From assembly GCF_003334355.1 (NCBI RefSeq), contig NZ_QOWP01000005.1: a DNA stretch of 64,000 nucleotides. One strand, written 5' to 3'. Positions 1 through 64,000 of this stretch are shown one piece after another (within the stretch, counting starts at the first letter, position 1; every line of letters begins with the position of its first letter). The notes beneath the pieces were generated by a model, which did no database searches, had not been told where the DNA came from, and saw only the letters and a list, made by a program, of their open reading frames with translations. Made by a program: the position numbers and the translations under genes. This DNA comes from Escherichia coli. GTDB lineage: Bacteria > Pseudomonadota > Gammaproteobacteria > Enterobacterales > Enterobacteriaceae.

Positions 1-75
1 GGTGATTAGCTCAGCTGGGAGAGCACCTCCCTTACAAGGAGGGGGTCGGCGGTTCGATCCCGTCATCACCCACCA
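1..75 (+). tRNA. valY: tRNA-Val (anticodon UAC), 5' end truncated by window edge (first G missing)
   Basis: Anticodon loop CTTACAA flanked by cctcc/ggagg stem; T-arm GGTTCGATCC; 3' CCA at 73-75. Gene name assumed from position directly before tRNA-Lys. Confidence 0.85.
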
Positions 76-79
76 CTTC

Positions 80-155
80 GGGTCGTTAGCTCAGTTGGTA
101 GAGCAGTTGACTTTTAATCAATTGGTCGCAGGTTCGAATCCTGCACGACCCACCA
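80..155 (+). tRNA. lysV: tRNA-Lys (anticodon UUU)
   Basis: 76-nt cloverleaf: GGGTCGTTAGCTCAGTTGGTAGAGC D-arm, anticodon loop CTTTTAA, T-arm GGTTCGAATCC, CCA end. Confidence 0.9.
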
Positions 156-198
156 ATGTAAAAAAGCGCCCTAAAGGCGCTTTTTTGCTATCTGCGAT
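138..198. repeat. Direct repeat copy 1 (tRNA-Lys 3' end + terminator), 61 bp
   Basis: Reads identically to 294-354 by eye. Confidence 0.85.
160..188 (+). terminator. Rho-independent terminator of the tRNA operon
   Basis: GC hairpin agcgccctaaaggcgct followed by TTTTTT. Confidence 0.8.
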
Positions 199-293
199 AC
201 TCAAAGATTCGAACCTGCAGCAGGTTTGAGTTGAGCGCAGCGAAACAACGGAGCCGCTCGCGGCGACGGCCCGAAGGGCGAGCGAAGCGAGTC

Positions 294-354
294 ATCCTGC
301 ACGACCCACCAATGTAAAAAAGCGCCCTAAAGGCGCTTTTTTGCTATCTGCGAT
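294..354. repeat. Direct repeat copy 2 (orphan tRNA-Lys 3' fragment + second terminator copy), 61 bp
   Basis: Identical to 138-198; contains ...cctgcacgacccacca and the same hairpin/T-run. Confidence 0.85.
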
Positions 355-430
355 TTGTAAGATTGATTTTTCTTCTCAAGTTCCTTGTTCTTCTACCGAT
401 ATTACCTCGTACAGTGACGAGGACTGAACA

Positions 431-772
431 ATGGCCACTATCTCTTCAACTTCAATTCCTTCCATACAAACACAGAGTAGTAACAGGGCATCACAAGGTG
501 GCGATGTTGCTTCACAAATCGCGCGGATAAGTCAGCAAATCATCAAACTCACTCAACAAATTAAAGAGATTGTAGACACTAGCGGCAGTGCTGAAGACAA
601 GCAAAAACAGGCCGAATTGATTCAACAGCAAATCACCCTACTGGAAACACAACTGGCGCAGTTGCAGAGACAGCAGGCAGAAAAGGCGCAGGAGAAAGAG
701 CAGCGTTTGTCTCTGAATGTATCCCTTCTAAATCCTGTTGAAAAAACGACTCATATCGATATCTATATCTGA
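431..772 (+). CDS. FlxA-like glutamine-rich coiled-coil protein (113 aa), function unknown
   Basis: ORF with GAGGA RBS 8 nt upstream of ATG; Q/A/E-rich heptad-like segment ([30 protein letters not shown]) resembling the FlxA family as I recall it; not verified by search. 3' end overlaps yfeR stop by 10 nt. Confidence 0.6.
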
Positions 773-1689
773 TACAACGGATCCCCTTCCCGACCAGCCA
801 TTAGCGCATTGCCCTGGTCTCGTACCACGTCCCATAACGCTTCAGCGGCGGTGGAAAGTGAACGGTTCTTCCTGCGCACCAGCATCAACTGGCGTTCAAC
901 AACCGGCGTAATGCGCTGTACCACCAGTGGGCTACCTTCAGGCAATGGTAGCGCCAGTGCGGGAAGAATACTGATGCCGATGCCTGCGGCTACCATCGGG
1001 AACAGCGTCGCCGGATGTCCAATCTCCTGCACAATATTCGCCTGAATACCATTGCGCGCCAGCGCTGCGTCAATCAGCGGTCGGCTGCCTGACGCGTAAT
1101 CCTGCAACACCAATTTCGCTCCCTGTAATGCCTGCCAGGGTACATAATCTTCCACGGCCAAAGCGCTATCGCGATGGCAAAGCAGAAAGAAAGGCTCGGA
1201 AAGAATCGCTTCACATTGCAGATCGCCCACTGGGCCTGGATCGATGACGATGCCAAAATCGACATCTCCCTGGCGAATACTTTCCATTACCCACTGCTGC
1301 GGACGATCGTGCAGGACAAACTGAATATCTGGATAGCGGCGATGGCTTTCAGCAATGCATTGCGGAATAAGATGCGCGGAAATGGTCTGGCTGGCAGCGA
1401 CCCGAACTTTTCCGCTCAGTTGTTGCCCCATACGCCCGGTATCGCGCAACGTGCTGTTCAGTTCATCCAGCAGTCGCTCAAGACGCAAAGACAGCTGCTG
1501 CCCTGCATCTGTAAGCACCACTTCACGCGTGGTTCTGTCCAGCAGGCGAACACCAGTATGATTTTCCAGCTCCTTCACACTGTGACTCACTGCCGACTGG
1601 CTCAGGCCGATACGCTCTCCTGCACGACTAAAACTTTTCTCCTGCGCTACTGTGACGAAAACCTTTAATTGTTTTAAAGAATAATTCAT
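763..1689 (-). CDS. yfeR: LysR-family transcriptional regulator
   Basis: 308 aa; N-terminal HTH ([38 protein letters not shown]) and LysR substrate-binding domain; divergent from yfeH. Confidence 0.85.
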
Positions 1690-1778
1690 CTGTTTTCTTC
1701 ATGAATGGATGCAATAAATCAATTTTATTTCTCAAACTGGAAGAAGCACAATAGAACCATCGATCATCTGGAGTCTTT

Positions 1779-2777
1779 ATGAAACTTTTTCGTATCCTCG
1801 ATCCTTTCACCTTAACCCTGATCACGGTGGTGTTGCTGGCCTCTTTCTTTCCGGCCAGAGGCGATTTCGTCCCCTTCTTTGAAAATCTGACCACCGCAGC
1901 TATTGCCCTGCTGTTCTTTATGCACGGCGCGAAGTTGTCGCGTGAGGCGATTATTGCTGGCGGTGGTCACTGGCGACTGCATTTGTGGGTAATGTGCAGC
2001 ACCTTCGTGCTGTTTCCGATTCTGGGTGTACTGTTTGCCTGGTGGAAACCGGTAAATGTCGACCCGATGCTCTACTCCGGTTTTCTCTACTTGTGCATTC
2101 TCCCGGCTACCGTGCAGTCTGCAATCGCCTTCACGTCAATGGCGGGCGGTAACGTCGCGGCGGCGGTTTGTTCTGCGTCAGCATCCAGCCTGCTGGGGAT
2201 TTTCCTTTCACCATTGCTGGTTGGTCTGGTGATGAATGTTCACGGTGCAGGGGGCAGCCTTGAGCAGGTCGGTAAAATTATGCTGCAACTGCTGCTGCCG
2301 TTTGTGTTGGGGCATCTTTCCCGGCCGTGGATTGGTGACTGGGTGTCGCGCAATAAAAAATGGATTGCGAAAACTGACCAGACGTCCATTCTGTTGGTGG
2401 TTTATACAGCGTTCAGCGAAGCCGTCGTTAATGGTATCTGGCATAAAGTTGGCTGGGGATCATTGCTGTTTATCGTGGTGGTCAGCTGCGTTCTTCTGGC
2501 TATCGTGATTGTAGTTAACGTCTTTATGGCACGCCGACTGGGCTTCAATAAGGCAGATGAAATTACTATCGTCTTTTGTGGTTCGAAAAAGAGTCTGGCA
2601 AATGGCATCCCGATGGCAAACATTCTGTTCCCCACATCGGTGATCGGTATGATGGTGCTGCCCCTGATGATTTTCCATCAGATCCAATTGATGGTCTGTG
2701 CGGTGCTGGCGCGTCGATACAAACGCCAGACCGAACAGTTACAGGCACAGCAGGAAAGCAGCGCCGATAAAGCTTAA
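1779..2777 (+). CDS. yfeH: Inner-membrane transporter, bile acid:sodium symporter (BASS)-like family
   Basis: 332 aa, multiple hydrophobic TM segments; divergent partner of the LysR regulator. Confidence 0.8.
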   Translation: MKLFRILDPFTLTLITVVLLASFFPARGDFVPFFENLTTAAIALLFFMHGAKLSREAIIAGGGHWRLHLWVMCSTFVLFPILGVLFAWWKPVNVDPMLYSGFLYLCILPATVQSAIAFTSMAGGNVAAAVCSASASSLLGIFLSPLLVGLVMNVHGAGGSLEQVGKIMLQLLLPFVLGHLSRPWIGDWVSRNKKWIAKTDQTSILLVVYTAFSEAVVNGIWHKVGWGSLLFIVVVSCVLLAIVIVVNVFMARRLGFNKADEITIVFCGSKKSLANGIPMANILFPTSVIGMMVLPLMIFHQIQLMVCAVLARRYKRQTEQLQAQQESSADKA

Positions 2778-2992
2778 AGCGGACGCTTCAGGGGCTGGAC
2801 CAGTTGCGTCAGCCCCTCGGTTTTAATCAGCAGCGTGATTTGCATTAGCTCACCGAGCTTCCCTGCCGGGAATTCATCTTTGCGGGCAAACCACAGCAGA
2901 TACTCCTCCGGCAGGTCGATTAAGCGACGCCCTTTATATTTGCCAAACGGCATTATCGTATTGGCTATTTCAATCAGCTGCTCTTTTTCCAT
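2774..2992 (-). CDS. ypeB: Small conserved protein YpeB (DUF3820-like), 72 aa
   Basis: Internal start MEKEQLIEIANTIMPFGKYKGRRL chosen over the longer track ORF; sits directly 3' of ligA on the same strand. Confidence 0.7.
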   Translation of the reverse strand: MEKEQLIEIANTIMPFGKYKGRRLIDLPEEYLLWFARKDEFPAGKLGELMQITLLIKTEGLTQLVQPLKRPL

Positions 2993-2993
2993 C

Positions 2994-5018
<2,025 letters not shown>

Positions 5019-5025
5019 TCAATGC

Positions 5026-5050
5026 TAAAAACCCCCGACAAGCGGGGGTT
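5026..5050 (-). terminator. Hairpin + T-run between zipA and ligA (minus-strand sense)
   Basis: Minus-strand reading aacccccgcttgtcgggggttttt; lies about 17 nt upstream of the ligA start codon. Confidence 0.6.
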
Positions 5051-5079
5051 CGAAGAGGAGTTAATTTGCCTTAAGTGTA

Positions 5080-6066
5080 TCAGGCGTTGGCGTCTTTGAC
5101 TTCGCGGATGATGTCCTGGTACTCGCGCAATTTCTGCGGAGTCATCATACGGCGCTGATCGTCAAGCACGACACCGCCCACTTCATCGGCAATATGCTGC
5201 GCAGATTGCAGCATCAGCTTGAAGTTCTGCAGCTCGTCACCGTAAGACGGTACCTGCATAAAGATAGTGACACCCGGAGTAGTGAAATCCTTCATTTCAG
5301 GATCAAAGGTTCCCGGTTTCACCATATTCGCCAGGCTGAATAACGCCGGGCCGCTGCCATCCGGGCTAAGATGACGATGGTAAATATTCATATCGCCAAA
5401 AATGAAGCCCGCTTGTTGAATGCTGTTAAGAAGCAGTTCACCGTTTAGCTCGCTACCGTGATGCGCCGCGACGTTCATGATAATCACCGCTTCTTTGCGC
5501 TTCGGTTTATCCATAACTGGAGCCGGTTCCGCTACAGGCTCAGGCTGTGGTGCCGCTACGGGTTCTGCAGGCTGGAAAGCCTGTTGTGCCGGTTGCGGTG
5601 CTGAATGCACAGGCTGCGGCGCTGGCGCGACCTGTGGCGAAACTGGCTGCTGCAACGGCTGTTCAGGCTGCGGCTGATAGGCAGGCTGCTGCACCGGCTG
5701 CGCTGGATGCGGAGCATGTTGCGGCGGTACCTGCGCTTCAGGCGGCTGCTGGACCGGTTGACGCGGCTGCGCAGACGCATAAGGCGGTTGGTACTGGTGT
5801 TGCGGCGACGGACGAGCAGCCTCATGCTCCTGAGCGTTAGCCGGGGCATGATTCACGCGGTGAACACGAACCTCACCAACGCCCTCATCATCTTCGACAT
5901 CCTCGTCATAAGAATCGTCGTCACGTTTTGACTTCATTCGTTTTAATGGCCGATCGCGGAACATAGAAGATCGTTCTTTACGGCTGGTCCAGAAACCATG
6001 TACCAGTAAAGCGATTATGGCGATCGCGCCAACAATGATTAATATCAGACGCAAATCCTGCATCAT
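5080..6066 (-). CDS. zipA: Cell division protein ZipA (FtsZ membrane anchor)
   Basis: Start set at [22 protein letters not shown] (N-terminal TM); long P/Q-rich linker; C-terminal FtsZ-binding domain; 328 aa. Confidence 0.93.
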
Positions 6067-6295
6067 TATATTCTCTGTTGTTCTAACACCTTGCCACCAC
6101 GGCAAACATTTACTCACTAAGAGTATTTGCCGATTACCTCAAGTGCAAGTGCACTATTAACTTTCACAGCACAAAGATAGATGAAATCGTGCTTTTTGCT
6201 GTTTTTTCGAACATATCCTAACTGTCCATTGCGCAATTACCCGGTAAAATACGCAGAATTTTCCCGGGATTGGTCAAAAGGAGCTCATCCTGATT

Positions 6296-7057
6296 ATGGT
6301 TTCATCATTCACATCTGCCCCACGCAGCGGTTTTTACTATTTTGCGCAAGGCTGGAAGCTCGTCTCGCAACCTGGGATTCGGCGTTTCGTTATTTTACCG
6401 CTGCTGGTCAATATTTTGTTGATGGGGGGCGCATTCTGGTGGCTCTTTACGCAACTCGATGTCTGGATCCCGACTCTCATGAGTTATGTTCCGGACTGGT
6501 TACAATGGCTGAGCTATCTGTTGTGGCCCCTGGCTGTCATCTCTGTGCTGTTAGTGTTTGGCTATTTCTTCTCAACGATTGCTAACTGGATTGCCGCTCC
6601 GTTCAACGGTTTATTGGCTGAACAACTGGAAGCACGATTGACTGGCGCTACACCGCCAGATACCGGGATTTTCGGTATCATGAAAGATGTGCCGCGAATC
6701 ATGAAACGCGAATGGCAAAAATTTGCCTGGTATCTGCCACGCGCAATTGTATTGCTAATTCTTTACTTCATCCCTGGTATTGGGCAAACCGTCGCGCCGG
6801 TACTGTGGTTCCTGTTTAGCGCCTGGATGTTAGCCATCCAGTATTGCGATTACCCCTTCGATAACCACAAAGTGCCGTTTAAAGAGATGCGCACCGCCCT
6901 GCGCACACGCAAAATCACCAATATGCAGTTTGGTGCTTTAACCAGCCTGTTTACGATGATCCCGCTGCTTAATCTGTTCATCATGCCCGTTGCCGTTTGT
7001 GGCGCGACGGCGATGTGGGTCGATTGCTATCGCGATAAACACGCGATGTGGCGGTAA
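6296..7057 (+). CDS. cysZ: Sulfate transporter CysZ
   Basis: 253 aa polytopic membrane protein; immediately upstream of cysK. Confidence 0.93.
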
Positions 7058-7241
7058 CAATCTACCGGTTATTTTGTAAACCGTTTGTGTGAAACAGGGG
7101 TGGCTTATGCCGCCCCTTATTCCATCTTGCATGTCATTATTTCCCTTCTGTATATAGATATGCTAAATCCTTACTTCCGCATATTCTCTGAGCGGGTATG
7201 CTACCTGTTGTATCCCAATTTCATACAGTTAAGGACAGGCC
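7058..7241 (+). promoter_or_regulatory. cysK upstream control region (expected CysB-dependent promoter)
   Basis: AT-rich 184-bp leader upstream of cysK; CysB regulation is established knowledge, sites not mapped here. Confidence 0.4.
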
Positions 7242-8213
7242 ATGAGTAAGATTTTTGAAGATAACTCGCTGACTATCGGTCACACGCCGCTGGTTCGCCT
7301 GAATCGCATCGGTAACGGACGCATTCTGGCGAAGGTGGAATCTCGTAACCCCAGCTTCAGCGTTAAGTGCCGTATCGGTGCCAACATGATTTGGGATGCC
7401 GAAAAGCGCGGCGTGCTGAAACCAGGCGTTGAACTGGTTGAACCGACCAGCGGTAATACCGGGATTGCACTGGCCTATGTAGCTGCCGCTCGCGGTTACA
7501 AACTCACCCTGACCATGCCAGAAACCATGAGTATTGAACGCCGCAAGCTGCTGAAAGCGTTAGGTGCAAACCTGGTGCTGACGGAAGGTGCTAAAGGCAT
7601 GAAAGGCGCAATCCAAAAAGCAGAAGAAATTGTCGCCAGCAATCCAGAGAAATACCTGCTGCTGCAACAATTCAGCAATCCGGCAAACCCTGAAATTCAC
7701 GAAAAGACCACCGGTCCGGAGATATGGGAAGATACCGACGGTCAGGTTGATGTATTTATTGCTGGCGTTGGGACTGGCGGTACGCTGACTGGCGTCAGCC
7801 GCTACATTAAAGGCACCAAAGGCAAGACCGATCTTATCTCTGTCGCCGTTGAGCCAACCGATTCTCCAGTTATCGCCCAGGCGCTGGCAGGTGAAGAGAT
7901 TAAACCTGGCCCGCATAAAATTCAGGGTATTGGCGCTGGTTTTATCCCGGCTAACCTCGATCTCAAGCTGGTCGATAAAGTCATTGGCATCACCAATGAA
8001 GAAGCGATTTCTACCGCGCGTCGTCTGATGGAAGAAGAAGGTATTCTTGCAGGTATCTCTTCTGGAGCAGCTGTTGCCGCGGCGTTGAAACTACAAGAAG
8101 ATGAAAGCTTTACCAACAAGAATATTGTGGTTATTCTACCATCATCGGGTGAGCGTTATTTAAGCACCGCATTGTTTGCCGATCTCTTCACTGAGAAAGA
8201 ATTGCAACAGTAA
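7242..8213 (+). CDS. cysK: Cysteine synthase A (O-acetylserine sulfhydrylase A)
   Basis: 323 aa PLP-dependent fold; N-terminus [20 protein letters not shown]. Confidence 0.97.
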
Positions 8214-8235
8214 TGCCAGCTTGTTAAAAATGCGT

Positions 8236-8264
8236 AAAAAAGCACCTTTTTAGGTGCTTTTTTG
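8236..8264 (+). terminator. Rho-independent terminator after cysK
   Basis: aaaaaagcacctttttaggtgcttttttg: hairpin plus T-run. Confidence 0.8.
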
Positions 8265-8596
8265 TGGCCTGCTTCAAACTTTCGCCCCTCCTGGCATTGA
8301 TTCAGCCTGTCGGAACTGGTATTTAACCAGACTAATTATTTTGATGCGCGAAATTAATCGTTACAGGAAAAGCCAAAGCTGAATCGATTTTATGATTTGG
8401 TTCAATTCTTCCTTTAGCGGCATAATGTTTAATGACGTACGAAACGTCAGCGGTCAACACCCGCCAGCAATGGACTGTATTGCGCTCTTCGTGCGTCGCG
8501 TCTGTTAAAAACTGGCGCTAACAATACAGGCTAAAGTCGAACCGCCAGGCTAGACTTTAGTTCCACAACACTAAACCTATAAGTTGGGGAAATACA
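8265..8596 (+). promoter_or_regulatory. ptsH-ptsI-crr upstream regulatory region
   Basis: 332-bp non-coding leader; perfect inverted repeat TGACGT-N5-ACGTCA at 8433-8449 and a CRP-like half-site pair near 8389-8410; ptsH regulation by CRP/Mlc is established knowledge, exact sites are inferred. Confidence 0.4.
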
Positions 8597-8854
8597 ATGT
8601 TCCAGCAAGAAGTTACCATTACCGCTCCGAACGGTCTGCACACCCGCCCTGCTGCCCAGTTTGTAAAAGAAGCTAAGGGCTTCACTTCTGAAATTACTGT
8701 GACTTCCAACGGCAAAAGCGCCAGCGCGAAAAGCCTGTTTAAACTGCAGACTCTGGGCCTGACTCAAGGTACCGTTGTGACTATCTCCGCAGAAGGCGAA
8801 GACGAGCAGAAAGCGGTTGAACATCTGGTTAAACTGATGGCGGAACTCGAGTAA
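8597..8854 (+). CDS. ptsH: Phosphocarrier protein HPr
   Basis: 85 aa; active-site His15 in [10 protein letters not shown]; Ser46 region SASAKSLF. Confidence 0.97.
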
Positions 8855-8898
8855 TTTCCCGGGTTCTTTTAAAAATCAGTCACAAGTAAGGTAGGGTT

Positions 8899-10626
8899 AT
8901 GATTTCAGGCATTTTAGCATCCCCGGGTATCGCTTTCGGTAAAGCTCTGCTTCTGAAAGAAGACGAAATTGTCATTGACCGGAAAAAAATTTCTGCCGAC
9001 CAGGTTGATCAGGAAGTTGAACGTTTTCTGAGCGGTCGTGCCAAGGCATCAGCCCAGCTGGAAACGATCAAAACGAAAGCTGGTGAAACGTTCGGTGAAG
9101 AAAAAGAAGCCATCTTTGAAGGGCATATTATGCTGCTCGAAGATGAGGAGCTGGAGCAGGAAATCATAGCCCTGATTAAAGATAAGCACATGACAGCTGA
9201 CGCAGCTGCTCATGAAGTTATCGAAGGTCAGGCTTCTGCCCTGGAAGAGCTGGATGATGAATACCTGAAAGAACGTGCGGCTGACGTACGTGATATCGGT
9301 AAGCGCCTGCTGCGCAACATCCTGGGCCTGAAGATTATCGACCTGAGCGCCATTCAGGATGAAGTCATTCTGGTTGCCGCTGACCTGACGCCGTCCGAAA
9401 CCGCACAGCTGAACCTGAAGAAGGTGCTGGGTTTCATCACCGACGCGGGTGGCCGTACTTCCCACACCTCTATCATGGCGCGTTCTCTGGAACTACCTGC
9501 TATCGTGGGTACCGGTAGCGTCACCTCTCAGGTGAAAAATGACGACTATCTGATTCTGGATGCCGTAAATAATCAGGTTTACGTCAATCCAACCAACGAA
9601 GTTATTGATAAAATGCGCGCTGTTCAGGAGCAAGTGGCTTCTGAAAAAGCAGAGCTTGCTAAACTGAAAGATCTGCCAGCTATTACGCTGGACGGTCACC
9701 AGGTAGAAGTATGCGCTAACATTGGTACGGTTCGTGACGTTGAAGGTGCAGAGCGTAACGGCGCTGAAGGCGTTGGTCTGTATCGTACTGAGTTCCTGTT
9801 CATGGACCGCGACGCACTGCCCACTGAAGAAGAACAGTTTGCTGCTTACAAAGCAGTGGCTGAAGCGTGTGGCTCGCAAGCGGTTATCGTTCGTACCATG
9901 GACATCGGCGGCGACAAAGAGCTGCCATACATGAACTTCCCGAAAGAAGAGAACCCGTTCCTCGGCTGGCGCGCTATCCGTATCGCGATGGATCGTAAAG
10001 AGATCCTGCGCGATCAGCTCCGCGCTATCCTGCGTGCCTCGGCTTTCGGTAAATTGCGCATTATGTTCCCGATGATCATCTCTGTTGAAGAAGTGCGTGC
10101 ACTGCGCAAAGAGATCGAAATCTACAAACAGGAACTGCGCGACGAAGGTAAAGCGTTTGACGAGTCAATTGAAATCGGCGTAATGGTGGAAACACCGGCT
10201 GCCGCAACAATTGCACGTCATTTAGCCAAAGAAGTTGATTTCTTTAGTATCGGCACCAATGATTTAACGCAGTACACTCTGGCAGTTGACCGTGGTAATG
10301 ATATGATTTCACACCTTTACCAGCCAATGTCACCGTCCGTGCTGAACTTGATCAAGCAAGTTATTGATGCTTCTCATGCTGAAGGCAAATGGACTGGCAT
10401 GTGTGGTGAGCTTGCTGGCGATGAACGTGCTACACTTCTGTTGCTGGGGATGGGTCTGGACGAATTCTCTATGAGCGCCATTTCTATCCCGCGCATTAAG
10501 AAGATTATCCGTAACACGAACTTCGAAGATGCGAAGGTGTTAGCAGAGCAGGCTCTTGCTCAACCGACAACGGACGAGTTAATGACGCTGGTTAACAAGT
10601 TCATTGAAGAAAAAACAATCTGCTAA
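8899..10626 (+). CDS. ptsI: PTS Enzyme I (phosphoenolpyruvate-protein phosphotransferase)
   Basis: 575 aa; PEP-utilising enzyme domains; operon position between ptsH and crr. Confidence 0.97.
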
Positions 10627-10666
10627 TCCACGAGATGCGGCCCAATTTACTGCTTAGGAGAAGATC

Positions 10667-11176
10667 ATGGGTTTGTTCGATAAACTGAAATCTCTGGTTT
10701 CCGACGACAAGAAGGATACCGGAACTATTGAGATCATTGCTCCGCTCTCTGGCGAGATCGTCAATATCGAAGACGTGCCGGATGTCGTTTTTGCGGAAAA
10801 AATCGTTGGTGATGGTATTGCTATCAAACCAACGGGTAACAAAATGGTCGCGCCAGTAGACGGCACCATTGGTAAAATCTTTGAAACCAACCACGCATTC
10901 TCTATCGAATCTGATAGCGGCGTTGAACTGTTCGTCCACTTCGGTATCGACACCGTTGAACTGAAAGGCGAAGGCTTCAAGCGTATTGCTGAAGAAGGTC
11001 AGCGCGTGAAAGTTGGCGATACTGTCATTGAATTTGATCTGCCGCTGCTGGAAGAGAAAGCCAAGTCTACCCTGACTCCGGTTGTTATCTCCAACATGGA
11101 CGAAATCAAAGAACTGATCAAACTGTCCGGTAGCGTAACCGTGGGTGAAACCCCGGTTATCCGCATCAAGAAGTAA
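10667..11176 (+). CDS. crr: PTS glucose-specific EIIA component
   Basis: 169 aa; N-terminus [39 protein letters not shown]. Confidence 0.97.
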
Positions 11177-11190
11177 TTCTTGCCGCAGTG

Positions 11191-11221
11191 AAAAATGGCG
11201 CCCATCGGCGCCATTTTTTTA
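11191..11221. terminator. Bidirectional rho-independent terminator shared by crr and convergent pdxK
   Basis: aaaaatggcgcccatcggcgccattttttt: perfect hairpin flanked by A-run and T-run. Confidence 0.8.
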
Positions 11222-12070
11222 TGCTTCCGCCAGCGGCGGCAAAATCAATTCATCGCTCTCATGCTGCTGGGTGTAGCGCATCACTTCCAGTACGCGCAAC
11301 CCCGCTCGGTGCACTGCATCGGTTAACGCCTTCCCTTTCAGCAAGCCACTGATGAGCTGAGCACAAAACAGGTCGCCAGTCCCTTTCAGGTCGGTTTTTA
11401 CCCGTGAATGGGAAATGACATTCACGCTGTCGGCAGTGACCACCACAACCTGCATCTCCTGATTTTCTTCATTACCGGAGGCGCTGGTAACCACCACCCA
11501 TTTTAATGTGTCTGAAAGCAGACTTTTTGCGGCAGCAATGGCACTGTCGAGATCGCGGCAATTTTTACCGGTCAGGATTTCCAACTCAAAGATATTGGGG
11601 GTAATTCCCTGCGCCAGCGGCAGTAAATATTGTCGATACGCTTCGGGAAGGTCAGGTTTGACATAAATTCCGCTATCAATATCGCCAATCACCGGATCGA
11701 CCATGATCAATAGGTCAGGATGGTCTTTGCGTAGCGCAGTCAGCCACTCGGCAAGGATTTTGATTTGCGATGCCGTTCCCATATAGCCCGTGGTTACAGC
11801 ACGAAGTTGGCGCAGCGCATCACGCTCCTGAAGCGCACGCAAATAGCCGCTAAACCATTCGTCCGGAATCGCACCACCGTAGAAAGTGTCATAATGCGGC
11901 GTATTGCTCAGCAATACCGTCGGCACGGCAAAGACATTCAGGCCGTTCTGTTTGATAGCAGGCACGGCAATGCTGTTGCCCACGCTGCCGTAAACCACCT
12001 GCGACTGCACGGCGACGATATCCGCCTGCAGTGCCCTACTCTTATCGTTAAACAACAACAAACTACTCAT
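11219..12070 (-). CDS. pdxK: Pyridoxal/pyridoxine/pyridoxamine kinase
   Basis: 283 aa ribokinase-like fold; N-terminus [32 protein letters not shown]. Confidence 0.93.
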
Positions 12071-12106
12071 TTAATTTTTTCTCCTTGCCGATGATCCTCA
12101 TCGTAA

Positions 12107-12149
<43 letters not shown>

Positions 12150-12174
12150 CACAAAACAAGGATAAGGTAATTCA

Positions 12175-12549
12175 ATGAAGAAAATCATTTGTCTGGTCAT
12201 TACACTACTAATGACACTCCCCGTTTACGCGAAGTTAACTGCCCATGAAGAAGCCCGCATCAACGCCATGCTGGAGGGATTAGCACAGAAAAAGGATTTG
12301 ATATTTGTGCGCAACGGTGATGAACATACCTGCTATGAAGCGGTTTCTCATCTGCGTCTGAAGCTCGGCAATACCCGTAACCGCATTGACACTGCCGAGC
12401 AGTTTATTGATAAGGTTGCTTCGTCGTCATCGATTACTGGGAAGCCGTATATTGTGAAGATCCCCGGTAAGAGCGATGAGAACGCACAGCCTTTTTTACA
12501 TGCGTTAATTGCGCAGACGGATAAAACGGTGCCTGCGGAAGGAAATTAA
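12175..12549 (+). CDS. yfeK: Secreted protein of unknown function YfeK
   Basis: 124 aa; N-terminal signal peptide [19 protein letters not shown]. Confidence 0.8.
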
Positions 12550-12581
12550 TCCGCTTTGGGAAGGCATTTACAGGAGGTAAC

Positions 12582-13316
12582 ATGAAAAAACGCTTTATTT
12601 ATCACGATGAAAAATCGAATAAATTTTGGTGGATAGATTACGAAGGGGATAGTTTAGCTGTCAACTATGGCAAGGTAGGTAGTATTGGTAAATTCCAGAC
12701 AAAAGAGTTCGATAATGAAGAACAGTGTCTGAAAGAAGCCAGTAAATTGATTGCCGCAAAAATGAAGAAAGGCTATCAAGAAGATCCAAAGTTTAACTTC
12801 ATGGATCGCTACTATTTTGATGATGAAGAAATTGGGTTACATGTTAAAACGTCACACCCAAACTTCCAGTGCCATTTTACTGATCCACTTTATATGTGTT
12901 GCTGGGATGAAGAATCTCCTTTTGGCAGCGATGAAGGTGCTGATGCTCTAAACGTTCTTGAAAATAGCCTCCGTAAAGAGCCGGATCTGGACTGTGCTGA
13001 TTTCCCTCAAATGTTAATTGAAACTATGTGGGGTATGAAATACATCGCTATGGACAGTATTCTTGAAGAGGATGTTCGTGCGCAATTACTAGTCGATGAA
13101 ATGAGCACTATCCAGAGCAATATGATTACCTACGCAACTGCATTCGGTCAGATTAAAGTCATGGGTAAAATCTCCCATAAACTTAAAAAGATGGGACTCA
13201 ATGCACTAGCGCGTCATCAGCTTACCGCAAAAATTCTTCAATGGGGTGACGGTCAGGACTCACCAATACTTCAAAAAATGATTGATGACCTTACGGCGTT
13301 TCCTCACGAAAATTAA
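12582..13316 (+). CDS. yfeS: WGR-domain protein of unknown function YfeS
   Basis: 244 aa; N-terminal motif FWWIDYEGDSLAVNYGKVGSIGKFQTKEF typical of WGR domains. Confidence 0.8.
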   Translation: MKKRFIYHDEKSNKFWWIDYEGDSLAVNYGKVGSIGKFQTKEFDNEEQCLKEASKLIAAKMKKGYQEDPKFNFMDRYYFDDEEIGLHVKTSHPNFQCHFTDPLYMCCWDEESPFGSDEGADALNVLENSLRKEPDLDCADFPQMLIETMWGMKYIAMDSILEEDVRAQLLVDEMSTIQSNMITYATAFGQIKVMGKISHKLKKMGLNALARHQLTAKILQWGDGQDSPILQKMIDDLTAFPHEN

Positions 13317-13365
13317 ATACTGCATTTGTCGGCAGCAACAACTGTTAAAAAAGTGCGCTTTGTTT

Positions 13366-13470
<105 letters not shown>

Positions 13471-13504
13471 TGCGTTTGTCATCAGTCTCCGATGCTATTA
13501 ATCC

Positions 13505-14416
13505 TTAAATCCCCGCCCCCTGGCTAAAGTGCTCTTCCCCAAACACCCCGGTGGAAAGGTAGCGATCGCCACGATCGCAGATGATCGCCACCACCACCGC
13601 ACCAGGGTTAGCTTTTGCCACCCGCAGTGCTCCGGCAACCGCGCCGCCGGAGCTGACGCCACAGAATATTCCTTCCCGCACCGCCAGTTCGCGCATGGTG
13701 TTTTCCGCATCGCGCTGATGAATATCCAGCACCTCATCCACCAGAGAAGCGTTGAAAATCCCCGGCAGATATTCCGCAGGCCAGCGGCGAATGCCGGGAA
13801 TGCTACTGCCCTCTTCCGGCTGCAGGCCAACAATGGTCACCGGTTTGGATTGTTCGCGCATAAAGCGTGAAACGCCGGTGATAGTGCCGGTTGTTCCCAT
13901 GCTGGAGACAAAATGGGTAATGCGCCCGCCAGTTTGCTGCCAGATTTCCGGCCCGGTAGTGGTGTAATGGGCGTAAGGGTTATCGGGATTATTGAACTGA
14001 TCGAGCAGCTTTCCTTCACCACGATTAGCCATCTCCAGCGCCAGATCGCGCGCACCTTCCATGCCCTGCTCTTTGGTGACAAGAATCAGTTCCGCACCAT
14101 AAGCACGCATCGCCGCACGGCGTTCCTGGCTCATGTTGTCGGGCATCAGCAATTTCATGCGATAGCCTTTAAGCGCGGCAATCATTGCCAGCGCAATGCC
14201 GGTGTTACCACTGGTGGCTTCGATTAACACATCACCCGGTTTAATTTCCCCGCGCTTTTCCGCCTCGACGATCATCGAAAGCGCCGCACGATCTTTTACC
14301 GAACCTGCCGGGTTATTGCCTTCCAGTTTTAACCACACTTCACTGCCGTTATTCGGCCCCATTCGCTGCAACTTCACCAGAGGCGTATTGCCTATTGTTT
14401 GTTCTAATGTACTCAC
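13505..14416 (-). CDS. cysM: Cysteine synthase B (O-acetylserine sulfhydrylase B)
   Basis: 303 aa from a GTG start at 14414-14416 (VSTLEQTIGNTPLVKLQR); the longer track ORF extends into the REP-containing spacer and is rejected. Confidence 0.92.
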   Translation of the reverse strand: MSTLEQTIGNTPLVKLQRMGPNNGSEVWLKLEGNNPAGSVKDRAALSMIVEAEKRGEIKPGDVLIEATSGNTGIALAMIAALKGYRMKLLMPDNMSQERRAAMRAYGAELILVTKEQGMEGARDLALEMANRGEGKLLDQFNNPDNPYAHYTTTGPEIWQQTGGRITHFVSSMGTTGTITGVSRFMREQSKPVTIVGLQPEEGSSIPGIRRWPAEYLPGIFNASLVDEVLDIHQRDAENTMRELAVREGIFCGVSSGGAVAGALRVAKANPGAVVVAIICDRGDRYLSTGVFGEEHFSQGAGI

Positions 14417-14440
14417 GATCTCTATCCATACGTGGTGTTG

Positions 14441-14476
14441 CCTGATGCGACGCTTGCGCGTCTTATCAGGCCTACA
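14441..14476. repeat. REP element in cysA-cysM intercistronic spacer
   Basis: gcctgatgcgacgcttgcgcgtcttatcaggcctac palindrome. Confidence 0.8.
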
Positions 14477-14549
14477 GGTTACAAACCTTGCCATTAAAAA
14501 GCCCGGATCGCGGGAAGCGCCTCCGGGCGTTTAACATTCACTCAACCTA

Positions 14550-15647
14550 TCAGGCGCTTTGTGCGAGAGCAAGTTCCTCATCGCGGGTTTCGATACGCTC
14601 GTCGCCGTTATACAGCCGCGCATGTTGCAGACCAACGAATAAACGCTCGCCACGCTGCGGGGCATCGTCGCCATGCATCACGACCGTCAGCGGTTCGTTG
14701 TACCACCCCAGCGGCTGCACCACTAATTGGGTGTAGTGACCTTTCGGGCTGGCTTCCAGTACCTGTACCGGCAGCGGCGAATCGAGGCTGGTACGGCGGC
14801 TGATATCCACTTCCCAAGGGCGCAGGAAGAGATCCACCGGCCCCTGATACGCAGGTGTGTAGCCCAGCGGCCAGCGATGCGCGCCAACATGGAACTGCCC
14901 GCCGCGAATGGTTCCCTGCAGGCGGTTCACTTCGCCCATAAATTCGAGCACAAAACGGGTCGCCGGTTCGCGCCATACCTGATCCGGCGCGTCAGCCTGT
15001 TCAATATTGCCCTGGCTCATCACAACTACACGATCAGCTACTTCGGTCGCTTCTTCCTGATCGTGGGTCACAAAAACGCTGGTGAATTTTAGTTCTTCAT
15101 GGAGTTGACGCAGCCAGCGACGCAGCTCTTTACGCACCTGCGCATCCAGCGCGCCAAACGGTTCATCAAGCAGCAGAATTTGCGGTTCCACAGCCAGCGC
15201 GCGCGCCAGCGCCACGCGCTGTTTCTGGCCGCCGGAAAGCTGCGCCGGATAACGATCCGCCAGATGGGCAAGCTGGACCATTTCCAGCAATTTTGTCACT
15301 TTCGCTTTGATGGCTGCGGCATTCGGGCGCTCGCGACGCGGCAGCACCGTCAGGCCAAAAGCGATATTGTCGAACACCGTCATATGGCGGAACAGCGCGT
15401 AATGCTGGAACACGAAACCGACTTTACGATCACGTGCGTGCAGGCGGCTCACGTCGGTGCCGTGGAAGCGAATATGCCCGCTGGTTTGATGCTCCAGCCC
15501 GGCGATAATGCGCAGCAGCGTGGTTTTCCCGGAACCGGACGGCCCCAGCAACGCGACCATCTGACCTGAAGGAATATCCAGTGAGATATCGTTCAGCACC
15601 TGGGTGCGACCAAACGACTTCTTAATATTGGCAATCTCAATGCTCAT
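14550..15647 (-). CDS. cysA: Sulfate/thiosulfate ABC transporter ATP-binding protein
   Basis: 365 aa; Walker [13 protein letters not shown] signature LSGGQKQR, Walker B LLLDEP. Confidence 0.97.
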
Positions 15648-16512
15648 GATGTTCCTCCTGCTGTGCGCGTTTTTCCTGATTCTCCAGGCGCCACTGCAAC
15701 ATACTTTTTAAAAACAGGGTGATAATCGCCATCAGCGTTAACAGCGCCGCAGCGGTAAAGGAGCCGACGGTGTTGTAGTCCTGCTCCAGCAATTCAATCT
15801 GTAACGGCAGCGACAGGGTTTCGCCGCGAATCGAGCCGGAAACCACCGACACTGCGCCAAACTCGCCAATCGCGCGGGCGTTGGTCAGCACCACGCCATA
15901 AAGCAGCGCCCAGCGAATGTTCGGCAATGTGACGCGGCGAAACATCTGCCAGCCAGACGCGCCAAGCAAAATTGCCGCTTCGTCTTCCTGGCTGCCCTGG
16001 CTTAACATCACCGGCACCAGCTCGCGCACCACAAACGGACACGTCACGAAGATCGTGACCAGCACCATTCCGGGCCAAGAGAACATAATTTGCAGATTAT
16101 GTTCATCCAGCCAGCCGCCGAGCGGGCCGTTGGAGCCGTAGAACAGCAGATACACCAGACCGGCAACCACTGGCGATACGGCAAAAGGAATGTCCAGTAG
16201 CGTCAGCAGTAACTGGCGTCCGGGGAAGTTAAAGCGCGTCACCAGCCAGGCCAGCAGAATGCCGAACACCAGGTTCACCGGTACGGCAATCAGCGCAATC
16301 ATCACCGTCAGCCAAATCGCGTGCAACATGTCCGGATCGGCCAGATTCTGTAAAACCGGCATCAGCCCCTTGCTGAATGCCTGCACGAAGATGTAAATCA
16401 TCGGCACCAGCAGGATGAACGCCGAAACCAGCATCCCGATGCCAATTAGAAACCATTTGCCCCAGTTAATCGGGCGCGCGTCATAACGCTTCAATTGTGT
16501 CACTTCCGCCAT
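15637..16512 (-). CDS. cysW: Sulfate/thiosulfate ABC transporter permease
   Basis: 291 aa polytopic permease; overlaps cysA start by 11 nt. Confidence 0.95.
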
Positions 16513-17345
16513 TAATGACCTACCACACGCCGACCAAAGCGACTTTGCAGAGTGTTAATTGAGAACAGCAGTATCAGGGATGCCGCGAGGATCACCGAAG
16601 CAATCGCGCTCGCCGCCGGGTAATCAAACTCCTGCAAGCGCACAAAAATCATCAGCGACGTCACTTCCGTCTTCCACGCGATATTTCCGGCGATAAAAAT
16701 CACCGCGCCAAATTCACCAAGACTACGGGTAAACGACAGCGCCACGCCCGCCACCAGCGCCGGAGAAAGCTCCGGCAGCACCACTTTGCAGAAACTCTGC
16801 CAGCGCGTTGCACCAAGTGTTTCCGCCGCTTCTTCATATTCCGGGCCTAACTCTTCCAGCACCGGCTGCACGGTACGTACCACAAACGGAATGCTGGTAA
16901 AGGCCATCGCCACCGCAATCCCCAGCCAGGTATAGGTGACTTTGATATCAAACTTCGCCAGCCATTCACCGTAAAAACCGTTTACAGAAAAGAGCGAGGC
17001 CAGCGTTAAACCGGCGACTGCCGTTGGCAGCGCAAAGGGTAAATCCATCAGCGCATCAAGCAGCGTGCGGCCAGGGAAGCGATAACGAGTTAAGATCCAC
17101 GCCATCAGCAGACCGAAAACGCCGTTAAAAATCGATGCCACAAACGCCGACAGCAGCGTCACTTTGTAGGCTGCGACCACCTGCGGGTTGGTGATCACCT
17201 CCCAGTACTGCGCCCAGCTCATCTGGGCCAGCTGCATCACCAGCGCGGAGAGTGGCAGCAGCAAAATCAGGCAAACAAACAGCAGACTGGTGCCGAGGCT
17301 TAAGGTAAAGCCCGGCAGCACGCGTCTTGAAGAAACCGCAAACAT
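16512..17345 (-). CDS. cysU: Sulfate/thiosulfate ABC transporter permease
   Basis: 277 aa permease; stop/start overlaps with cysW and cysP. Confidence 0.95.
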   Translation of the reverse strand: MFAVSSRRVLPGFTLSLGTSLLFVCLILLLPLSALVMQLAQMSWAQYWEVITNPQVVAAYKVTLLSAFVASIFNGVFGLLMAWILTRYRFPGRTLLDALMDLPFALPTAVAGLTLASLFSVNGFYGEWLAKFDIKVTYTWLGIAVAMAFTSIPFVVRTVQPVLEELGPEYEEAAETLGATRWQSFCKVVLPELSPALVAGVALSFTRSLGEFGAVIFIAGNIAWKTEVTSLMIFVRLQEFDYPAASAIASVILAASLILLFSINTLQSRFGRRVVGH

Positions 17346-18361
17346 CAGTTACGCCCCGCCGATAACAGCTTGTCTAACTCGCCGCCGCTGGTGAAGTGGG
17401 TTTTCATCACTTCCGGCCAGGAGCCAAATTTGTCTTCCACGCGGAACAGCTCGGTCTGCGGGAATTTGTTTTTCAGTTTGTCCATGACTTCCGGGTTATT
17501 TACGCGGTAGTAATAGTCGGTGATGATGGTCTGCGCCTGCGGGCTGTAGAGCCAGTTCAGGTAGGCTTTTGCTGCTTTTTCCGTACCGTTGGCCTGCACA
17601 TTTTTATCGACCCACGCCACCGGGAATTCCGCCAGAATGTTGGTTTTCGGAATCACCACTTCAAAGCCCTGCGCTTCATACTGTTTGCGGATGTTGTTCA
17701 CTTCCGACTCGAAGCTGATCAGCACATCGCCCAGGCCGCGCTCGGCAAAAGTGGTGGTCGCGCCACGACCGCCAGTATCGAACACTTCAACGTTTTTCAG
17801 GAACTGAGTCATAAACTGTTCGGTTTTGGCTTTATCACCACCGTCAGCTTTATCCGCTGCGCCCCATGCCGCAAGGTAGGTGTAACGCGCGTTACCGGAC
17901 GTTTTTGGGTTCGGGAAAATCAGCTTCACGTCGGAGCGCACCAGGTCGTTCCAGTCGTGGATATTCTTCGGGTTGCCCTTACGCACCAGGAAGCCCATGG
18001 TGGAGTAGAACGGCGAGCTATTCTTCGGCAGGCGCGACTGCCAGTCCGCCGGGATAAGCTTGCCTTTATCGTGCAGAATTTGTACGTCGGTCACCTGGTT
18101 ATAAGTGACAACGTCGGCTTTTAAGCCCTGCAAAATTGCCAGCGCCTGTTTTGATGACCCGGCATGAGATTGTTTTATCGTCAGTTTGTCGCCGCCGTTA
18201 TCTTTGGCCCATTGCTGTTCAAACGGCGGGTTCAGGGCGGCAAACAGCTCGCGGGAGACGTCATAAGAACTGTTCAGCAGTTCCGTTGCCTGTACATGGC
18301 CCGCCAGCAGCAGAGAAGCGACCAGCGCGAGTGAGTTCTTTTTCAGTAAGTTAACGGCCAT
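17345..18361 (-). CDS. cysP: Thiosulfate-binding periplasmic protein
   Basis: 338 aa; signal peptide [25 protein letters not shown]; first gene of cysPUWAM. Confidence 0.95.
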
Positions 18362-18518
18362 TGCGCACCCTTATAAATTTAATGACTTTCTAATAGCCAT
18401 CATATTTATAACGGACGTGAAAGGAGTAACGGTTTTATATACCGTTTGGTGATTTGGAAGTTGAAAAGGGAATAAGACGAAATCCTCCCCACAAATGCAG
18501 GGAGGAAACAGAGGTGAA
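18362..18518 (-). promoter_or_regulatory. cysP promoter region (expected CysB-dependent)
   Basis: 157-bp AT-rich spacer upstream of cysP; regulation is established knowledge, sites not mapped. Confidence 0.4.
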
Positions 18519-19310
18519 TCAGATACCGACGCTAACCGTCTCCGGCAGTGTGCTGCCGCCATCAATCACATTCTGTGTACCGGTTAAATAGCTGGATTCA
18601 TCCGATGCGAGGAAGGCCGCCAGTTCGCCGACTTCCAGCGGATCGGCGAGGCGACGCATCGGGATTGCTTTCGCCATTTCAGTCAGCACCGACTCTGGAT
18701 CTTCCGGGTTCGACTGGCGGGCAATGCTTTCCGCCATTGGTGTGCGCACGTATCCCGGGCAAATGGCGTTAACGCGAATACCAGACTGCGCGTACTCCAC
18801 CGCCAGCGATTTTGTCAGGCCAACAATCGCCGCTTTCGTTAAGGCGTACGCCGTTTCGCCAGGATCGGCCACCATATCACCAGTGACTGAAGACATCATC
18901 ACAATGCGACCATCTTTGCGGGCAATCATCTCCGGCAGCACCGCCTTCGTGACGTTCCATACGCCTTTAATATTGATATCAATATGGAAATCGCGATCTT
19001 CATCGCTCATATCGAGGAAACTGCCCAGACGACAAACGCCTGCGTTATTCACCAGGATATCAATGCGCCCTTCTTTTTCCTTCGCGCGCTTGATAGCTGC
19101 GGCGACCGACGCCGGGTCACGCACATCGGCGACAACCGCCGTACAGCGATGACCACGACCACACAGTTCGTCCGCCAGCTTTTCGATCTCAGGGGAGATA
19201 TCCAGCAAGATTAGGTTTGCGCCATGACGCGCAAAAGTTCTGGCAATTCCTTCGCCAATTCCCTGCAATGCGCCCGTAATCAGTGCTGTCTTGCCCGTGA
19301 GTTTACCCAT
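18519..19310 (-). CDS. ucpA: Short-chain dehydrogenase/reductase
   Basis: Start at MGKLTGKTALITGALQGIGEGIA (Rossmann TGxxxGxG); 263 aa; longer track ORF rejected. Confidence 0.9.
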   Translation of the reverse strand: MGKLTGKTALITGALQGIGEGIARTFARHGANLILLDISPEIEKLADELCGRGHRCTAVVADVRDPASVAAAIKRAKEKEGRIDILVNNAGVCRLGSFLDMSDEDRDFHIDINIKGVWNVTKAVLPEMIARKDGRIVMMSSVTGDMVADPGETAYALTKAAIVGLTKSLAVEYAQSGIRVNAICPGYVRTPMAESIARQSNPEDPESVLTEMAKAIPMRRLADPLEVGELAAFLASDESSYLTGTQNVIDGGSTLPETVSVGI

Positions 19311-19438
19311 TTTAATGCTCTCCTTGTTAATACAGAGCGTTACACTCCATTCCCTCTGAAAATACAGGATAAACAAAATATTGCTGCGGATCAGCTCACT
19401 AATTCAGGAAAATCTCAATCCAGTCGCTGCTTTATGCA

Positions 19439-20296
19439 TCATTTCAGGCGTTGTGTTAGCTCACTGCTGCGCTGAATCATTTTCAATGACTCCACATCAT
19501 TGAGTTGCACAAGACCAACAAACAGTAAATCGGTAACAGAATTTTGCGCCGTGCGGGTAGACATCGACGAGCTACGCCATTCGGTTTCACCGGAAACGGT
19601 ATCGAGCGTGAAATGCGCCAGCCGCCGCAGCGGAGAGTCAGCCAGAGAAGTAATGGCAATCACCGTTGCCCCCTGCTTTCGTGCCGCTTCTGCGCACAAG
19701 ACAATCTCTTTTTTACTGCCGCTGTAAGAGATAGCGATTTGTACATCGCCTTTTTTCAACGCCTGGGAAACGGTGGCTTGTACGTGCGTGTCGGCTTCGC
19801 AGGCCACGCGATAGCCAATTTTCATCAGTTTGAACGACAGATCGCGCCCCACCAGCGCCGACCCGCCCAGGCCCGTTATCTGGATAAACGGTGCTTTACT
19901 GATGACCTCAATGATTTTTTGCAGCCGCGCGTAGTCGAACAACGCACAGGTTTGCTCCAGCGCCAGCTCTTTTTCGCGATTCAGTTTGCGGGCAATCACT
20001 TCCAGCGAATCATCACTGGTAATCGAACTGTGCAGGTGCAGCGCCGTGGCATTCGTTTTCTCCTGGCTGGCACTGTATTCGCCTATTAACGCCATACGCA
20101 ATTCAGTAAATCCTTGTGCGCCGAGCTTCTGGGCAAACTTCACAATACTCGACTGGCTGATGCCGAGCTGTTTCGCTATCTTGCGCGAAGAGACGGATTT
20201 CAGCTCACTCACGTTGGCCCGCAGAAAGTCAGCAATTGTTTGCTCGTTCCCGGTAAATTCACTTTCCGCATTGCGTATTTTCGTCAGGTACAACAT
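19439..20296 (-). CDS. murR: RpiR-family repressor of MurNAc catabolism
   Basis: 285 aa from [14 protein letters not shown]; N-terminal HTH, C-terminal SIS domain; divergent from murQ. Confidence 0.9.
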
Positions 20297-20459
20297 CTTC
20301 CACTCTCCTGGGCTGGCAGCATAAATTCCGCTTAAGTTCTTATGACGCTCTTCACACTCTGCAAGTGTAGACTCAATGATTCCTTTAAGTCTGTCAATTC
20401 GGGATATATGATTCCATACATCTGCAATTATTTGATCGTAAATAGTAAGGTCACCACCG
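20297..20459. promoter_or_regulatory. murR / murQP divergent control region
   Basis: 163-bp spacer between divergent starts; operator positions not determined. Confidence 0.4.
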
Positions 20460-21356
20460 ATGCAATTTGAAAAGATGATTACTGAAGGCTCGAACACCGC
20501 CTCGGCTGAAATTGACCGCGTATCGACGCTGGAAATGTGCCGGATTATCAACGATGAAGATAAAACCGTACCGCTTGCCGTTGAGCGCGTACTGCCGGAT
20601 ATCGCCGCGGCGATCGATGTTATCCACGCCCAGGTAAGCGGTGGCGGGCGTCTGATTTACCTCGGTGCGGGAACATCCGGTCGTCTGGGGATTCTGGATG
20701 CCAGCGAATGTCCGCCCACCTACGGCGTGAAACCAGGTCTGGTAGTTGGATTAATTGCTGGCGGCGAATATGCCATTAAGCACGCGGTGGAAGGCGCGGA
20801 AGATAGCCGGGAAGGCGGCGTTAACGATCTGAAAAATATTAATTTAACGGCACAGGATGTGGTGGTCGGTATTGCCGCCAGTGGTCGTACGCCGTATGTG
20901 ATTGCCGGACTGGAATACGCGCGCCAGCTCGGTTGCCGTACAGTGGGAATTTCCTGTAATCCGGGGAGCGCCGTTTCAACCACCGCAGAGTTTGCCATTA
21001 CACCGATTGTAGGTGCCGAAGTGGTTACCGGTTCTTCGCGGATGAAAGCAGGTACAGCGCAGAAACTGGTACTCAATATGCTCTCCACCGGGCTGATGAT
21101 TAAATCCGGCAAAGTGTTCGGCAACCTGATGGTCGATGTGGTCGCCACCAACGAAAAACTGCATGTGCGCCAGGTCAATATCGTTAAAAACGCCACCGGA
21201 TGTAATGCCGAACAAGCGGAAGCGGCGTTAATTGCCTGCGAGCGCAACTGTAAAACGGCCATTGTGATGGTGCTGAAAAATCTCGATGCCGCAGAAGCTA
21301 AAAAACGCCTGGATCAACACGGCGGCTTTATTCGTCAGGTTTTAGACAAGGAATAA
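20460..21356 (+). CDS. murQ: N-acetylmuramic acid 6-phosphate etherase
   Basis: 298 aa SIS-domain protein. Confidence 0.95.
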
Positions 21357-21359
21357 CCC

Positions 21360-22784
<1,425 letters not shown>

Positions 22785-22788
22785 TATC

Positions 22789-24093
22789 ATGAAACGGACA
22801 ATGCTCTATCTTTCTCTGCTGGCTGTTAGTTGTAGCGTCAGCGCCGCAAAATACCCTGTTCTGACAGAAAGTTCGCCAGAGAAAGCAGGGTTCAACGTCG
22901 AACGGCTTAACCAGATGGATCGCTGGATTAGCCAGCAAGTTGATGTCGGTTATCCCGGCGTAAACCTGCTGATCATTAAAGATAATCAGATTGTGTATCG
23001 CAAAGCCTGGGGAGCGGCGAAAAAGTACGATGGCAGCGTGTTGATGGAACAGCCTGTCAAAGCCACCACCGGGACGCTGTATGACCTGGCCTCAAACACC
23101 AAAATGTACGCCACGAACTTCGCCCTGCAAAAGCTGATGAGCGAAGGCAAACTGCATCCTGACGATCGGATTGCGAAATATATTCCGGGGTTTGCCGATA
23201 GTCCAAATGACACCATTAAAGGCAAAAACACCCTGCGGATTTCTGACCTGCTGCATCACAGCGGCGGTTTCCCGGCAGATCCGCAATACCCGAATAAAGC
23301 GGTCGCGGGCGCGTTTTATTCCCAGGATAAAGGCCAGACGCTGGAGATGATCAAGCGCACGCCGCTGGAATATCAGCCCGGCAGCAAACATATCTACAGC
23401 GATGTCGATTATATGCTGCTTGGATTTATCGTCGAGTCGGTTACCGGTCAGCCGCTTGACCGCTATGTTGAAGAGTCGATTTATCGCCCGCTCGGCCTGA
23501 CACATACGGTATTTAACCCGCTGCTGAAAGGCTTTAAACCGCAACAAATTGCCGCCACGGAATTGAACGGCAATACCCGCGATGGCGTGATCCATTTCCC
23601 GAATATCCGCACCTCCACTCTCTGGGGTCAGGTGCACGATGAAAAAGCCTTTTATTCGATGGGCGGCGTTTCCGGGCACGCAGGTTTGTTTTCCAATACC
23701 GGCGATATTGCGGTGTTAATGCAAACGATGCTGAACGGCGGGGGCTATGGCGATGTGCAGCTGTTCAGTGCGGAAACGGTGAAGATGTTCACCACCAGCT
23801 CTAAGGAAGATGCCACTTTTGGCCTCGGCTGGCGCGTGAATGGTAATGCCACCATGACGCCGACGTTTGGCACGCTGGCAAGCCCGCAAACCTACGGTCA
23901 CACTGGCTGGACCGGAACGGTGACCGTTATCGATCCGGTCAATCATATGGCGATTGTGATGTTAAGCAACAAGCCCCATTCGCCAGTTGCCGATCCACAA
24001 AAAAATCCCAATATGTTCGAAAGCGGTCAGTTACCAATTGCAACTTATGGTTGGGTAGTTGATCAGGTGTATGCGGCGTTGAAGCAAAAGTAA
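22789..24093 (+). CDS. yfeW: Penicillin-binding protein 4B / beta-lactamase-fold peptidase
   Basis: 434 aa from MKRTMLYLSLLAVSCSVSAA (signal peptide); SxxK motif in LASNTKMYA; track ORF start 22702 overlaps murP and is rejected. Confidence 0.9.
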   Translation: MKRTMLYLSLLAVSCSVSAAKYPVLTESSPEKAGFNVERLNQMDRWISQQVDVGYPGVNLLIIKDNQIVYRKAWGAAKKYDGSVLMEQPVKATTGTLYDLASNTKMYATNFALQKLMSEGKLHPDDRIAKYIPGFADSPNDTIKGKNTLRISDLLHHSGGFPADPQYPNKAVAGAFYSQDKGQTLEMIKRTPLEYQPGSKHIYSDVDYMLLGFIVESVTGQPLDRYVEESIYRPLGLTHTVFNPLLKGFKPQQIAATELNGNTRDGVIHFPNIRTSTLWGQVHDEKAFYSMGGVSGHAGLFSNTGDIAVLMQTMLNGGGYGDVQLFSAETVKMFTTSSKEDATFGLGWRVNGNATMTPTFGTLASPQTYGHTGWTGTVTVIDPVNHMAIVMLSNKPHSPVADPQKNPNMFESGQLPIATYGWVVDQVYAALKQK

Positions 24094-24095
24094 TA

Positions 24096-24132
24096 AAAAG
24101 GCCAGTCAGTTTTGTTACTGGCTGGCCTTTAA
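24096..24132. terminator. Bidirectional terminator between convergent yfeW and yfeX
   Basis: aaaaaggccagtcagttttgttactggctggcctttaa: long GC stem with flanking A/T runs. Confidence 0.75.
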
Positions 24133-24150
24133 TCAATGAATCAGAAACGC

Positions 24151-25134
<984 letters not shown>

Positions 25135-25145
25135 TCAGACGCAAA

Positions 25146-25721
25146 TTAACGCCGCCAGATAATTTTACTGACTTTCCAGTTTTTCAGGGTATCGTCCGAA
25201 GGCATTAACCCTTCAGGACCACGCCATTCCCCGCTGAACTGGTAGCTAATATGTTGACTGCCTTCGGCTTTACATTCGACGGCACGATTATCATCACCAT
25301 CAGCTTTTTGGCAATTGCCAAATGCTTTGCTGTAAAGGTCGCTAAACGGTGTACCGATTTTAACACCGGTGTCAGCAGGAATATCGCTATCCAGCACGTC
25401 AATGCGGCTGATCGTGCCTTGCTCGCCGTTAATCACCATCGCCACATTGTCGTCTTTCATCACTTCAAAAAAGCGCACCACGTTGCCGTTCGCGGTTTTC
25501 ATTCCGCTGCGCAGGCGATAATCGCCATCAAGCGCATCAGCAATGGCTTGTTCTTGCAGTGGTGTGGACGCCGTTAATTCACCCACGCCCTGCTCGCTCA
25601 CTTTGGTGGACGACCCAAACCAGTTCCACGGGTTAGCGGCAGACCAGTTAACTGACGACATCGTGGAACAGCCGGTCAGCATCAACGGCATAGCGCATAA
25701 CATTAAACGCAGCGATTTCAT
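25146..25721 (-). CDS. yfeY: Outer-membrane lipoprotein YfeY
   Basis: 191 aa; lipobox LTGC in MKSLRLMLCAMPLMLTGCSTM. Confidence 0.85.
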   Translation of the reverse strand: MKSLRLMLCAMPLMLTGCSTMSSVNWSAANPWNWFGSSTKVSEQGVGELTASTPLQEQAIADALDGDYRLRSGMKTANGNVVRFFEVMKDDNVAMVINGEQGTISRIDVLDSDIPADTGVKIGTPFSDLYSKAFGNCQKADGDDNRAVECKAEGSQHISYQFSGEWRGPEGLMPSDDTLKNWKVSKIIWRR

Positions 25722-25808
25722 GTCACTTCCTTTGGTTATTCAATAACGTTGCTTGGAGTGCAAATTCACCAAAAAGTGCCGTTAAAGGTTGATGACAAAC
25801 ACAAAATT

Positions 25809-25906
25809 GCCTGATGCGCTACGCTTATCAGGCCTACTTTCTCCTGCAATATATTGAATTTTCGATGTTTTGTAGGCCGGATAAGGCGTTCTCGCCGCAT
25901 CCGGCA
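25809..25906. repeat. REP/BIME pair
   Basis: gcctgatgcgctacgcttatcaggcctac and gtaggccggataaggcgttctcgccgcatccggca. Confidence 0.8.
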
Positions 25907-25927
25907 TAAACAAAGCGCACCTCTGCG

Positions 25928-26377
25928 TTATTCTTTTTCTTCATTAAAACAAGCGCGTAAACGTCGATTGGTCAGCAGCCAGATTAACGCCACAATATCC
26001 GCCACTACCAGCGCCAGACCGATACCGCTAACGGATTCACCGTTCAGCCACAGCCACGGTTGCCAGCAAAGTAAAACCACCTGCGCCAACAGCAACAGAA
26101 AATAGAGTACACGCCAGGTGCGAGGAAACGTAGCCCGCCGACCGCTCAACAAAAACGCCAGCACCGCCGGAATGCCAGGAATCAGCCCCAGCCAGAAATT
26201 ATCGTGATCGGGATAAAACAGATTTAGCAGCGCAGTACCCTGCTCGCGCGACGCACCGGCAATGACAAACAGCACCCAGGTTCGCGCCTGAAGCAATAGC
26301 ACAAGCCAGAAGAGCAAGGGTAAACGCAGGCGACCGTGCGCATCATAATGGACAGGATGAAACTCAGTACTCTTCAT
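25928..26377 (-). CDS. yfeZ: Inner-membrane protein YfeZ
   Basis: About 149 aa, hydrophobic; start [15 protein letters not shown] chosen (alternative ATG 6 nt upstream). Confidence 0.8.
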
Positions 26378-26789
26378 CTTCAATCAAACGCTTACCCAGA
26401 CTCAGCACGTCGGCGTGTTCATATCCCAGGCGTTCATACATTCCGAGCACCATGTCGTTATCTTCCGGCACGTTGATCTGAATTTTCGGGCAGCCACGAG
26501 CAATCAGCTTTTTCTCCAGCCGATTAAGCAACGCATTGGCAATCCCACGCCCACGAAACTCTGGATGCACGCCAAGATAATAAGCAGACCCGCGATGCCC
26601 GTCATAACCGCCCATCACCGTTCCGACCACGTCACCGTTTACCTCAGCGACCAAAAACAAACTGACGTCATGGTTCATCTTACGCTCGATGTCCATTTCC
26701 GGATCGTTCCACGGACGCAGCAAGTCGCAACGCTCCCAAAGGGTGATGACCTCTTCGAAATCTTCCTGGCGAAATACGCGTATCTCCAT
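26364..26789 (-). CDS. ypeA: GNAT-family N-acetyltransferase
   Basis: 141 aa from [14 protein letters not shown]; acetyl-CoA binding motif region [10 protein letters not shown]. Confidence 0.9.
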
Positions 26790-27002
26790 GGTATTCGTTA
26801 CCTTTTTGCGGGTTAAAAGGCTGATTATGGCGTGAACGGTCGAATTAGCCAATATCTGACGAAAATCGGTTGAAAAAGTGGCATAATGGGGAGTTGTCAA
26901 CTATTGAAATGAAAAGTAAAACAATTCTCAACAGCAAACCGTCGTAACGGATTACGCGATACGATATAACATCTGGAACTTTATTATTACAACTCAGGCC
27001 GT

Positions 27003-27872
27003 ATGAGCACTTTTAAACCACTAAAAACACTCACTTCGCGCCGCCAGGTGCTGAAAGCCGGTTTGGCTGCCCTGACGTTGTCAGGAATGTCGCAAGCCAT
27101 CGCCAAAGACGAACTTTTAAAAACCAGCAACGGACACAGCAAGCCGAAAGCCAAAAAATCTGGCGGCAAACGTGTCGTTGTTCTCGATCCAGGTCACGGC
27201 GGAATTGATACCGGAGCGATCGGACGCAACGGTTCGAAAGAAAAACATGTGGTGCTGGCGATTGCTAAAAACGTCCGTTCCATTTTGCGTAATCATGGGA
27301 TTGATGCGCGTTTAACGCGTTCTGGCGATACGTTTATCCCACTTTACGATCGCGTTGAAATCGCCCATAAACATGGCGCAGATCTGTTTATGTCAATTCA
27401 TGCCGATGGCTTTACCAACCCGAAAGCTGCCGGTGCTTCGGTATTTGCCCTCTCTAACCGTGGGGCAAGTAGCGCAATGGCGAAATACCTGTCTGAACGC
27501 GAAAACCGCGCCGATGAAGTTGCCGGTAAAAAGGCGACTGACAAGGATCACCTATTGCAACAAGTGCTGTTTGATCTGGTGCAAACAGATACCATTAAAA
27601 ATAGTCTGACGCTCGGCTCGCATATTCTGAAGAAGATTAAGCCGGTGCATAAACTGCACAGCCGCAACACCGAACAAGCGGCATTTGTGGTGTTGAAATC
27701 ACCGTCGGTTCCTTCGGTGCTGGTGGAAACCTCGTTTATCACCAACCCGGAAGAAGAACGGCTGTTAGGCACGGCGGCGTTTCGTCAGAAAATCGCCACA
27801 GCGATTGCTGAAGGCGTGATCAGTTATTTCCACTGGTTCGACAACCAGAAAGCACATTCGAAAAAGCGATAA
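27003..27872 (+). CDS. amiA: N-acetylmuramoyl-L-alanine amidase
   Basis: 289 aa; Tat-type signal (SRRQVLKAGLAALTL); amidase_3 fold. Confidence 0.95.
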   Translation: MSTFKPLKTLTSRRQVLKAGLAALTLSGMSQAIAKDELLKTSNGHSKPKAKKSGGKRVVVLDPGHGGIDTGAIGRNGSKEKHVVLAIAKNVRSILRNHGIDARLTRSGDTFIPLYDRVEIAHKHGADLFMSIHADGFTNPKAAGASVFALSNRGASSAMAKYLSERENRADEVAGKKATDKDHLLQQVLFDLVQTDTIKNSLTLGSHILKKIKPVHKLHSRNTEQAAFVVLKSPSVPSVLVETSFITNPEEERLLGTAAFRQKIATAIAEGVISYFHWFDNQKAHSKKR

Positions 27873-28775
<903 letters not shown>

Positions 28776-28780
28776 CTCCC

Positions 28781-29833
28781 TCACCCCCACTCCCGCATCC
28801 GCTGATGCAGCGTCAGTGACGGCTTCTCGGAAAACAGCTGCTGGTAATCCGTGGCAAATTGCCCCAGATGCCAGAATCCCCACTGCATGGCGGCGTCTTT
28901 TACCGTCATACTTTGCGACCACGGACTTATCAGTTCGCGGCGTACGGCGTTCAGGCGAATGCGTTTCAGCCACGCGTTCGGGCCAATGCCTAAAATAGCG
29001 TGAAACGCGTTTTGTAGCGTGCGGCGGCTGACATGCAGTTGATTACACAAATCCAGCACCGTCACCGGTTCGGACATGTTTTCCAGCACATATTCACGGG
29101 CGCGGGAAAGCAATCGACGGTAACTCTGATGACTGATGCTTTCCGCCGTCACCATTGGTTGCGCTTCTTCCAGCATGGCCCCCATCGCCATTAGCAAATT
29201 ATCCCCCAGCACTTTTCGCACTGCAGGCTGATGGAGATTTTCCGGATTCTCGCAAAACGTCGCCAGCGCCTGTTGGACAAAGCCCCACAGCGCGGCTTTA
29301 TGCTGCTCTTTCACTTCCAGCGCCGACTGGTTACGCAACATATGTAATACCCGATCCGGGTTATGCAAAAAGTTAGCCTGCCGGGTGATGACATCTTCAG
29401 AAAGCACCACGCCCAGGATCGTGTAATCATCCGGCGTGCTCAGTTCAAATTCAGTGCCACCAGGGCGGGTGGCGATTTCCGCGCTTCCCAGACATTGCGA
29501 ACCGATAAATCCCTGCTCACCGCGCGTCGCCGGAATGCCAAACCAGAACGAGTTCGGCCAGACCAGGCACGACTGACGCAGCGCCAGACCGGTGTATTCA
29601 CGAAAAACCTGAATATCATCGAGTAGAATTTCCGTAAATTCACCATGAAACTTGCCCGGATGCAGCTGATCGTAAATCTGCTGCCAGGCGGTAATCGTTA
29701 AAGCATGTTCATAGACATCCGTTGTCTGTCGTTGATGAACATTATCCACTTCGACCTTCGGCGTGAGCTTCAGGTTTTCGGGTAAGGGTTCATGATAAAG
29801 ATGGTGCAAATTGGCTGTACGGGTCTTTTTCAT
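28781..29833 (-). CDS. eutR: AraC-family activator of the eut operon
   Basis: 350 aa; C-terminal AraC HTH; last gene of eut cluster. Confidence 0.95.
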
Positions 29834-29878
29834 GATGTTAATGCCGGGTGTTGTAGGACACCCGGCACCTCCGACAGG

Positions 29879-30379
29879 TTAATGGGGCTTGAGACGATAA
29901 CGACTACTGCGTTTACGTAACGTCCCGGCAGAAAAGAGCTGTTCGAGCGCATTTCTGGCTTTTTCCAGCGGCCAGCCAAAGTGGGCAGCCACTTCTCCTG
30001 CCGTCATTCCCTGACGTACTGATGTTAACAGCGCCAACAACTCGTCAGCAGATTCCGCGACGATAACTGGCGCGTCGGGTTCCCTTACGGGTTGCTTCGG
30101 CTGGCGGTTAAAGCCAGTAACCAGCCACTGGGTGTCATCGTCTGGCCGACCGATCTCCTTGCGGCTGATGACACGCCCGGTACGCATCGCGGCAGCACAA
30201 CCTGCGTCCAGCGCCGCACGACACGCCGCCAGATCGCCTTCCACCACCAGCGTTAAGCGACCAGGGTCAAGCACTTCGTGACTGAGCAGACGAACGTTAG
30301 CTGCTTTGAGCATGGCATCCGCTGCATCTATCGCGGCGACCATGCCGTCCACTTCCAGCAATCCCAGTGCATTGATCAT
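29879..30379 (-). CDS. eutK: Microcompartment shell protein EutK (BMC domain + C-terminal nucleic-acid-binding-like domain)
   Basis: 166 aa from MINALGLLEVDGMVAAIDAADAMLKAANV. Confidence 0.93.
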   Translation of the reverse strand: MINALGLLEVDGMVAAIDAADAMLKAANVRLLSHEVLDPGRLTLVVEGDLAACRAALDAGCAAAMRTGRVISRKEIGRPDDDTQWLVTGFNRQPKQPVREPDAPVIVAESADELLALLTSVRQGMTAGEVAAHFGWPLEKARNALEQLFSAGTLRKRSSRYRLKPH

Positions 30380-30391
30380 CGGCAACCTCCG

Positions 30392-31051
30392 TTACGCACG
30401 CTGGATTGGATTACGCGCGATTTCCAGCACTGCATCGGTAAAGGCGTTACAGGCTGCTTTACACGCTGCCTGGCTACCGGTTAAAAATGCTGCCGAGTAG
30501 TTGGTTTCAGACGGTGGCGGGACATAGGTCGCCAGCTGTACGTCGGCAGACTTCAGGGCTGCATCAATGCCATAGGTCGCTTCCAGCGGCGGTGCCACCA
30601 GATACGCCATCGGATCGCCAAGCGTGATCCCGGCGGTTGATGAGAGATAAGAACCGGTACGCGAAACTACATGTGCCAGGAATGCCGTATCTTGCGCGTC
30701 ATTAGCCCACTGGAAAGCTGCGCCATTTTCAATATGCGCAATCATCGCATCCAGACCTGCACGCACTTCCGCCGGGTTTGGCCCACCAAGCATAATCAGC
30801 ACTTCACCGGCAGTCGGTGACGGGCCGTGTGCAGCGCCCGCATATAGCGAGCGGCCATACACCACTTCCACCATCGCCTGCTTGGTCGCTTCATCAGCGG
30901 CAATGTAGGTGACGTCATCGGAGTCGGCAGAAATCAGACCGAGGCTACGAATATGCGGCGGCAATTTCAGTTCACGCGCAAAATCGGCGTTAACGGAGGC
31001 AATCACCCGCATAGCGGTGACAGACGGTCGAATCAAATCTAAAGCTGGCAT
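30392..31051 (-). CDS. eutL: Microcompartment shell protein EutL (tandem BMC)
   Basis: 219 aa. Confidence 0.95.
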
Positions 31052-31060
31052 GATGCCTCC

Positions 31061-31948
31061 TTATCGGGTCATGTTGATGCCGGATGCTTTCTGCTCCAGC
31101 ATACGTTTCGCCAAATCCACAATGACGGCTGCGGCTTCAACCGGCGGCGTGCCGCCCTGGTGAATGTTAGAGATACAGGTGCGATCGGCCTCAACGGTGG
31201 TCGCCATACGCGGCGAGTAAACGGCGTAGCAGGAGAGGCTTTCTGACTGACCCAACCCCGGACGTTCGCCCACCAGCAGGATCACTACTTTCGCGCCGAG
31301 GATCTCACCGATCTGATCTTCAATCTTCACGCGACCATAACGAACAAAGAATGGTGTACCGACTTTCAGCCCGGCCTGTTTCAGGCCCGCCATCAGCGGT
31401 GGCAGGATCTCTTCGTAGTTCACGGTGATCGCATCAGTTGACAGGCCATCAGAAATAACGACCTGTACGTCCGGATTGGCAACACACTGCGCTTTCAGCG
31501 CTTCAACAGCTTCTGCACACAGGCGGCGGCCCATATCCGGGCGAGTCAGGTAGAGATTTTTGTCGCTAATTTCAGAGCGTACTTCCAGCAAGCCCTGCGC
31601 TTTCACCCACTCTTCCGGCACTTCTTTCAGTACGGTATCTTTCGAACGAGAGTGATCGGCCAGGAAACGCAGCAGCGCCTGCGTACGTGGACGCGGACCG
31701 GCACGACCGGTACAAACGCGGGCCACGGTGCTGCGGCGCAGTTCTGTTAATACGTCTGCGCGATGCGGATTTTCAACACCAATCCACGCTTTTGCTTCAG
31801 CGGAACCTAAATCCAGCGCACAGCTTTCCGAGGTCACCGGTGCCGCACAGTTGGTGGTGGCGCACTTTGCTTCTGACGGCGCGGGGGCCGCTTGTCCCAT
31901 TGACGCCATCACGCTGCGTACAATTTCTTCAATCTGTTTTTGATCCAT
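31061..31948 (-). CDS. eutC: Ethanolamine ammonia-lyase small subunit
   Basis: 295 aa. Confidence 0.95.
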
Positions 31949-31968
31949 GATATGTTATCTCCGCGTCA

Positions 31969-33330
31969 TCAGAAGAACAGTGACGGATCGCCCGCCCGTT
32001 TGGTCAGGCGACCGTTTGCCATAATGCCCATGCTTTCCAGCCAGCGTTCAAACTCCGGTGACGGGCGCAGGTTGAGTAACTGACGCACAGTGGCGGTATC
32101 GTGGAATGCGGTGGTCTGGTAGTTGAGCATGATGTCATCACCCAGCGGCATCCCCATGATGTAGTTGCAGCCTGCGGTGGCGAGCAGGATCATCAGGTTT
32201 TCGTTGAGGTTCTGGTCAGCGTCAGCGTGGTTGGTATAACAGCAGTCACAGCCCATAGAGATGCCACTCAGCTTGCCCATAAAGTGATCTTCTAAGCCAG
32301 CACGGATAATCTGGCGGTCGTTGTAGAGATACTCCGGCCCAATAAAGCCGACCACGGTGTTGACGATAAACGGATCGTAATGACGCGCCAGCCCGTAGTT
32401 ACGTGCTTCCATCGTTACCTGGTCTGCGCCGAAGTTAGCGCCAGCGGATAGCGCAGAGCCTTGTCCGGTTTCGAAGTAGAGGCAGTTTTCCCCGGCGATA
32501 CGGTTGAACTCCGCGCCCACTGCGCGCGCTTCGTCGAGCATCGCCAGCTCCACGCCAAACTCTTTCAGCCCTTTTTCGCTGCCACAGATACTCTGGAAAA
32601 TCAGCCCGCCCGGTGCGCCACGACGGATCGCTTCGATCTGGGTGGTGACGTGCGCCAGTACACAGCCCTGAGTTGGGATGTTGAATTTGTCGATCACGCC
32701 ATAGATGGTATCCAACACGCGGCTTAAGTTTTCCACGTCGTCAGTCACCGGGTTAACGCCGATCACCGCATCGCCCACCCCGAAGGAAAGCCCTTCGTAG
32801 ATTTGCGCGGCGATACTTTGCACGTCGTCACGGGTGTCATTTGGCTGCAAACGGGCGCTAAAGGTGCCCGGAATACCGATGGTGGTATTGGCCTTTTTGA
32901 TTACCGGCATTTTCTTCGCGCCGTAGATCAGGTCCGCGTTGGAGCAAATCTTCGCTACCGCCGCGACCACTTCCGAGGTCAGCCCTTTGCGGGTAAAGGC
33001 AATGTCGTCCACGCTGGTTTCATCGCTCAGCACATACTCACGCAGTTCGCTGATGCTCCAGTTTTTAATCTGGTTGTAGGCCGTTTCGTTAACATCGTCC
33101 TGAATCAGCCGCGTCACGCAGTCATCTTCATAGGCAATCACCGGATTATTGCGGATGTCCGCTACGGTCATTTCCGACAACACCTGCTTTGCCGCCACGC
33201 GCTCCTGTGAGCTTGCCGCTGCGACGCCCGCCAGCACATCCCCCGAACGCAGTTCGTTGGCTTTAGCCAGCACCTCTTTTACATCCTTAAACTGATATAC
33301 ATTGCCGAACAATGTGGTCTTTAGTTTCAT
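31969..33330 (-). CDS. eutB: Ethanolamine ammonia-lyase large subunit
   Basis: 453 aa. Confidence 0.97.
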   Translation of the reverse strand: MKLKTTLFGNVYQFKDVKEVLAKANELRSGDVLAGVAAASSQERVAAKQVLSEMTVADIRNNPVIAYEDDCVTRLIQDDVNETAYNQIKNWSISELREYVLSDETSVDDIAFTRKGLTSEVVAAVAKICSNADLIYGAKKMPVIKKANTTIGIPGTFSARLQPNDTRDDVQSIAAQIYEGLSFGVGDAVIGVNPVTDDVENLSRVLDTIYGVIDKFNIPTQGCVLAHVTTQIEAIRRGAPGGLIFQSICGSEKGLKEFGVELAMLDEARAVGAEFNRIAGENCLYFETGQGSALSAGANFGADQVTMEARNYGLARHYDPFIVNTVVGFIGPEYLYNDRQIIRAGLEDHFMGKLSGISMGCDCCYTNHADADQNLNENLMILLATAGCNYIMGMPLGDDIMLNYQTTAFHDTATVRQLLNLRPSPEFERWLESMGIMANGRLTKRAGDPSLFF

Positions 33331-33341
33331 AAGTCGTTCCC

Positions 33342-34745
33342 TCAGGAAGGAAATGCGAGTGATTTCACCGTCACCGGCACAACCGATCCGCCAAAAAGAG
33401 GCGTACCAATGTCGATATAGTCCCCCGCGCGGACAATCACTTCGTCAATGACTGCCAACGGGAGTTGTTGTAGCTGTGGGCGCAACAACATGCCCAGAGC
33501 TTTACCAAAGTCCTGCCCGGCCACCACCAGCAGGGGATGCGGATTCGGAAAACGCGCGACGAAATCGACCAACGCGTTGATGACCGTCAGTACCGCGGCG
33601 TAACGCACAGGCAGCGAGGCGGGAAGCGCCAGCACGTACGCGTCAGTTTTGGGATCAAGATCCAGCTGAATCAGCGCCTGTTGCCAGGCCCCCACCAGAT
33701 CCGTTTCATCAATCGGGATCGCCACCGGCAAATTGCGCAGCGGCAGTTGTACGCCCTCAAGCCAGATTGTGCTGCCAGAGAGCGAAAGGGTATGCGCGCC
33801 CGCGCCAATCACCGTGGCGCGCACGGTTTGCGCCGGAAACTGTACGTTCATCTCACGCAGGCGCGGATGGTCATGCAGCGCAGTTGCCAGCAGCGGGCCA
33901 ATATCGGCAAAACAGAACGGGTCGGCGGGCTGGTGGCGATAACATTCGCCCACGCCGCCAGAAAGCGTAATGATTTCGGGCGTAACACCTGCGGGCAGCA
34001 AACCGGTTTGCATCAATGCCTGCGCGAGCGGTGAGAGCGTTCCGTCAATCACTTCGACAATCAGTTCTGCCATCCGCCGGGTCACCTGCACCAGCTGCGC
34101 GCCGGTCAGCGAACGGGCGTCGGTGCCTGCACCGAAGCACTCATCCACAATCATCTGCCCCGGTTTATGAGCGTAAACCACGCGCCCGTGGCTGTCGGTT
34201 TCCAGCAGGCGACCACCGACGTTGAGGCAGGCAGTGCCGCTGATTTTTCCGGCATCGAACAGGGCGTAGTTCGCGGTGCCACCGCCGATGTCGATATTCA
34301 GTACCCGACACAGCCGTTGTTCAGAAAGGGTTTGTGCCCCGGCTCCGTGACCGGCGATCACGGATTCGAGGTGCGGCCCGGCGCTGGCAACGACAAAATC
34401 GCCCAGCGACTGAGAGAGCGCCATCACCGCCGGGCGAGCATTGCGGGTTTTCGCGCTTTCACCGGTGATGATGATGGCACCAGAATCAACGCTTTCCGGC
34501 TCAATACCCGCAGCATGATATTGCTCGAGTATTAAGGTTTTCAGTTCCGCTTCTTTTAAACCGCCCTGTTTATCGACAGGGGTAAAGAACACCGGACTTT
34601 GCCAGCTAATTTCGCGTTTAATGAATTCGTAGCGCGGCACCTGCGACACCGCCGCACGGTTAACCAGCTCCAGCCGGGAGAAAATCACCTGGGTGGTGGT
34701 GGTGCCGATATCGATACCGACGCTCAATAGCTGGCGAGTGTTCAC
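33342..34745 (-). CDS. eutA: Ethanolamine ammonia-lyase reactivase
   Basis: 467 aa; contiguous with eutB (11-nt spacer). Confidence 0.95.
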   Translation of the reverse strand: MNTRQLLSVGIDIGTTTTQVIFSRLELVNRAAVSQVPRYEFIKREISWQSPVFFTPVDKQGGLKEAELKTLILEQYHAAGIEPESVDSGAIIITGESAKTRNARPAVMALSQSLGDFVVASAGPHLESVIAGHGAGAQTLSEQRLCRVLNIDIGGGTANYALFDAGKISGTACLNVGGRLLETDSHGRVVYAHKPGQMIVDECFGAGTDARSLTGAQLVQVTRRMAELIVEVIDGTLSPLAQALMQTGLLPAGVTPEIITLSGGVGECYRHQPADPFCFADIGPLLATALHDHPRLREMNVQFPAQTVRATVIGAGAHTLSLSGSTIWLEGVQLPLRNLPVAIPIDETDLVGAWQQALIQLDLDPKTDAYVLALPASLPVRYAAVLTVINALVDFVARFPNPHPLLVVAGQDFGKALGMLLRPQLQQLPLAVIDEVIVRAGDYIDIGTPLFGGSVVPVTVKSLAFPS

Positions 34746-35968
34746 GATTGTGCCTCCGCTTCGGTTTTAGTCGCGGTCGCGTCTTCTTTTGGCACCAGCA
34801 TCATCGCCACGCCAATCGCCGTTACGCCGCCGATCAACTTGCCGACAATCATCGGGAAGATCATGGCGTTCATGTTGGCAGCGGCGAAGCCTAAGTGGTC
34901 GCCCAGGGCGAAAGCAGCGGAAACGGCGAAGGCGCAGTTGATGACTTTGCCGCGGGTATCCATCTGCTTCATCATGCCGAACATCGGGATGTTGTTGGCA
35001 AGCGTTGCCACCATGCCGGCTGCCGCGATGTTGTTCATATTCAGTACTTTACCGACGCTCATCAGCGGTTTTTCAAACCAGCGAGTCAGCAGCAGCACCA
35101 TCGGATACGCCCCTAACAGAACGCAGGAGATAGAACCGATAACTTCAATGGCGCGCATCACCTCACCGGGTTTATCGCCAGGGGCCATAAAGATAGGATC
35201 CAGACCGGGGATCAGTTCCCAGCCAAGCAGGAATTTCACTACCGCAGCGGCAAGACCGAGGGTGATCAATGCAACGAGGAATTTGGCGAAGATCTGGAAG
35301 CCGTTGATCATTTTTTCCGGGATGAATTTCAGCCCCAGCGCCACCAGAATCGCAACAATGATCACCGGGATCATGTTCATCAGGATCAGGGCGAAAGTGA
35401 ATTCCACCGGCTGGCCGTTGATCTGCACACCGGAGTACATAGCAACCAGACCACCAGCGATACAACCAATCGGAATGGTCACAATGCCCGCCAGCACGCC
35501 GAGCGCCAGATAACGACGGTCAGAAGGTTCGATAATGCCGAGCGCCACCGGAATGGAAAACACAATCGTTGGCCCCATCATCGACCCGAGAATTAACCCA
35601 GAGTATAGCCACGCGGCTACGTCGCCGCCCGCCAGCTCTTTGGCGAGGAAGAAGCCGCCCATATCGCACGCCAGCAGTGTTCCGGCGAACATCGATGGGT
35701 TAGCGCCGAGCATTTCGTAAACCGGAATAATTACCGGCCCGAGAACGTGAGCCAGTACCGGTGCCAGCGCGGTCATACCGACCATCGCCAGGCCCAGTGC
35801 GCCCATTGCCATAAAGCCTTCTTCGAACTGACCGCCTGATCCTTCGATACTTTTACCGAACTTACCGAGGAAACGAGCAGAACCGCCGAACTGCGACAGG
35901 ATCCTGTCTACGGCAGCTATCAGCATAAAGAACATCATGATGTACATGATGATTTCGTTAATTCCCAT
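34742..35968 (-). CDS. eutH: Ethanolamine permease/facilitator
   Basis: 408 aa polytopic membrane protein. Confidence 0.95.
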   Translation of the reverse strand: MGINEIIMYIMMFFMLIAAVDRILSQFGGSARFLGKFGKSIEGSGGQFEEGFMAMGALGLAMVGMTALAPVLAHVLGPVIIPVYEMLGANPSMFAGTLLACDMGGFFLAKELAGGDVAAWLYSGLILGSMMGPTIVFSIPVALGIIEPSDRRYLALGVLAGIVTIPIGCIAGGLVAMYSGVQINGQPVEFTFALILMNMIPVIIVAILVALGLKFIPEKMINGFQIFAKFLVALITLGLAAAVVKFLLGWELIPGLDPIFMAPGDKPGEVMRAIEVIGSISCVLLGAYPMVLLLTRWFEKPLMSVGKVLNMNNIAAAGMVATLANNIPMFGMMKQMDTRGKVINCAFAVSAAFALGDHLGFAAANMNAMIFPMIVGKLIGGVTAIGVAMMLVPKEDATATKTEAEAQS

Positions 35969-35998
35969 CGCCTTTACTCCCTGTTAGTTGTTATTTAT

Positions 35999-36183
<185 letters not shown>

Positions 36184-36184
36184 T

Positions 36185-37372
36185 TTATTGCGCCGCTGCG
36201 TACAGGCCGACAATCTGCTCCAGGCTGGCGGTACGCGGGTTACTGCGCAGACAAATATCTTCCAGCGCGGCCTGCGCCCATGCGCCGTAATGCGCAGATG
36301 TCGCACCAACATCGCCCAGTCGTTTACCAATCCCAACTTCCGCAATCAGCTCACTTACCGCGTTAATAGCGTCACGATCGTCGGATTTTTTAGTTCGCAG
36401 TGCCCGACCAATCTGACTAAAGCGTTCACGACAAACCATCCGGTTAAATTCCATCACCGTTGGCAGCAACATGGCGTTCGCGAGACCGTGCGGAATATGC
36501 AGCGCCGCGCCCGGCTGATGCGCCATCGCGTGGCACAACCCAAGACCCGCACTGGAAAACGCCATTCCCGCCATACATGAAGCCAGTAACATGCTCTCGC
36601 GCGCGGCAAGGTCGTGACCGTAGCCCACCGCTTTCGGCAGCGATTTGCCAATCATCGCAATGGCACCAATCGCCAGGCTGTCGGTAAACGGTGTAGCGTT
36701 CAGGGCGCTGTATGCTTCAATGGCATGGGTTAACGCATCAATGCCGGTCATCGCCGTGACATGCGACGGCACACCTTCGGTCAATGCGGCGTCGAGGATC
36801 GCCACATCCGGCATCAGCGAGGCATGGGCTAACACCTGCTTGCGCCCGCTCACCGCGTCGATAATCACCGTTACATTGGTGGTTTCAGAGCCGGTTCCGG
36901 CGGTCGTTGGAATGGCAATCAGCGGCAAGCGCGGTTGCAGAACGCTGGTTTCTGACATCTCTGCCAGCGTGCTATCGGGGTTCGTCACCAGCAACGCCAC
37001 GGCTTTCGCCGCATCCAGCACCGAGCCGCCGCCAAATGCGATCACCCCATCACAGCCTGACTCACGCAACTGCGCCACGGCTGCACACACGTCGGTAATG
37101 CACGGTTCGCCCACCGGACATGGCCAGAGCGTCATGGCGATGCCTTTAACAGCCAGGCTGCGCGTCAGCCCGGCGGTCATCCCCGCCTGATGCAAAAAGC
37201 TGTCTGCCATCACGAACAGATGTTTCAGCCCACGCGTTTGCGCTTGCTGCCCGCAACTGCTCACCGCGCCCGGACCGCAAAGCGTCACCGGTGGAACGCT
37301 AAATGTTTTTACCCGTTGCAGATTCAGGGTATCGAACGCCTGAAAGAGCGCGGTCTGCAATTCATTTTGCAT
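36185..37372 (-). CDS. eutG: Iron-containing alcohol dehydrogenase
   Basis: 395 aa from MQNELQTALFQAF; Fe-ADH fold. Confidence 0.93.
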   Translation of the reverse strand: MQNELQTALFQAFDTLNLQRVKTFSVPPVTLCGPGAVSSCGQQAQTRGLKHLFVMADSFLHQAGMTAGLTRSLAVKGIAMTLWPCPVGEPCITDVCAAVAQLRESGCDGVIAFGGGSVLDAAKAVALLVTNPDSTLAEMSETSVLQPRLPLIAIPTTAGTGSETTNVTVIIDAVSGRKQVLAHASLMPDVAILDAALTEGVPSHVTAMTGIDALTHAIEAYSALNATPFTDSLAIGAIAMIGKSLPKAVGYGHDLAARESMLLASCMAGMAFSSAGLGLCHAMAHQPGAALHIPHGLANAMLLPTVMEFNRMVCRERFSQIGRALRTKKSDDRDAINAVSELIAEVGIGKRLGDVGATSAHYGAWAQAALEDICLRSNPRTASLEQIVGLYAAAQ

Positions 37373-38198
37373 ATAGCCCCTCCGCTTTCTCTCGCCCACT
37401 ACTGGCGATCGCCAGCGGGGTCATAAACAAACTGTGCTGCGGTAAATGCACCTGTAACGCCGGGAATTGTTTGCGAAACAGTTCCGCCACGCCCGGTTGC
37501 AAACAAGAGCCGCCCGCCAGCCATAAATCAGTAATGCCCTGCCCTTCAATATGCCGGGCGACAATGTCCGCCATTTTTTCGTACACCGGTTTCACCGCAG
37601 GCCAAATCTCTTCACCGTGACCGCGCTTGTACTGCTCCGCCTCTTCCAGCGAAATACGGCGATTTCCGGCGAGAGTCAGAGAGATGTGATGTCCGCCGGT
37701 GGCTTCATCCGCCGAGTACGTCACCTTGCCCTTTTTCACGATGGCAATGCCGGTAGTGCCGCCGCCGATATCCACTACACCGGCGTTGTCCAGTTGCAGC
37801 AGATCCGCAACTGCGGTTGGCTCATCCAGCACATGGCTCACTTCCAGCCCGGCAGATTCCAGCACGTTGATGGAAATACGCGGGTCCGTACCTGGAGGAA
37901 ATGAAGTCGCCGCATGGCTAAAACGAAGACCGAATTGCTGCTCAAGAGTGTCGAGATGGCGACGAACAATGGTGACCGCACCGAAGAAATCCCAGACGAT
38001 GCCGTCGCGGACCACATCGGCCCAGTCGAGGCATACCGCCACCGGCTGACCGTCGCGGTCAACAACCATCGACACCACATCGCAGGTGCCCAGATCCACC
38101 CCCAGCCACAGCGGAGATTCCGTCGCGGCGGGCGTCTGGTTACACAGCGTTGCCGCCGTTTGCAGACGTGGGGTGAGCCATTGTTCGTCGTGCGCCAT
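37362..38198 (-). CDS. eutJ: Hsp70/actin-fold chaperone-like protein EutJ
   Basis: 278 aa; DIGGGTTG nucleotide-binding motif. Confidence 0.93.
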   Translation of the reverse strand: MAHDEQWLTPRLQTAATLCNQTPAATESPLWLGVDLGTCDVVSMVVDRDGQPVAVCLDWADVVRDGIVWDFFGAVTIVRRHLDTLEQQFGLRFSHAATSFPPGTDPRISINVLESAGLEVSHVLDEPTAVADLLQLDNAGVVDIGGGTTGIAIVKKGKVTYSADEATGGHHISLTLAGNRRISLEEAEQYKRGHGEEIWPAVKPVYEKMADIVARHIEGQGITDLWLAGGSCLQPGVAELFRKQFPALQVHLPQHSLFMTPLAIASSGREKAEGLYAK

Positions 38199-38208
38199 CT
38201 GTTACTCC

Positions 38209-39612
38209 TTAAACAATGCGAAACGCATCGACTAATACACAGCGACGCAGACGGACAAACGTACGCGCGCTGGTTACCCCTTCACCGGTTGGCGTGGTGA
38301 TGGTCATGGTGGTCCAGCCTTCCCCGCCCAGCCCCAGCCCGGCAATGCACGGTCCGTTCTTAACGAAAATGCTGGTATCAATAGCATTCGCCATCTGGTT
38401 CATGTTTTCGATGTTGCGCGAGTGCATTGCCGCCGTGTGGTGGCAACCGCCTTCCAGTTTCACCGCCAGCGCAATGGCATCCGCCACGTTGGCGACGCGC
38501 ACGACGGGCAGCACCGGCATCATCAGTTCGGTCACGGCAAACGGATGTTCTGCAGTGGTTTCCACAAACAGCAAACGCGTTTCTTGCGGCACGTTCAGGC
38601 CGATTGCCGCCGCGATTTTCGCCGCATCGCGACCAACCCAGTCACGGCTGACGGTGCCTTTTCCGCGCTCGTCGATATTTTTCAGCAACACCGGTTGCAG
38701 CTGCTGCGCCTGTTCTGCGGTCAGTTTCACCGCGTGCTGGCCTTCCATCAGACGCATCAGTTCATCGGCTACGCTATCAACAACAATCAGTACCTTTTCG
38801 TCGGCACAAATGATGTTGTTATCGAAAGAAGCGCCTTTGACGATGGACTGAGCGGCACGGGCGAGGTCGGCGGTTTCATCCACCACTACCGGCGGGTTGC
38901 CAGCGCCTGCGGCAATCAGACGTTTATTGGTGTGTTTACGCGCCGCTTCTACTACCGCTTCGCCGCCGGTCACCACCAGAAGGCCGATGCCCGGAAACTT
39001 GAACAAACGCTGCGCGGTTTCGATATCCGGATTTGCCACAGTAACCAGTAAGTTTTCCGGCCCGCCTGCGGCAACAATCGCCTGGTTGAGCAGCGTGATC
39101 GCCCGCTGGGAGACTTTTTTCGCCGCCGGATGCGGGGCAAAAATGACGCTGTTGCCCGCGGCAATCAGGCTGATGGCGTTATTAATTACGGTTGCCGCCG
39201 GGTTAGTGGACGGAGTTACCGAAGCCACCACGCCCCAGGGCGCGTTTTCAATTAAAGTCAGGCCGTTGTCGCCGGTCAGCACCTGCGGAGAGAGACACTC
39301 AACGCCTGGCGTGCCGCGCGCCTGAGCGACGTTTTTGGCAAATTTATCTTCAACGCGGCCCATGCCGGTTTCACTGACGGCAAGTTCCGCTAAATCTCTG
39401 GCGTGTTTTTCGCCTGCCTCACGAATGGCAGCAATGGCTAACTGGCGCATTGCCACGCTTTTTAACCCTTGCTGGGCGACTTTGGCTGCCGCAACGGCGT
39501 CATCCAGGGACGCGAAAACGCCCATCTCATGAACGGCGGCGGGCGGCATGTCACTGCTTTGCATTTTCAGCAGTACCGCTTTCACCACCTGTTCAATATC
39601 CTGTTGATTCAT
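38209..39612 (-). CDS. eutE: CoA-acylating acetaldehyde dehydrogenase
   Basis: 467 aa aldehyde dehydrogenase fold. Confidence 0.95.
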   Translation of the reverse strand: MNQQDIEQVVKAVLLKMQSSDMPPAAVHEMGVFASLDDAVAAAKVAQQGLKSVAMRQLAIAAIREAGEKHARDLAELAVSETGMGRVEDKFAKNVAQARGTPGVECLSPQVLTGDNGLTLIENAPWGVVASVTPSTNPAATVINNAISLIAAGNSVIFAPHPAAKKVSQRAITLLNQAIVAAGGPENLLVTVANPDIETAQRLFKFPGIGLLVVTGGEAVVEAARKHTNKRLIAAGAGNPPVVVDETADLARAAQSIVKGASFDNNIICADEKVLIVVDSVADELMRLMEGQHAVKLTAEQAQQLQPVLLKNIDERGKGTVSRDWVGRDAAKIAAAIGLNVPQETRLLFVETTAEHPFAVTELMMPVLPVVRVANVADAIALAVKLEGGCHHTAAMHSRNIENMNQMANAIDTSIFVKNGPCIAGLGLGGEGWTTMTITTPTGEGVTSARTFVRLRRCVLVDAFRIV

Positions 39613-39623
39613 GATGTTCTGCC

Positions 39624-39911
39624 TTATTTGTGGAAAATTACCTGACCGCCAGACACCACCTCATCGACAATGCCAATCACGCACAGATCGACCGGTGACG
39701 TTTCGCTTTTATGCGCCTGGCGGGCGGAACTGCCACTCACCAGTAACACCCACTCCCCGGTCCCCGCGCCAATATTGTCGATGGCGACGGCGCATTGCCC
39801 GTCAGGATTACCTTGTGAATCAATCATTTCCACCATCAGCAATTTGTCATGCGCCAGTCCGTGATGGCGTACGGTACAAACAATTTGTCCAGTGACGACT
39901 GCCAGTTTCAT
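39624..39911 (-). CDS. eutN: Microcompartment vertex protein (EutN/CcmL family)
   Basis: 95 aa; MKLAVVTGQIVCTVRH. Confidence 0.93.
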   Translation of the reverse strand: MKLAVVTGQIVCTVRHHGLAHDKLLMVEMIDSQGNPDGQCAVAIDNIGAGTGEWVLLVSGSSARQAHKSETSPVDLCVIGIVDEVVSGGQVIFHK

Positions 39912-40017
39912 ACCCGCCTCCGTGGCGTATTTCAGGTAAAAGCTCCCCCTACCCTCCGCAGAAGGTAAAATGAAAAAGGAGAGAGCGTGACGCCCGAATC
40001 GACGTCACACAGGGTGA

Positions 40018-40311
40018 TTACAGGTTGCTGCTATCGCCTTTCAGGCCGATCGGGAAGACTTCTTCCAGGTCGCCGTGCGGACGCGGGATAACGTGTACAG
40101 ATACCAGCTCGCCGATACGCTGTGCCGCTGCGGCACCTGCATCGATCGCGGCTTTACAGGCTGCAACATCACCACGAACCATGGCAGTACACAGGCCGCC
40201 GCCAATCTGCTTAACACCAACCAGCTTGACGCGCGCAGCTTTCACCATCGCGTCAGAAGCCTCAATCAGTGCAACCAGGCCCCGGGTTTCGATCATTCCT
40301 AATGCTTCCAT
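40018..40311 (-). CDS. eutM: Major microcompartment shell protein (BMC-H)
   Basis: 97 aa from [26 protein letters not shown]; longer track ORF rejected. Confidence 0.93.
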
Positions 40312-40349
40312 TGTGCTTTCCTCTTTATCAGGGTCCAGAACGGGACCGT

Positions 40350-41366
40350 TCATTCAACCAGTGTTTGTAAACTGCTTTCGCGGTTCACTTCTGTCTGACG
40401 CGGCACAGCTGCCACCAGCGCCAGCTCGATAATTTCCTGCACGCTACAACCACGAGAGAGATCGTGCATCGGCGCGGCAAGTCCTTGTATCAGTGGCCCG
40501 ACGGCACGATATCCGCCGAGTCGTTGTGCGATTTTGTAACCAATATTTCCGGCTTCCAGCGACGGAAAAACCATCACATTGGCCTTGCCCTGTAGCGGGC
40601 TGGCAGGCGCTTTTTGCGCCGCCACTTCCGGCACGAAGGCGGCGTCAAACTGTAACTCGCCATCCACCACCAGCTTTGGTGCGCGCTCACGGACGATTTC
40701 TGTCGCCTGCTGGACGTTAGCAACACAGGGGTGACGGGCGCTACCATTGCTGGAAAACGACAGCATCGCCACGCGCGGCTCTTCTCCGGTGATGGCGCGC
40801 CAGGTTTCGGCACTGGCAAGCGCGATATCCGCCAGCTGCGCCGCCGTCGGCTGTGGCACCACGCTGCAATCGGCAAAGCCCAACGCCGGGCCGCTGTACT
40901 GTGGCAACATCAGGAAAATGGAAGAGAGCGTTTTACAGCCTGGCTGCAAGCCGATAATGCGTAATCCGGCACGCAGCACATTTGCCGTGGAAGAGAGGTT
41001 GCCCGCGATACAGACATCCGCTTTACCGGCGCTGACCATTGCTGCGGCGAACATCAGAGGGTCGGTAAGTTTTTCCAGCGCATCCGGCGGCGTTTTTTCG
41101 CCCGCGCGGGCCAGCCAGCGATGAGCAAATTCTTCCCGCATTGCGAGGTTGCCATGCGGATCAATCACCTGTAGCCCGTCCATCGCCACGCCGTGACTGA
41201 GCGCAAACTGACGAAGTTCAAACGGATTGGCGACCAGAATGGGCGTTGCCAGACCTTGTTGATGTAAATATTGCGCGGCTTTCAGCACACGTTGGTCTAA
41301 CGCATCCGGAAAAACCACTCTGGCGGGCGCTCGCAACGCCAGTTCACGACAACGTTCAATAATCAT
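40350..41366 (-). CDS. eutD: Phosphotransacetylase
   Basis: 338 aa PTA fold. Confidence 0.95.
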
Positions 41367-42165
41367 TGCGTTCCCCCAGTCGTTGTTGGATCTGCTTCAC
41401 CGTTAGCGGCTGCTTCGTTACGCTCAGGATCATCATCACGTAGACCGTGCTGGAAAGGCGGTTCAGCGCCTGCAAAATGTCCGGGCGTAATACTTCAAAG
41501 CTGCGGGTGATAAAGACCTGCGCCGCTACGGTTTCGGTTTCCCGCACTTTGGTGCGTAGCAGATTGAGCAACGCAGCATCGCGCCCGTGGCTGGCTTCCG
41601 GCACCAGATGATCGTGGTCGAGATAGCGCAGCGGCTGATGAGAAAGCCGATGCAGATCTTCGTCAGAAAGCCCGACAATCGCCTGGCAGCCCAGCGGTTC
41701 CCCCAGCGCATCGGCGCGCATAATGTTGCCAAGACGCGAACGGATATCCGCCAGCCACGGCTGCCACGGTTCCGCCAGTTCAATTTGCAGCCACACTACC
41801 AGCGCAATGGTGCTGTCGAGAACCGCGCGAAAACCCAGACGCGGATCGCTTTTGGCGACCATTTTTTCCGCCGACAGGTGAGTCAGCGTATCCGGCTTTT
41901 TTGCCACCGGCTGGCGACACAGTTCGCAGCACGCCTGCGGATGTTCATCGCTACTGGTCAGCCCATGAACGGGCTGCGGCTGCTGCTGTTCATCGTCAAC
42001 AAACAGGCGGCCCTGCTCGTCAATAAACTTGATGCGCAGATGGCGGCTTTCCAGCAACTCCCGGGCAGAGGGCGTCAGGCGACTGTCCGCAGGGAGATGG
42101 ATCTCTGCGCCTTCGCTGAGCGTATGGTTCGCTCTTAGCCATGCTTCGGTGATGAAATCTTTCAT
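41356..42165 (-). CDS. eutT: Corrinoid (cobalamin) adenosyltransferase
   Basis: About 267-269 aa; cysteine motif CCELC; start codon not resolved to within 2 codons. Confidence 0.9.
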
Positions 42166-42863
42166 AGGGATTGCCAGTTAGCCGGCCAGGCGACATACAG
42201 GAATTTCACGCTGGATGTCGTACCAAATTCGATGCTGGAGCCTTTCGGGATAAACATCACGTCGCCTGCTTTGGCGATCATGGTTTGGCCTTCGTGGCGA
42301 ACATGCAGCTCCCCTTCCAGCACCATGTCGATTTCGTCGTAGTTCAGGGTCCACGGGAAGAATGCGTTCTCCCACTGCATAAAACCGGCGGCCATGCTGC
42401 TGCCGTCGTCTCCGGTCACAAGATCAGTCAAGCCCACGCAATGCGGCTCTGCGCCGTCGAAACGACCAAACTTGACGCTACTGCCATCAATCACTTTGAT
42501 GCCGCCTTTGCCGGTCACCGATTTGAAGCTCGGCTGCATTGCGCCCTGCTCCAGCGACTGTTTTTCCTTCATCACTTTTTCCATCAGCTGTGCGACCAGG
42601 CTTTCGGTAAACTGGCCTTCCGGCAGCTGGGCAATGATGGTTTCGCGGATGCGCTGGCTTTCGGTTTTGTCGGCTGGCACGCTGGCGGGCACGGACGCCG
42701 TTACCGGGATCGATTCATCACATTCGGTGATGGTAAAACCCAGTAGATCCGCCACTTCACGGGCTTCCGGGGTAATAATGCTGGCGCGCAGAACCACGGA
42801 CATTGCCTGTTCGCCGCGCGCGTGTGCTTCACGAATATCATTCGCTGTGATGAGTTTTTTCAC
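42162..42863 (-). CDS. eutQ: Cupin-fold protein EutQ
   Basis: 233 aa. Confidence 0.93.
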   Translation of the reverse strand: MKKLITANDIREAHARGEQAMSVVLRASIITPEAREVADLLGFTITECDESIPVTASVPASVPADKTESQRIRETIIAQLPEGQFTESLVAQLMEKVMKEKQSLEQGAMQPSFKSVTGKGGIKVIDGSSVKFGRFDGAEPHCVGLTDLVTGDDGSSMAAGFMQWENAFFPWTLNYDEIDMVLEGELHVRHEGQTMIAKAGDVMFIPKGSSIEFGTTSSVKFLYVAWPANWQSL

Positions 42864-43317
42864 CTGCTTCCTCCTGTTTGGTGAGAGATGCCAGATAATC
42901 CACCAGTTGCTGCACGCTTTGCGGGTCGTGGCTGTTTAGCACGAAAATCGGCTCTTCGAAACCCGTCTCAAGCAATAACTTTCGCGTTGCGGCGACGTCA
43001 GCATCTGGCATGTCCGTTTTACTGATGACGGCGATTTGCCGTTTGCTGACGCCAATATCCAGCAACCCGGCAGGCAACCGACTTTCCGGGTCATTTGCGC
43101 CATGGACATAGATCAGCATGTCTACATCCTGTAGCGTGGTAATTAAGGCGTGATACCAGCGGGGATGGTTAAAATATTCACCCGGCGTATCAATATCGCC
43201 CTTATCATTAAATTCCACGGCCTGTGTTTTTCTGGCGAGGGTATAATTCCCCTGCAACGCATTAAATAACGTTGTTTTTCCTGCCCCGACGCTACCCACA
43301 AACGCAATTCGTTTCAT
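42838..43317 (-). CDS. eutP: P-loop NTPase EutP
   Basis: 159 aa; Walker A GSVGAGKTTL. Confidence 0.93.
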   Translation of the reverse strand: MKRIAFVGSVGAGKTTLFNALQGNYTLARKTQAVEFNDKGDIDTPGEYFNHPRWYHALITTLQDVDMLIYVHGANDPESRLPAGLLDIGVSKRQIAVISKTDMPDADVAATRKLLLETGFEEPIFVLNSHDPQSVQQLVDYLASLTKQEEAGEKTHHSE

Positions 43318-43329
43318 GAATGCCTCGTA

Positions 43330-43665
43330 TTAACTTTTGGTCATTTCACAAAGCGTATAATTTAATAAGCGACCTAAACCGCTGACGGTTTGTGATAACG
43401 CTTCTTCTACTGCGCCCACCGAGCCATAAATCACCAATGCACCGCTGAATCGGTCGAGAAAACCGATATGCACATCAGCGGCTTTCAGCGCTAAATCACC
43501 GGCGATCATCGCCGTTTCGCCGGGAGTTAGCGTCATAATGCCAATTGCGCCCGCATCCGGAACGCCGATTTTCTTCGCCAGTTCCTCACCGGGATGCGCG
43601 ATGAGATGCGCCAGTGTGACCTGTTTGCCGGGCACAAATTCCTGAATGATGCGTTCTTTATCCAT
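43330..43665 (-). CDS. eutS: Microcompartment shell protein EutS (permuted BMC)
   Basis: 111 aa from [15 protein letters not shown]; first gene of operon. Confidence 0.9.
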
Positions 43666-43957
43666 GAGTCGCCGCCTGTGAAAAACTTTCGTGTATCGTG
43701 ACAATTTTTCGTCAGAGTAAATAACAAAATTCGGCAAGCGCGTTTAAAAGGTGAGGTAGATCACTAAGAATGGAGAGATATTCGCTGTGGTGCATAAACT
43801 TTCATATGCAACGCATGAATATAAATAAAATAATATCGAGATATTATATAGACTGCTTTTTTTTATTATTCGCAAACTCAGTAATAAGCTTTACTAATAT
43901 ATTGCAGCTAAACTGCTTACCCTGAATATTCAGGGTAAGCGTGAGAGTTAAAAAAAA
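43666..43957 (-). promoter_or_regulatory. eut operon upstream region (expected EutR-dependent promoter) plus maeB 3' region
   Basis: 292-bp AT-rich non-coding segment upstream of eutS; contains perfect palindrome cttaccctgaatattcagggtaag (43916-43939). Confidence 0.45.
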
Positions 43958-46237
43958 TTACAGCGGTTGGGTTTGCGCTTCTACCACGGCCAGCGCCACC
44001 ATGTTGACGATACGACGCACCGATGCGATCGGCGTTAACACGTGAACCGGTTTCGCCACACCCATCAGCACCGGGCCGACAGTCACACCTTCCGAGCTGG
44101 AAACACGCAGTAAGTTGTAACTAATGCGGGCAGCTTCCATGTTCGGCATCACCAGAATATTGGCGGAACCTTTCAAAGAGCTGTCCGGCATACGGTCGTT
44201 GCGAATCGCTTCCACCAGCGCTGCATCGCCGTGCATTTCACCATCAATCATCAGTTCTGGTGCACGTTCCCTGACCAGTTCCAGCGCCTGACGCATTTTG
44301 CTCGACGACGGGCAGTCAGAAGAACCAAAGTTGGAGTGCGACAACAAAGCAACGCGCGGCTCAATACCAAAACGACGGACAGTTTCTGCCGCCATCAAGG
44401 TGATCTCCGCCAGCTCTTCTGCATCCGGTTCATCATTAACATATGTATCGGCAATAAAGGTGTTACCACTCGGCAGCAGCAGCGCGTTCATGGCACCTGC
44501 GGTGTGAACGCCATCGCGATAACCAAAGACATTTTTCACCACGCTAAAATGTTCATGATAATCACCCACCGTACCGCAAATCATTGCATCGGCTTCCCCA
44601 CGCTGAACCATGATCGCGCCGATCACTGTCGGGTTACTGATCAGCGCCCGCTGCGCCTGTTCCTGAGTGACGCCGCGACGCTTCATGATCTGGAAGTATT
44701 CGGTCCAGTACTCTTTAAAGCGCGGATCGGATTCGTTATTGACGATCTCAAAATCAACGCCCGCTTTGATCTGCAAGCCCAGTTTCTGAATGCGCATTTC
44801 GATCACGTTCGGACGACCGATAAGGATCGGTTTCGCCAGTCCCAGCGTTACCAGTTCCTGAGTGGCATGCAGAACGCGCGCCTCTTCCCCTTCCGGCAGA
44901 ACAACGCGCTTCGGCGCTTTGCGAGCCTGGGAGAAAATCGGCTTCATAAACAGGTTGGTTTTGTAAACGAACTCAGTCAGCTTGTCGATGTAGACGTCGA
45001 AATCAGCAATCGGACGAGTCGCCACGCCCGACTCCATCGCGGCTTTAGCGACCGCAGGAGCGATCTTAACGATCAAGCGCGGATCAAAAGGTTTTGGAAT
45101 GATGTATTCCGGACCAAAGCTCAGATCCTGATCGCCATACGCTGAAGCCACCACTTCGCTCTGTTCCGCATGGGCGAGTTCTGCAATCGCACGTACCGCC
45201 GCCAGTTTCATCTCTTCGTTGATGGCGGTTGCGCCAACGTCCAGCGCGCCACGGAAGATGAACGGGAAGCACAGGACGTTGTTCACCTGGTTCGGATAGT
45301 CAGAACGACCGGTGCAAATGATGGCATCCGGACGCACTTCTTTCGCCAGCGGCGGCAGAATTTCCGGTTCCGGGTTCGCCAGCGCCAGGATCATTGGCGC
45401 ACGAGCCATTTTCTTCACCATTTCCTGGGTCAGCACTTTCGGGCCGGAACAGCCCAGGAAAATATCCGCGCCTTCAATCACATCATCGAGGGTACGTTTG
45501 CCGTCATCCACCACCGCATATGCGGCTTTGGTTTCCGCCATGTTTGGCTCACGGCCCTGATAGATAACGCCTTTTGAATCGCAAACCACGATGTTATGTT
45601 TTTGCAGACCCAGCGCTACCAGCAGGTTCATACAGGCGATTGCTGCGGCACCCGCGCCGGAAACCACCATCCGCACGTCGGAGATGTTTTTCTCCACCAC
45701 GCGCAAGCCGTTGAGGATGGCGGCAGTGCTGATAATTGCCGTGCCGTGCTGATCGTCGTGGAATACCGGAATATTCATCCGCTCGCGCAGTTTCTGTTCA
45801 ATATAGAAACATTCTGGCGCTTTAATGTCTTCGAGGTTGATGCCGCCGAAGGTTGGTTCGAGCGCGGCGACAACTTCAATAAATTTGTCCGGGTCGAGTT
45901 CGTCAACTTCAATGTCAAATACATCAATCCCGGCGAATTTCTTAAACAGAACGCCCTTGCCTTCCATCACCGGTTTGCCTGCCAGCGCGCCAATGTTGCC
46001 TAACCCCAGCACCGCCGTACCGTTAGAGATCACCGCCACCAGGTTACCGCGGGCGGTATATTTGTAGGCTTTTAACGGGTCTTTTTCGATTTCAAGACAA
46101 GGTGCGGCAACGCCTGGTGAGTAGGCCAGCGCCAGATCGCGCTGTGTTGCCAGAGGCTTGGTTGGAGAAACCTGGATTTTCCCTGGAACTGGAAATTCAT
46201 GGAAATCAAGTGCACTTTGTTTTAACTGGTCATCCAT
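43958..46237 (-). CDS. maeB: NADP-dependent malic enzyme
   Basis: 759 aa; N-terminal malic enzyme domain plus C-terminal PTA-like domain. Confidence 0.97.
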
Positions 46238-46525
46238 TTGGTTGTTCCTTTCACGTAACGTTCACAAATAAAGTGTGTGGGCAACAGCCCCTGCCCACAA
46301 CGTGGCGCACATTATTACCCTGCCGGAGTCTACAGACTTTGAGCAAGTCCAAACTCTCACCATTAATATAATGTTTTGGTAATAATCCTATAACACTGAT
46401 GTTACCTGCTTAATCCAGCAATACCATGCCTGTCTGCTATGCTTTTTTGATGCGTTTAGCGAAATTTCTCAGAAGTGTGAATTAACGCACTCATCTAACA
46501 CTTTACTTTTCAAGGAGTATTTCCT

Positions 46526-47476
46526 ATGAACGAGTTAGACGGCATCAAACAGTTCACCACTGTCGTGGCAGACAGCGGCGATATTGAGTCCATTCGCCAT
46601 TATCATCCCCAGGATGCCACCACCAATCCTTCGCTGTTACTCAAAGCTGCCGGATTATCACAATATGAGCATTTAATAGACGATGCTATCGCCTGGGGTA
46701 AAAAAAATGGCAAGACCCAGGAACAACAGGTGGTCGCAGCGTGTGACAAACTGGCGGTCAATTTCGGTGCTGAAATCCTCAAAATCGTACCCGGTCGCGT
46801 GTCAACAGAAGTTGATGCACGCCTCTCTTTTGATAAAGAAAAGAGTATTGAGAAGGCGCGCCATCTGGTGGACTTGTATCAGCAACAAGGCGTTGAGAAA
46901 TCACGCATTCTGATCAAGCTGGCTTCGACCTGGGAAGGAATTCGCGCGGCAGAAGAGCTGGAAAAAGAAGGTATTAACTGCAACCTGACGCTGCTGTTTT
47001 CTTTTGCACAGGCACGGGCCTGTGCGGAAGCAGGCGTTTTTCTGATTTCGCCGTTTGTCGGGCGTATTTATGACTGGTATCAGGCACGCAAGCCGATGGA
47101 CCCGTATGTGGTGGAAGAAGATCCGGGCGTTAAATCGGTGCGCAATATCTACGACTACTATAAGCAACACCACTATGAAACCATTGTGATGGGCGCGAGC
47201 TTCCGTCGCACCGAACAAATCCTCGCCTTAACCGGCTGCGATCGACTGACTATCGCACCGAATTTACTGAAGGAGCTGCAGGAAAAAGTTTCGCCAGTGG
47301 TACGTAAATTAATCCCACCTTCTCAGACGTTCCCACGCCCAGCTCCCATGAGCGAAGCGGAGTTCCGTTGGGAGCACAATCAGGATGCGATGGCGGTAGA
47401 AAAACTGTCTGAAGGCATTCGTCTGTTCGCCGTTGATCAACGCAAACTGGAAGATCTTCTTGCCGCCAAACTATAA
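46526..47476 (+). CDS. talA: Transaldolase A
   Basis: 316 aa. Confidence 0.95.
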
Positions 47477-47495
47477 ACCAGCCACGGAGTGTTAT

Positions 47496-49499
47496 ATGTC
47501 CCGAAAAGACCTTGCCAATGCGATTCGCGCACTCAGTATGGATGCGGTACAAAAAGCCAACTCTGGTCATCCCGGCGCGCCGATGGGCATGGCTGATATT
47601 GCCGAAGTGCTGTGGAACGATTTTCTTAAACATAACCCTACCGACCCAACCTGGTATGATCGCGACCGCTTTATTCTTTCCAACGGTCACGCGTCGATGC
47701 TGCTCTACAGTTTGCTACATCTGACCGGTTACGACCTGCCGCTGGAAGAACTGAAGAACTTCCGTCAGTTGCATTCGAAAACCCCAGGCCACCCGGAGAT
47801 TGGCTATACGCCAGGCGTTGAAACCACCACCGGCCCGCTTGGACAAGGTTTGGCGAACGCCGTCGGGCTGGCGATAGCAGAGCGTACACTGGCGGCGCAG
47901 TTTAACCAGCCAGACCATGAGATCGTCGATCACTTCACCTATGTGTTTATGGGCGACGGCTGCCTGATGGAAGGTATTTCCCACGAAGTCTGTTCGCTGG
48001 CAGGCACGCTGGGACTGGGCAAGCTGATTGGTTTTTACGATCACAACGGTATTTCCATCGACGGTGAAACAGAAGGCTGGTTTACCGACGATACGGCAAA
48101 ACGTTTTGAAGCCTATCACTGGCATGTGATCCATGAAATCGACGGTCACGATCCGCAGGCGGTGAAGGAAGCGATCCTTGAAGCGCAAAGCGTGAAAGAT
48201 AAGCCGTCGCTGATTATCTGCCGTACGGTGATTGGCTTTGGTTCGCCGAATAAAGCAGGTAAGGAAGAGGCGCACGGCGCACCACTGGGGGAAGAAGAAG
48301 TGGCGCTGGCACGGCAAAAACTGGGCTGGCACCATCCGCCATTTGAGATCCCTAAAGAGATTTATCACGCCTGGGATGCCCGTGAAAAAGGCGAAAAAGC
48401 GCAGCAGAGCTGGAATGAGAAGTTTGCCGCCTATAAAAAGGCTCATCCGCAACTGGCAGAAGAGTTTACCCGACGGATGAGCGGTGGTTTACCGAAGGAC
48501 TGGGAGAAAACGACTCAGAAATATATCAATGAGTTACAGGCAAATCCGGCGAAAATCGCTACCCGTAAGGCTTCGCAAAATACGCTTAACGCTTACGGGC
48601 CGATGCTGCCTGAGTTGCTCGGCGGTTCGGCGGATCTGGCTCCCAGCAACCTGACCATCTGGAAAGGTTCTGTTTCGCTGAAGGAAGATCCAGCGGGCAA
48701 CTACATTCACTACGGGGTGCGTGAATTTGGCATGACCGCTATCGCCAACGGCATCGCGCACCACGGCGGCTTTGTGCCGTATACCGCGACGTTCCTGATG
48801 TTTGTTGAATACGCCCGTAACGCCGCGCGGATGGCGGCACTGATGAAAGCGCGGCAGATTATGGTTTATACCCACGACTCAATTGGCCTGGGCGAAGATG
48901 GTCCGACGCACCAGGCTGTTGAGCAACTGGCCAGCCTGCGCTTAACGCCAAATTTCAGCACCTGGCGACCGTGCGATCAGGTGGAAGCGGCGGTGGGCTG
49001 GAAGCTGGCGGTTGAGCGCCACAACGGACCGACGGCACTGATCCTCTCAAGGCAGAATCTGGCCCAGGTGGAACGTACGCCGGATCAGGTTAAAGAGATT
49101 GCTCGTGGCGGTTATGTGCTGAAAGACAGCGGCGGTAAGCCAGATATTATTCTGATTGCCACCGGTTCAGAGATGGAAATTACCCTGCAAGCGGCAGAAA
49201 AATTAGCAGGAGAAGGTCGCAATGTACGCGTAGTTTCCCTGCCCTCGACCGATATTTTCGACGCCCAGGATGAGGAATATCGGGAGTCGGTGTTGCCTTC
49301 TAACGTTGCGGCTCGCGTGGCGGTGGAAGCAGGTATTGCCGATTACTGGTACAAGTATGTTGGTCTGAAAGGGGCAATTGTCGGGATGACGGGTTACGGG
49401 GAATCTGCTCCGGCGGATAAGCTGTTCCCGTTCTTTGGCTTTACCGCCGAGAATATTGTGGCAAAAGCGCATAAGGTGCTGGGAGTGAAAGGTGCCTGA
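47496..49499 (+). CDS. tktB: Transketolase 2
   Basis: 667 aa from [27 protein letters not shown] (ThDP-binding region). Confidence 0.95.
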
Positions 49500-49502
49500 T
49501 GG

Positions 49503-49578
49503 TGATTGCCGGATGCTGATTGCCGGATGCGACGCTGACGCGTCTTATCCGGCCTACAGCGTCTTATCCGGCCTACAT
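49503..49578. repeat. REP element with internal short direct duplications
   Basis: tgattgccggatgc x2 and gtcttatccggcctaca x2. Confidence 0.75.
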
Positions 49579-49593
49579 GTCCCGCCATTTTGT

Positions 49594-50637
49594 TTAACGG
49601 GTGATCCACAACGTGGGCCAGGCGTCTGGCCCATGCCAGTTATCGCAGGTGGGTTCTGCGGCGTAACGCACCAGGCGAAAACGCTGACCGTCAAAGCGCC
49701 AGCGCGCCTGAATGCCACAATCGCTTAATCCGCGCCCTTTCGCTAAGGTCACCAGTTCACGCGATTTCTCATCAAATGTTGCGTTCATCAGTTCCAGTTC
49801 ATTCGTCTCCTGACCGTTGTTGAACGGCAAACGCAACCGAACCGGGCGCGAAGCTAGTGGCTTTTTACGCGACACAATCCATGCCAAATCAATGGTGTTA
49901 TAGGCCCCTGCCTCACAGCTAATCATCATCAGCGCTTTATCATCAGTCAGCGCAGTGACATTCACCTCACGACGCAATGGATCAAGCGAGCAGCGCAGAC
50001 CATTCATCCGCCAGTTTCCATAATCCAGCAAATCGTTGCGTTCTTCGAGTGAGAGTGGCGTCGGCGTTGGGTTAACCACCGCGCCCCCTTTCAGCGCAGG
50101 CGCGGGCGGTACGCTGAGCGGCGGTTCGTCCCCTTTCTTGATCCACGCGGTTTCACTGCCAACGCGCTTTTGCTGAGCATCAATAAACAACAACGCTGCT
50201 TTTAAGCCACTCAGAGAAATGGTCTGATCGCCATCGCGTAAGGTGATTGCCTTCCCTTCCTGAATCATCTGCAAAAACGCGGTGATGGTTGCCGTATCAT
50301 CGGTTACTAATAACCATGGTGAAATCCGCCACTTGTCACCACTTAACGCCAACGGCTCGCCATCTAACAGCAGCCGTGGCGCTATCTCCCCTTCTGACGC
50401 CTCCGGCGACTTCAATCCGCCGCGCTCAATACGTAAAACGGCATCGGTATGCGCCCCGGCGCTGCGGCTCAGGGTCATCACCAGTCCATTATGATCGCCC
50501 GTATTACGCGCCACGCAGAAATTTTGGTTATTACAGGTGACCTGCCAGTCGGAAAACGCCCGTTGCGCTGGTGCCGCCCACACCAAAGACGTCGGCAACA
50601 AAGCGAAAAAAAAGAGAAGGAAAATGCGATAGCGCAT
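49594..50637 (-). CDS. ypfG: Secreted DUF1176-family protein YpfG
   Basis: 347 aa; signal peptide MRYRIFLLFFFALLPTSLVWA. Confidence 0.85.
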   Translation of the reverse strand: MRYRIFLLFFFALLPTSLVWAAPAQRAFSDWQVTCNNQNFCVARNTGDHNGLVMTLSRSAGAHTDAVLRIERGGLKSPEASEGEIAPRLLLDGEPLALSGDKWRISPWLLVTDDTATITAFLQMIQEGKAITLRDGDQTISLSGLKAALLFIDAQQKRVGSETAWIKKGDEPPLSVPPAPALKGGAVVNPTPTPLSLEERNDLLDYGNWRMNGLRCSLDPLRREVNVTALTDDKALMMISCEAGAYNTIDLAWIVSRKKPLASRPVRLRLPFNNGQETNELELMNATFDEKSRELVTLAKGRGLSDCGIQARWRFDGQRFRLVRYAAEPTCDNWHGPDAWPTLWITR

Positions 50638-50762
50638 GGACGGTACGACCCCAGAAGTTCAAACAAACAGCACAAGTCGTATCTTCGTTGCGCAGGTAGC
50701 GCGGCTCAATCGGATTTGTCGGATTGAGCCAATAATAAACAACGAAATATTATTGTTATTTT

Positions 50763-51338
50763 TCAGTCCATTAAATGTGACGTTTGCAAATAGTTAAGCA
50801 ATAACACCGTCTTACCGTCACGTATCTCGCCGGTTTTGATCATCTCCAGCGCCTGGCTGAACGGCAGCTCGAGCACTTCAATATCTTCATCTTCGACACC
50901 GCCACCGGCGTTAGCGCGCTGATTGTCACTGTATTCGGCGATAAAAAAGTGGATTAGCTCAGTCACACCGCCTGGCGACATATACAGTTCAAATAATTTG
51001 CGCACTTCACCCACTTCATAGCCCGTCTCTTCAATCGCTTCTTTGCGAATACACACTTCCGGTTCGTCGTTATCCAGCAGCCCGGCGCAGCTTTCAATCA
51101 GCTGCCCGCTTTTATTGCCATTAACCCAGGTAGCGACACGGAACTGACGAATCAGAACCACGGTCTTTTTCTTCGTGTTGTACAGGAGGATCGTCGCACC
51201 ATTGCCGCGATCGTACACTTCACGTTTATGGCGGATAACTTCGCCGTCTTTGCGCGTGAGATCGTAAGTAATGTTGTGCAGGGTGAAATAGTTATCGGAG
51301 AGAATTTTGTCTTTAATGAGGGTGATTTGTTGCGTCAT
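50763..51338 (-). CDS. nudK: GDP-mannose pyrophosphatase (Nudix hydrolase)
   Basis: 191 aa from [18 protein letters not shown]; Nudix box around [21 protein letters not shown]. Confidence 0.9.
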
Positions 51339-51405
51339 ACCGACTCCACAGCGCGAAATGAACAATTATCTTACGCTGTGAAGTCGGGTTTGTCTGCGCA
51401 GGCTA

Positions 51406-53385
51406 TCAGTGAGATTTGACTGATTTTACCCCCAGCCAGTCAATAATCCCCTGTGCCGCATGACGTCCTTCTGCCATTGCGGTAACCACCAGATCCGCAC
51501 CACGCACGGCGTCACCACCAGCGAAGATTTTCGGATTGGTGGTCTGGTAACGGTACTGGCTTTCCACATCCGCGATGATGCGGCCCCATTTGTCTACCGT
51601 TACACCGTGCGACTCCAGCCACGGCATCCCGTGCGGATTGAAGCCAAACGCCATAATCACCGCGTCGGCTGGCATGACAAATTCACTGCCTTCCACCGGC
51701 ACTGGACGCCGACGCCCCTGGGCATCCGGCTCGCCAAGACGCGTGCGCAGGAAACGAATCCCGCAGACGTGACCTTGTTCATTCAGCTCAAGCGCCACCG
51801 GCTGGACGTTAAATTCGAAGTTGGCCCCCTCTTCGCGGGCGTTCTTCACTTCTTTCTTCGAGCCTGGCATGTTAGCTTCATCACGACGATAAGCGCAGGT
51901 GACGTTACTCGCGCCGTGGCGCAGTGCGGTACGCACACAGTCCATCGCGGTGTCGCCGCCGCCCAGTACCACGACGTTAAGTCCGGCGGTATTGATAAAC
52001 GGCTCTTCCGGTAGCTCTTCGAGCCCCATCACCTGTTTAGTGTTGGCAATGAGGAACGGCAGCGCGTCATAAACGCCCGGCGCATCTTCATTGGGTAAAC
52101 CCGCTTTCATGGAACGGTAAGTGCCTACGCCAACGAAGACCGCGTCGTATTGTTCCAAAAGCGAATCCAAAGAGACATCTTTACCCACTTCACAATTGAG
52201 TTCGAAGTGAATCCCCATCGCGCTGAAGATTTCCCGACGGCGTGCCAGCAGGGATTTATCCAGTTTGAAAGAAGGAATGCCGAAAGTGAGCAAGCCACCG
52301 ATTTCTGGATGGCGATCGTACACCGTCACCCCCACGCCATTGCGGGTCAGAACATCCGCACAGGCCAGCCCTGCCGGACCTGCACCGATAATCGCCACCC
52401 GCTTGTCCACTTTGGTGACATGGCTTAAGTCAGGACGCCAACCTTTCGCCAACGCCTGATCTGAAATGTAGCGTTCAATGTTGCCGATAGTTACCGCGCC
52501 GTGCTCATCGCGAATAGTACAGGCACCTTCACACAAACGGTCTTGCGGACAAACGCGTCCGGTAATTTCCGGCAGGGTGTTGGTCTGGTGAGAAAGCTCG
52601 ACGGCGGCGTCGATGTTTCCGGCTTTCACCAGTTCAATCCACTGCGGTATATGGTTATGCAGCGGGCAGGTCCATTCACAAACGCTGTGCTCGCCGCACT
52701 TAAGGCAGCGCGAGGCTTCCCGTTGTGCCTGGTCGGCGCGAAATGGCAGATAAATTTCATCAAAACCGGTTTTGCGCGCTTCAATCGCCAGTTTATCCGG
52801 CTCGCCACGCGCGGGCGTTGCCTGCATTTGTTCGACTTTACTCATTACCGGCATTTCTTGCGCCGCGGTACTGGCATGCCACGGTTGATGTTCCTGACGC
52901 GCGGTGCGCAAGCGGCGGGATTTCGCTATGCCGGAGAGTGCGACGTCAGTGACCAGTTGCAGCGCGTCCGCCGGGCAATTCTCAACACAGGCAGGACCGT
53001 TTTCGCGCCCCGCACAAAGGTCGCATTTATGCGCCGTGGCTTTTACTTTTCCTGCCGCGACGGGTGTCAGGACGATTTGCATCGTACCAAAAGGACAGGC
53101 CACCACGCAGGATTTACAGCCAATACACTTTTGCTGATTGACCTGAATGCTGTCATCAACGTGGCTGATTGCGCCATTAGGGCAGCTACGGGCGCAGGGC
53201 GCATCTTCACAATGGTGACAGGTCACTGCACTACGTTGCTGTTGATGTTTGATAACCGTAATTCGGGGATGAAAATGGTGTTGGCTCAGGACATGTTGCT
53301 CATCATTGTGAGCCATGACACAGGCGATTTCACAAGCATGACAACCCAGACATTGCTGACTGTTGGCCATAATAAAACGATTCAT
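51406..53385 (-). CDS. aegA: Fe-S / FAD-NAD(P)-binding oxidoreductase (glutamate synthase small-subunit-like)
   Basis: 659 aa; multiple 4Fe-4S ferredoxin Cys clusters at N-terminus, GAGPAG dinucleotide-binding motif. Confidence 0.9.
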   Translation of the reverse strand: MNRFIMANSQQCLGCHACEIACVMAHNDEQHVLSQHHFHPRITVIKHQQQRSAVTCHHCEDAPCARSCPNGAISHVDDSIQVNQQKCIGCKSCVVACPFGTMQIVLTPVAAGKVKATAHKCDLCAGRENGPACVENCPADALQLVTDVALSGIAKSRRLRTARQEHQPWHASTAAQEMPVMSKVEQMQATPARGEPDKLAIEARKTGFDEIYLPFRADQAQREASRCLKCGEHSVCEWTCPLHNHIPQWIELVKAGNIDAAVELSHQTNTLPEITGRVCPQDRLCEGACTIRDEHGAVTIGNIERYISDQALAKGWRPDLSHVTKVDKRVAIIGAGPAGLACADVLTRNGVGVTVYDRHPEIGGLLTFGIPSFKLDKSLLARRREIFSAMGIHFELNCEVGKDVSLDSLLEQYDAVFVGVGTYRSMKAGLPNEDAPGVYDALPFLIANTKQVMGLEELPEEPFINTAGLNVVVLGGGDTAMDCVRTALRHGASNVTCAYRRDEANMPGSKKEVKNAREEGANFEFNVQPVALELNEQGHVCGIRFLRTRLGEPDAQGRRRPVPVEGSEFVMPADAVIMAFGFNPHGMPWLESHGVTVDKWGRIIADVESQYRYQTTNPKIFAGGDAVRGADLVVTAMAEGRHAAQGIIDWLGVKSVKSH

Positions 53386-53590
53386 AACGACCTTCTTTTT
53401 TGGTTGTAAAAACCTTATTCTTTATATGAGTGTTGTTATTACCCGACTTACAGGGGAATCGGCAATGTTCATGTGCCCAGAATAAGTAACTATTTCGCTA
53501 TAAACTGTGGCAGATCAAATAATCCCATCACTGACTAAATTGCGTTTCAGCGAACTGGAACATTAATGATTTTTTGTGGAGAAGACGCGT

Positions 53591-55291
53591 GTGATTGTTA
53601 AACGACCCGTCTCGGCCAGTCTGGCCCGGGCCTTTTTTTACATTGTGCTGCTGTCGATTCTTTCCACGGGTATCGCTCTGCTAACTCTGGCGAGCAGTTT
53701 GCGCGACGCTGAGGCTATCAATATTGCCGGATCGCTGCGTATGCAGAGTTACCGCCTGGGCTACGACTTGCAAAGTGGCAGTCCACAACTCAATGCACAT
53801 CGCCAGTTATTTCAGCAGGCACTGCATTCACCGGTATTAACCAACCTCAACGTCTGGTATGTGCCAGAAGCAGTAAAAACTCGCTATGCGCATCTGAATG
53901 CCAACTGGCTGGAGATGAATAATCGGCTCAGCAAGGGCGATTTGCCGTGGTATCAGGCCAATATTAATAATTATGTTAATCAGATAGACCTGTTCGTACT
54001 GGCTTTACAGCACTACGCTGAACGCAAAATGCTGCTGGTGGTGGCGATTTCCCTGGCTGGCGGCATCGGTATTTTCACGCTGGTCTTTTTTACTTTGCGC
54101 CGCATACGCCATCAGGTGGTTGCCCCGCTGAATCAGCTGGTTACCGCCAGTCAGCGTATTGAACACGGGCAGTTCGACTCGCCGCCGCTGGATACCAACC
54201 TGCCGAATGAGCTTGGTCTGCTTGCAAAAACCTTTAACCAGATGTCGAGCGAGCTGCATAAATTGTACCGTTCGCTGGAAGCGTCAGTAGAAGAAAAGAC
54301 CCGCGATCTCCACGAGGCCAAGCGTCGTCTGGAGGTGTTGTATCAGTGTTCGCAGGCGCTGAACACTAGCCAGATTGATGTGCATTGTTTCCGCCATATT
54401 TTGCAGATTGTTCGCGACAATGAAGCGGCTGAATATCTGGAGTTAAATGTCGGTGAAAACTGGCGGATTAGCGAAGGGCAACCAAACCCGGAATTGCCGA
54501 TGCAGATTTTACCGGTGACAATGCAAGAGACGGTTTACGGCGAACTGCACTGGCAAAATAGTCACGTTTCATCATCAGAACCGCTACTTAACAGCGTTTC
54601 GTCGATGCTGGGACGCGGTTTGTACTTTAATCAGGCGCAGAAGCATTTTCAGCAATTATTGTTGATGGAAGAACGTGCGACCATCGCCCGCGAATTGCAC
54701 GACTCGCTGGCTCAGGTACTTTCTTACTTACGTATCCAGTTGACGTTACTGAAGCGTTCGATACCGGAAGATAACGCCACCGCACAAAGTATCATGGCCG
54801 ATTTTTCCCAGGCGTTGAATGATGCTTATCGGCAGTTACGCGAGCTGTTGACTACTTTCCGCCTGACGCTGCAGCAGGCGGATCTCCCCTCCGCATTGAG
54901 GGAAATGCTGGATACGTTACAAAATCAAACCAGCGCCAAACTGACCCTCGACTGCCGTCTGCCAACCCTGGCACTGGATGCGCAAATGCAGGTGCATTTG
55001 TTGCAAATTATTCGCGAAGCGGTGCTGAATGCGATGAAGCACGCCAACGCCAGCGAAATCGCCGTCAGTTGCGTCACCGCGCCGGACGGCAATCACACGG
55101 TTTATATCCGTGATAACGGGATTGGTATCGGTGAACCGAAAGAACCCGAAGGTCATTATGGTCTGAATATCATGCGCGAACGCGCGGAACGGCTAGGTGG
55201 GACGCTGACTTTTTCACAACCTTCCGGCGGCGGCACGTTAGTGAGTATTAGCTTTCGCTCTGCGGAGGGTGAGGAAAGTCAGTTAATGTAA
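53591..55291 (+). CDS. narQ: Nitrate/nitrite sensor histidine kinase
   Basis: 566 aa from GTG start (VIVKRPVSASLARAFF); two TM segments, HAMP, H-box ELHDSLAQ, ATPase domain. Confidence 0.93.
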   Translation: MIVKRPVSASLARAFFYIVLLSILSTGIALLTLASSLRDAEAINIAGSLRMQSYRLGYDLQSGSPQLNAHRQLFQQALHSPVLTNLNVWYVPEAVKTRYAHLNANWLEMNNRLSKGDLPWYQANINNYVNQIDLFVLALQHYAERKMLLVVAISLAGGIGIFTLVFFTLRRIRHQVVAPLNQLVTASQRIEHGQFDSPPLDTNLPNELGLLAKTFNQMSSELHKLYRSLEASVEEKTRDLHEAKRRLEVLYQCSQALNTSQIDVHCFRHILQIVRDNEAAEYLELNVGENWRISEGQPNPELPMQILPVTMQETVYGELHWQNSHVSSSEPLLNSVSSMLGRGLYFNQAQKHFQQLLLMEERATIARELHDSLAQVLSYLRIQLTLLKRSIPEDNATAQSIMADFSQALNDAYRQLRELLTTFRLTLQQADLPSALREMLDTLQNQTSAKLTLDCRLPTLALDAQMQVHLLQIIREAVLNAMKHANASEIAVSCVTAPDGNHTVYIRDNGIGIGEPKEPEGHYGLNIMRERAERLGGTLTFSQPSGGGTLVSISFRSAEGEESQLM

Positions 55292-55454
55292 TGCCTCCTA
55301 CTGACCAAAGAATACTTGCACTTAAGGTTCAGTATAAAAGGGCATGATAATTTACATTAACTCCTTTTTTTCTCCACGATTGGCTCGTACCTTGCCGCTA
55401 CAGTGAAGCAAGTCAAGCCTACAACGATACGCAGAAACACGAGGTCCTCTTTTA

Positions 55455-58400
55455 ATGGCGAATTTCTTTATTGATCGCCCCATTTTTGCCTGGGTGCTGG
55501 CAATCCTGTTGTGTCTGACAGGTACCCTGGCGATTTTTTCATTGCCCGTTGAACAATACCCCGATCTCGCGCCACCGAATGTGCGAGTGACCGCTAACTA
55601 TCCCGGCGCATCGGCCCAGACGCTGGAAAACACCGTGACCCAGGTTATCGAGCAAAATATGACCGGCCTCGATAATCTCATGTATATGTCATCTCAGAGC
55701 AGTGGCACCGGTCAGGCATCTGTCACTTTAAGTTTTAAAGCAGGCACCGATCCGGACGAAGCCGTGCAGCAAGTACAAAACCAGCTGCAATCAGCCATGC
55801 GAAAGTTACCGCAGGCGGTGCAAAATCAGGGCGTGACGGTGCGTAAAACCGGCGATACCAACATTCTGACCATTGCCTTCGTCTCTACCGATGGTTCGAT
55901 GGATAAACAGGATATTGCTGATTATGTTGCCAGTAATATTCAGGACCCGTTAAGCCGCGTAAATGGCGTCGGGGATATTGATGCCTATGGTTCGCAATAT
56001 TCCATGCGTATCTGGCTGGACCCGGCGAAACTCAACAGTTTCCAGATGACAGCTAAAGATGTCACTGATGCCATTGAGTCACAGAACGCGCAGATTGCGG
56101 TTGGGCAACTTGGTGGTACACCTTCCGTCGATAAGCAGGCGCTCAACGCCACCATTAACGCCCAGTCACTGCTGCAAACACCAGAACAGTTCCGCGATAT
56201 CACCTTGAGGGTGAATCAAGACGGCTCAGAGGTAAGGCTGGGCGATGTCGCCACCGTCGAAATGGGGGCGGAGAAATACGATTATCTTAGCCGCTTCAAT
56301 GGTAAGCCAGCCTCCGGGCTGGGGATAAAACTGGCCTCCGGCGCAAACGAAATGGCGACAGCGGAGCTGGTGCTCAATCGTCTCGACGAGCTGGCGCAGT
56401 ACTTCCCGCACGGACTGGAATACAAGGTGGCGTATGAAACCACCTCGTTTGTTAAAGCCTCCATTGAAGACGTGGTGAAAACGCTGCTGGAAGCTATCGC
56501 TCTGGTTTTCCTCGTTATGTATCTGTTCCTGCAAAACTTCCGCGCCACGCTGATACCCACTATCGCCGTGCCGGTGGTGTTGATGGGAACCTTCTCCGTA
56601 CTTTACGCCTTCGGTTACAGCGTCAACACCTTAACCATGTTCGCGATGGTGCTGGCGATCGGTCTGCTGGTGGATGACGCCATCGTGGTGGTGGAAAACG
56701 TCGAACGTATTATGAGTGAGGAAGGACTCACTCCTCGCGAAGCCACACGTAAATCGATGGGGCAGATCCAGGGGGCACTGGTCGGGATTGCGATGGTTCT
56801 TTCAGCGGTATTTGTACCAATGGCCTTCTTCGGCGGCACCACCGGTGCCATCTATCGCCAGTTCTCTATTACCATTGTTGCGGCGATGGTGCTGTCAGTA
56901 CTGGTAGCGATGATCCTCACTCCGGCTCTGTGTGCCACACTACTTAAGCCACTGAAAAAAGGTGAGCATCATGGGCAAAAAGGCTTTTTTGCCTGGTTTA
57001 ACCAGATGTTTAACCGCAACGCCGAACGCTACGAAAAAGGGGTGGCGAAAATTCTCCACCGTAGCCTGCGCTGGATTGTGATTTATGTCCTGCTGCTTGG
57101 CGGCATGGTGTTCCTGTTCCTGCGTTTGCCGACGTCGTTCTTACCGCTGGAAGACCGTGGCATGTTTACTACCTCGGTACAGTTGCCCAGCGGTTCAACG
57201 CAACAACAGACCCTGAAAGTCGTTGAGCAAATCGAGAAATACTACTTCACCCATGAAAAAGACAACATCATGTCGGTGTTTGCCACCGTTGGTTCTGGCC
57301 CTGGGGGTAACGGGCAAAACGTGGCGCGAATGTTTATCCGCCTGAAAGACTGGAGCGAACGCGACAGTAAGACCGGCACCTCGTTTGCCATTATCGAGCG
57401 TGCAACGAAGGCGTTTAACCAAATTAAAGAAGCTCGCGTTATCGCCAGCAGCCCGCCAGCAATTAGCGGTCTTGGTAGTTCTGCAGGTTTTGATATGGAG
57501 TTGCAGGACCACGCTGGAGCGGGTCACGATGCGCTGATGGCAGCACGTAATCAGTTGCTGGCGCTGGCGGCGGAAAACCCGGAGCTAACCCGTGTGCGCC
57601 ATAACGGCCTCGACGACAGTCCGCAGTTGCAGATTGATATCGACCAGCGTAAAGCTCAGGCGCTGGGCGTTGCTATCGACGATATTAACGACACACTGCA
57701 AACCGCCTGGGGTTCGAGCTATGTGAATGACTTTATGGATCGCGGTCGCGTGAAGAAAGTCTATGTGCAGGCAGCTGCGCCGTATCGCATGCTGCCAGAT
57801 GACATCAATCTCTGGTATGTCCGAAATAAAAATGGCGGCATGGTGCCCTTCTCTGCTTTCGCGACCTCACGCTGGGAAACAGGCTCGCCGCGTCTGGAAC
57901 GCTATAACGGTTATTCTGCGGTTGAGATTGTTGGGGAAGCCGCACCGGGGGTCAGTACCGGTACGGCGATGGATATTATGGAATCGTTAGTGAAGCAGCT
58001 GCCAAACGGCTTTGGTCTGGAGTGGACGGCGATGTCGTATCAGGAGCGGCTTTCCGGCGCGCAGGCTCCGGCGCTGTACGCCATTTCCTTGCTGGTGGTA
58101 TTCCTGTGTCTGGCTGCGTTGTATGAAAGCTGGTCGGTGCCGTTCTCGGTAATGCTGGTCGTGCCGCTGGGGGTAATCGGCGCGCTGCTGGCAACCTGGA
58201 TACGCGGGCTGGAAAACGACGTTTACTTCCAGGTGGGCCTGTTAACGGTCATTGGTTTATCGGCGAAAAACGCCATCCTGATCGTCGAGTTTGCTAACGA
58301 GATGAACCAAAAAGGCCACGACCTGTTTGAAGCGACGCTCCACGCCTGCCGTCAGCGTTTACGCCCGATTCTGATGACCTCGCTGGCATTTATCTTCGGC

Positions 58401-58568
58401 GTATTGCCAATGGCAACCAGCACGGGTGCCGGTTCCGGTGGTCAGCATGCGGTGGGTACTGGCGTAATGGGCGGGATGATTTCGGCCACTATTCTGGCTA
58501 TTTACTTCGTGCCGCTGTTCTTTGTACTGGTGCGCCGCCGCTTCCCGCTGAAGCCGCGCCCGGAATAA
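55455..58568 (+). CDS. acrD: RND-family multidrug efflux pump (aminoglycoside efflux)
   Basis: 1037 aa; N-terminus [18 protein letters not shown]; 12-TM RND architecture. Confidence 0.95.
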
Positions 58569-58573
58569 GCAAT

Positions 58574-58607
58574 AAAAAAGGCGACATGCTAATGTGTCGC
58601 CTTTTTC
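58574..58607 (+). terminator. Rho-independent terminator after acrD
   Basis: aaaaaaggcgacatgctaatgtgtcgcctttttc. Confidence 0.8.
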
Positions 58608-58666
58608 AACTTTCCGATTAAGAACCTGCTCAGCGGGTTCTTGCTGTTTGTACTTTGTCTCAGGAA

Positions 58667-58726
58667 TTACTTACGAAGCATAACTTCAATAAAGTCTTTC
58701 CAGTTCCCCAGTTCACGTTCAATCAT
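58667..58726 (-). CDS. ypfM: Very small protein YpfM (19 aa)
   Basis: Minus-strand translation MIERELGNWKDFIEVMLRK with GAGAGG RBS 5 nt upstream; found by hand, not in the supplied ORF track. Confidence 0.6.
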   Translation of the reverse strand: MIERELGNWKDFIEVMLRK

Positions 58727-59088
58727 AACAACCTCTCTTATAATTATGGGTATTCTACGGAAACAATATACCGTGGTGAAGCTAATTTACTCGATTGCTG
58801 CGATGACTACCTCCGGGGGACAAACCTTATGTAAATACTATGGTCCTGCGGTGATAATTTGTATGTGATACACAGCAACATTTCGAGATATTCATACGGC
58901 ATCTAATACTGATTTAATTCTGGTTAAAATACAGACAGATAACAAGATGAATATTCTTAATGTTTACGTTAAAAATGTTTAACATTATTTAATAGTTGTT
59001 AATTTGAATACTTCGATAATGTTATATTTCCTGATAATCATTTGCAGGCAAAATGTTTTCACCCTTAAATGAGTATTTATTCTCATAG

Positions 59089-59463
<375 letters not shown>

Positions 59464-59466
59464 TCT

Positions 59467-60594
59467 ATGTCGTGCCCGGTTATTGAGCTGACACAACAGC
59501 TTATTCGCCGCCCTTCCCTGAGTCCTGATGACGCAGGATGCCAGGCTTTGTTGATTGAACGTTTGCAGGCGATCGGTTTTACCGTTGAACGCATGGATTT
59601 TGCCGATACGCAGAATTTTTGGGCATGGCGTGGGCAAGGTGAAACGTTAGCCTTTGCCGGGCATACCGACGTGGTGCCGCCTGGCGACGCCGATCGTTGG
59701 ATCAATCCGCCGTTTGAACCGACCATTCGTGACGGCATGTTATTCGGGCGCGGCGCGGCAGATATGAAAGGCTCGCTGGCGGCGATGGTGGTAGCAGCAG
59801 AGCGTTTTGTCGCACAACATCCCAACCATACGGGGCGACTGGCATTTCTGATCACCTCTGATGAAGAAGCCAGTGCCCACAACGGTACGGTAAAAGTCGT
59901 CGAGGCGTTAATGGCACGTAATGAGCGTCTCGATTACTGCCTGGTCGGCGAACCGTCGAGTATCGAAGTGGTAGGTGATGTGGTGAAAAATGGTCGTCGC
60001 GGATCATTAACCTGCAACCTCACCATTCATGGCGTTCAGGGGCATGTTGCCTACCCGCATCTGGCTGACAATCCGGTACATCGCGCAGCACCTTTCCTTA
60101 ATGAATTAGTGGCTATTGAGTGGGATCAGGGCAATGAATTTTTCCCGGCGACCAGTATGCAGATTGCTAATATTCAGGCGGGAACGGGCAGTAACAACGT
60201 TATTCCGGGTGAACTGTTTGTGCAGTTTAACTTCCGCTTCAGCACCGAACTGACTGATGAGATGATCAAAGCACAGGTGCTTGCCCTGCTTGAAAAACAT
60301 CAACTGCGTTATACGGTGGACTGGTGGCTTTCCGGGCAGCCATTTTTGACCGCGCGCGGTAAACTGGTGGATGCGGTCGTTAACGCGGTTGAGCACTATA
60401 ATGAAATTAAACCGCAGCTACTGACCACAGGCGGAACGTCCGACGGGCGCTTTATTGCTCGCATGGGGGCGCAGGTGGTGGAACTCGGGCCGGTCAATGC
60501 CACTATTCATAAAATTAATGAATGTGTGAACGCTGCCGACCTGCAGCTACTTGCCCGTATGTATCAACGTATCATGGAACAGCTCGTCGCCTGA
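59467..60594 (+). CDS. dapE: Succinyl-diaminopimelate desuccinylase
   Basis: 375 aa M20 metallopeptidase fold. Confidence 0.95.
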
Positions 60595-60621
60595 TGAGTG
60601 GTTCTGCAAGAGGAAATAAGC

Positions 60622-60822
60622 ATGGACTGGCTGGCTAAATATTGGTGGATTCTGGTGATTGTCTTTTTGGTAGGCGTCCTGCTGAACGTGATTAAAGATC
60701 TCAAGCGCGTCGACCATAAGAAATTTCTCGCCAACAAGCCGGAGCTTCCCCCGCATCGTGATTTCAACGATAAGTGGGACGATGACGACGACTGGCCGAA
60801 AAAGGATCAACCGAAGAAGTAA
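60622..60822 (+). CDS. ypfN: Small membrane protein YpfN
   Basis: 66 aa from [21 protein letters not shown] (single TM), acidic C-terminus. Confidence 0.8.
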
Positions 60823-60837
60823 GCTGAGTGCTCAACC

Positions 60838-60917
60838 GTAGGCCGGATAAGGCGTTAACGCCGCATCCGGCAATGGTGAACGATGCCTGATGCGACGCTC
60901 ACGCGTCTTATCAGGCC
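60838..60917. repeat. REP/BIME pair
   Basis: gtaggccggataaggcgttaacgccgcatccggca and gcctgatgcgacgctcacgcgtcttatcaggcc. Confidence 0.8.
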
Positions 60918-60931
60918 AGGTAATCTGTCTT

Positions 60932-61630
60932 TTACATCATTTCAATCACATCATCATCGCCAGGCTTACCGCCACTTAGCGCTTCGTCGAAATAATGTTT
61001 CGGAATGGTATAACGCAAGTGATCCAGGGCAAATTGCATACTGCGATTGTCGATCGCATGGCCTAAATCCTCCACGATATCCAGCGTCACGTCACCACCG
61101 GCACTGATTAACGCTTCCTGCGCCGCAACCGCATGCGCCAGATCGATAACCGGATCTTCACCACCATGAATCAAGTGAATTGTTGTGGCTGTAGACGCGG
61201 TTTCCGGCAGGCTCGCATAGCGTCCGTTAAAGGCAATGACGCGCGAAGCAAGGCCCGGTTCGGCTTTAATGCTCTCCAGCGCCATAATCGCGCCTTGTGA
61301 GAAACCAATTAGCGCCGTGGCATTAGCCCCTACTCCGCTCTGTTTCTGCCAGTAGCGTACCGTCTCAATAAACGTCGGCATGATGGCATCCACACGCGCC
61401 TGGCGATTATCTTCCGTAATACCCTGCACCGAAAACCACTGACGCCCCGCCGGATTACCGCTCGGCTCCGCGCCACCGACACTCACCACCAGCGCATCAG
61501 GAAACAGCGGTGCAAACCAGCTACCTATTTCCCCCATTGCCACCGGGTTATCCCCGACACCGTGGAAAAGCAGTAACAACTGTTGCGCAGGTTTATCCGG
61601 GCTTTGAACAACAAAATGGTCATGTTTCAT
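60932..61630 (-). CDS. ypfH: Esterase / alpha-beta hydrolase
   Basis: 232 aa from MKHDHFVVQSP; GxSxG nucleophile motif GFSQG. Confidence 0.9.
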   Translation of the reverse strand: MKHDHFVVQSPDKPAQQLLLLFHGVGDNPVAMGEIGSWFAPLFPDALVVSVGGAEPSGNPAGRQWFSVQGITEDNRQARVDAIMPTFIETVRYWQKQSGVGANATALIGFSQGAIMALESIKAEPGLASRVIAFNGRYASLPETASTATTIHLIHGGEDPVIDLAHAVAAQEALISAGGDVTLDIVEDLGHAIDNRSMQFALDHLRYTIPKHYFDEALSGGKPGDDDVIEMM

Positions 61631-61703
61631 GGCGAACTCCTTAACTGATGTCATTAATTTTACGCCGCTGACTCACAATGACCATGGGAGAAAATTGAAG
61701 GAG

Positions 61704-63719
61704 TCAGTGAAAAAATTGCCATTGCGTTATGCGATCGCGCAGACGCTCAGTGCGAACCTCATTAAGTGCGAACAGCGCCTGCGCGGCCTCTTCCCGCTGG
61801 CGAACCAGTAACATCTTGCGGCCTGAAAGTTTAAGTGTGGTACATAACTGCGCGTCGCTGACGTTTTTCTGTAAACGCCCACGCAGCGCCGGTAATGCCA
61901 GTTCACTGGTTTGTAGCATACGCAATAAGCAACCTAACGATGTTAATAGCGGACGATGAGCGAAAGCAAAACCGGCCAGTTCAAGCCAGTCGTCGTCAGA
62001 AAGGACGGCATCGTTTAGTGGATCAACAGGAAGCGTTTCGCCATTCCACTTTGCGAGAGCTTGCGCATCGCGACGTAAACGGTAATGCTCACGTTCAGCC
62101 AGTTGTTTACCCGCATTACTCATCGGTAACAGCGCCATCGCCGTATAGCAACCGCTGCTGGCTTCACGATGATTACCCATCCGCACCAGCACAAAACCGC
62201 AGCGGTGCCAGAAACGCCATAACTCCCCGGTGTAACCAAAACTCACCGAAAGATAGTCGAGGTCACGCGTATATTGCAAAGCACCAGCAATAAGTTGCTG
62301 CCCTGTGCCTTCCCGCTGACGCGCCGGATGAACTGCTATCCGGCTGACCCGCCGTCCACGCAATGTCGCTGCCAGTGGATTGCTACCGTGCGCCGCCAGC
62401 GACTGGGCCACCAGATTACCCCGCGGGCGACGAAAACCTGCCCATACCGCCTGACTGAGTTGTTGAGATAATCCCCCCTCATCCACCAGCCACAGCGCTC
62501 CGGCAATCTCGTTTTCGCCAGCCGCCTGTAAAAAATATTGCCCTGGTGCATCCATCATCCGGCGTAAATCCAGCGGCGAAGTCCGGTAGTGCGCACCAGA
62601 CAATAACTGATAAACCTTTAACGGCGTTTCTGGCTCGCTTCGCCATAACGTTTGTTCAAATGCGGAAATGACGATATTGCCTTGTGGTGTATGGGTGAAG
62701 TTTTCATCGTCAAAAACCAGTGCCTCACTAACCATTTTTTCCAGCGGGCATCCCTGTGCCCAGCGGATCGGCTGTTGCAGTTCAAAACGGTGTAAATGCG
62801 GAAAGCGAGCGCAAAATTTCAGCAAAAAACCACGTCCGGTGCCTTCGTAGCCCTGCACCGTAGTGGTTAACAACGTTCGAGGAAAACGCGATACCAGTTG
62901 ATGCAACAACGGCGCAGGTATGGCTGCGGCTTCGTCGACCACCAGCCAGTCGGCTTGCTCATCGCTGGCTAACAAGGCATCCGGCGCAATAAAGCGAAAC
63001 TTCTCGCCCGCAAATTGTGCCAGTACATCCGTTGCCGCTTTTGCGGGCGCGGTGACAATCGCACTGCCCGCAATACGAGAAATGAGTTGCCCTGCCAGCG
63101 CCGACTTACCGCGCCCACGCGCAGCCGTTACCGCTGCCACGCCCGGCGGCATGGTCAGTAGCTGCTGTAAGAGTTGCTGTTGTTCTGGTTGTGGTGCGCC
63201 GGTCGCGGGGTGCCAGTCAGTACGGGGAGTAAAATGCGCCAACGAGAACGGCTGGTTTTGCCGCCAGAGGATAGCGTCGTTATCCGCCGTAAGTACGCGT
63301 TTGAGATGCTGGACAAAATGCGGCGTCGCAATAGGGTCAGGGCAATCACTCCAGCGCAGCGAGTCGGCATCAGGTTGGTTTTCCCACTCTTCCCATACAG
63401 GGAGTAACAAAACCAGCCAGCTTCCCGCTTTCAACGTTCCGCTAAGTGCTGCAAAGGCAGCGGCATCAAAGCCGTGGCGGGCGTCGAATACCGCATGCCG
63501 GAACTCGCGCCCAAGTAAAGTTTGTAGTGCCGAGGGAGAACAGTGGTTTTCAGCATCTGGCTGCGGCGAAATCCACAGCCAGTCGCCAGGTAAGGCATCA
63601 CGTAACTTAAGCGCATGATCAAAACACCAACCCTCTTCCCCGCTCAACACCAGCAAGCGGCGGATCCCTTCACGTTTCATTTGCGCTGTTAATGTGTGAA
63701 GCGCAGTCAGTTCAGCCAT
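61704..63719 (-). CDS. tmcA: tRNA(Met) cytidine acetyltransferase
   Basis: 671 aa; helicase-like P-loop GRGKSALAG plus C-terminal GNAT domain. Confidence 0.93.
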   Translation of the reverse strand: MAELTALHTLTAQMKREGIRRLLVLSGEEGWCFDHALKLRDALPGDWLWISPQPDAENHCSPSALQTLLGREFRHAVFDARHGFDAAAFAALSGTLKAGSWLVLLLPVWEEWENQPDADSLRWSDCPDPIATPHFVQHLKRVLTADNDAILWRQNQPFSLAHFTPRTDWHPATGAPQPEQQQLLQQLLTMPPGVAAVTAARGRGKSALAGQLISRIAGSAIVTAPAKAATDVLAQFAGEKFRFIAPDALLASDEQADWLVVDEAAAIPAPLLHQLVSRFPRTLLTTTVQGYEGTGRGFLLKFCARFPHLHRFELQQPIRWAQGCPLEKMVSEALVFDDENFTHTPQGNIVISAFEQTLWRSEPETPLKVYQLLSGAHYRTSPLDLRRMMDAPGQYFLQAAGENEIAGALWLVDEGGLSQQLSQAVWAGFRRPRGNLVAQSLAAHGSNPLAATLRGRRVSRIAVHPARQREGTGQQLIAGALQYTRDLDYLSVSFGYTGELWRFWHRCGFVLVRMGNHREASSGCYTAMALLPMSNAGKQLAEREHYRLRRDAQALAKWNGETLPVDPLNDAVLSDDDWLELAGFAFAHRPLLTSLGCLLRMLQTSELALPALRGRLQKNVSDAQLCTTLKLSGRKMLLVRQREEAAQALFALNEVRTERLRDRITQWQFFH

Positions 63720-63733
63720 CCCTGCCCCGGAAG

Positions 63734-64000
63734 TTAAATGCTTTTACCAAAAGTATTGCATTGTGCCGGATCGCCGCTGTCGAAACCACGTTTAAACCAG
63801 CTGTAGCGTTGCTGAGAAGTGCCATGAGTGAAACTGTCTGGTACTACTCGCCCCTGACTTTGCTGTTGTAAACGGTCATCGCCGATGGCCTGCGCCGCGT
63901 TCAGCGCCTCTTCCAGATCGCCGGTTTCCAGAACGCCTTGCTGCTGCATACTATGCCCCCAGACACCGGCAAAACAGTCGGCCTGGAGTTCCATACGCAC
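63734..64000 (-). CDS. ypfJ: Putative zinc-metallopeptidase-like protein YpfJ, 3' portion only (gene continues beyond window)
   Basis: C-terminal 88 aa ...[32 protein letters not shown]; 5' end lies outside the window. Confidence 0.8.

Follow-up and report, generated by a model that had tools for sequence, protein, structure and literature searches.

The Abutting Convergent hemF and eutR Genes of Escherichia coli: An Ordinary Junction Whose Read-Through Is Probably Ended by Rho

Rho-dependent termination regions in E. coli have been mapped genome-wide by Adams et al. (2021, PMC7815308). Just over half (51.5%) of the 1078 Rho regions reported run antisense to genes, and few (4.5%) are found within 50 nt of a gene end. 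A second kind of ending, the overlapping bidirectional terminator (Ju, Li and Liu 2019; Wang et al. 2022), serves convergent genes whose transcripts would overlap, and it requires a stem-loop at which polymerase pauses, sharp RNA 3′ ends, and independence from Rho. A third arrangement is found in the excludons and overlapping 3′ UTRs of Listeria and Staphylococcus, in which one transcript extends antisense over its neighbour as a long, stable antisense RNA and the two genes are expressed reciprocally. Here, we compare with these systems the convergent pair hemF and eutR of E. coli, the stop codons of which are 5 nt apart. The junction is already known in the sense that the arrangement is present in every E. 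coli annotation and that a Rho site for it stands in a published table.

The junction was studied in a stretch of E. coli DNA of 64,000 nt, called the window below. Gene identities were taken from NCBIfam equivalog models and from the RefSeq annotation of identical DNA, and the two sources agreed. The gene amiA (N-acetylmuramoyl-L-alanine amidase A; NF007652, 578 bits; annotated as such in RefSeq) is an ORF at 27003-27872 on the + strand, immediately upstream of hemF on the same strand. The hemF ORF (oxygen-dependent coproporphyrinogen III oxidase; NF003727, 471 bits) occupies 27876-28775 and ends with a TAA stop codon at 28773-28775. On the opposite strand, eutR, which encodes an AraC-type activator and is the last gene of the eut operon, occupies 28781-29833 (NF007522, 789 bits). 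Its TGA stop codon is seen as TCA on the + strand at 28781-28783. Between the two stops lies the spacer CTCCC (28776-28780), and the same spacing is found in the K-12 annotation. The original prediction that hemF and eutR converge with stop codons 5 nt apart is thus borne out by the ORFs and the sequence, and its interval, 28775-28781, brackets the spacer exactly. Upstream of eutR on the - strand, the ORF map shows the remainder of the eut operon, eutK through eutP, at 29879-43317 (eutK, L, C, B, A, H, and so on, to about 43.3 kb), with NCBIfam matches for EutK, EutB, and EutP. The operon is uninterrupted here, without the CPZ-55 prophage, and is the source of the - strand transcription that reaches the junction. 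The adjoining of eutB and eutA (31969-34745) likewise shows that the operon is intact, whereas K-12 MG1655 has the cryptic prophage CPZ-55 beside eutB; the window is thus not K-12 DNA, despite its near identity from amiA to eutR. Over that segment, just 1 of 2831 bases distinguishes it from K-12 MG1655, with no indel, and published K-12 data can therefore be used for this junction; K-12 coordinates were transferred to the window with a constant offset of 2,525,349.

A spacing of 5 nt is commonplace for convergent genes in E. coli. Two arbitrary 50-kb stretches of the K-12 annotation contain 12 convergent pairs, six of which overlap or are at most 5 nt apart. The stretch 1,000,001-1,050,000 has eight such pairs, with gaps of -4, 69, 75, -38, 31, 44, -4, and 114 nt, the tight ones being zapC/ycbX (-4), sxy/yccS (-38), and yccX/tusE (-4). 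The four pairs of the stretch 3,400,001-3,450,000 have gaps of 2, 228, -25, and -4 nt; the tight ones are yhdU/envR (+2), yrdA/yrdB (-25), and mscL/arfA (-4). The ORF map of the window gives gaps of 42-337 nt at its other six convergent junctions. The hemF/eutR spacing is therefore not unusual.

The original prediction held, in addition, that no terminator lies between the two genes. For intrinsic terminators this is confirmed by two scans. A consensus terminator scan found no stem-plus-T-run at or near the junction and gave, for positions 26500-31000, four matches against 5.8 expected from shuffled sequence. A relaxed scan of our own, which asks for a hairpin of -5 kcal/mol or lower followed by at least four T in eight bases, found no canonical terminator within about 200 nt of either stop. 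Its candidates on the hemF strand were all poor, and the 200 nt that follow the eutR stop on the eut strand had none. Past that stop, neither scan gave an intrinsic-terminator-like site on the eut strand as far as the end of amiA. As a positive control, the consensus scan detects a 12-bp terminator at 8236-8263 elsewhere in the window. That site, just past an ORF at 7242-8213, is a perfect 12-bp palindrome between A and T runs, AAAAAAGCACCT...AGGTGCTTTTTT, and a textbook bidirectional intrinsic terminator. The hemF/eutR junction, then, has no stem-loop followed by a U tract.

RNA 3′-end maps give a matching picture. The Term-seq tables of Adams et al. 2021, which cover three growth conditions, have no entry for hemF or amiA, and they show no sharp in vivo RNA 3′ end at the junction (PMC7815308). 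In that work eutR appears once, and the entry (supplementary file 2) is for a Rho region rather than a Term-seq 3′ end; the tables list no coordinate between K-12 positions 2553700 and 2554299 (PMC7815308). Six supplementary files of Yan 2018 contain none of amiA, hemF, and eutR. The missing discrete Term-seq 3′ ends fit the diffuse, trimmed ends of Rho-type termination rather than an intrinsic terminator.

One structure does span both stop codons. This is an interrupted palindrome at 28762-28786, GGGATTGGG-TGTAACT-CCCTCACCC, with arms at 28762-28770 (GGGATTGGG) and 28778-28786 (CCCTCACCC). Together with the convergence of the genes, it is what an overlapping bidirectional terminator would call for: both polymerases would pause at the palindrome, and head-on and trailing collisions would release them. 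The folding of the palindrome was compared with that of dinucleotide-preserving shuffles, and it was indistinguishable from them on both strands (z = -0.64 and -1.01 for a 46-nt segment; z = +0.54 and -0.66 for a 33-nt segment). The stability of the palindrome is thus no better than that of shuffled sequence, neither strand has a U tract, and a functional hairpin across the stops was rejected. Collision-driven release is, in addition, at odds with the lack of sharp 3′ ends for hemF or eutR in the Term-seq tables, with the Rho sensitivity of the hemF-strand read-through described below (the class is reported to be Rho-independent), and with a 1-nt deletion that the O145 lineage carries in one palindrome arm. 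It would also need frequent polymerase traffic, and hemF and eutR are weakly expressed in standard media. We therefore hold a terminator of this kind to be highly improbable.

A hidden RNA element at the junction was also considered and rejected, since an Rfam search of 24000-34000 (E <= 1) gave no match there. The search returned only weak matches to REP-derived families at 25830-25911 and one chance snoRNA match. The matches at 25830-25911 are sub-threshold, to the REP-derived naRNA4 and ES036, and mark a REP sequence of the window.

The fate of transcripts that leave hemF is documented by published data. Adams et al. 2021 (eLife, PMC7815308; supplementary file 2) place a Rho termination region at K-12 2554640 (+), opposite eutR in antisense orientation. 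This position is 29291 in the window, 516 nt past the hemF stop. The ratio of downstream to upstream reads there is 18/78 = 0.23 without bicyclomycin and 106/102 = 1.04 with it (PMC7815308). The Rho score is 4.5, with p = 8.9e-8 (Adams et al. 2021, PMC7815308); the score uses 800-nt windows, giving it low resolution, and the read counts at 2554640 are low. These K-12 data, transferred to the window, show the rise in downstream RNA upon inhibition of Rho. Because the ratio goes from 0.23 to 1.04 under bicyclomycin, Rho ends most of the hemF-strand transcripts about 0.5 kb into antisense eutR, although the score does not prove that these transcripts start at the amiA-hemF promoter. The earlier suggestion that hemF transcription could run antisense into eutR is accordingly right in that published K-12 RNA enters antisense eutR, but the passage is not unchecked, as Rho curtails most of it.

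The composition of the hemF-strand RNA agrees with such an ending. The untranslated RNA begins with a C-rich, nearly G-free segment, 28776-28800 (+), that has 17 C and 1 G in 25 nt and is a possible first loading tract for Rho. The 78-nt segment directly past the hemF stop, 28776-28853, has a C/G ratio of 1.67, at about the 93rd percentile of the window. The strongest C>G tract of the hemF-strand RNA in antisense eutR is found farther on, at 29114-29256 (+), where the composition profile points to a candidate rut site. Its 78-nt segment 29140-29217 has C 0.38, G 0.15, and a C/G ratio of 2.5, above the 99th percentile of the window, and lies 75-150 nt upstream of the published Rho position 29291. 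Rut-like RNA, rich in C and poor in G, is thus present upstream of the termination zone, with the reservation that C-rich tracts alone are a weak predictor of Rho sites.

It could also be that the Rho-sensitive RNA antisense to eutR is not hemF read-through at all and arises from a spurious antisense promoter inside eutR, the hemF transcripts themselves ending near the stop via an unrecognised signal or by rapid 3′ trimming. Peters et al. (2012) reportedly traced the majority of Rho-suppressed antisense RNAs in E. coli to promoters within genes. In addition, the 800-nt interval upstream on which the Rho score draws is part hemF coding sequence and part antisense eutR. However, a scan found no promoter-like site on the + strand between 28776 and 29291, Term-seq gives no primary 3′ end for hemF, and no terminator signal was found. 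We think an internal promoter unlikely, though it is the alternative that we take most seriously.

The published Rho position coincides with two weak hairpins of the hemF strand, within 29262-29316 (+), that were brought up by the terminator scans. The first, 29262-29296, has a folding energy of -14.7 kcal/mol; the second, 29292-29306, is a weak 5-bp stem of -6.7 kcal/mol with a T-rich tail to 29316. It might be speculated that these hairpins serve as a polymerase pause or as a stop for exonucleases. Their place exactly at the published Rho position, together with the tails TTTATGCT and TCTTTCAC, could be read more boldly, as a weak intrinsic terminator inside eutR (either hairpin followed by a T-rich tail) that Rho would merely assist. 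However, the tails are poor U tracts, terminator scan matches in the region are fewer than in shuffled sequence (four against 5.8 expected), no Term-seq 3′ end is found there, and the read-through is sensitive to bicyclomycin, so a weak terminator is very unlikely to be what ends the RNA.

Another Rho region of the same strand is found antisense to eutB, at K-12 2558053 (+), with a Rho score of 23 and p = 3e-86 (PMC7815308). It corresponds to about position 32704 of the window, is far stronger than the region at 2554640, and is near the CPZ-55 insertion of K-12, which the window lacks.

Transcription from the eut side has been observed at the junction in a different strain. A lacZ transcriptional fusion beside the eutR stop of E. 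coli 536 gave 37 Miller units on ethanolamine and was otherwise undetectable (PMC10710832). The 57-nt junction of strain 536 is identical to that of the window. It follows from the activity on ethanolamine that polymerases cross the eutR stop under eut induction, at a modest level. The suggestion that transcription of the eut operon could run antisense into hemF and amiA is thus plausible and partly documented: induced transcription reaches the junction, and beyond it may continue into hemF-amiA.

Two tracts of the eut-strand RNA have the composition expected of Rho loading. The first 91 nt past the eutR stop, 28780-28690 (-), antisense to the 3′ end of hemF, have C 0.29, G 0.15-0.18, and C/G ratios of 1.64-1.92, at about the 93rd-98th percentile; the value of 1.92 is that of 28767-28690. 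From this profile we infer a Rho loading tract at 28690-28780. The second tract, at 27949-28091 (-), is antisense to the 5′ part of hemF, 690-830 nt past the eutR stop, and its excess of C over G is very strong: C is 0.35-0.45 and G 0.14-0.24, and the C/G ratio rises from 1.6 at the edges to 3.0 at the centre, with 2.5-3.0 over 28052-27962. Untranslated RNA rich in C and poor in G is thus present past the eutR stop, which by itself is a weak predictor. The table of Adams et al. 2021, obtained in LB without ethanolamine, has no Rho region antisense to hemF or amiA (PMC7815308). Given the two C-rich tracts and the lack of an intrinsic-terminator-like site, Rho-dependent termination inside antisense hemF is the likely end of the eut-strand RNA.

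Taken together, we consider it probable that hemF/eutR is an ordinary abutting convergent pair at which read-through is ended by Rho, a fate documented for the hemF strand and deduced from base composition for the eut strand. The proposal is as follows. Two unrelated transcription units, amiA-hemF (+ strand) and the 15-kb eut operon with eutR as its last gene (- strand), meet tail to tail with no intrinsic terminator encoded, and a polymerase that passes its own stop codon would go on to transcribe the neighbouring gene in antisense. Since the read-through RNA is C-rich, G-poor, and not covered by ribosomes, Rho could load on it and free the polymerase a few hundred bases farther on. On the hemF strand, loading would likely take place at 28776-28853 and/or 29114-29256, with termination at about 29291. 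On the eut strand, the likely loading sites would be 28780-28690 and/or 28091-27949. The tight spacing would simply be the state of the Escherichia junction without a REP insertion.

The last point rests on a comparison of 63 eutR-containing loci, taken from one-genome-per-species contigs and checked for a convergent hemF. The gap between the two genes is 5 nt at the Escherichia-type loci (L006-L008), 8 nt in a Pluralibacter MAG, 19 nt in Intestinirhabdus alba, and 54-150 nt at 23 loci from Citrobacter, the Klebsiella oxytoca group, a Pseudocitrobacter MAG, and Salmonella enterica subsp. arizonae. Five loci have true inserts of 425-1784 nt between intact hemF and eutR genes, and the apparent gaps of 190 and 514 nt at two loci are an artefact of truncated eutR. 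The more distant genera (Morganella, Dickeya, Pectobacterium, and others) have no hemF beside eutR. Most of the 54-150-nt spacers are REP/BIME palindromes, e.g., GCCTGATGGCGCTACGCTTATCAGGCC and GCCGGATAAGACGC...GCGTCGCATCCGGC, in varying number and arrangement; the junctions of Citrobacter, the Klebsiella oxytoca group, and S. arizonae have one to three of them. A REP was recognised as an imperfect palindrome of 30-40 nt with the consensus GCC(G/T)GATG...CTTATC(C/A)GGCCTAC, and no REP core is present in 28700-28860. The E. coli junction is simply the REP-free state of the hemF/eutR junction. A conserved, selected spacer was considered and rejected, as 5 nt is confined to Escherichia among the 63 loci, relatives having 8, 19, 54-150, or more than 400 nt.

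Elsewhere in the window, REP/BIME palindromes are found at 13368-13465, 14440-14475, 25809-25905, 36073-36182, 49522-49576, and 60838-60894. Three of them are at other convergent junctions, and one is in the eutH-eutG gap within the eut operon.

Within the species, the 57-nt junction stretch was matched, at a coverage of at least 80%, in 5284 of 5426 complete E. coli genomes (~97%). Variants of several kinds are found. In 36 genomes, mainly O145:H28, one C is missing from a run of five C just inside the 3′ end of eutR. This frameshift extends EutR by 7 residues, to 357 aa ending in ...WGEGVTPNP, and gives a 17-nt overlap with hemF, as in E. coli O145:H28 RM13514 (L002, 660-676); O157:H7 retains the 5-nt spacer. 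A rare allele in E. coli GZ2408P has eutR annotated as 1119 nt, with a 67-nt overlap with the 3′ end of hemF (L070, 360-426). E. coli WL297 has an island with T6SS Tli3-immunity and TPR genes between hemF and eutR (L004, 1-1490). Since a frameshifting deletion, overlaps, and insertions are all tolerated within E. coli, a constrained element at the junction is argued against.

The junction is a recurrent insertion point. A 1784-nt insert in E. whittamii (L009, 4060-5843) encodes a TacA-type antitoxin (PF08681, 3e-25) beside a weak GNAT match. NCBIfam models gave no meaningful match to the proteins of this insert (MobA scored 23.6 bits against a cutoff of 80), and Pfam was used instead. At loci L029, L030, and L032, the inserts are REP arrays (425-910 nt) and a stretch of 973 nt with an ORF of 226 aa, by appearance a putative lipoprotein. 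The eutR of E. coli 720632 (L001, 3382-4434) is annotated as a pseudogene because of an internal stop, although over its 3′-terminal 420 nt it matches the window exactly.

Some of the loci compared carry doubtful species labels. Three eutR fragments that are 95-99% identical to E. coli, on contigs of 411-457 nt labelled Bacillus hominis and Prolixibacteraceae (L062-L064), look like contamination of those assemblies. The ‘Citrobacter sp.’ MAG HRGM_Genome_0066 has both an E. coli-type junction with 99% EutR identity and the 5-nt spacer (L006) and a Citrobacter-type junction with a 54-nt REP spacer (L038), which suggests a mixed bin.

It is tempting to see in the contact of the two genes a regulatory coupling akin to an excludon. 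Upon induction of eut by ethanolamine and B12, polymerases and antisense RNA entering hemF-amiA would lower HemF and AmiA, through transcriptional interference or because RNase III would cut the RNA duplex; OxyR-driven transcription of hemF would conversely dampen eutR. Transcription does cross both stop codons, no intrinsic terminator is in the way, and the 5-nt spacing is present in about 97% of E. coli genomes. However, about three quarters of the hemF-strand read-through is lost to Rho within 0.5 kb, and at 37 Miller units the induced eut transcription at the junction is weak. Nor is the tight contact conserved, as close relatives have 54-150 nt of REPs or islands of 0.4-1.8 kb in its place, and 6 of the 12 K-12 convergent pairs sampled come as close. 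A search of the full-text literature turned up no reciprocal expression data for hemF and eut; for antisense transcription or Rho action at the two genes, its one specific find was the reporter of strain 536. Coupling of this kind seems to us distinctly unlikely. Its full form, in which the junction couples the pathways so that strong induction of the 17-gene eut operon drives polymerases antisense through hemF-amiA and measurably lowers the oxygen-dependent haem-synthesis enzyme HemF, peroxide-induced hemF transcription dampens the auto-activator eutR, and the REP-free junction makes this tighter, is one to which we give very little credence. If it were true, the loss or absence of the REP spacer in Escherichia would mean tighter coupling than in Citrobacter or Salmonella. 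We see no sign that the arrangement is special or regulatory, and the junction would gain biological interest only with evidence that HemF or AmiA levels respond to eut induction.

Read as an ordinary pair policed by Rho, the junction has some practical consequences. Cassettes or reporters placed between eutR and hemF, as in strain 536, sit in transcription from both sides, and sharp 3′ end bands for hemF or eutR are not to be expected. More generally, hemF/eutR is a clean and checkable example of a rule: numerous gene pairs in E. coli leave no space for a terminator, and the antisense read-through that results is kept in check by Rho.

Set beside the known systems, the junction compares as follows. 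Other tight convergent pairs of K-12, such as mscL/arfA, zapC/ycbX, yccX/tusE, and yhdU/envR, have gaps of -38 to +2 nt and, like hemF/eutR, no room for a terminator. The pair mscL/arfA differs in that its overlap carries a structured RNA, with an annotated arfA-derived sRNA, whereas hemF/eutR has neither structure nor RNA family. REP/BIME palindromes between convergent genes are present at the orthologous junctions of relatives and at three other junctions of the window, in contrast to the mere 5 nt of the E. coli hemF/eutR junction. Overlapping bidirectional terminators share with hemF/eutR the convergence of the genes and transcripts that would overlap. Neither their shared stem-loop nor their Rho independence is found at hemF/eutR, where the palindrome folds like shuffled sequence, the Term-seq tables show no sharp ends, and the hemF-strand read-through is Rho-sensitive. 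Excludons resemble the junction in that one transcript extends antisense over the neighbouring gene, but the antisense RNA at hemF/eutR is curtailed by Rho. The closest likeness is with the Rho-dependent termination of untranslated read-through and antisense RNA in E. coli (Peters et al. 2012; Adams et al. 2021), with which hemF/eutR shares the increase in RNA upon inhibition of Rho, the C-rich tract upstream, and the antisense position. The hemF-strand site, hundreds of bases past the stop codon and with no sharp 3′ end, is itself among the 1078 published regions (PMC7815308); on this strand we see no difference from the class, and the site is a typical member of it.

Follow-up and report, generated by a model that had tools for sequence, protein, structure and literature searches.

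The 17-gene ethanolamine-utilisation operon of an Escherichia coli genome: gene content, putative control signals and allelic variants

The 17-gene eut microcompartment operon of Escherichia coli is already known and well studied, and it belongs, eutR included, to the core genome of the species (PMC6652756). In K-12 W3110, a near-identical operon occupies the same maeB–hemF site as the locus described here, with an identical set and order of 17 genes, and it forms Eut microcompartments and supports growth on ethanolamine (PMC11334477). K-12 MG1655 and BW25113 have the same genes and sequences, but the cryptic prophage CPZ-55 interrupts their operon; as long as the insertion stays in place, this form is eut-negative (PMC11334477, PMC6652756), and the eutA–eutB junction is a prophage hot spot (PMC6652756). 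Salmonella enterica provides the 17-gene paradigm, and its Eut proteins are more than 73% identical to those of E. coli (PMC11334477). The EUT2 loci of Firmicutes (Enterococcus, Listeria, Clostridium) share the signature enzyme EutBC and the microcompartment logic of an aldehyde dehydrogenase, a phosphotransacetylase and BMC shell proteins, but they use the EutVW two-component system and an sRNA containing an AdoCbl riboswitch, whereas the regulator here is the AraC-type EutR. Salmonella, in addition, can synthesize B12 itself under anaerobic conditions and carries a pdu locus.

Gene content and identity of the locus

We analyzed a 64,000-nt stretch of E. coli DNA (the window; contig NZ_QOWP01000005.1), in which 17 co-oriented open reading frames run on the minus strand from the eutS ATG at 43665 to the eutR stop at 28781, in the order eutS-P-Q-T-D-M-N-E-J-G-H-A-B-C-L-K-R, with maeB and hemF flanking. 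All 17 have lengths that are multiples of three and proper start and stop codons, and none contains an internal stop (28781–43665). A previous sequence-only reading had proposed a complete, co-oriented operon of a known rather than novel kind, to be checked by a domain search of each product. Searched against NCBIfam profiles, each of the 17 products matches its own Eut model along the whole of the profile and scores above the curated cut-off, which confirms the full set; the system is indeed the 17-gene core-genome operon of the literature (PMC6652756).

The operon region aligns to E. coli H6 in a single piece, with 99.9% identity over 14,957 nt. Gene coordinates match the RefSeq annotation of that genome, and collinearity between the window and the H6 chromosome extends from the val/lys tRNA cluster beside gltX to ypfJ. 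The operon sequence was found in all 5,426 complete E. coli genomes. Compared to the AG100 record, which served for our K-12 protein and eutS-upstream comparisons, ten proteins show no difference (EutS, EutD, EutB, EutC and EutR among them) and the other seven differ by one to four residues, EutT tail excluded. The differences are a few substitutions in EutP, EutN, EutE, EutJ and EutG, the substitution T56I in EutM and an RNDY tail in EutT; all seven variant proteins, EutP included, occur exactly in public E. coli records. Judged from its sequence, the locus is almost certainly the canonical EUT1-type ethanolamine-utilisation operon of E. coli, intact and free of prophage, and its departures from the standard operon are minor natural allelic quirks. 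We consider the annotation of the window trustworthy.

The shell set comprises BMC-H proteins (EutM and EutK), a permuted BMC-H protein (EutS), a BMC-T protein (EutL) and a BMC-P protein (EutN), assigned by equivalog or subfamily models that all five match at full length and above cut-off; the sequence-only reading had likewise listed EutS, EutM, EutK and EutL as four shell paralogues and EutN as the vertex protein. EutM (40018–40311; 97 aa; NF012018, 209 bits, cut-off 133, positions 1–97 of 97) is the major hexameric shell protein and EutS (43330–43665; 111 aa; NF012012, 247 bits, cut-off 123, positions 1–111 of 111) a circularly permuted BMC-domain shell protein. EutK (29879–30379; 166 aa; NF012010, 361 bits, cut-off 218, positions 1–166 of 166) joins a BMC domain to a C-terminal extension, EutL (30392–31051; 219 aa; NF011934, 400 bits, cut-off 198; TIGR04502, 334 bits) is a tandem-BMC trimeric shell protein, and EutN (39624–39911; 95 aa; NF011992, 208 bits, cut-off 118, full length) is the pentameric vertex protein. 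The Salmonella and Citrobacter orthologues have Pfam BMC and EutN_CcmL domains on record.

The signature enzyme, AdoCbl-dependent ethanolamine ammonia-lyase (EAL), is present as its large subunit EutB (31969–33330; 453 aa; NF011649, 665 bits, cut-off 554) and small subunit EutC (31061–31948; 295 aa; NF003971, 340 bits, cut-off 230). The aldehyde-handling core consists of the CoA-acylating acetaldehyde dehydrogenase EutE (38209–39612; 467 aa; NF011927, 738 bits, full length), the phosphotransacetylase EutD (40350–41366; 338 aa; NF007233, 411 bits; TIGR00651, 331 bits) and the iron-dependent alcohol dehydrogenase EutG (36185–37372; 395 aa; NF011998, 891 bits, positions 1–395 of 395), whose start agrees with RefSeq. 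Cofactor maintenance falls to the EAL reactivase EutA (33342–34745; 467 aa, GTG start; NF007991, 1,069 bits, full length) and the ATP:cob(I)alamin adenosyltransferase EutT (41356–42165; 269 aa; NF011595, 569 bits, positions 1–266 of 267). The accessory set includes the ethanolamine permease/facilitator EutH (34742–35968; 408 aa; NF011665, 874 bits, full length), the DnaK/actin-fold protein EutJ (37362–38198; 278 aa; NF011660, 400 bits), the EutP/PduV GTPase-like acetate kinase EutP (42838–43317; 159 aa; NF012011, 347 bits, full length) and EutQ (42162–42863; 233 aa, GTG start; NF012001, 502 bits, full length), a cupin acetate kinase and shell–cargo linker, the latter role being known from Salmonella (PMC12487888). 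Salmonella EutQ has 229 aa and Salmonella EutM 96 aa, as opposed to 233 and 97 here. The last gene encodes the AraC-family activator EutR (28781–29833; 350 aa; NF007522, 789 bits, cut-off 319, full length).

EutE begins with MNQQDIEQVVKAVLLKMQ, which would be an encapsulation peptide with a targeting role (PMC12487888), and the N terminus of EutC would act likewise (PMC12487888, PMC11334477). The nearest differences from K-12 in EutE, at residues 22 and 24, lie just past the first 20 residues, and EutC shows none along its whole length.

Putative control region, gene junctions and proposed working

An alignment of E. coli, Salmonella and Citrobacter delimits a conserved block upstream of eutS (43690–43769, minus strand), within which a CRP-like palindrome, GTGATCTACCTCAC, lies at 43751–43764 and an element invariant across the three, CTTGCCGAATTTTGTTATTTAC, at 43717–43738 (both minus strand); each is the only match in the window. 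The 301-nt region upstream of eutS is 100% identical to that of K-12. We infer that this block is a putative promoter and activator site. An Rfam scan of the window at gathering thresholds found no cobalamin riboswitch, returning only tRNAs, RtT and naRNA4, a result that fits EutR-type rather than EutVW/riboswitch-type control.

Five junctions overlap: eutP/eutQ by 26 nt, eutT/eutD and eutJ/eutG by 11 nt each, and eutQ/eutT and eutH/eutA by 4 nt each. The sequence-only reading had the first of these exact and the next two right, and the 4-nt overlaps were absent from it. Its description of the packing as tight holds for these junctions but not for the spacers between eutG and eutH (216 nt), eutM and eutN (106 nt), eutK and eutR (45 nt) and eutD and eutM (38 nt). 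Over the part sampled in Salmonella (maeB to eutB), and over the same interval in Citrobacter, gene order is the same, and all five overlaps recur in both. This conservation is consistent with the translational coupling that had been suggested, though it is not proof of it; the short overlaps probably do couple translation.

Carried over from studies of Salmonella and E. coli K-12, the working of the operon would be as follows. EutR, with ethanolamine and adenosylcobalamin, would activate the promoter upstream of eutS, and ethanolamine would enter through EutH. The shell would be built of EutM and EutL facets, with EutS and EutK as minor components and EutN at the vertices. Inside it, EutBC would convert ethanolamine to acetaldehyde and ammonia and EutE would convert acetaldehyde to acetyl-CoA; EutG, by making ethanol, would recycle NAD+, and EutD, by making acetyl-phosphate, would recycle CoA. 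EutP and EutQ are expected to serve as acetate kinases, the EutQ N terminus to tether cargo to the shell, EutA to reactivate the lyase and EutT to adenosylate cob(I)alamin.

Stem-loops in the two longest spacers

Both larger spacers hold stable stem-loops. The eutM–eutN spacer (39912–40017, minus strand) contains a 10-bp GC-rich hairpin (40010–39985) followed by a U-rich tract, recovered in a terminator-like scan, and the 121-nt stretch that encloses the spacer (39905–40025) folds with −43.5 kcal/mol (z = −2.3). EutM is the most abundant shell protein, and this stem-loop directly follows its gene. The eutG–eutH spacer (35969–36184, minus strand) is made of two tandem 100-nt BIME units, that is, four REP palindromes (period 100, 1.9 copies, 97% matches), the first of which begins 2 nt past the eutG TAA; Rfam places the REP-derived family naRNA4 at 36049–36130 (71.8 bits), and the spacer folds with −98.9 kcal/mol (z = −3.2). 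Salmonella and Citrobacter have stem-loops in the same two spacers, after eutM and after eutG, in sequences that cannot be aligned; between eutM and eutN, Salmonella has REP-type palindromes where E. coli has a non-REP hairpin.

These elements raise the possibility, to which we give roughly one chance in a handful or slightly better, that the 17 genes are not one uniform expression unit, with the stem-loops after eutM and eutG acting as partial terminators or mRNA-decay barriers that divide the transcript into segments of unequal steady-state level, and eutR transcribed in addition from a weak promoter of its own. The hairpin with its U tract 3′ of eutM, the four REPs 3′ of eutG and positions shared with Salmonella and Citrobacter despite unalignable sequences all point this way, as does a separate constitutive eutR promoter that Roof and Roth reportedly described in Salmonella. 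REPs are, however, very common in intergenic DNA of E. coli, and the z-scores of both folds are modest. Eut protein abundances in K-12 are strongly uneven (EutM 96, EutN 1, EutE 27, EutG 7, EutL 39 and EutB 37; PMC11334477), which favors differential expression, but EutE and EutB are abundant although encoded past the spacers, and strong termination there is therefore excluded.

It is somewhat more doubtful that both long spacers are selected regulatory elements rather than junk, where, as barriers to decay or as partial terminators, they would contribute to microcompartment stoichiometry. REP copy number after eutG differs among strains, giving spacers of 116 or 216 nt, and this variation counts against tight selection. 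REPs close to a stop codon have been suggested more generally to damp translation, and the one 2 nt past the eutG stop could also do so for EutG. The positional conservation of the stem-loops is a small, testable lead on how component ratios may be tuned in operon-encoded organelles.

Allelic variants and the eutA–eutB junction

One departure from the standard operon is an A3-to-A2 deletion at the 3′ end of eutT (AAA to AA; 41368–41372, minus strand), leaving GGGGGAA followed by CGC directly upstream of the eutD ATG at 41366; alignment to H6 places it at 41370/41371. Only the last two eutT codons are affected and the stop moves 7 nt downstream, such that EutT ends in RNDY (LGERNDY) at 269 aa instead of in TQ at 267 aa, and because of this altered tail the eutT/eutD overlap is 11 nt rather than 4 nt. 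The sequence-only reading, which called every gene intact, technically missed this frameshift, which is confined to these two codons; no gene has an internal stop. The deletion also shortens by 1 nt the distance from a Shine–Dalgarno-like GGGGG(A) run to the eutD ATG, and the allele could retune eutT–eutD coupling in the B and C lineages.

The exact 81-mer spanning the deletion occurs in at least 256 of the 5,426 complete genomes, including the E. coli B, C and ATCC 8739 lineages, and RefSeq calls the same allele intact in BLR(DE3) (WP_000651266.1). This natural allele, common in wild and laboratory strains alike and treated as intact by RefSeq, leaves the operon counted as intact, and no pseudogene flag is warranted for the 269-aa EutT. 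The EutT translation shows H-X11-CC-X2-C, which we take to be the EutT motif, and its Pfam Cob_adeno_trans domain covers residues 95–246, with the altered tail outside.

The EutM substitution T56I is rare. The exact protein is present on 14 public contigs, in a collection much larger than the 5,426 complete genomes, and the best ten matches of the corresponding eutM 81-mer among those genomes are all at 98.8%, none exact; one further record falls in the band of at least 99%, beyond the listed matches. Homologous BMC-H shell proteins presumably have T or V at this position, which makes isoleucine conservative. With a real deletion that changes the EutT C terminus, its stop and the Shine–Dalgarno-like spacing to eutD, and with so rare an EutM allele, one could suppose that the operon is complete yet impaired in cobalamin adenosylation, EutD expression or shell assembly. 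We regard such impairment as very improbable, given a eutT allele fixed in so many genomes, a change that follows the Pfam domain and leaves the NCBIfam match spanning positions 1–266 of 267, and the mild nature of the EutM exchange.

An operon interrupted by prophage or degenerate, as in K-12 MG1655/BW25113, can be dismissed for the window, in which eutA and eutB are 11 nt apart (33331–33341, minus strand; the CPZ-55 position in MG1655) with no CPZ-55-type prophage between them and the one-piece alignment to H6 runs through, even though this junction is a known hot spot (PMC6652756) and in 1,132 of the 5,426 complete genomes, about a fifth, the operon was not found as a single locus spanning 80% or more of the query. 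The AG100 record, unlike the window, has a 90-nt duplication scar between the two genes. We predict that the strain, unlike those of the K-12 MG1655 type, is Eut+ when cobalamin is supplied exogenously.

Composition and setting of the eut operon

The stretch from 28781 to 43665 contains 17 consecutive open reading frames, on the minus strand throughout, between maeB and hemF. Fifteen begin with ATG and two, eutQ and eutA, with GTG, the start codons being adopted from the RefSeq annotation of the operon in E. coli strain H6 (99.9% identical); all 17 have a stop codon, a length divisible by three and no internal stop. In an NCBIfam scan, every product aligned to its own Eut model along virtually the full profile length and exceeded the curated cut-off by a wide margin (EutS, P, Q, T, D (phosphotransacetylase), M, N, E, J, G, H, A, B, C, L, K and R). 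Because all 17 match Eut models as co-oriented reading frames, the gene list, order, orientation and coordinates of the sequence-only reading are correct, and the domain search that it proposed for each product returned the expected Eut model every time. These matches include all four BMC-domain shell paralogues that it listed, as well as the vertex protein EutN. As far as sequence can test, the locus has every defining feature of an enterobacterial EUT1 operon and lies at the usual E. coli site, which upholds its description as known rather than novel: the system, its chromosomal place and its host species are all familiar. There are four minor findings: a natural allele of the eutT tail, a rare EutM T56I substitution, a BIME copy number that varies and stem-loops conserved in position. 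Each is either the usual variation within a population or a regulatory lead of small consequence.

The NCBIfam EutA model NF007991 also cross-matched EutQ residues 6–92 (42588–42848; E = 1.6e-9), raising the possibility of a domain shared by EutQ and EutA. We rejected this candidate: direct BLASTP comparison of EutQ with EutA found no significant similarity (best E = 0.41), so the cross-match is probably an artefact of the model rather than a property of the proteins.

Sequence comparison identifies the window as E. coli chromosome. The full 64 kb is collinear with H6 at 99.8–99.9% identity, in the order val/lys tRNA cluster adjoining gltX, cys, pts, mur, amiA–hemF, eut, maeB–tal–tkt and ypfJ. 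All 5426 of the 5426 complete E. coli genomes in the collection contain the 14,957-nt operon query, and in 4294 of them a single place accounts for at least 80% of it. At the window start (1–311), two tRNA genes, the first cut by the window edge, are followed by an RtT RNA match (186–311), in agreement with the tRNA-Val/tRNA-Lys and RtT annotation of H6.

The cryptic prophage CPZ-55, which interrupts the operon at the eutA–eutB junction in K-12 MG1655/BW25113 (PMC6652756; PMC11334477), is absent here, and the eutA–eutB gap is 11 nt. The insertion site at this junction (33331–33344) is unoccupied. The prophage is likewise missing from the K-12 AG100 record, in which 90 nt comprising the eutA 3′ end and spacer are duplicated (L005 4851–4951 in our numbering of that record); the duplicate is annotated as a 24-residue EutA fragment and resembles a scar left by excision or by an attachment site. 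Separately, 15 of the 19 substitutions relative to H6 fall within ~560 nt (39255–39818, across eutN and the 5′ part of eutE). This cluster has the appearance of a short tract of recombination, the surrounding sequence being almost identical.

Intactness of the genes and the eutT tail allele

Ten proteins (EutS, Q, D, H, A, B, C, L, K and R) are identical to those of K-12 AG100. The remaining seven differ from AG100 by one to four residues, and each of the seven has an exact counterpart in public E. coli records. The major shell protein EutM carries T56I (codon 56 at 40145), a rare allele and, in our view, probably a conservative change. The exact T56I protein occurs in 14 contigs of a large public collection; when the corresponding 81-mer was compared with the 5426 complete E. 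coli genomes, the best 10 matches listed were all at 98.8% and none was exact, and one further record, outside those listed, falls in the band of at least 99%.

EutT is the sole protein that differs in length from its AG100 counterpart. Alignment to H6 and inspection of the sequences place a 1-nt deletion in an A-run at 41370/41371 (GGGGGAAACGC to GGGGGAACGC; allele at 41356–41372, minus strand), which puts the last two codons out of frame. The C terminus thus reads ...LGERNDY (269 residues) instead of the ...LGETQ (267 residues) found without the deletion. The stop codon is displaced 7 nt into eutD, whose ATG is unchanged, giving an eutT/eutD overlap of 11 nt as compared with the 4-nt ATGA of H6, Salmonella and Citrobacter. 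The altered tail lies outside the Pfam adenosyltransferase domain (residues 95–246); the NCBIfam EutT alignment spans positions 1–266 of 267. RefSeq annotates the 810-nt gene as an intact EutT.

We considered whether the deletion might be a sequencing error or a pseudogenizing lesion. We rejected both readings because at least 256 complete genomes carry the exact eutT 81-mer (including those of E. coli B derivatives, E. coli C and ATCC 8739) and because the exact 269-residue protein is found in public records. The deletion is a natural allele that this strain shares with the lineages of E. coli B, E. coli C and ATCC 8739; it is absent from H6, the closest overall match. The claim that the operon is intact, with no overlooked frameshift, thus stands in that there is no disruptive lesion and no internal stop, and needs amending for the last two eutT codons; formally this is a frameshift of the kind named as counting against the claim, yet, judged from the sequence, it is not disruptive.

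Gene packing and intergenic spacers

Adjacent genes overlap at five junctions: eutP/eutQ (26 nt), eutQ/eutT (4 nt), eutT/eutD (11 nt), eutJ/eutG (11 nt) and eutH/eutA (4 nt). The three overlaps named by the initial reading (eutP/eutQ with its 26 nt, eutT/eutD and eutJ/eutG) are all real when measured at the junctions, and Salmonella and Citrobacter have overlaps at the identical five positions. This arrangement is consistent with translational coupling. Most non-overlapping junctions measure 9–20 nt and include a Shine–Dalgarno-like purine run. Tight packing accordingly describes these junctions but not the eutG–eutH and eutM–eutN spacers, of 216 and 106 nt, respectively.

The eutG–eutH spacer (35969–36184) is made up of two 100-nt BIME units in tandem, equivalent to four REP palindromes, the first of which starts 2 nt past the eutG stop codon; Rfam assigns it to the REP-derived family naRNA4. 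Strain E41 has one BIME unit and a 116-nt spacer, so copy number varies among strains. A further REP/BIME element lies at 60841–60917 (Rfam naRNA4 on both strands, 92.7 and 61.5 bits). The eutM–eutN spacer (39912–40017) contains, directly after eutM, a terminator-like 10-bp GC-rich hairpin (39985–40010, minus strand) followed by a U-rich tract. Both spacers are present in Salmonella and Citrobacter, each with strong palindromes: the eutG–eutH spacer holds one REP pair in Salmonella and a single REP in Citrobacter, and their eutM–eutN spacers (L007 5590–5701 and L008 5579–5701 in our Salmonella and Citrobacter loci, respectively) hold REP-type elements that do not align with the E. coli hairpin. 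Comparison of the three genera thus points to a stem-loop after eutM that is kept in position, not in sequence.

A strong terminator between eutM and eutN might explain the low level of EutN in K-12, where protein levels relative to EutQ (100) are EutM 96, EutN 1, EutE 27, EutG 7, EutB 37 and EutL 39 (PMC11334477). This explanation is rejected because the downstream products EutE and EutB are abundant (PMC11334477), and any termination at the spacer stem-loops must be weak for the same reason. The stem-loops could possibly act as barriers to mRNA decay. Among the matches listed by a full-text literature search combining eut and REP terms, neither REP term was mentioned.

Control region and predicted pathway

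The 301-nt maeB–eutS spacer is identical to that of K-12. Because a sigma-70 consensus scan of 28500–44100 told us little, as is to be expected of a promoter that depends on an activator (no site upstream of eutS; two weak internal sites versus 8.6 expected by chance), we relied on a three-genus alignment. This revealed an ~80-nt block directly upstream of eutS (43690–43769) that hardly varies among E. coli, Salmonella and Citrobacter and that includes a CRP-like palindrome, GTGATCTACCTCAC (43751–43764), and an invariant CTTGCCGAATTTTGTTATTTAC (43717–43738); the rest of the spacer is unconserved and very different in length among the genera. The eut genes are under catabolite and EutR control. 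From this, and from the position and conservation of the block, we infer that it is an EutR/CRP-dependent promoter. Rfam found no cobalamin riboswitch within the window, which fits EutR-type (EUT1) control rather than the EutVW/riboswitch type. A hairpin directly after the maeB stop codon, CTTACCCTGAATATTCAGGGTAAG (43907–43957), is probably the maeB terminator, insulating eut from maeB read-through. At the opposite end, hemF (plus strand) and eutR (minus strand) converge with stop codons 5 nt apart (28775–28781), a gap too short to accommodate a terminator of either transcript.

The mechanism of the eut pathway is established. By analogy, EutR with ethanolamine and AdoCbl would switch the operon on, and EutH would facilitate ethanolamine entry. 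The shell would be built of EutM and EutL, with minor EutS and EutK and the vertex protein EutN. EutBC, targeted through the EutC N-terminal peptide, would yield acetaldehyde and ammonia; EutE would make acetyl-CoA, EutG and EutD would recycle NAD+ and CoA within the shell, and EutP and EutQ would convert acetyl-phosphate to acetate and ATP. EutA and EutT would maintain the cofactor. E. coli is not known to make cobalamin de novo, and the pathway therefore needs an external corrinoid.

A 2025 Salmonella study reports that EutQ helices H1 and H2 bind the shell; the EutQ N-terminal helices join shell to cargo (PMC12487888). EutQ residues 1–50 (42714–42863), the stretch of these helices, share 34% identity with EutT residues 1–50 (42016–42165; pairwise E = 3e-4), and EutT residues 1–94 lie outside its Pfam domain. 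This likeness may reflect a shared shell-targeting motif.

Follow-up and report, generated by a model that had tools for sequence, protein, structure and literature searches.

The eutA-eutB junction in the window, by which we mean the whole 64,000-nucleotide stretch of Escherichia coli DNA analysed here, is almost certainly the native and unoccupied junction of an intact 17-gene eut operon from a non-K-12 strain. An empty attB site between eutA and eutB is a real and ordinary feature, and it has already been described in the literature.

Both genes lie on the minus strand. The gene eutB, which codes for the large subunit of ethanolamine ammonia-lyase (453 aa), occupies positions 31969..33330, and eutA, which codes for the ethanolamine ammonia-lyase reactivase (467 aa, GTG start), occupies positions 33342..34745. 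The assignments are based on the open reading frames, their translations and the NCBIfam models NF011649 for EutB (664.7 bits against a cutoff of 554) and NF007991 for EutA (1068.7 bits against a cutoff of 799), and the neighbouring genes are likewise confirmed by NCBIfam as those for EutC and EutH. Both proteins are full-length, with the same lengths as in MG1655. eutA is situated upstream of eutB; its stop codon TGA covers positions 33344-33342 and the ATG of eutB begins at 33330, leaving a spacer of 11 nt (33331..33341, minus strand) which was read directly from the sequence as GGGAACGACTT. The coding strand across the junction therefore reads ...GCATTTCCTTCC TGA GGGAACGACTT ATG AAACTA.... 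A Shine-Dalgarno-like GAGGG motif (33339..33343, minus strand), which presumably serves eutB, covers positions -13 to -9 relative to the ATG and takes in the final two bases, GA, of the TGA that ends eutA. No integrase, repeat, foreign DNA or remnant of an element is present in the gap between the two genes. The open reading frames and the sequence thus bear out the earlier note, which had described an uninterrupted junction within 33300-33360. The distance of 11 nt and the coordinates given there are also correct, but the gene ends had been swapped: the spacer separates the stop of eutA from the start of eutB, and not the stop of eutB from the start of eutA.

Comparison of the ORF lists with the MG1655 annotation reveals a complete eut operon of 17 genes in the order eutS-P-Q-T-D-M-N-E-J-G-H-A-B-C-L-K-R (28781..43665, minus strand). 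All 17 ORFs are full length in the window, and BLAST shows the operon to be collinear with that of MG1655 except for the cryptic prophage CPZ-55. With full-length eutA and eutB, nothing but the 11-nt spacer between them and all 17 ORFs, the locus has the features of an intact enterobacterial eut operon. The EUT1-type microcompartment loci of E. coli K-12 W3110, E. coli Nissle 1917 and Salmonella enterica LT2 have these 17 genes in identical order, with an 11-nt gap between eutA and eutB and an identical sequence at the junction. Divergence from W3110 is at the SNP level only (99.6% identity over 13.3 kb), whereas other genera are about 80-88% identical to the window outside a conserved block at the junction. 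The intergenic region between eutG and eutH holds two copies of a repeat of ~85 bp (35999-36083 and 36099-36183, 100 nt apart), which cross-match at 97.6% in BLAST against K-12; this stretch is unaligned with most of the other genera compared.

In MG1655, CPZ-55 lies between eutB and eutA, as the earlier note had stated and as the annotation of NC_000913.3 confirms. It extends from intZ to yffS (2558691..2565480), is 6,790 bp long, and its genes intZ and yffL-yffS are placed on the strand opposite to eut. The upstream side of eutB ends at 2558679 and the stop of eutA is found at 2565481. When the MG1655 region is compared with the window by BLAST, two collinear blocks are obtained which meet and overlap at window positions 33342-33364. 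Inspection of the MG1655 sequence reveals an 8-bp direct repeat, TCAGGAAG, at each end of CPZ-55, and this duplication has been published earlier (PMC6379469). The window contains one copy of TCAGGAAG and no insert, and hence does not have the element-bearing eut locus of the MG1655 type; its junction corresponds, base for base, to that of MG1655 minus CPZ-55 and one copy of the repeat. The eut flanks of MG1655 and BW25113 are 99.7-99.9% identical to those of the window and have the same core TCAGGAAG, whereas the 6,790-bp insert is theirs alone.

CPZ-55 is not the only element that uses this site. We inspected the elements of two genomes, those of strains 33-6 and C7, out of ~204 with partial matches to CPZ-55. 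Strain 33-6 harbours a 10.3-kb island between eutB and eutA (positions 19990-30264 of the extracted locus L040) with an intZ-like gene, IS5 and IS1, a gadC-like antiporter gene and murI. A decarboxylase pseudogene is also present in this island, and the annotation of the same strain marks eutB as a pseudogene that contains an internal stop. Strain C7 harbours at the same place a 12.9-kb element (positions 19990-32840 of locus L041) with an intZ-like gene and genes for an HNH endonuclease and a tape-measure protein; in its content it resembles a satellite or cryptic phage. Both elements are flanked by TCAGGAAG at the same nucleotide as CPZ-55. Comparison of MG1655, 33-6 and C7 shows that TCAGGAAG is the core attachment site of IntZ-type tyrosine integrases and places the unoccupied attB core of the window at 33342..33349 (plus strand), where it is made up of the stop codon of eutA and 5 further nt. 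What the window has in common with the IntZ-family elements of 33-6 and C7 is the attB core and its position, while the variable cargo of 10-13 kb is theirs and none of it is present in the window. The eutA/eutB region has been called a 'prophage insertion hot spot', of which the UPEC strain U71 is an example (PMC6652756).

How common the contiguous form is was examined with a 1-kb query centred on the junction, which was searched in 5,426 complete E. coli genomes and matched 5,424 of them. The junction is contiguous in 4,965 of the 5,426 genomes (91.5%), and an interruption of any kind is found in only about 8%. Full-length CPZ-55 (at least 80% coverage) is present in 213 genomes, nearly half of the interrupted ones; among the matches listed, these are laboratory derivatives of K-12 and a few isolates which are not labelled K-12. 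The ~204 further genomes have partial matches only, mostly to an intZ-like gene at 80-90% identity. Outside the species, one genome per species was scanned with a degenerate pattern for the first 14 residues of EutB. In all 35 of the 35 other Enterobacteriaceae species recovered (Citrobacter, Klebsiella, Salmonella arizonae, Yokenella, Pluralibacter, Pseudocitrobacter, Intestinirhabdus and other Escherichia), the C-terminus of eutA lies directly upstream with an identical 17-mer, TGAGGGAACGACTTATG, and an identical spacer, and none of the 35 has an insertion at the eutA-eutB junction. An apparently interrupted eutA tail in Citrobacter koseri was ruled out as an insertion, being a single extra G within a run of G, that is, a frameshift or a sequencing error. 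This extra G is located ~40 nt upstream of the eutA stop in strain NCTC10786 (GGATCGGGTT vs GGATCGGTT; locus L028); it probably reflects an error in sequencing the homopolymer, the alternative being a real pseudogene.

Because 91.5% of E. coli genomes and 35/35 other species share the junction, sequence comparison supports the contiguous arrangement as ancestral and as the majority form, in E. coli as well as in its relatives, in line with the suggestion of the earlier note that this form is the ancestral one. The CPZ-55-type insertion is derived; it carries an integrase and a target-site duplication.

A contiguous junction could also have been regained. If the window once held a CPZ-55-like element which was removed by precise IntZ-mediated excision, its operon would be only secondarily intact, and the excision would leave exactly the junction sequence that is observed. 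Within K-12, the literature records a precise loss of CPZ-55 for W3110 and EMG2 (PMC9997739), and the prophage has gone from ER2796 by 'precise excision' (PMC4444293); its excision has been measured at ~1e-7 to 5e-7 per cell (PMC4632033). However, only ~8% of complete E. coli genomes are interrupted, those with full-length CPZ-55 are apparently mostly laboratory derivatives of K-12, and the genomes nearest to the window (H5, H6 and MSB1_9D; 99.9% identity) are likewise contiguous. Since interruptions are rare and the closest genomes are contiguous, parsimony favours a site that was never occupied in the lineage of the window, and we regard a past excision as improbable.

Given that CPZ-55 excises precisely, an intact junction is compatible with K-12 and also with a site that was once occupied. 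The earlier note had concluded from the junction that the window is not from a K-12 chromosome of the MG1655 type, and had named a contiguous junction in reference K-12 as the observation that would speak against this. W3110 (NC_007779.1) does have one: eutB (2562764..2564125) and eutA (2564137..2565540) are 11 nt apart with the same junction string, and there are zero mismatches between W3110 and MG1655 here outside the prophage. The K-12 assembly of AG100 (NZ_LN832404.1, L002) is also without CPZ-55. At ~3507-3596 of the AG100 locus we noticed a 90-bp tandem duplication of the junction, made up of the 11-nt spacer and the last ~79 nt of eutA and annotated as an extra 'EutA' CDS of 24 aa; it may have arisen during assembly or be the product of an unusual deletion. 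The reasoning from the junction therefore fails, although the conclusion itself stands on other grounds.

These grounds bear on the reading that the window is a K-12 derivative without CPZ-55, of the W3110, EMG2 or ER2796 type. In its favour, the junctions of K-12 strains lacking CPZ-55 are identical to that of the window, and K-12 AG100 matches the 1-kb junction query at 100% identity. Yet the window differs from W3110 by 46 mismatches in 13.3 kb and from MG1655 by about 500 mismatches over 63 kb (162+123+25+5+188 in the collinear BLAST blocks) and several small indels, where members of the K-12 lineage would differ from MG1655 or W3110 by a few SNPs per genome. Moreover, the first 761 bases of the window, with lysV and a FlxA-like gene, are unmatched in MG1655, where yfeN precedes yfeR, and the best 25-kb matches to the window are non-K-12 strains (H5, H6 and MSB1_9D). 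We consider the chance that the window is such a derivative to be negligible. On this sequence comparison the window is not K-12, and that statement rests on SNP density and the left end of the window, not on the junction. A B strain or a K-12/B hybrid came into consideration through NEBExpress and HB101, which match the 1-kb junction at 100% identity; this idea was set aside, H5, H6 and MSB1_9D being the best matches at 25 kb.

At the left end, lysV, the gene for tRNA-Lys(UUU), is found at 80-155 before yfeR, and the FlxA-like ORF of 113 aa (431-772) directly precedes yfeR, in the place taken by yfeN in MG1655; window positions 1-761 have no match within the MG1655 stretch compared. The tRNA-Lys/FlxA-like/yfeR arrangement is common to 1,308 of the 5,426 complete E. 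coli genomes, including the B-lineage strain BAP1. The xapA/xapB side of K-12 falls outside the match between the window and MG1655. The indels include ~142 bp extra in K-12 at ~18474 and ~155 bp extra at ~24099-24125, both intergenic, and at 25784-25926, also intergenic, the window is ~141 bp longer than MG1655.

With the site empty, eutBCLKR would remain part of the long transcript initiated upstream of eutS, as may be judged from the spacing of the genes and the published phenotypes of K-12 strains. It has been reported that BW25113, which carries CPZ-55, still induces eutS and eutR but not eutB, forms no microcompartments and does not grow on ethanolamine (PMC7617246). BW25113 is listed as eut- through the prophage insertion and W3110 as eut+; a scarless strain from which CPZ-55 has been removed, BW25113 eut+, has been constructed (PMC11334477). 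Removal of the prophage is reported to restore the use of ethanolamine. Strains with an intact operon have been described as having functional eut, with microcompartments and growth when ethanolamine and B12 are supplied (PMC11334477, PMC7617246). The 11-nt spacing, together with a Shine-Dalgarno motif that overlaps the eutA stop, suggests that translation of eutB is probably coupled to that of eutA. An internal promoter at eutA/eutB is unsupported, as a sigma-70 promoter scan of 32900-33800 returned 0 sites, which agrees with uninduced eutB in BW25113. Two terminator-like hits in the same interval are on the plus strand, antisense to eut, and close to chance expectation. When the literature was searched for an internal eutA/eutB promoter, nothing but unrelated papers on ectoine came up.

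The junction is also the centre of a block of about 115-150 nt (33272..33422, minus strand) which straddles the eutA stop and the eutB start and is ultraconserved at the nucleotide level. Compared in 60-nt windows with Klebsiella, Salmonella, Yokenella, Citrobacter and others, the operon reaches 97-100% identity at 33440-33260, as against 70-90% elsewhere; DNA identity of the eut operon across genera is ~80% outside the block. An invariant core of 77 nt (33384..33308) is shared by 9 sequences from different genera or species. In alignments of 10.7 kb of the operon, from which Escherichia loci were left out, this is the longest invariant run and the block is the most conserved stretch, the top 90-nt window (33379-33290) having a mean pairwise identity of 0.989 to 0.993 compared with 0.80 to 0.81 overall. 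Conservation upstream of eutB is not an artefact of how the genomes were selected, because the search pattern constrained only amino acids 1-14 of EutB.

Within the last 32 codons of eutA, 24 of the 30 degenerate codons whose amino acid is invariant are also invariant as codons, compared with 42 of 302 elsewhere in the gene (Fisher p = 7e-14), and the corresponding counts for the first 34 codons of eutB are 19/31 and 73/367 (p = 2e-6). Judging from these counts, the constraint on the block acts at synonymous sites. Weaker peaks of conservation are present at the start of eutH and where eutB meets eutC, from which it follows that constraint at cistron starts is general and that the junction block is its extreme case.

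Searches for a structural or coding basis of the block gave little. Rfam (32900-33800, both strands, E<=10) returned a chance hit only, to v-snoRNA-1 at 13.9 bits compared with a gathering score of 75. Folding of the 212-nt conserved block predicts no stable global structure (MFE -60.9 kcal/mol, mean of shuffled sequences -61.5, z = 0.14), and the Shine-Dalgarno motif is overlapped by no more than a weak 5-bp hairpin (UUCCU/AGGGA). Overlapping ORFs in alternative frames are of no meaningful length within the block (at most 49 aa, with TTG starts).

The attB core of CPZ-55 sits in the middle of the block, which is in keeping with the tendency of integrases to target highly conserved sequences, but an attB normally requires only about 20-30 bp. 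It is conceivable, though we hold it to be rather doubtful, that the block is a distinct cis-acting element, either a signal for mRNA processing, stability or translational coupling that sets the output of EutBC, or a binding site for a protein or RNA. If so, the constancy of its sequence would explain why integrases of the IntZ family have come to use its centre for attachment, and insertion of CPZ-55 would split a cis-acting element besides interrupting transcription.

For the species, these observations indicate that MG1655 is atypical at the eut locus. A chromosome free of CPZ-55 has a potentially functional eut operon, and the state of the junction is a useful strain marker, with the correction that a chromosome from which CPZ-55 is missing may still be K-12, as W3110, EMG2 and ER2796 are all without it. 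The eutA/eutB block provides an example of an integrase that targets an ultraconserved site other than a tRNA gene. Its invariance also hints that the signature enzyme of the pathway may be subject to a post-transcriptional control which has so far gone unrecognised.

Follow-up and report, generated by a model that had tools for sequence, protein, structure and literature searches.

The perfect palindrome between maeB and eutS raises the question of what it does at this position: whether it binds a protein, forms an RNA stem that affects read-through into the eut operon, or ends the maeB message. The first-pass annotation of the window (the whole 64-kb stretch of Escherichia coli DNA that was analyzed) had described the sequence cttaccctga-atat-tcagggtaag at 43916-43939. 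That description proved accurate, although it understated the dyad by one base pair per side; the complete element is a perfect 26-bp palindrome, GCTTACCCTGAATATTCAGGGTAAGC, at 43915-43940, with arms of 13 nt and 100% complementarity. Its placement between the two genes is likewise correct, 17 nt past the maeB stop codon (43958-43960) and 250 nt before the eutS ATG (43665). Both maeB and eutS are encoded on the minus strand, the same strand as the hairpin RNA. In the order of transcription, the maeB stop codon is followed by a 17-nt linker, the hairpin, the tail AGUUUAGCUG, an AT-rich spacer, and eutS. The following features were delineated, all on the minus strand:

43958..46237, minus strand: maeB coding sequence, NADP-dependent malic enzyme, 759 aa (ORF list; RefSeq annotation of identical K-12 and other E. 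coli records)
43941..43957, minus strand: 17-nt linker from the maeB stop codon to the hairpin, sense UUUUUUUUAACUCUCAC, including the T8 run at 43950-43957
43915..43940, minus strand: 3'-terminal stem-loop of the maeB mRNA (fold, conservation, and sequence changes that give G·U pairs on the sense strand only)
43903..43914, minus strand: degenerate U-tract and tail, sense AGUUUAGCUGCA, holding the mapped maeB 3' ends at 43906-43908 (K-12 2576046-2576048)
43771..43902, minus strand: Escherichia-specific, AT-rich, polymorphic spacer from the hairpin to the conserved block (genus alignment and E. coli alleles)
43740..43790, minus strand: C-rich, G-poor patch, a candidate rut site proposed from base composition
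43666..43770, minus strand: cross-genus conserved block of ~105 nt directly 5' of the eutS ATG (alignment of five genera)

The palindrome is the longest of the perfect inverted repeats in the window. Inverted repeats with arms of at least 13 nt were observed once, compared with a mean of 0.02 in 100 dinucleotide-preserving shuffles of the window. The remaining long perfect inverted repeats of the window are plain terminators composed of an A-run, a hairpin, and a T-run, and no second copy of the palindrome was detected in the window with up to 3 mismatches allowed. The core palindrome sequence was not found in the searchable literature, either as DNA or as RNA. Elsewhere in the window, two identical terminator palindromes (AAAAAAGCGCCCTAAAGGCGCTTTTTT) occur at 160-186 and 316-342, 156 nt apart, the former after tRNA-Lys(ttt) (80-155) and the latter after a duplicated tRNA 3'-end fragment (~293-317).

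What the palindrome encodes is the stem-loop at the 3' end of the maeB mRNA, which acts as sense RNA. The maeB sense (minus-strand) RNA folds here into a stem-loop with a loop of 4 nt (dG -19.5 kcal/mol, z = -5.4 relative to shuffles). Its stem has 11 bp in the window allele; a G at 43914, found in the commoner E. coli alleles, extends it to 12 bp. The intergenic region of the window is identical to that of E. coli K-12 MG1655, the NC_000913.3 coordinate being the window coordinate plus 2,532,140, and the hairpin corresponds to K-12 2576055-2576080 (minus strand). A maeB 3' end mapped at this hairpin, which the first-pass annotation had named as evidence against its own reading, is present in published data, 7-9 nt past the stem and with a signal R of 0.97-1.0. 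Specifically, the TRS catalogue (Nat Commun 2023, PMC10687069) reports a "Primary" maeB terminus at K-12 2576046-2576055 (window 43906-43915), and the dominant termini, 2576046 and 2576048, are located 9 and 7 nt past the last stem base, 2576055. R is defined as L/(L+D) and equals 1 when no polymerase reads through locally; two datasets give 0.967 and 0.989, and the third gives 1.0 with rank 34 (PMC10687069). The catalogue prints the same -19.5 kcal/mol fold beside the terminus and assigns it a maximum U-tract of 3 (PMC10687069). The maeB 3' end and its fold are thus already known, and they are ordinary. For talB, mog, dnaJ, and folA, too, the catalogue gives Primary termini whose maximum U-tract does not exceed 3 (PMC10687069), so a hairpin with a weak U-tract is a common arrangement. 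The curated Term-seq list of Adams et al. (2021; PMC7815308) contains no maeB 3' end.

The U-tract of the K-12 allele is poor, being short and interrupted (AGUUUAGCU). The 3' tail of the window allele, AGTTTAGCTG, has 4 T in 8 positions, below the threshold of at least 5 U in 8 for an intrinsic terminator, which explains why the terminator scan is silent at the hairpin. It had also been pointed out that the T-run lies on the wrong side for a maeB terminator, and this holds: on the maeB sense strand the T8 run is 5' of the hairpin, and the terminator scan is negative. Scanning of 43300-44300 against the sigma-70 promoter and terminator consensus sequences gave no match, and an Rfam scan of the region at a permissive E-value returned chance-level hits only (E >= 2.3), far under the gathering scores.

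To place the hairpin in its evolutionary setting, 80 species-representative Enterobacteriaceae loci were fetched using the MaeB C-terminus as the query. In 20 of these 80 loci, which belong to several genera, eutS is co-oriented with maeB and lies no more than 600 nt downstream of it. A hairpin with a T-tract is present within 90 nt past the maeB stop codon in 18 of the 20 loci with eutS nearby, so the palindrome fills the slot of the maeB terminator. Canonical hairpin-plus-T-tract terminators occupy the position of the palindrome in Citrobacter, Klebsiella, Salmonella, and Yokenella. The typical maeB terminator of Citrobacter and Klebsiella reads GGCGCGGG-TTTC-CCCGCGCC followed by TTTTTATTTT, with the eutS upstream block directly after it. 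The two exceptions among the 20 loci are an Escherichia species (L007) with the same perfect palindrome and Klebsiella pneumoniae with a different hairpin that has no T-tract. In K. pneumoniae ATCC 13883 (L036, 3401-3450), the post-maeB hairpin GCGCGCGGA...TCCGCGCGC is followed by AATATCAGG; here the U-tract of the maeB/eutS junction seems to have been lost a second time and independently.

The conserved block upstream of eutS was aligned in Escherichia, Citrobacter, Klebsiella, Pseudocitrobacter, and Yokenella. The palindrome is outside this block, at a distance of ~145 nt or more, and the non-Escherichia genera that have the block carry a canonical terminator in place of the palindrome. The ~105-nt block presumably holds the eut promoter together with the EutR site or regulatory region; open-access papers place EutR only at the promoter upstream of eutS and give coordinates for neither the EutR site nor the eutS start. 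The AT-rich spacer (43771-43902) is absent from Citrobacter and Klebsiella and partly absent from the Escherichia locus L007.

Judged by position and structure across these genera, the hairpin appears to be the Escherichia counterpart of the canonical maeB intrinsic terminator of the relatives, with a U-tract that has decayed and now varies among strains. Like the maeB terminators of Citrobacter, Klebsiella, and Salmonella (GGCGCGGG-TTTC-CCCGCGCC plus T5-6), it is a sense-strand stem-loop ~20 nt past the stop codon, has the same genomic position, and is associated with an RNA 3' end 7-9 nt past the stem. The E. coli hairpin differs from them in that its U-tract is short and interrupted, and variable or absent among strains, in that the bottom of its stem is A/U-rich, and in that apparent read-through across the spacer is sensitive to bicyclomycin.

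The maeB/eut region was found in 5409 of 5426 complete E. coli genomes, and an exact 35-mer comprising the hairpin and the adjoining linker part AACTCTCAC is present in 5246 of these 5409 genomes (~97%). Among 10 distinct E. coli intergenic alleles, none of the 26 hairpin columns varies, whereas variation affects 5 of 21 linker columns, 6 of 12 tail columns, 23 of 132 columns of the AT-rich spacer, and 3 of 108 columns of the conserved block. The difference between the hairpin (0/26) and the other intergenic columns outside the block (34/165) is significant (Fisher p = 0.004). Nowhere in the intergenic region is variation denser than in the tail, whose alleles include AGTTTAG (K-12 type, ~1200 records), GGTTTAG, GGTTTGG, GGTTTTAC, GGTTTTCC, and GGTCCAG. 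Since the stem is invariant and the tail is variable, selection acts on the stem and not on the U-tract. Applied to other alleles and species, the terminator scan does recognize the hairpin, on the maeB strand, when the tail reads GTTTTATTGC or GTTTTACTGC, and it also does so for the E. coli allele with the tail GGUUUUACUGC.

Within the linker, AACTCTCAC is invariant in E. coli. The T8 run is not conserved, being replaced by TTCTTTTTT and TTCATTCTT in other E. coli and by TTCTTAACATTAG in Escherichia sp. MOD1-EC7003. A long-range pairing between the U8 run and a downstream A8 run, which would enclose the hairpin, was considered and rejected, because other E. coli alleles break up the runs without any compensating change.

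Two E. coli genomes with rearranged intergenic regions show to which gene the hairpin belongs. In E. coli MSB1_4I (L100, NZ_LR898874.1 1507800-1516000), whose rare allele is among the 7 records of the lowest identity band, maeB and eutS are set apart by 2 kb of inserted DNA that carries a convergent gene for a family-4 glycosyltransferase, and the hairpin still adjoins maeB. Here it reads CGCTTACCCTG-TTTATT-CGGGGTAAGCG followed by GTTTTGCTG; the loop is changed, one of the pairs is U·G, and the pairing is kept. (The same strain has an IS1 element between eutS and eutP.) In E. coli GDSC2239PM (L005, NZ_CP136018.1), IS1A is located ~13 nt 3' of the hairpin, and the segment from eutS through the 5' part of eutE is lost; the hairpin and the maeB 3' end are intact. 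Retention of the hairpin next to maeB in both the insertion and the IS1-associated deletion ties it to the maeB transcript rather than to eut.

The strand on which the element acts is indicated by Escherichia sp. MOD1-EC7003 (L006), whose hairpin, GCTTACTCTGG-ATTAT-TCGGGGTAAGC, differs from that of E. coli by three substitutions and a 1-nt insertion in the loop. All three substitutions yield G·U pairs on the maeB sense RNA and C·A mismatches on the opposite strand, and the predicted folds are accordingly unequal: -19.7 kcal/mol (z -5.4) for the sense RNA vs. -8.8 kcal/mol (z -2.1) for the antisense RNA. Because these changes pair only on the sense RNA, the element most probably works as RNA and not as a DNA operator. 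With GGUUUUAUUGC as its tail, the hairpin of this allele is recognized as a terminator on the maeB strand by the scan. No hairpin allele of the MOD1-EC7003 type was detected among the E. coli genomes, where the best matches were ordinary E. coli alleles. Double compensatory changes were not observed, and the support for pairing consists of wobble-compatible transitions in two variant alleles.

A second termination signal is found downstream. Supplementary file 2 of Adams et al. (2021; eLife, PMC7815308) lists a Rho termination region at 2575860 on the minus strand, assigned to the class "orphan". In the window this is position 43720, which falls inside the cross-genus conserved block; its distance from the mapped maeB end is 186 nt, and the eutS ATG follows 55 nt further on. 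Reads upstream/downstream of it number 161/21 in untreated cells and 195/140 with the Rho inhibitor bicyclomycin (BCM), and the Rho score of 5.50 (p 1.5e-13; PMC7815308), being derived from 800-nt windows with low counts, does not separate a boundary shared by the hairpin and Rho from a hairpin that terminates on its own. The ratio of downstream to upstream coverage thus increases from 13% in untreated cells to 72% with BCM. Just 5' of the Rho coordinate, the sense strand at 43790-43740 contains 12-14 C vs. 3-4 G per 40 nt, and from this composition the patch is proposed as a candidate rut site. Dar and Sorek (2018; NAR, PMC6061677) described such an arrangement, a stable stem-loop that lacks a U-tract at the steady-state 3' end and a rut site shortly after it, as typical of Rho-terminated transcripts.

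Taking the weak U-tract together with the Rho region 186 nt downstream, termination after maeB is probably shared by the hairpin and Rho. We favor, with moderate confidence, a two-tier boundary in which the hairpin, at most a partial intrinsic terminator, sets the maeB 3' end and shields it, and polymerases that read through are stopped by Rho in the untranslated spacer. RNA polymerase leaving maeB would transcribe the hairpin, and some of the complexes would stop 7-9 nt past the stem by weak intrinsic termination. The rest would enter the untranslated spacer, where Rho may load on the C-rich patch ~115-165 nt downstream and halt the remaining polymerases before eutS or early in it. We infer that 3'-to-5' exonucleases, such as PNPase or RNase II, then trim the read-through tails back to the hairpin. 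The steady-state maeB message would in this way end precisely at the hairpin, which would also protect it, and the two tiers together would insulate the inducible eut operon from maeB transcription. In published proteomics, MaeB was not co-induced with the Eut proteins, which fits such insulation. The intrinsic component may even be negligible, given the lack of a canonical U-tract and the negative scan in the window allele. Independently of maeB, leaky transcripts in the eutS leader may be a further target of Rho.

Comparison with known systems places the hairpin between two classes. It resembles the protective 3' stem-loops of Dar and Sorek (PMC6061677) in being a stable stem-loop that has no U-rich stretch and is immediately followed by a precise 3' end, and a C-rich candidate rut site and a Rho-dependent signal downstream, which need not concern transcripts that start in maeB, may be further points in common. 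It differs from the class in that the maeB hairpins of relatives, as well as some alleles, still look like intrinsic terminators, and the maeB hairpin may represent a transitional terminator instead of a purely protective structure. With the bidirectional terminators of the window (8236-8263, 11191-11218, and 58575-58606) it shares a long perfect inverted repeat in an intergenic region; unlike them, the maeB stem has neither a flanking pair of an A-run and a T-run nor a convergent gene. Its sole T-run is 5' on the sense strand, i.e., an A-run on the other strand, so there is no U-tract in either direction. Like REP/BIME elements, the hairpin is an intergenic palindrome at a gene 3' end, able to stabilize the 3' end of an mRNA. 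Unlike them, it occurs as a single copy, and its sequence does not resemble the REP elements that follow maeB in Enterobacter, Kosakonia, and Raoultella; with one locus per genome, it is not of the REP type.

The strongest competitor to the shared boundary is a self-sufficient Rho-independent terminator, in which the 11-12-bp hairpin and UUU or UUUU release nearly all polymerases 7-9 nt past the stem and the BCM signal originates from transcripts of the spacer or the eut promoter. It would account well for the position of the 3' end and for R being close to 1, and it agrees with the canonical terminators at the same position in 18 of 20 syntenic relatives and with the alleles whose tails, GTTTTAC or GTTTTATT, pass the terminator scan. 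The strongest Rho coordinate is, moreover, 186 nt away, beside eutS and not at the hairpin. The BCM signal could reflect BCM-induced initiation in the AT-rich spacer or at the eut promoter instead of maeB read-through, in which case the Rho tier would be unrelated to maeB transcripts. However, the window allele, with its 4 T in 8 positions, failed the scan, and some E. coli alleles (GGTCCAGC) have essentially no U-tract and an intact hairpin. The increase from 13% to 72% with BCM is also hard to reconcile with efficient release at the hairpin without Rho unless new initiation is invoked. We regard this explanation as possible, yet less likely than the shared boundary.

Much less probable is a conditional read-through element, i.e., modulation of the hairpin, or of a factor on it, that couples the malic enzyme to ethanolamine catabolism. 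The adjacency and co-orientation of maeB and eut in 20 of 80 loci from several genera, the strict conservation of the hairpin but not of the U-tract, and the large read-through under Rho inhibition are in line with this idea, and a metabolic link of MaeB with ethanolamine-derived carbon was proposed in a published discussion. On the other hand, we observed neither an antiterminator pairing, the predicted U-run/A-run pairing not being kept in other alleles, nor an Rfam match; MaeB is not co-regulated with the Eut proteins, and the plain strong terminators of the relatives point to insulation rather than coupling. A related proposal, that the locus is a tunable gate at which tail alleles (AGUUUAG, GGUUUUAC, and GGUCCAG) and low-Rho conditions set the level of maeB read-through into eut while the hairpin stays invariant and the U-tract drifts, is similarly improbable; if true, it would provide a strain- and condition-specific basal expression of eut without EutR. 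The first-pass suggestion of an RNA stem that affects read-through into eut consequently stands in part: an RNA stem is indeed present at the boundary, and there is some control of read-through, but this control probably comes from Rho, and no regulator at the palindrome is indicated.

The alternative suggestion of a protein binding site has found no support. As a DNA operator, the 26-bp dyad would be bound by a dimeric transcription factor regulating eut or maeB, and a perfect 13+13 dyad that is very unlikely to arise by chance and is invariant in ~97% of E. coli genomes could be viewed as such a site. Nevertheless, MOD1-EC7003 has lost the dyad symmetry of the DNA and kept the RNA pairing on one strand only, the hairpin follows maeB, and the palindrome is missing from the genera that retain the eutS upstream block. 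Its position is poor for either promoter, since it is located ~145 nt or more upstream of the eutS block and downstream of maeB, and its sequence did not appear in the searchable literature. To our knowledge, the half-site spacing fits none of the consensus sites of the ARG box, Cra, LexA, and CRP. An operator is accordingly very improbable. Least credible of all is a functionless relic, whether a palindrome that arose by chance, the scar of an insertion, or one copy of a repeated extragenic palindrome, for which the location at the edge of the Escherichia-specific inserted spacer could be cited, but which is contradicted by the chance expectation of 0.02 per window, by the single-copy status of the palindrome in the window and the genomes (the two places per genome being its match to itself on both strands), by polymorphism significantly below that of the flanks, and by the coincidence with a mapped RNA 3' end.

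The assignment of the palindrome to the maeB mRNA fixes the 3' boundary of the maeB transcription unit, which carries little weight beyond annotation. It also implies that eut is insulated from maeB by the hairpin, probably with a Rho-dependent stop behind it. The comparison of genera and alleles further suggests that, within one genus, a canonical intrinsic terminator has given way to a hairpin in which purifying selection maintains the stem and the U-tract decays, and the locus offers a natural example of the gradient that leads from intrinsic terminators to protective stem-loops at the ends of Rho-terminated transcripts.

Turnover of hairpin-forming sequence has a hot spot in the 3' flank of maeB. 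Many loci that have no eut beside maeB (among L025-L085), from Enterobacter, Raoultella, Kosakonia, Leclercia, and others, carry REP-like or other repeated palindromes downstream of maeB, together with a convergent gene. In the window itself, an imperfect inverted repeat, TGTGGTGCATA / TATGCAACGCA, with 82% complementarity is located at 43786-43815, and MAFFT sets the Citrobacter/Klebsiella maeB terminator opposite this repeat, in an alignment that is weak in AT-rich sequence. Going by this placement, the repeat may be a decayed relic of the ancestral terminator, in which case the palindrome would have been brought in by an insertion.
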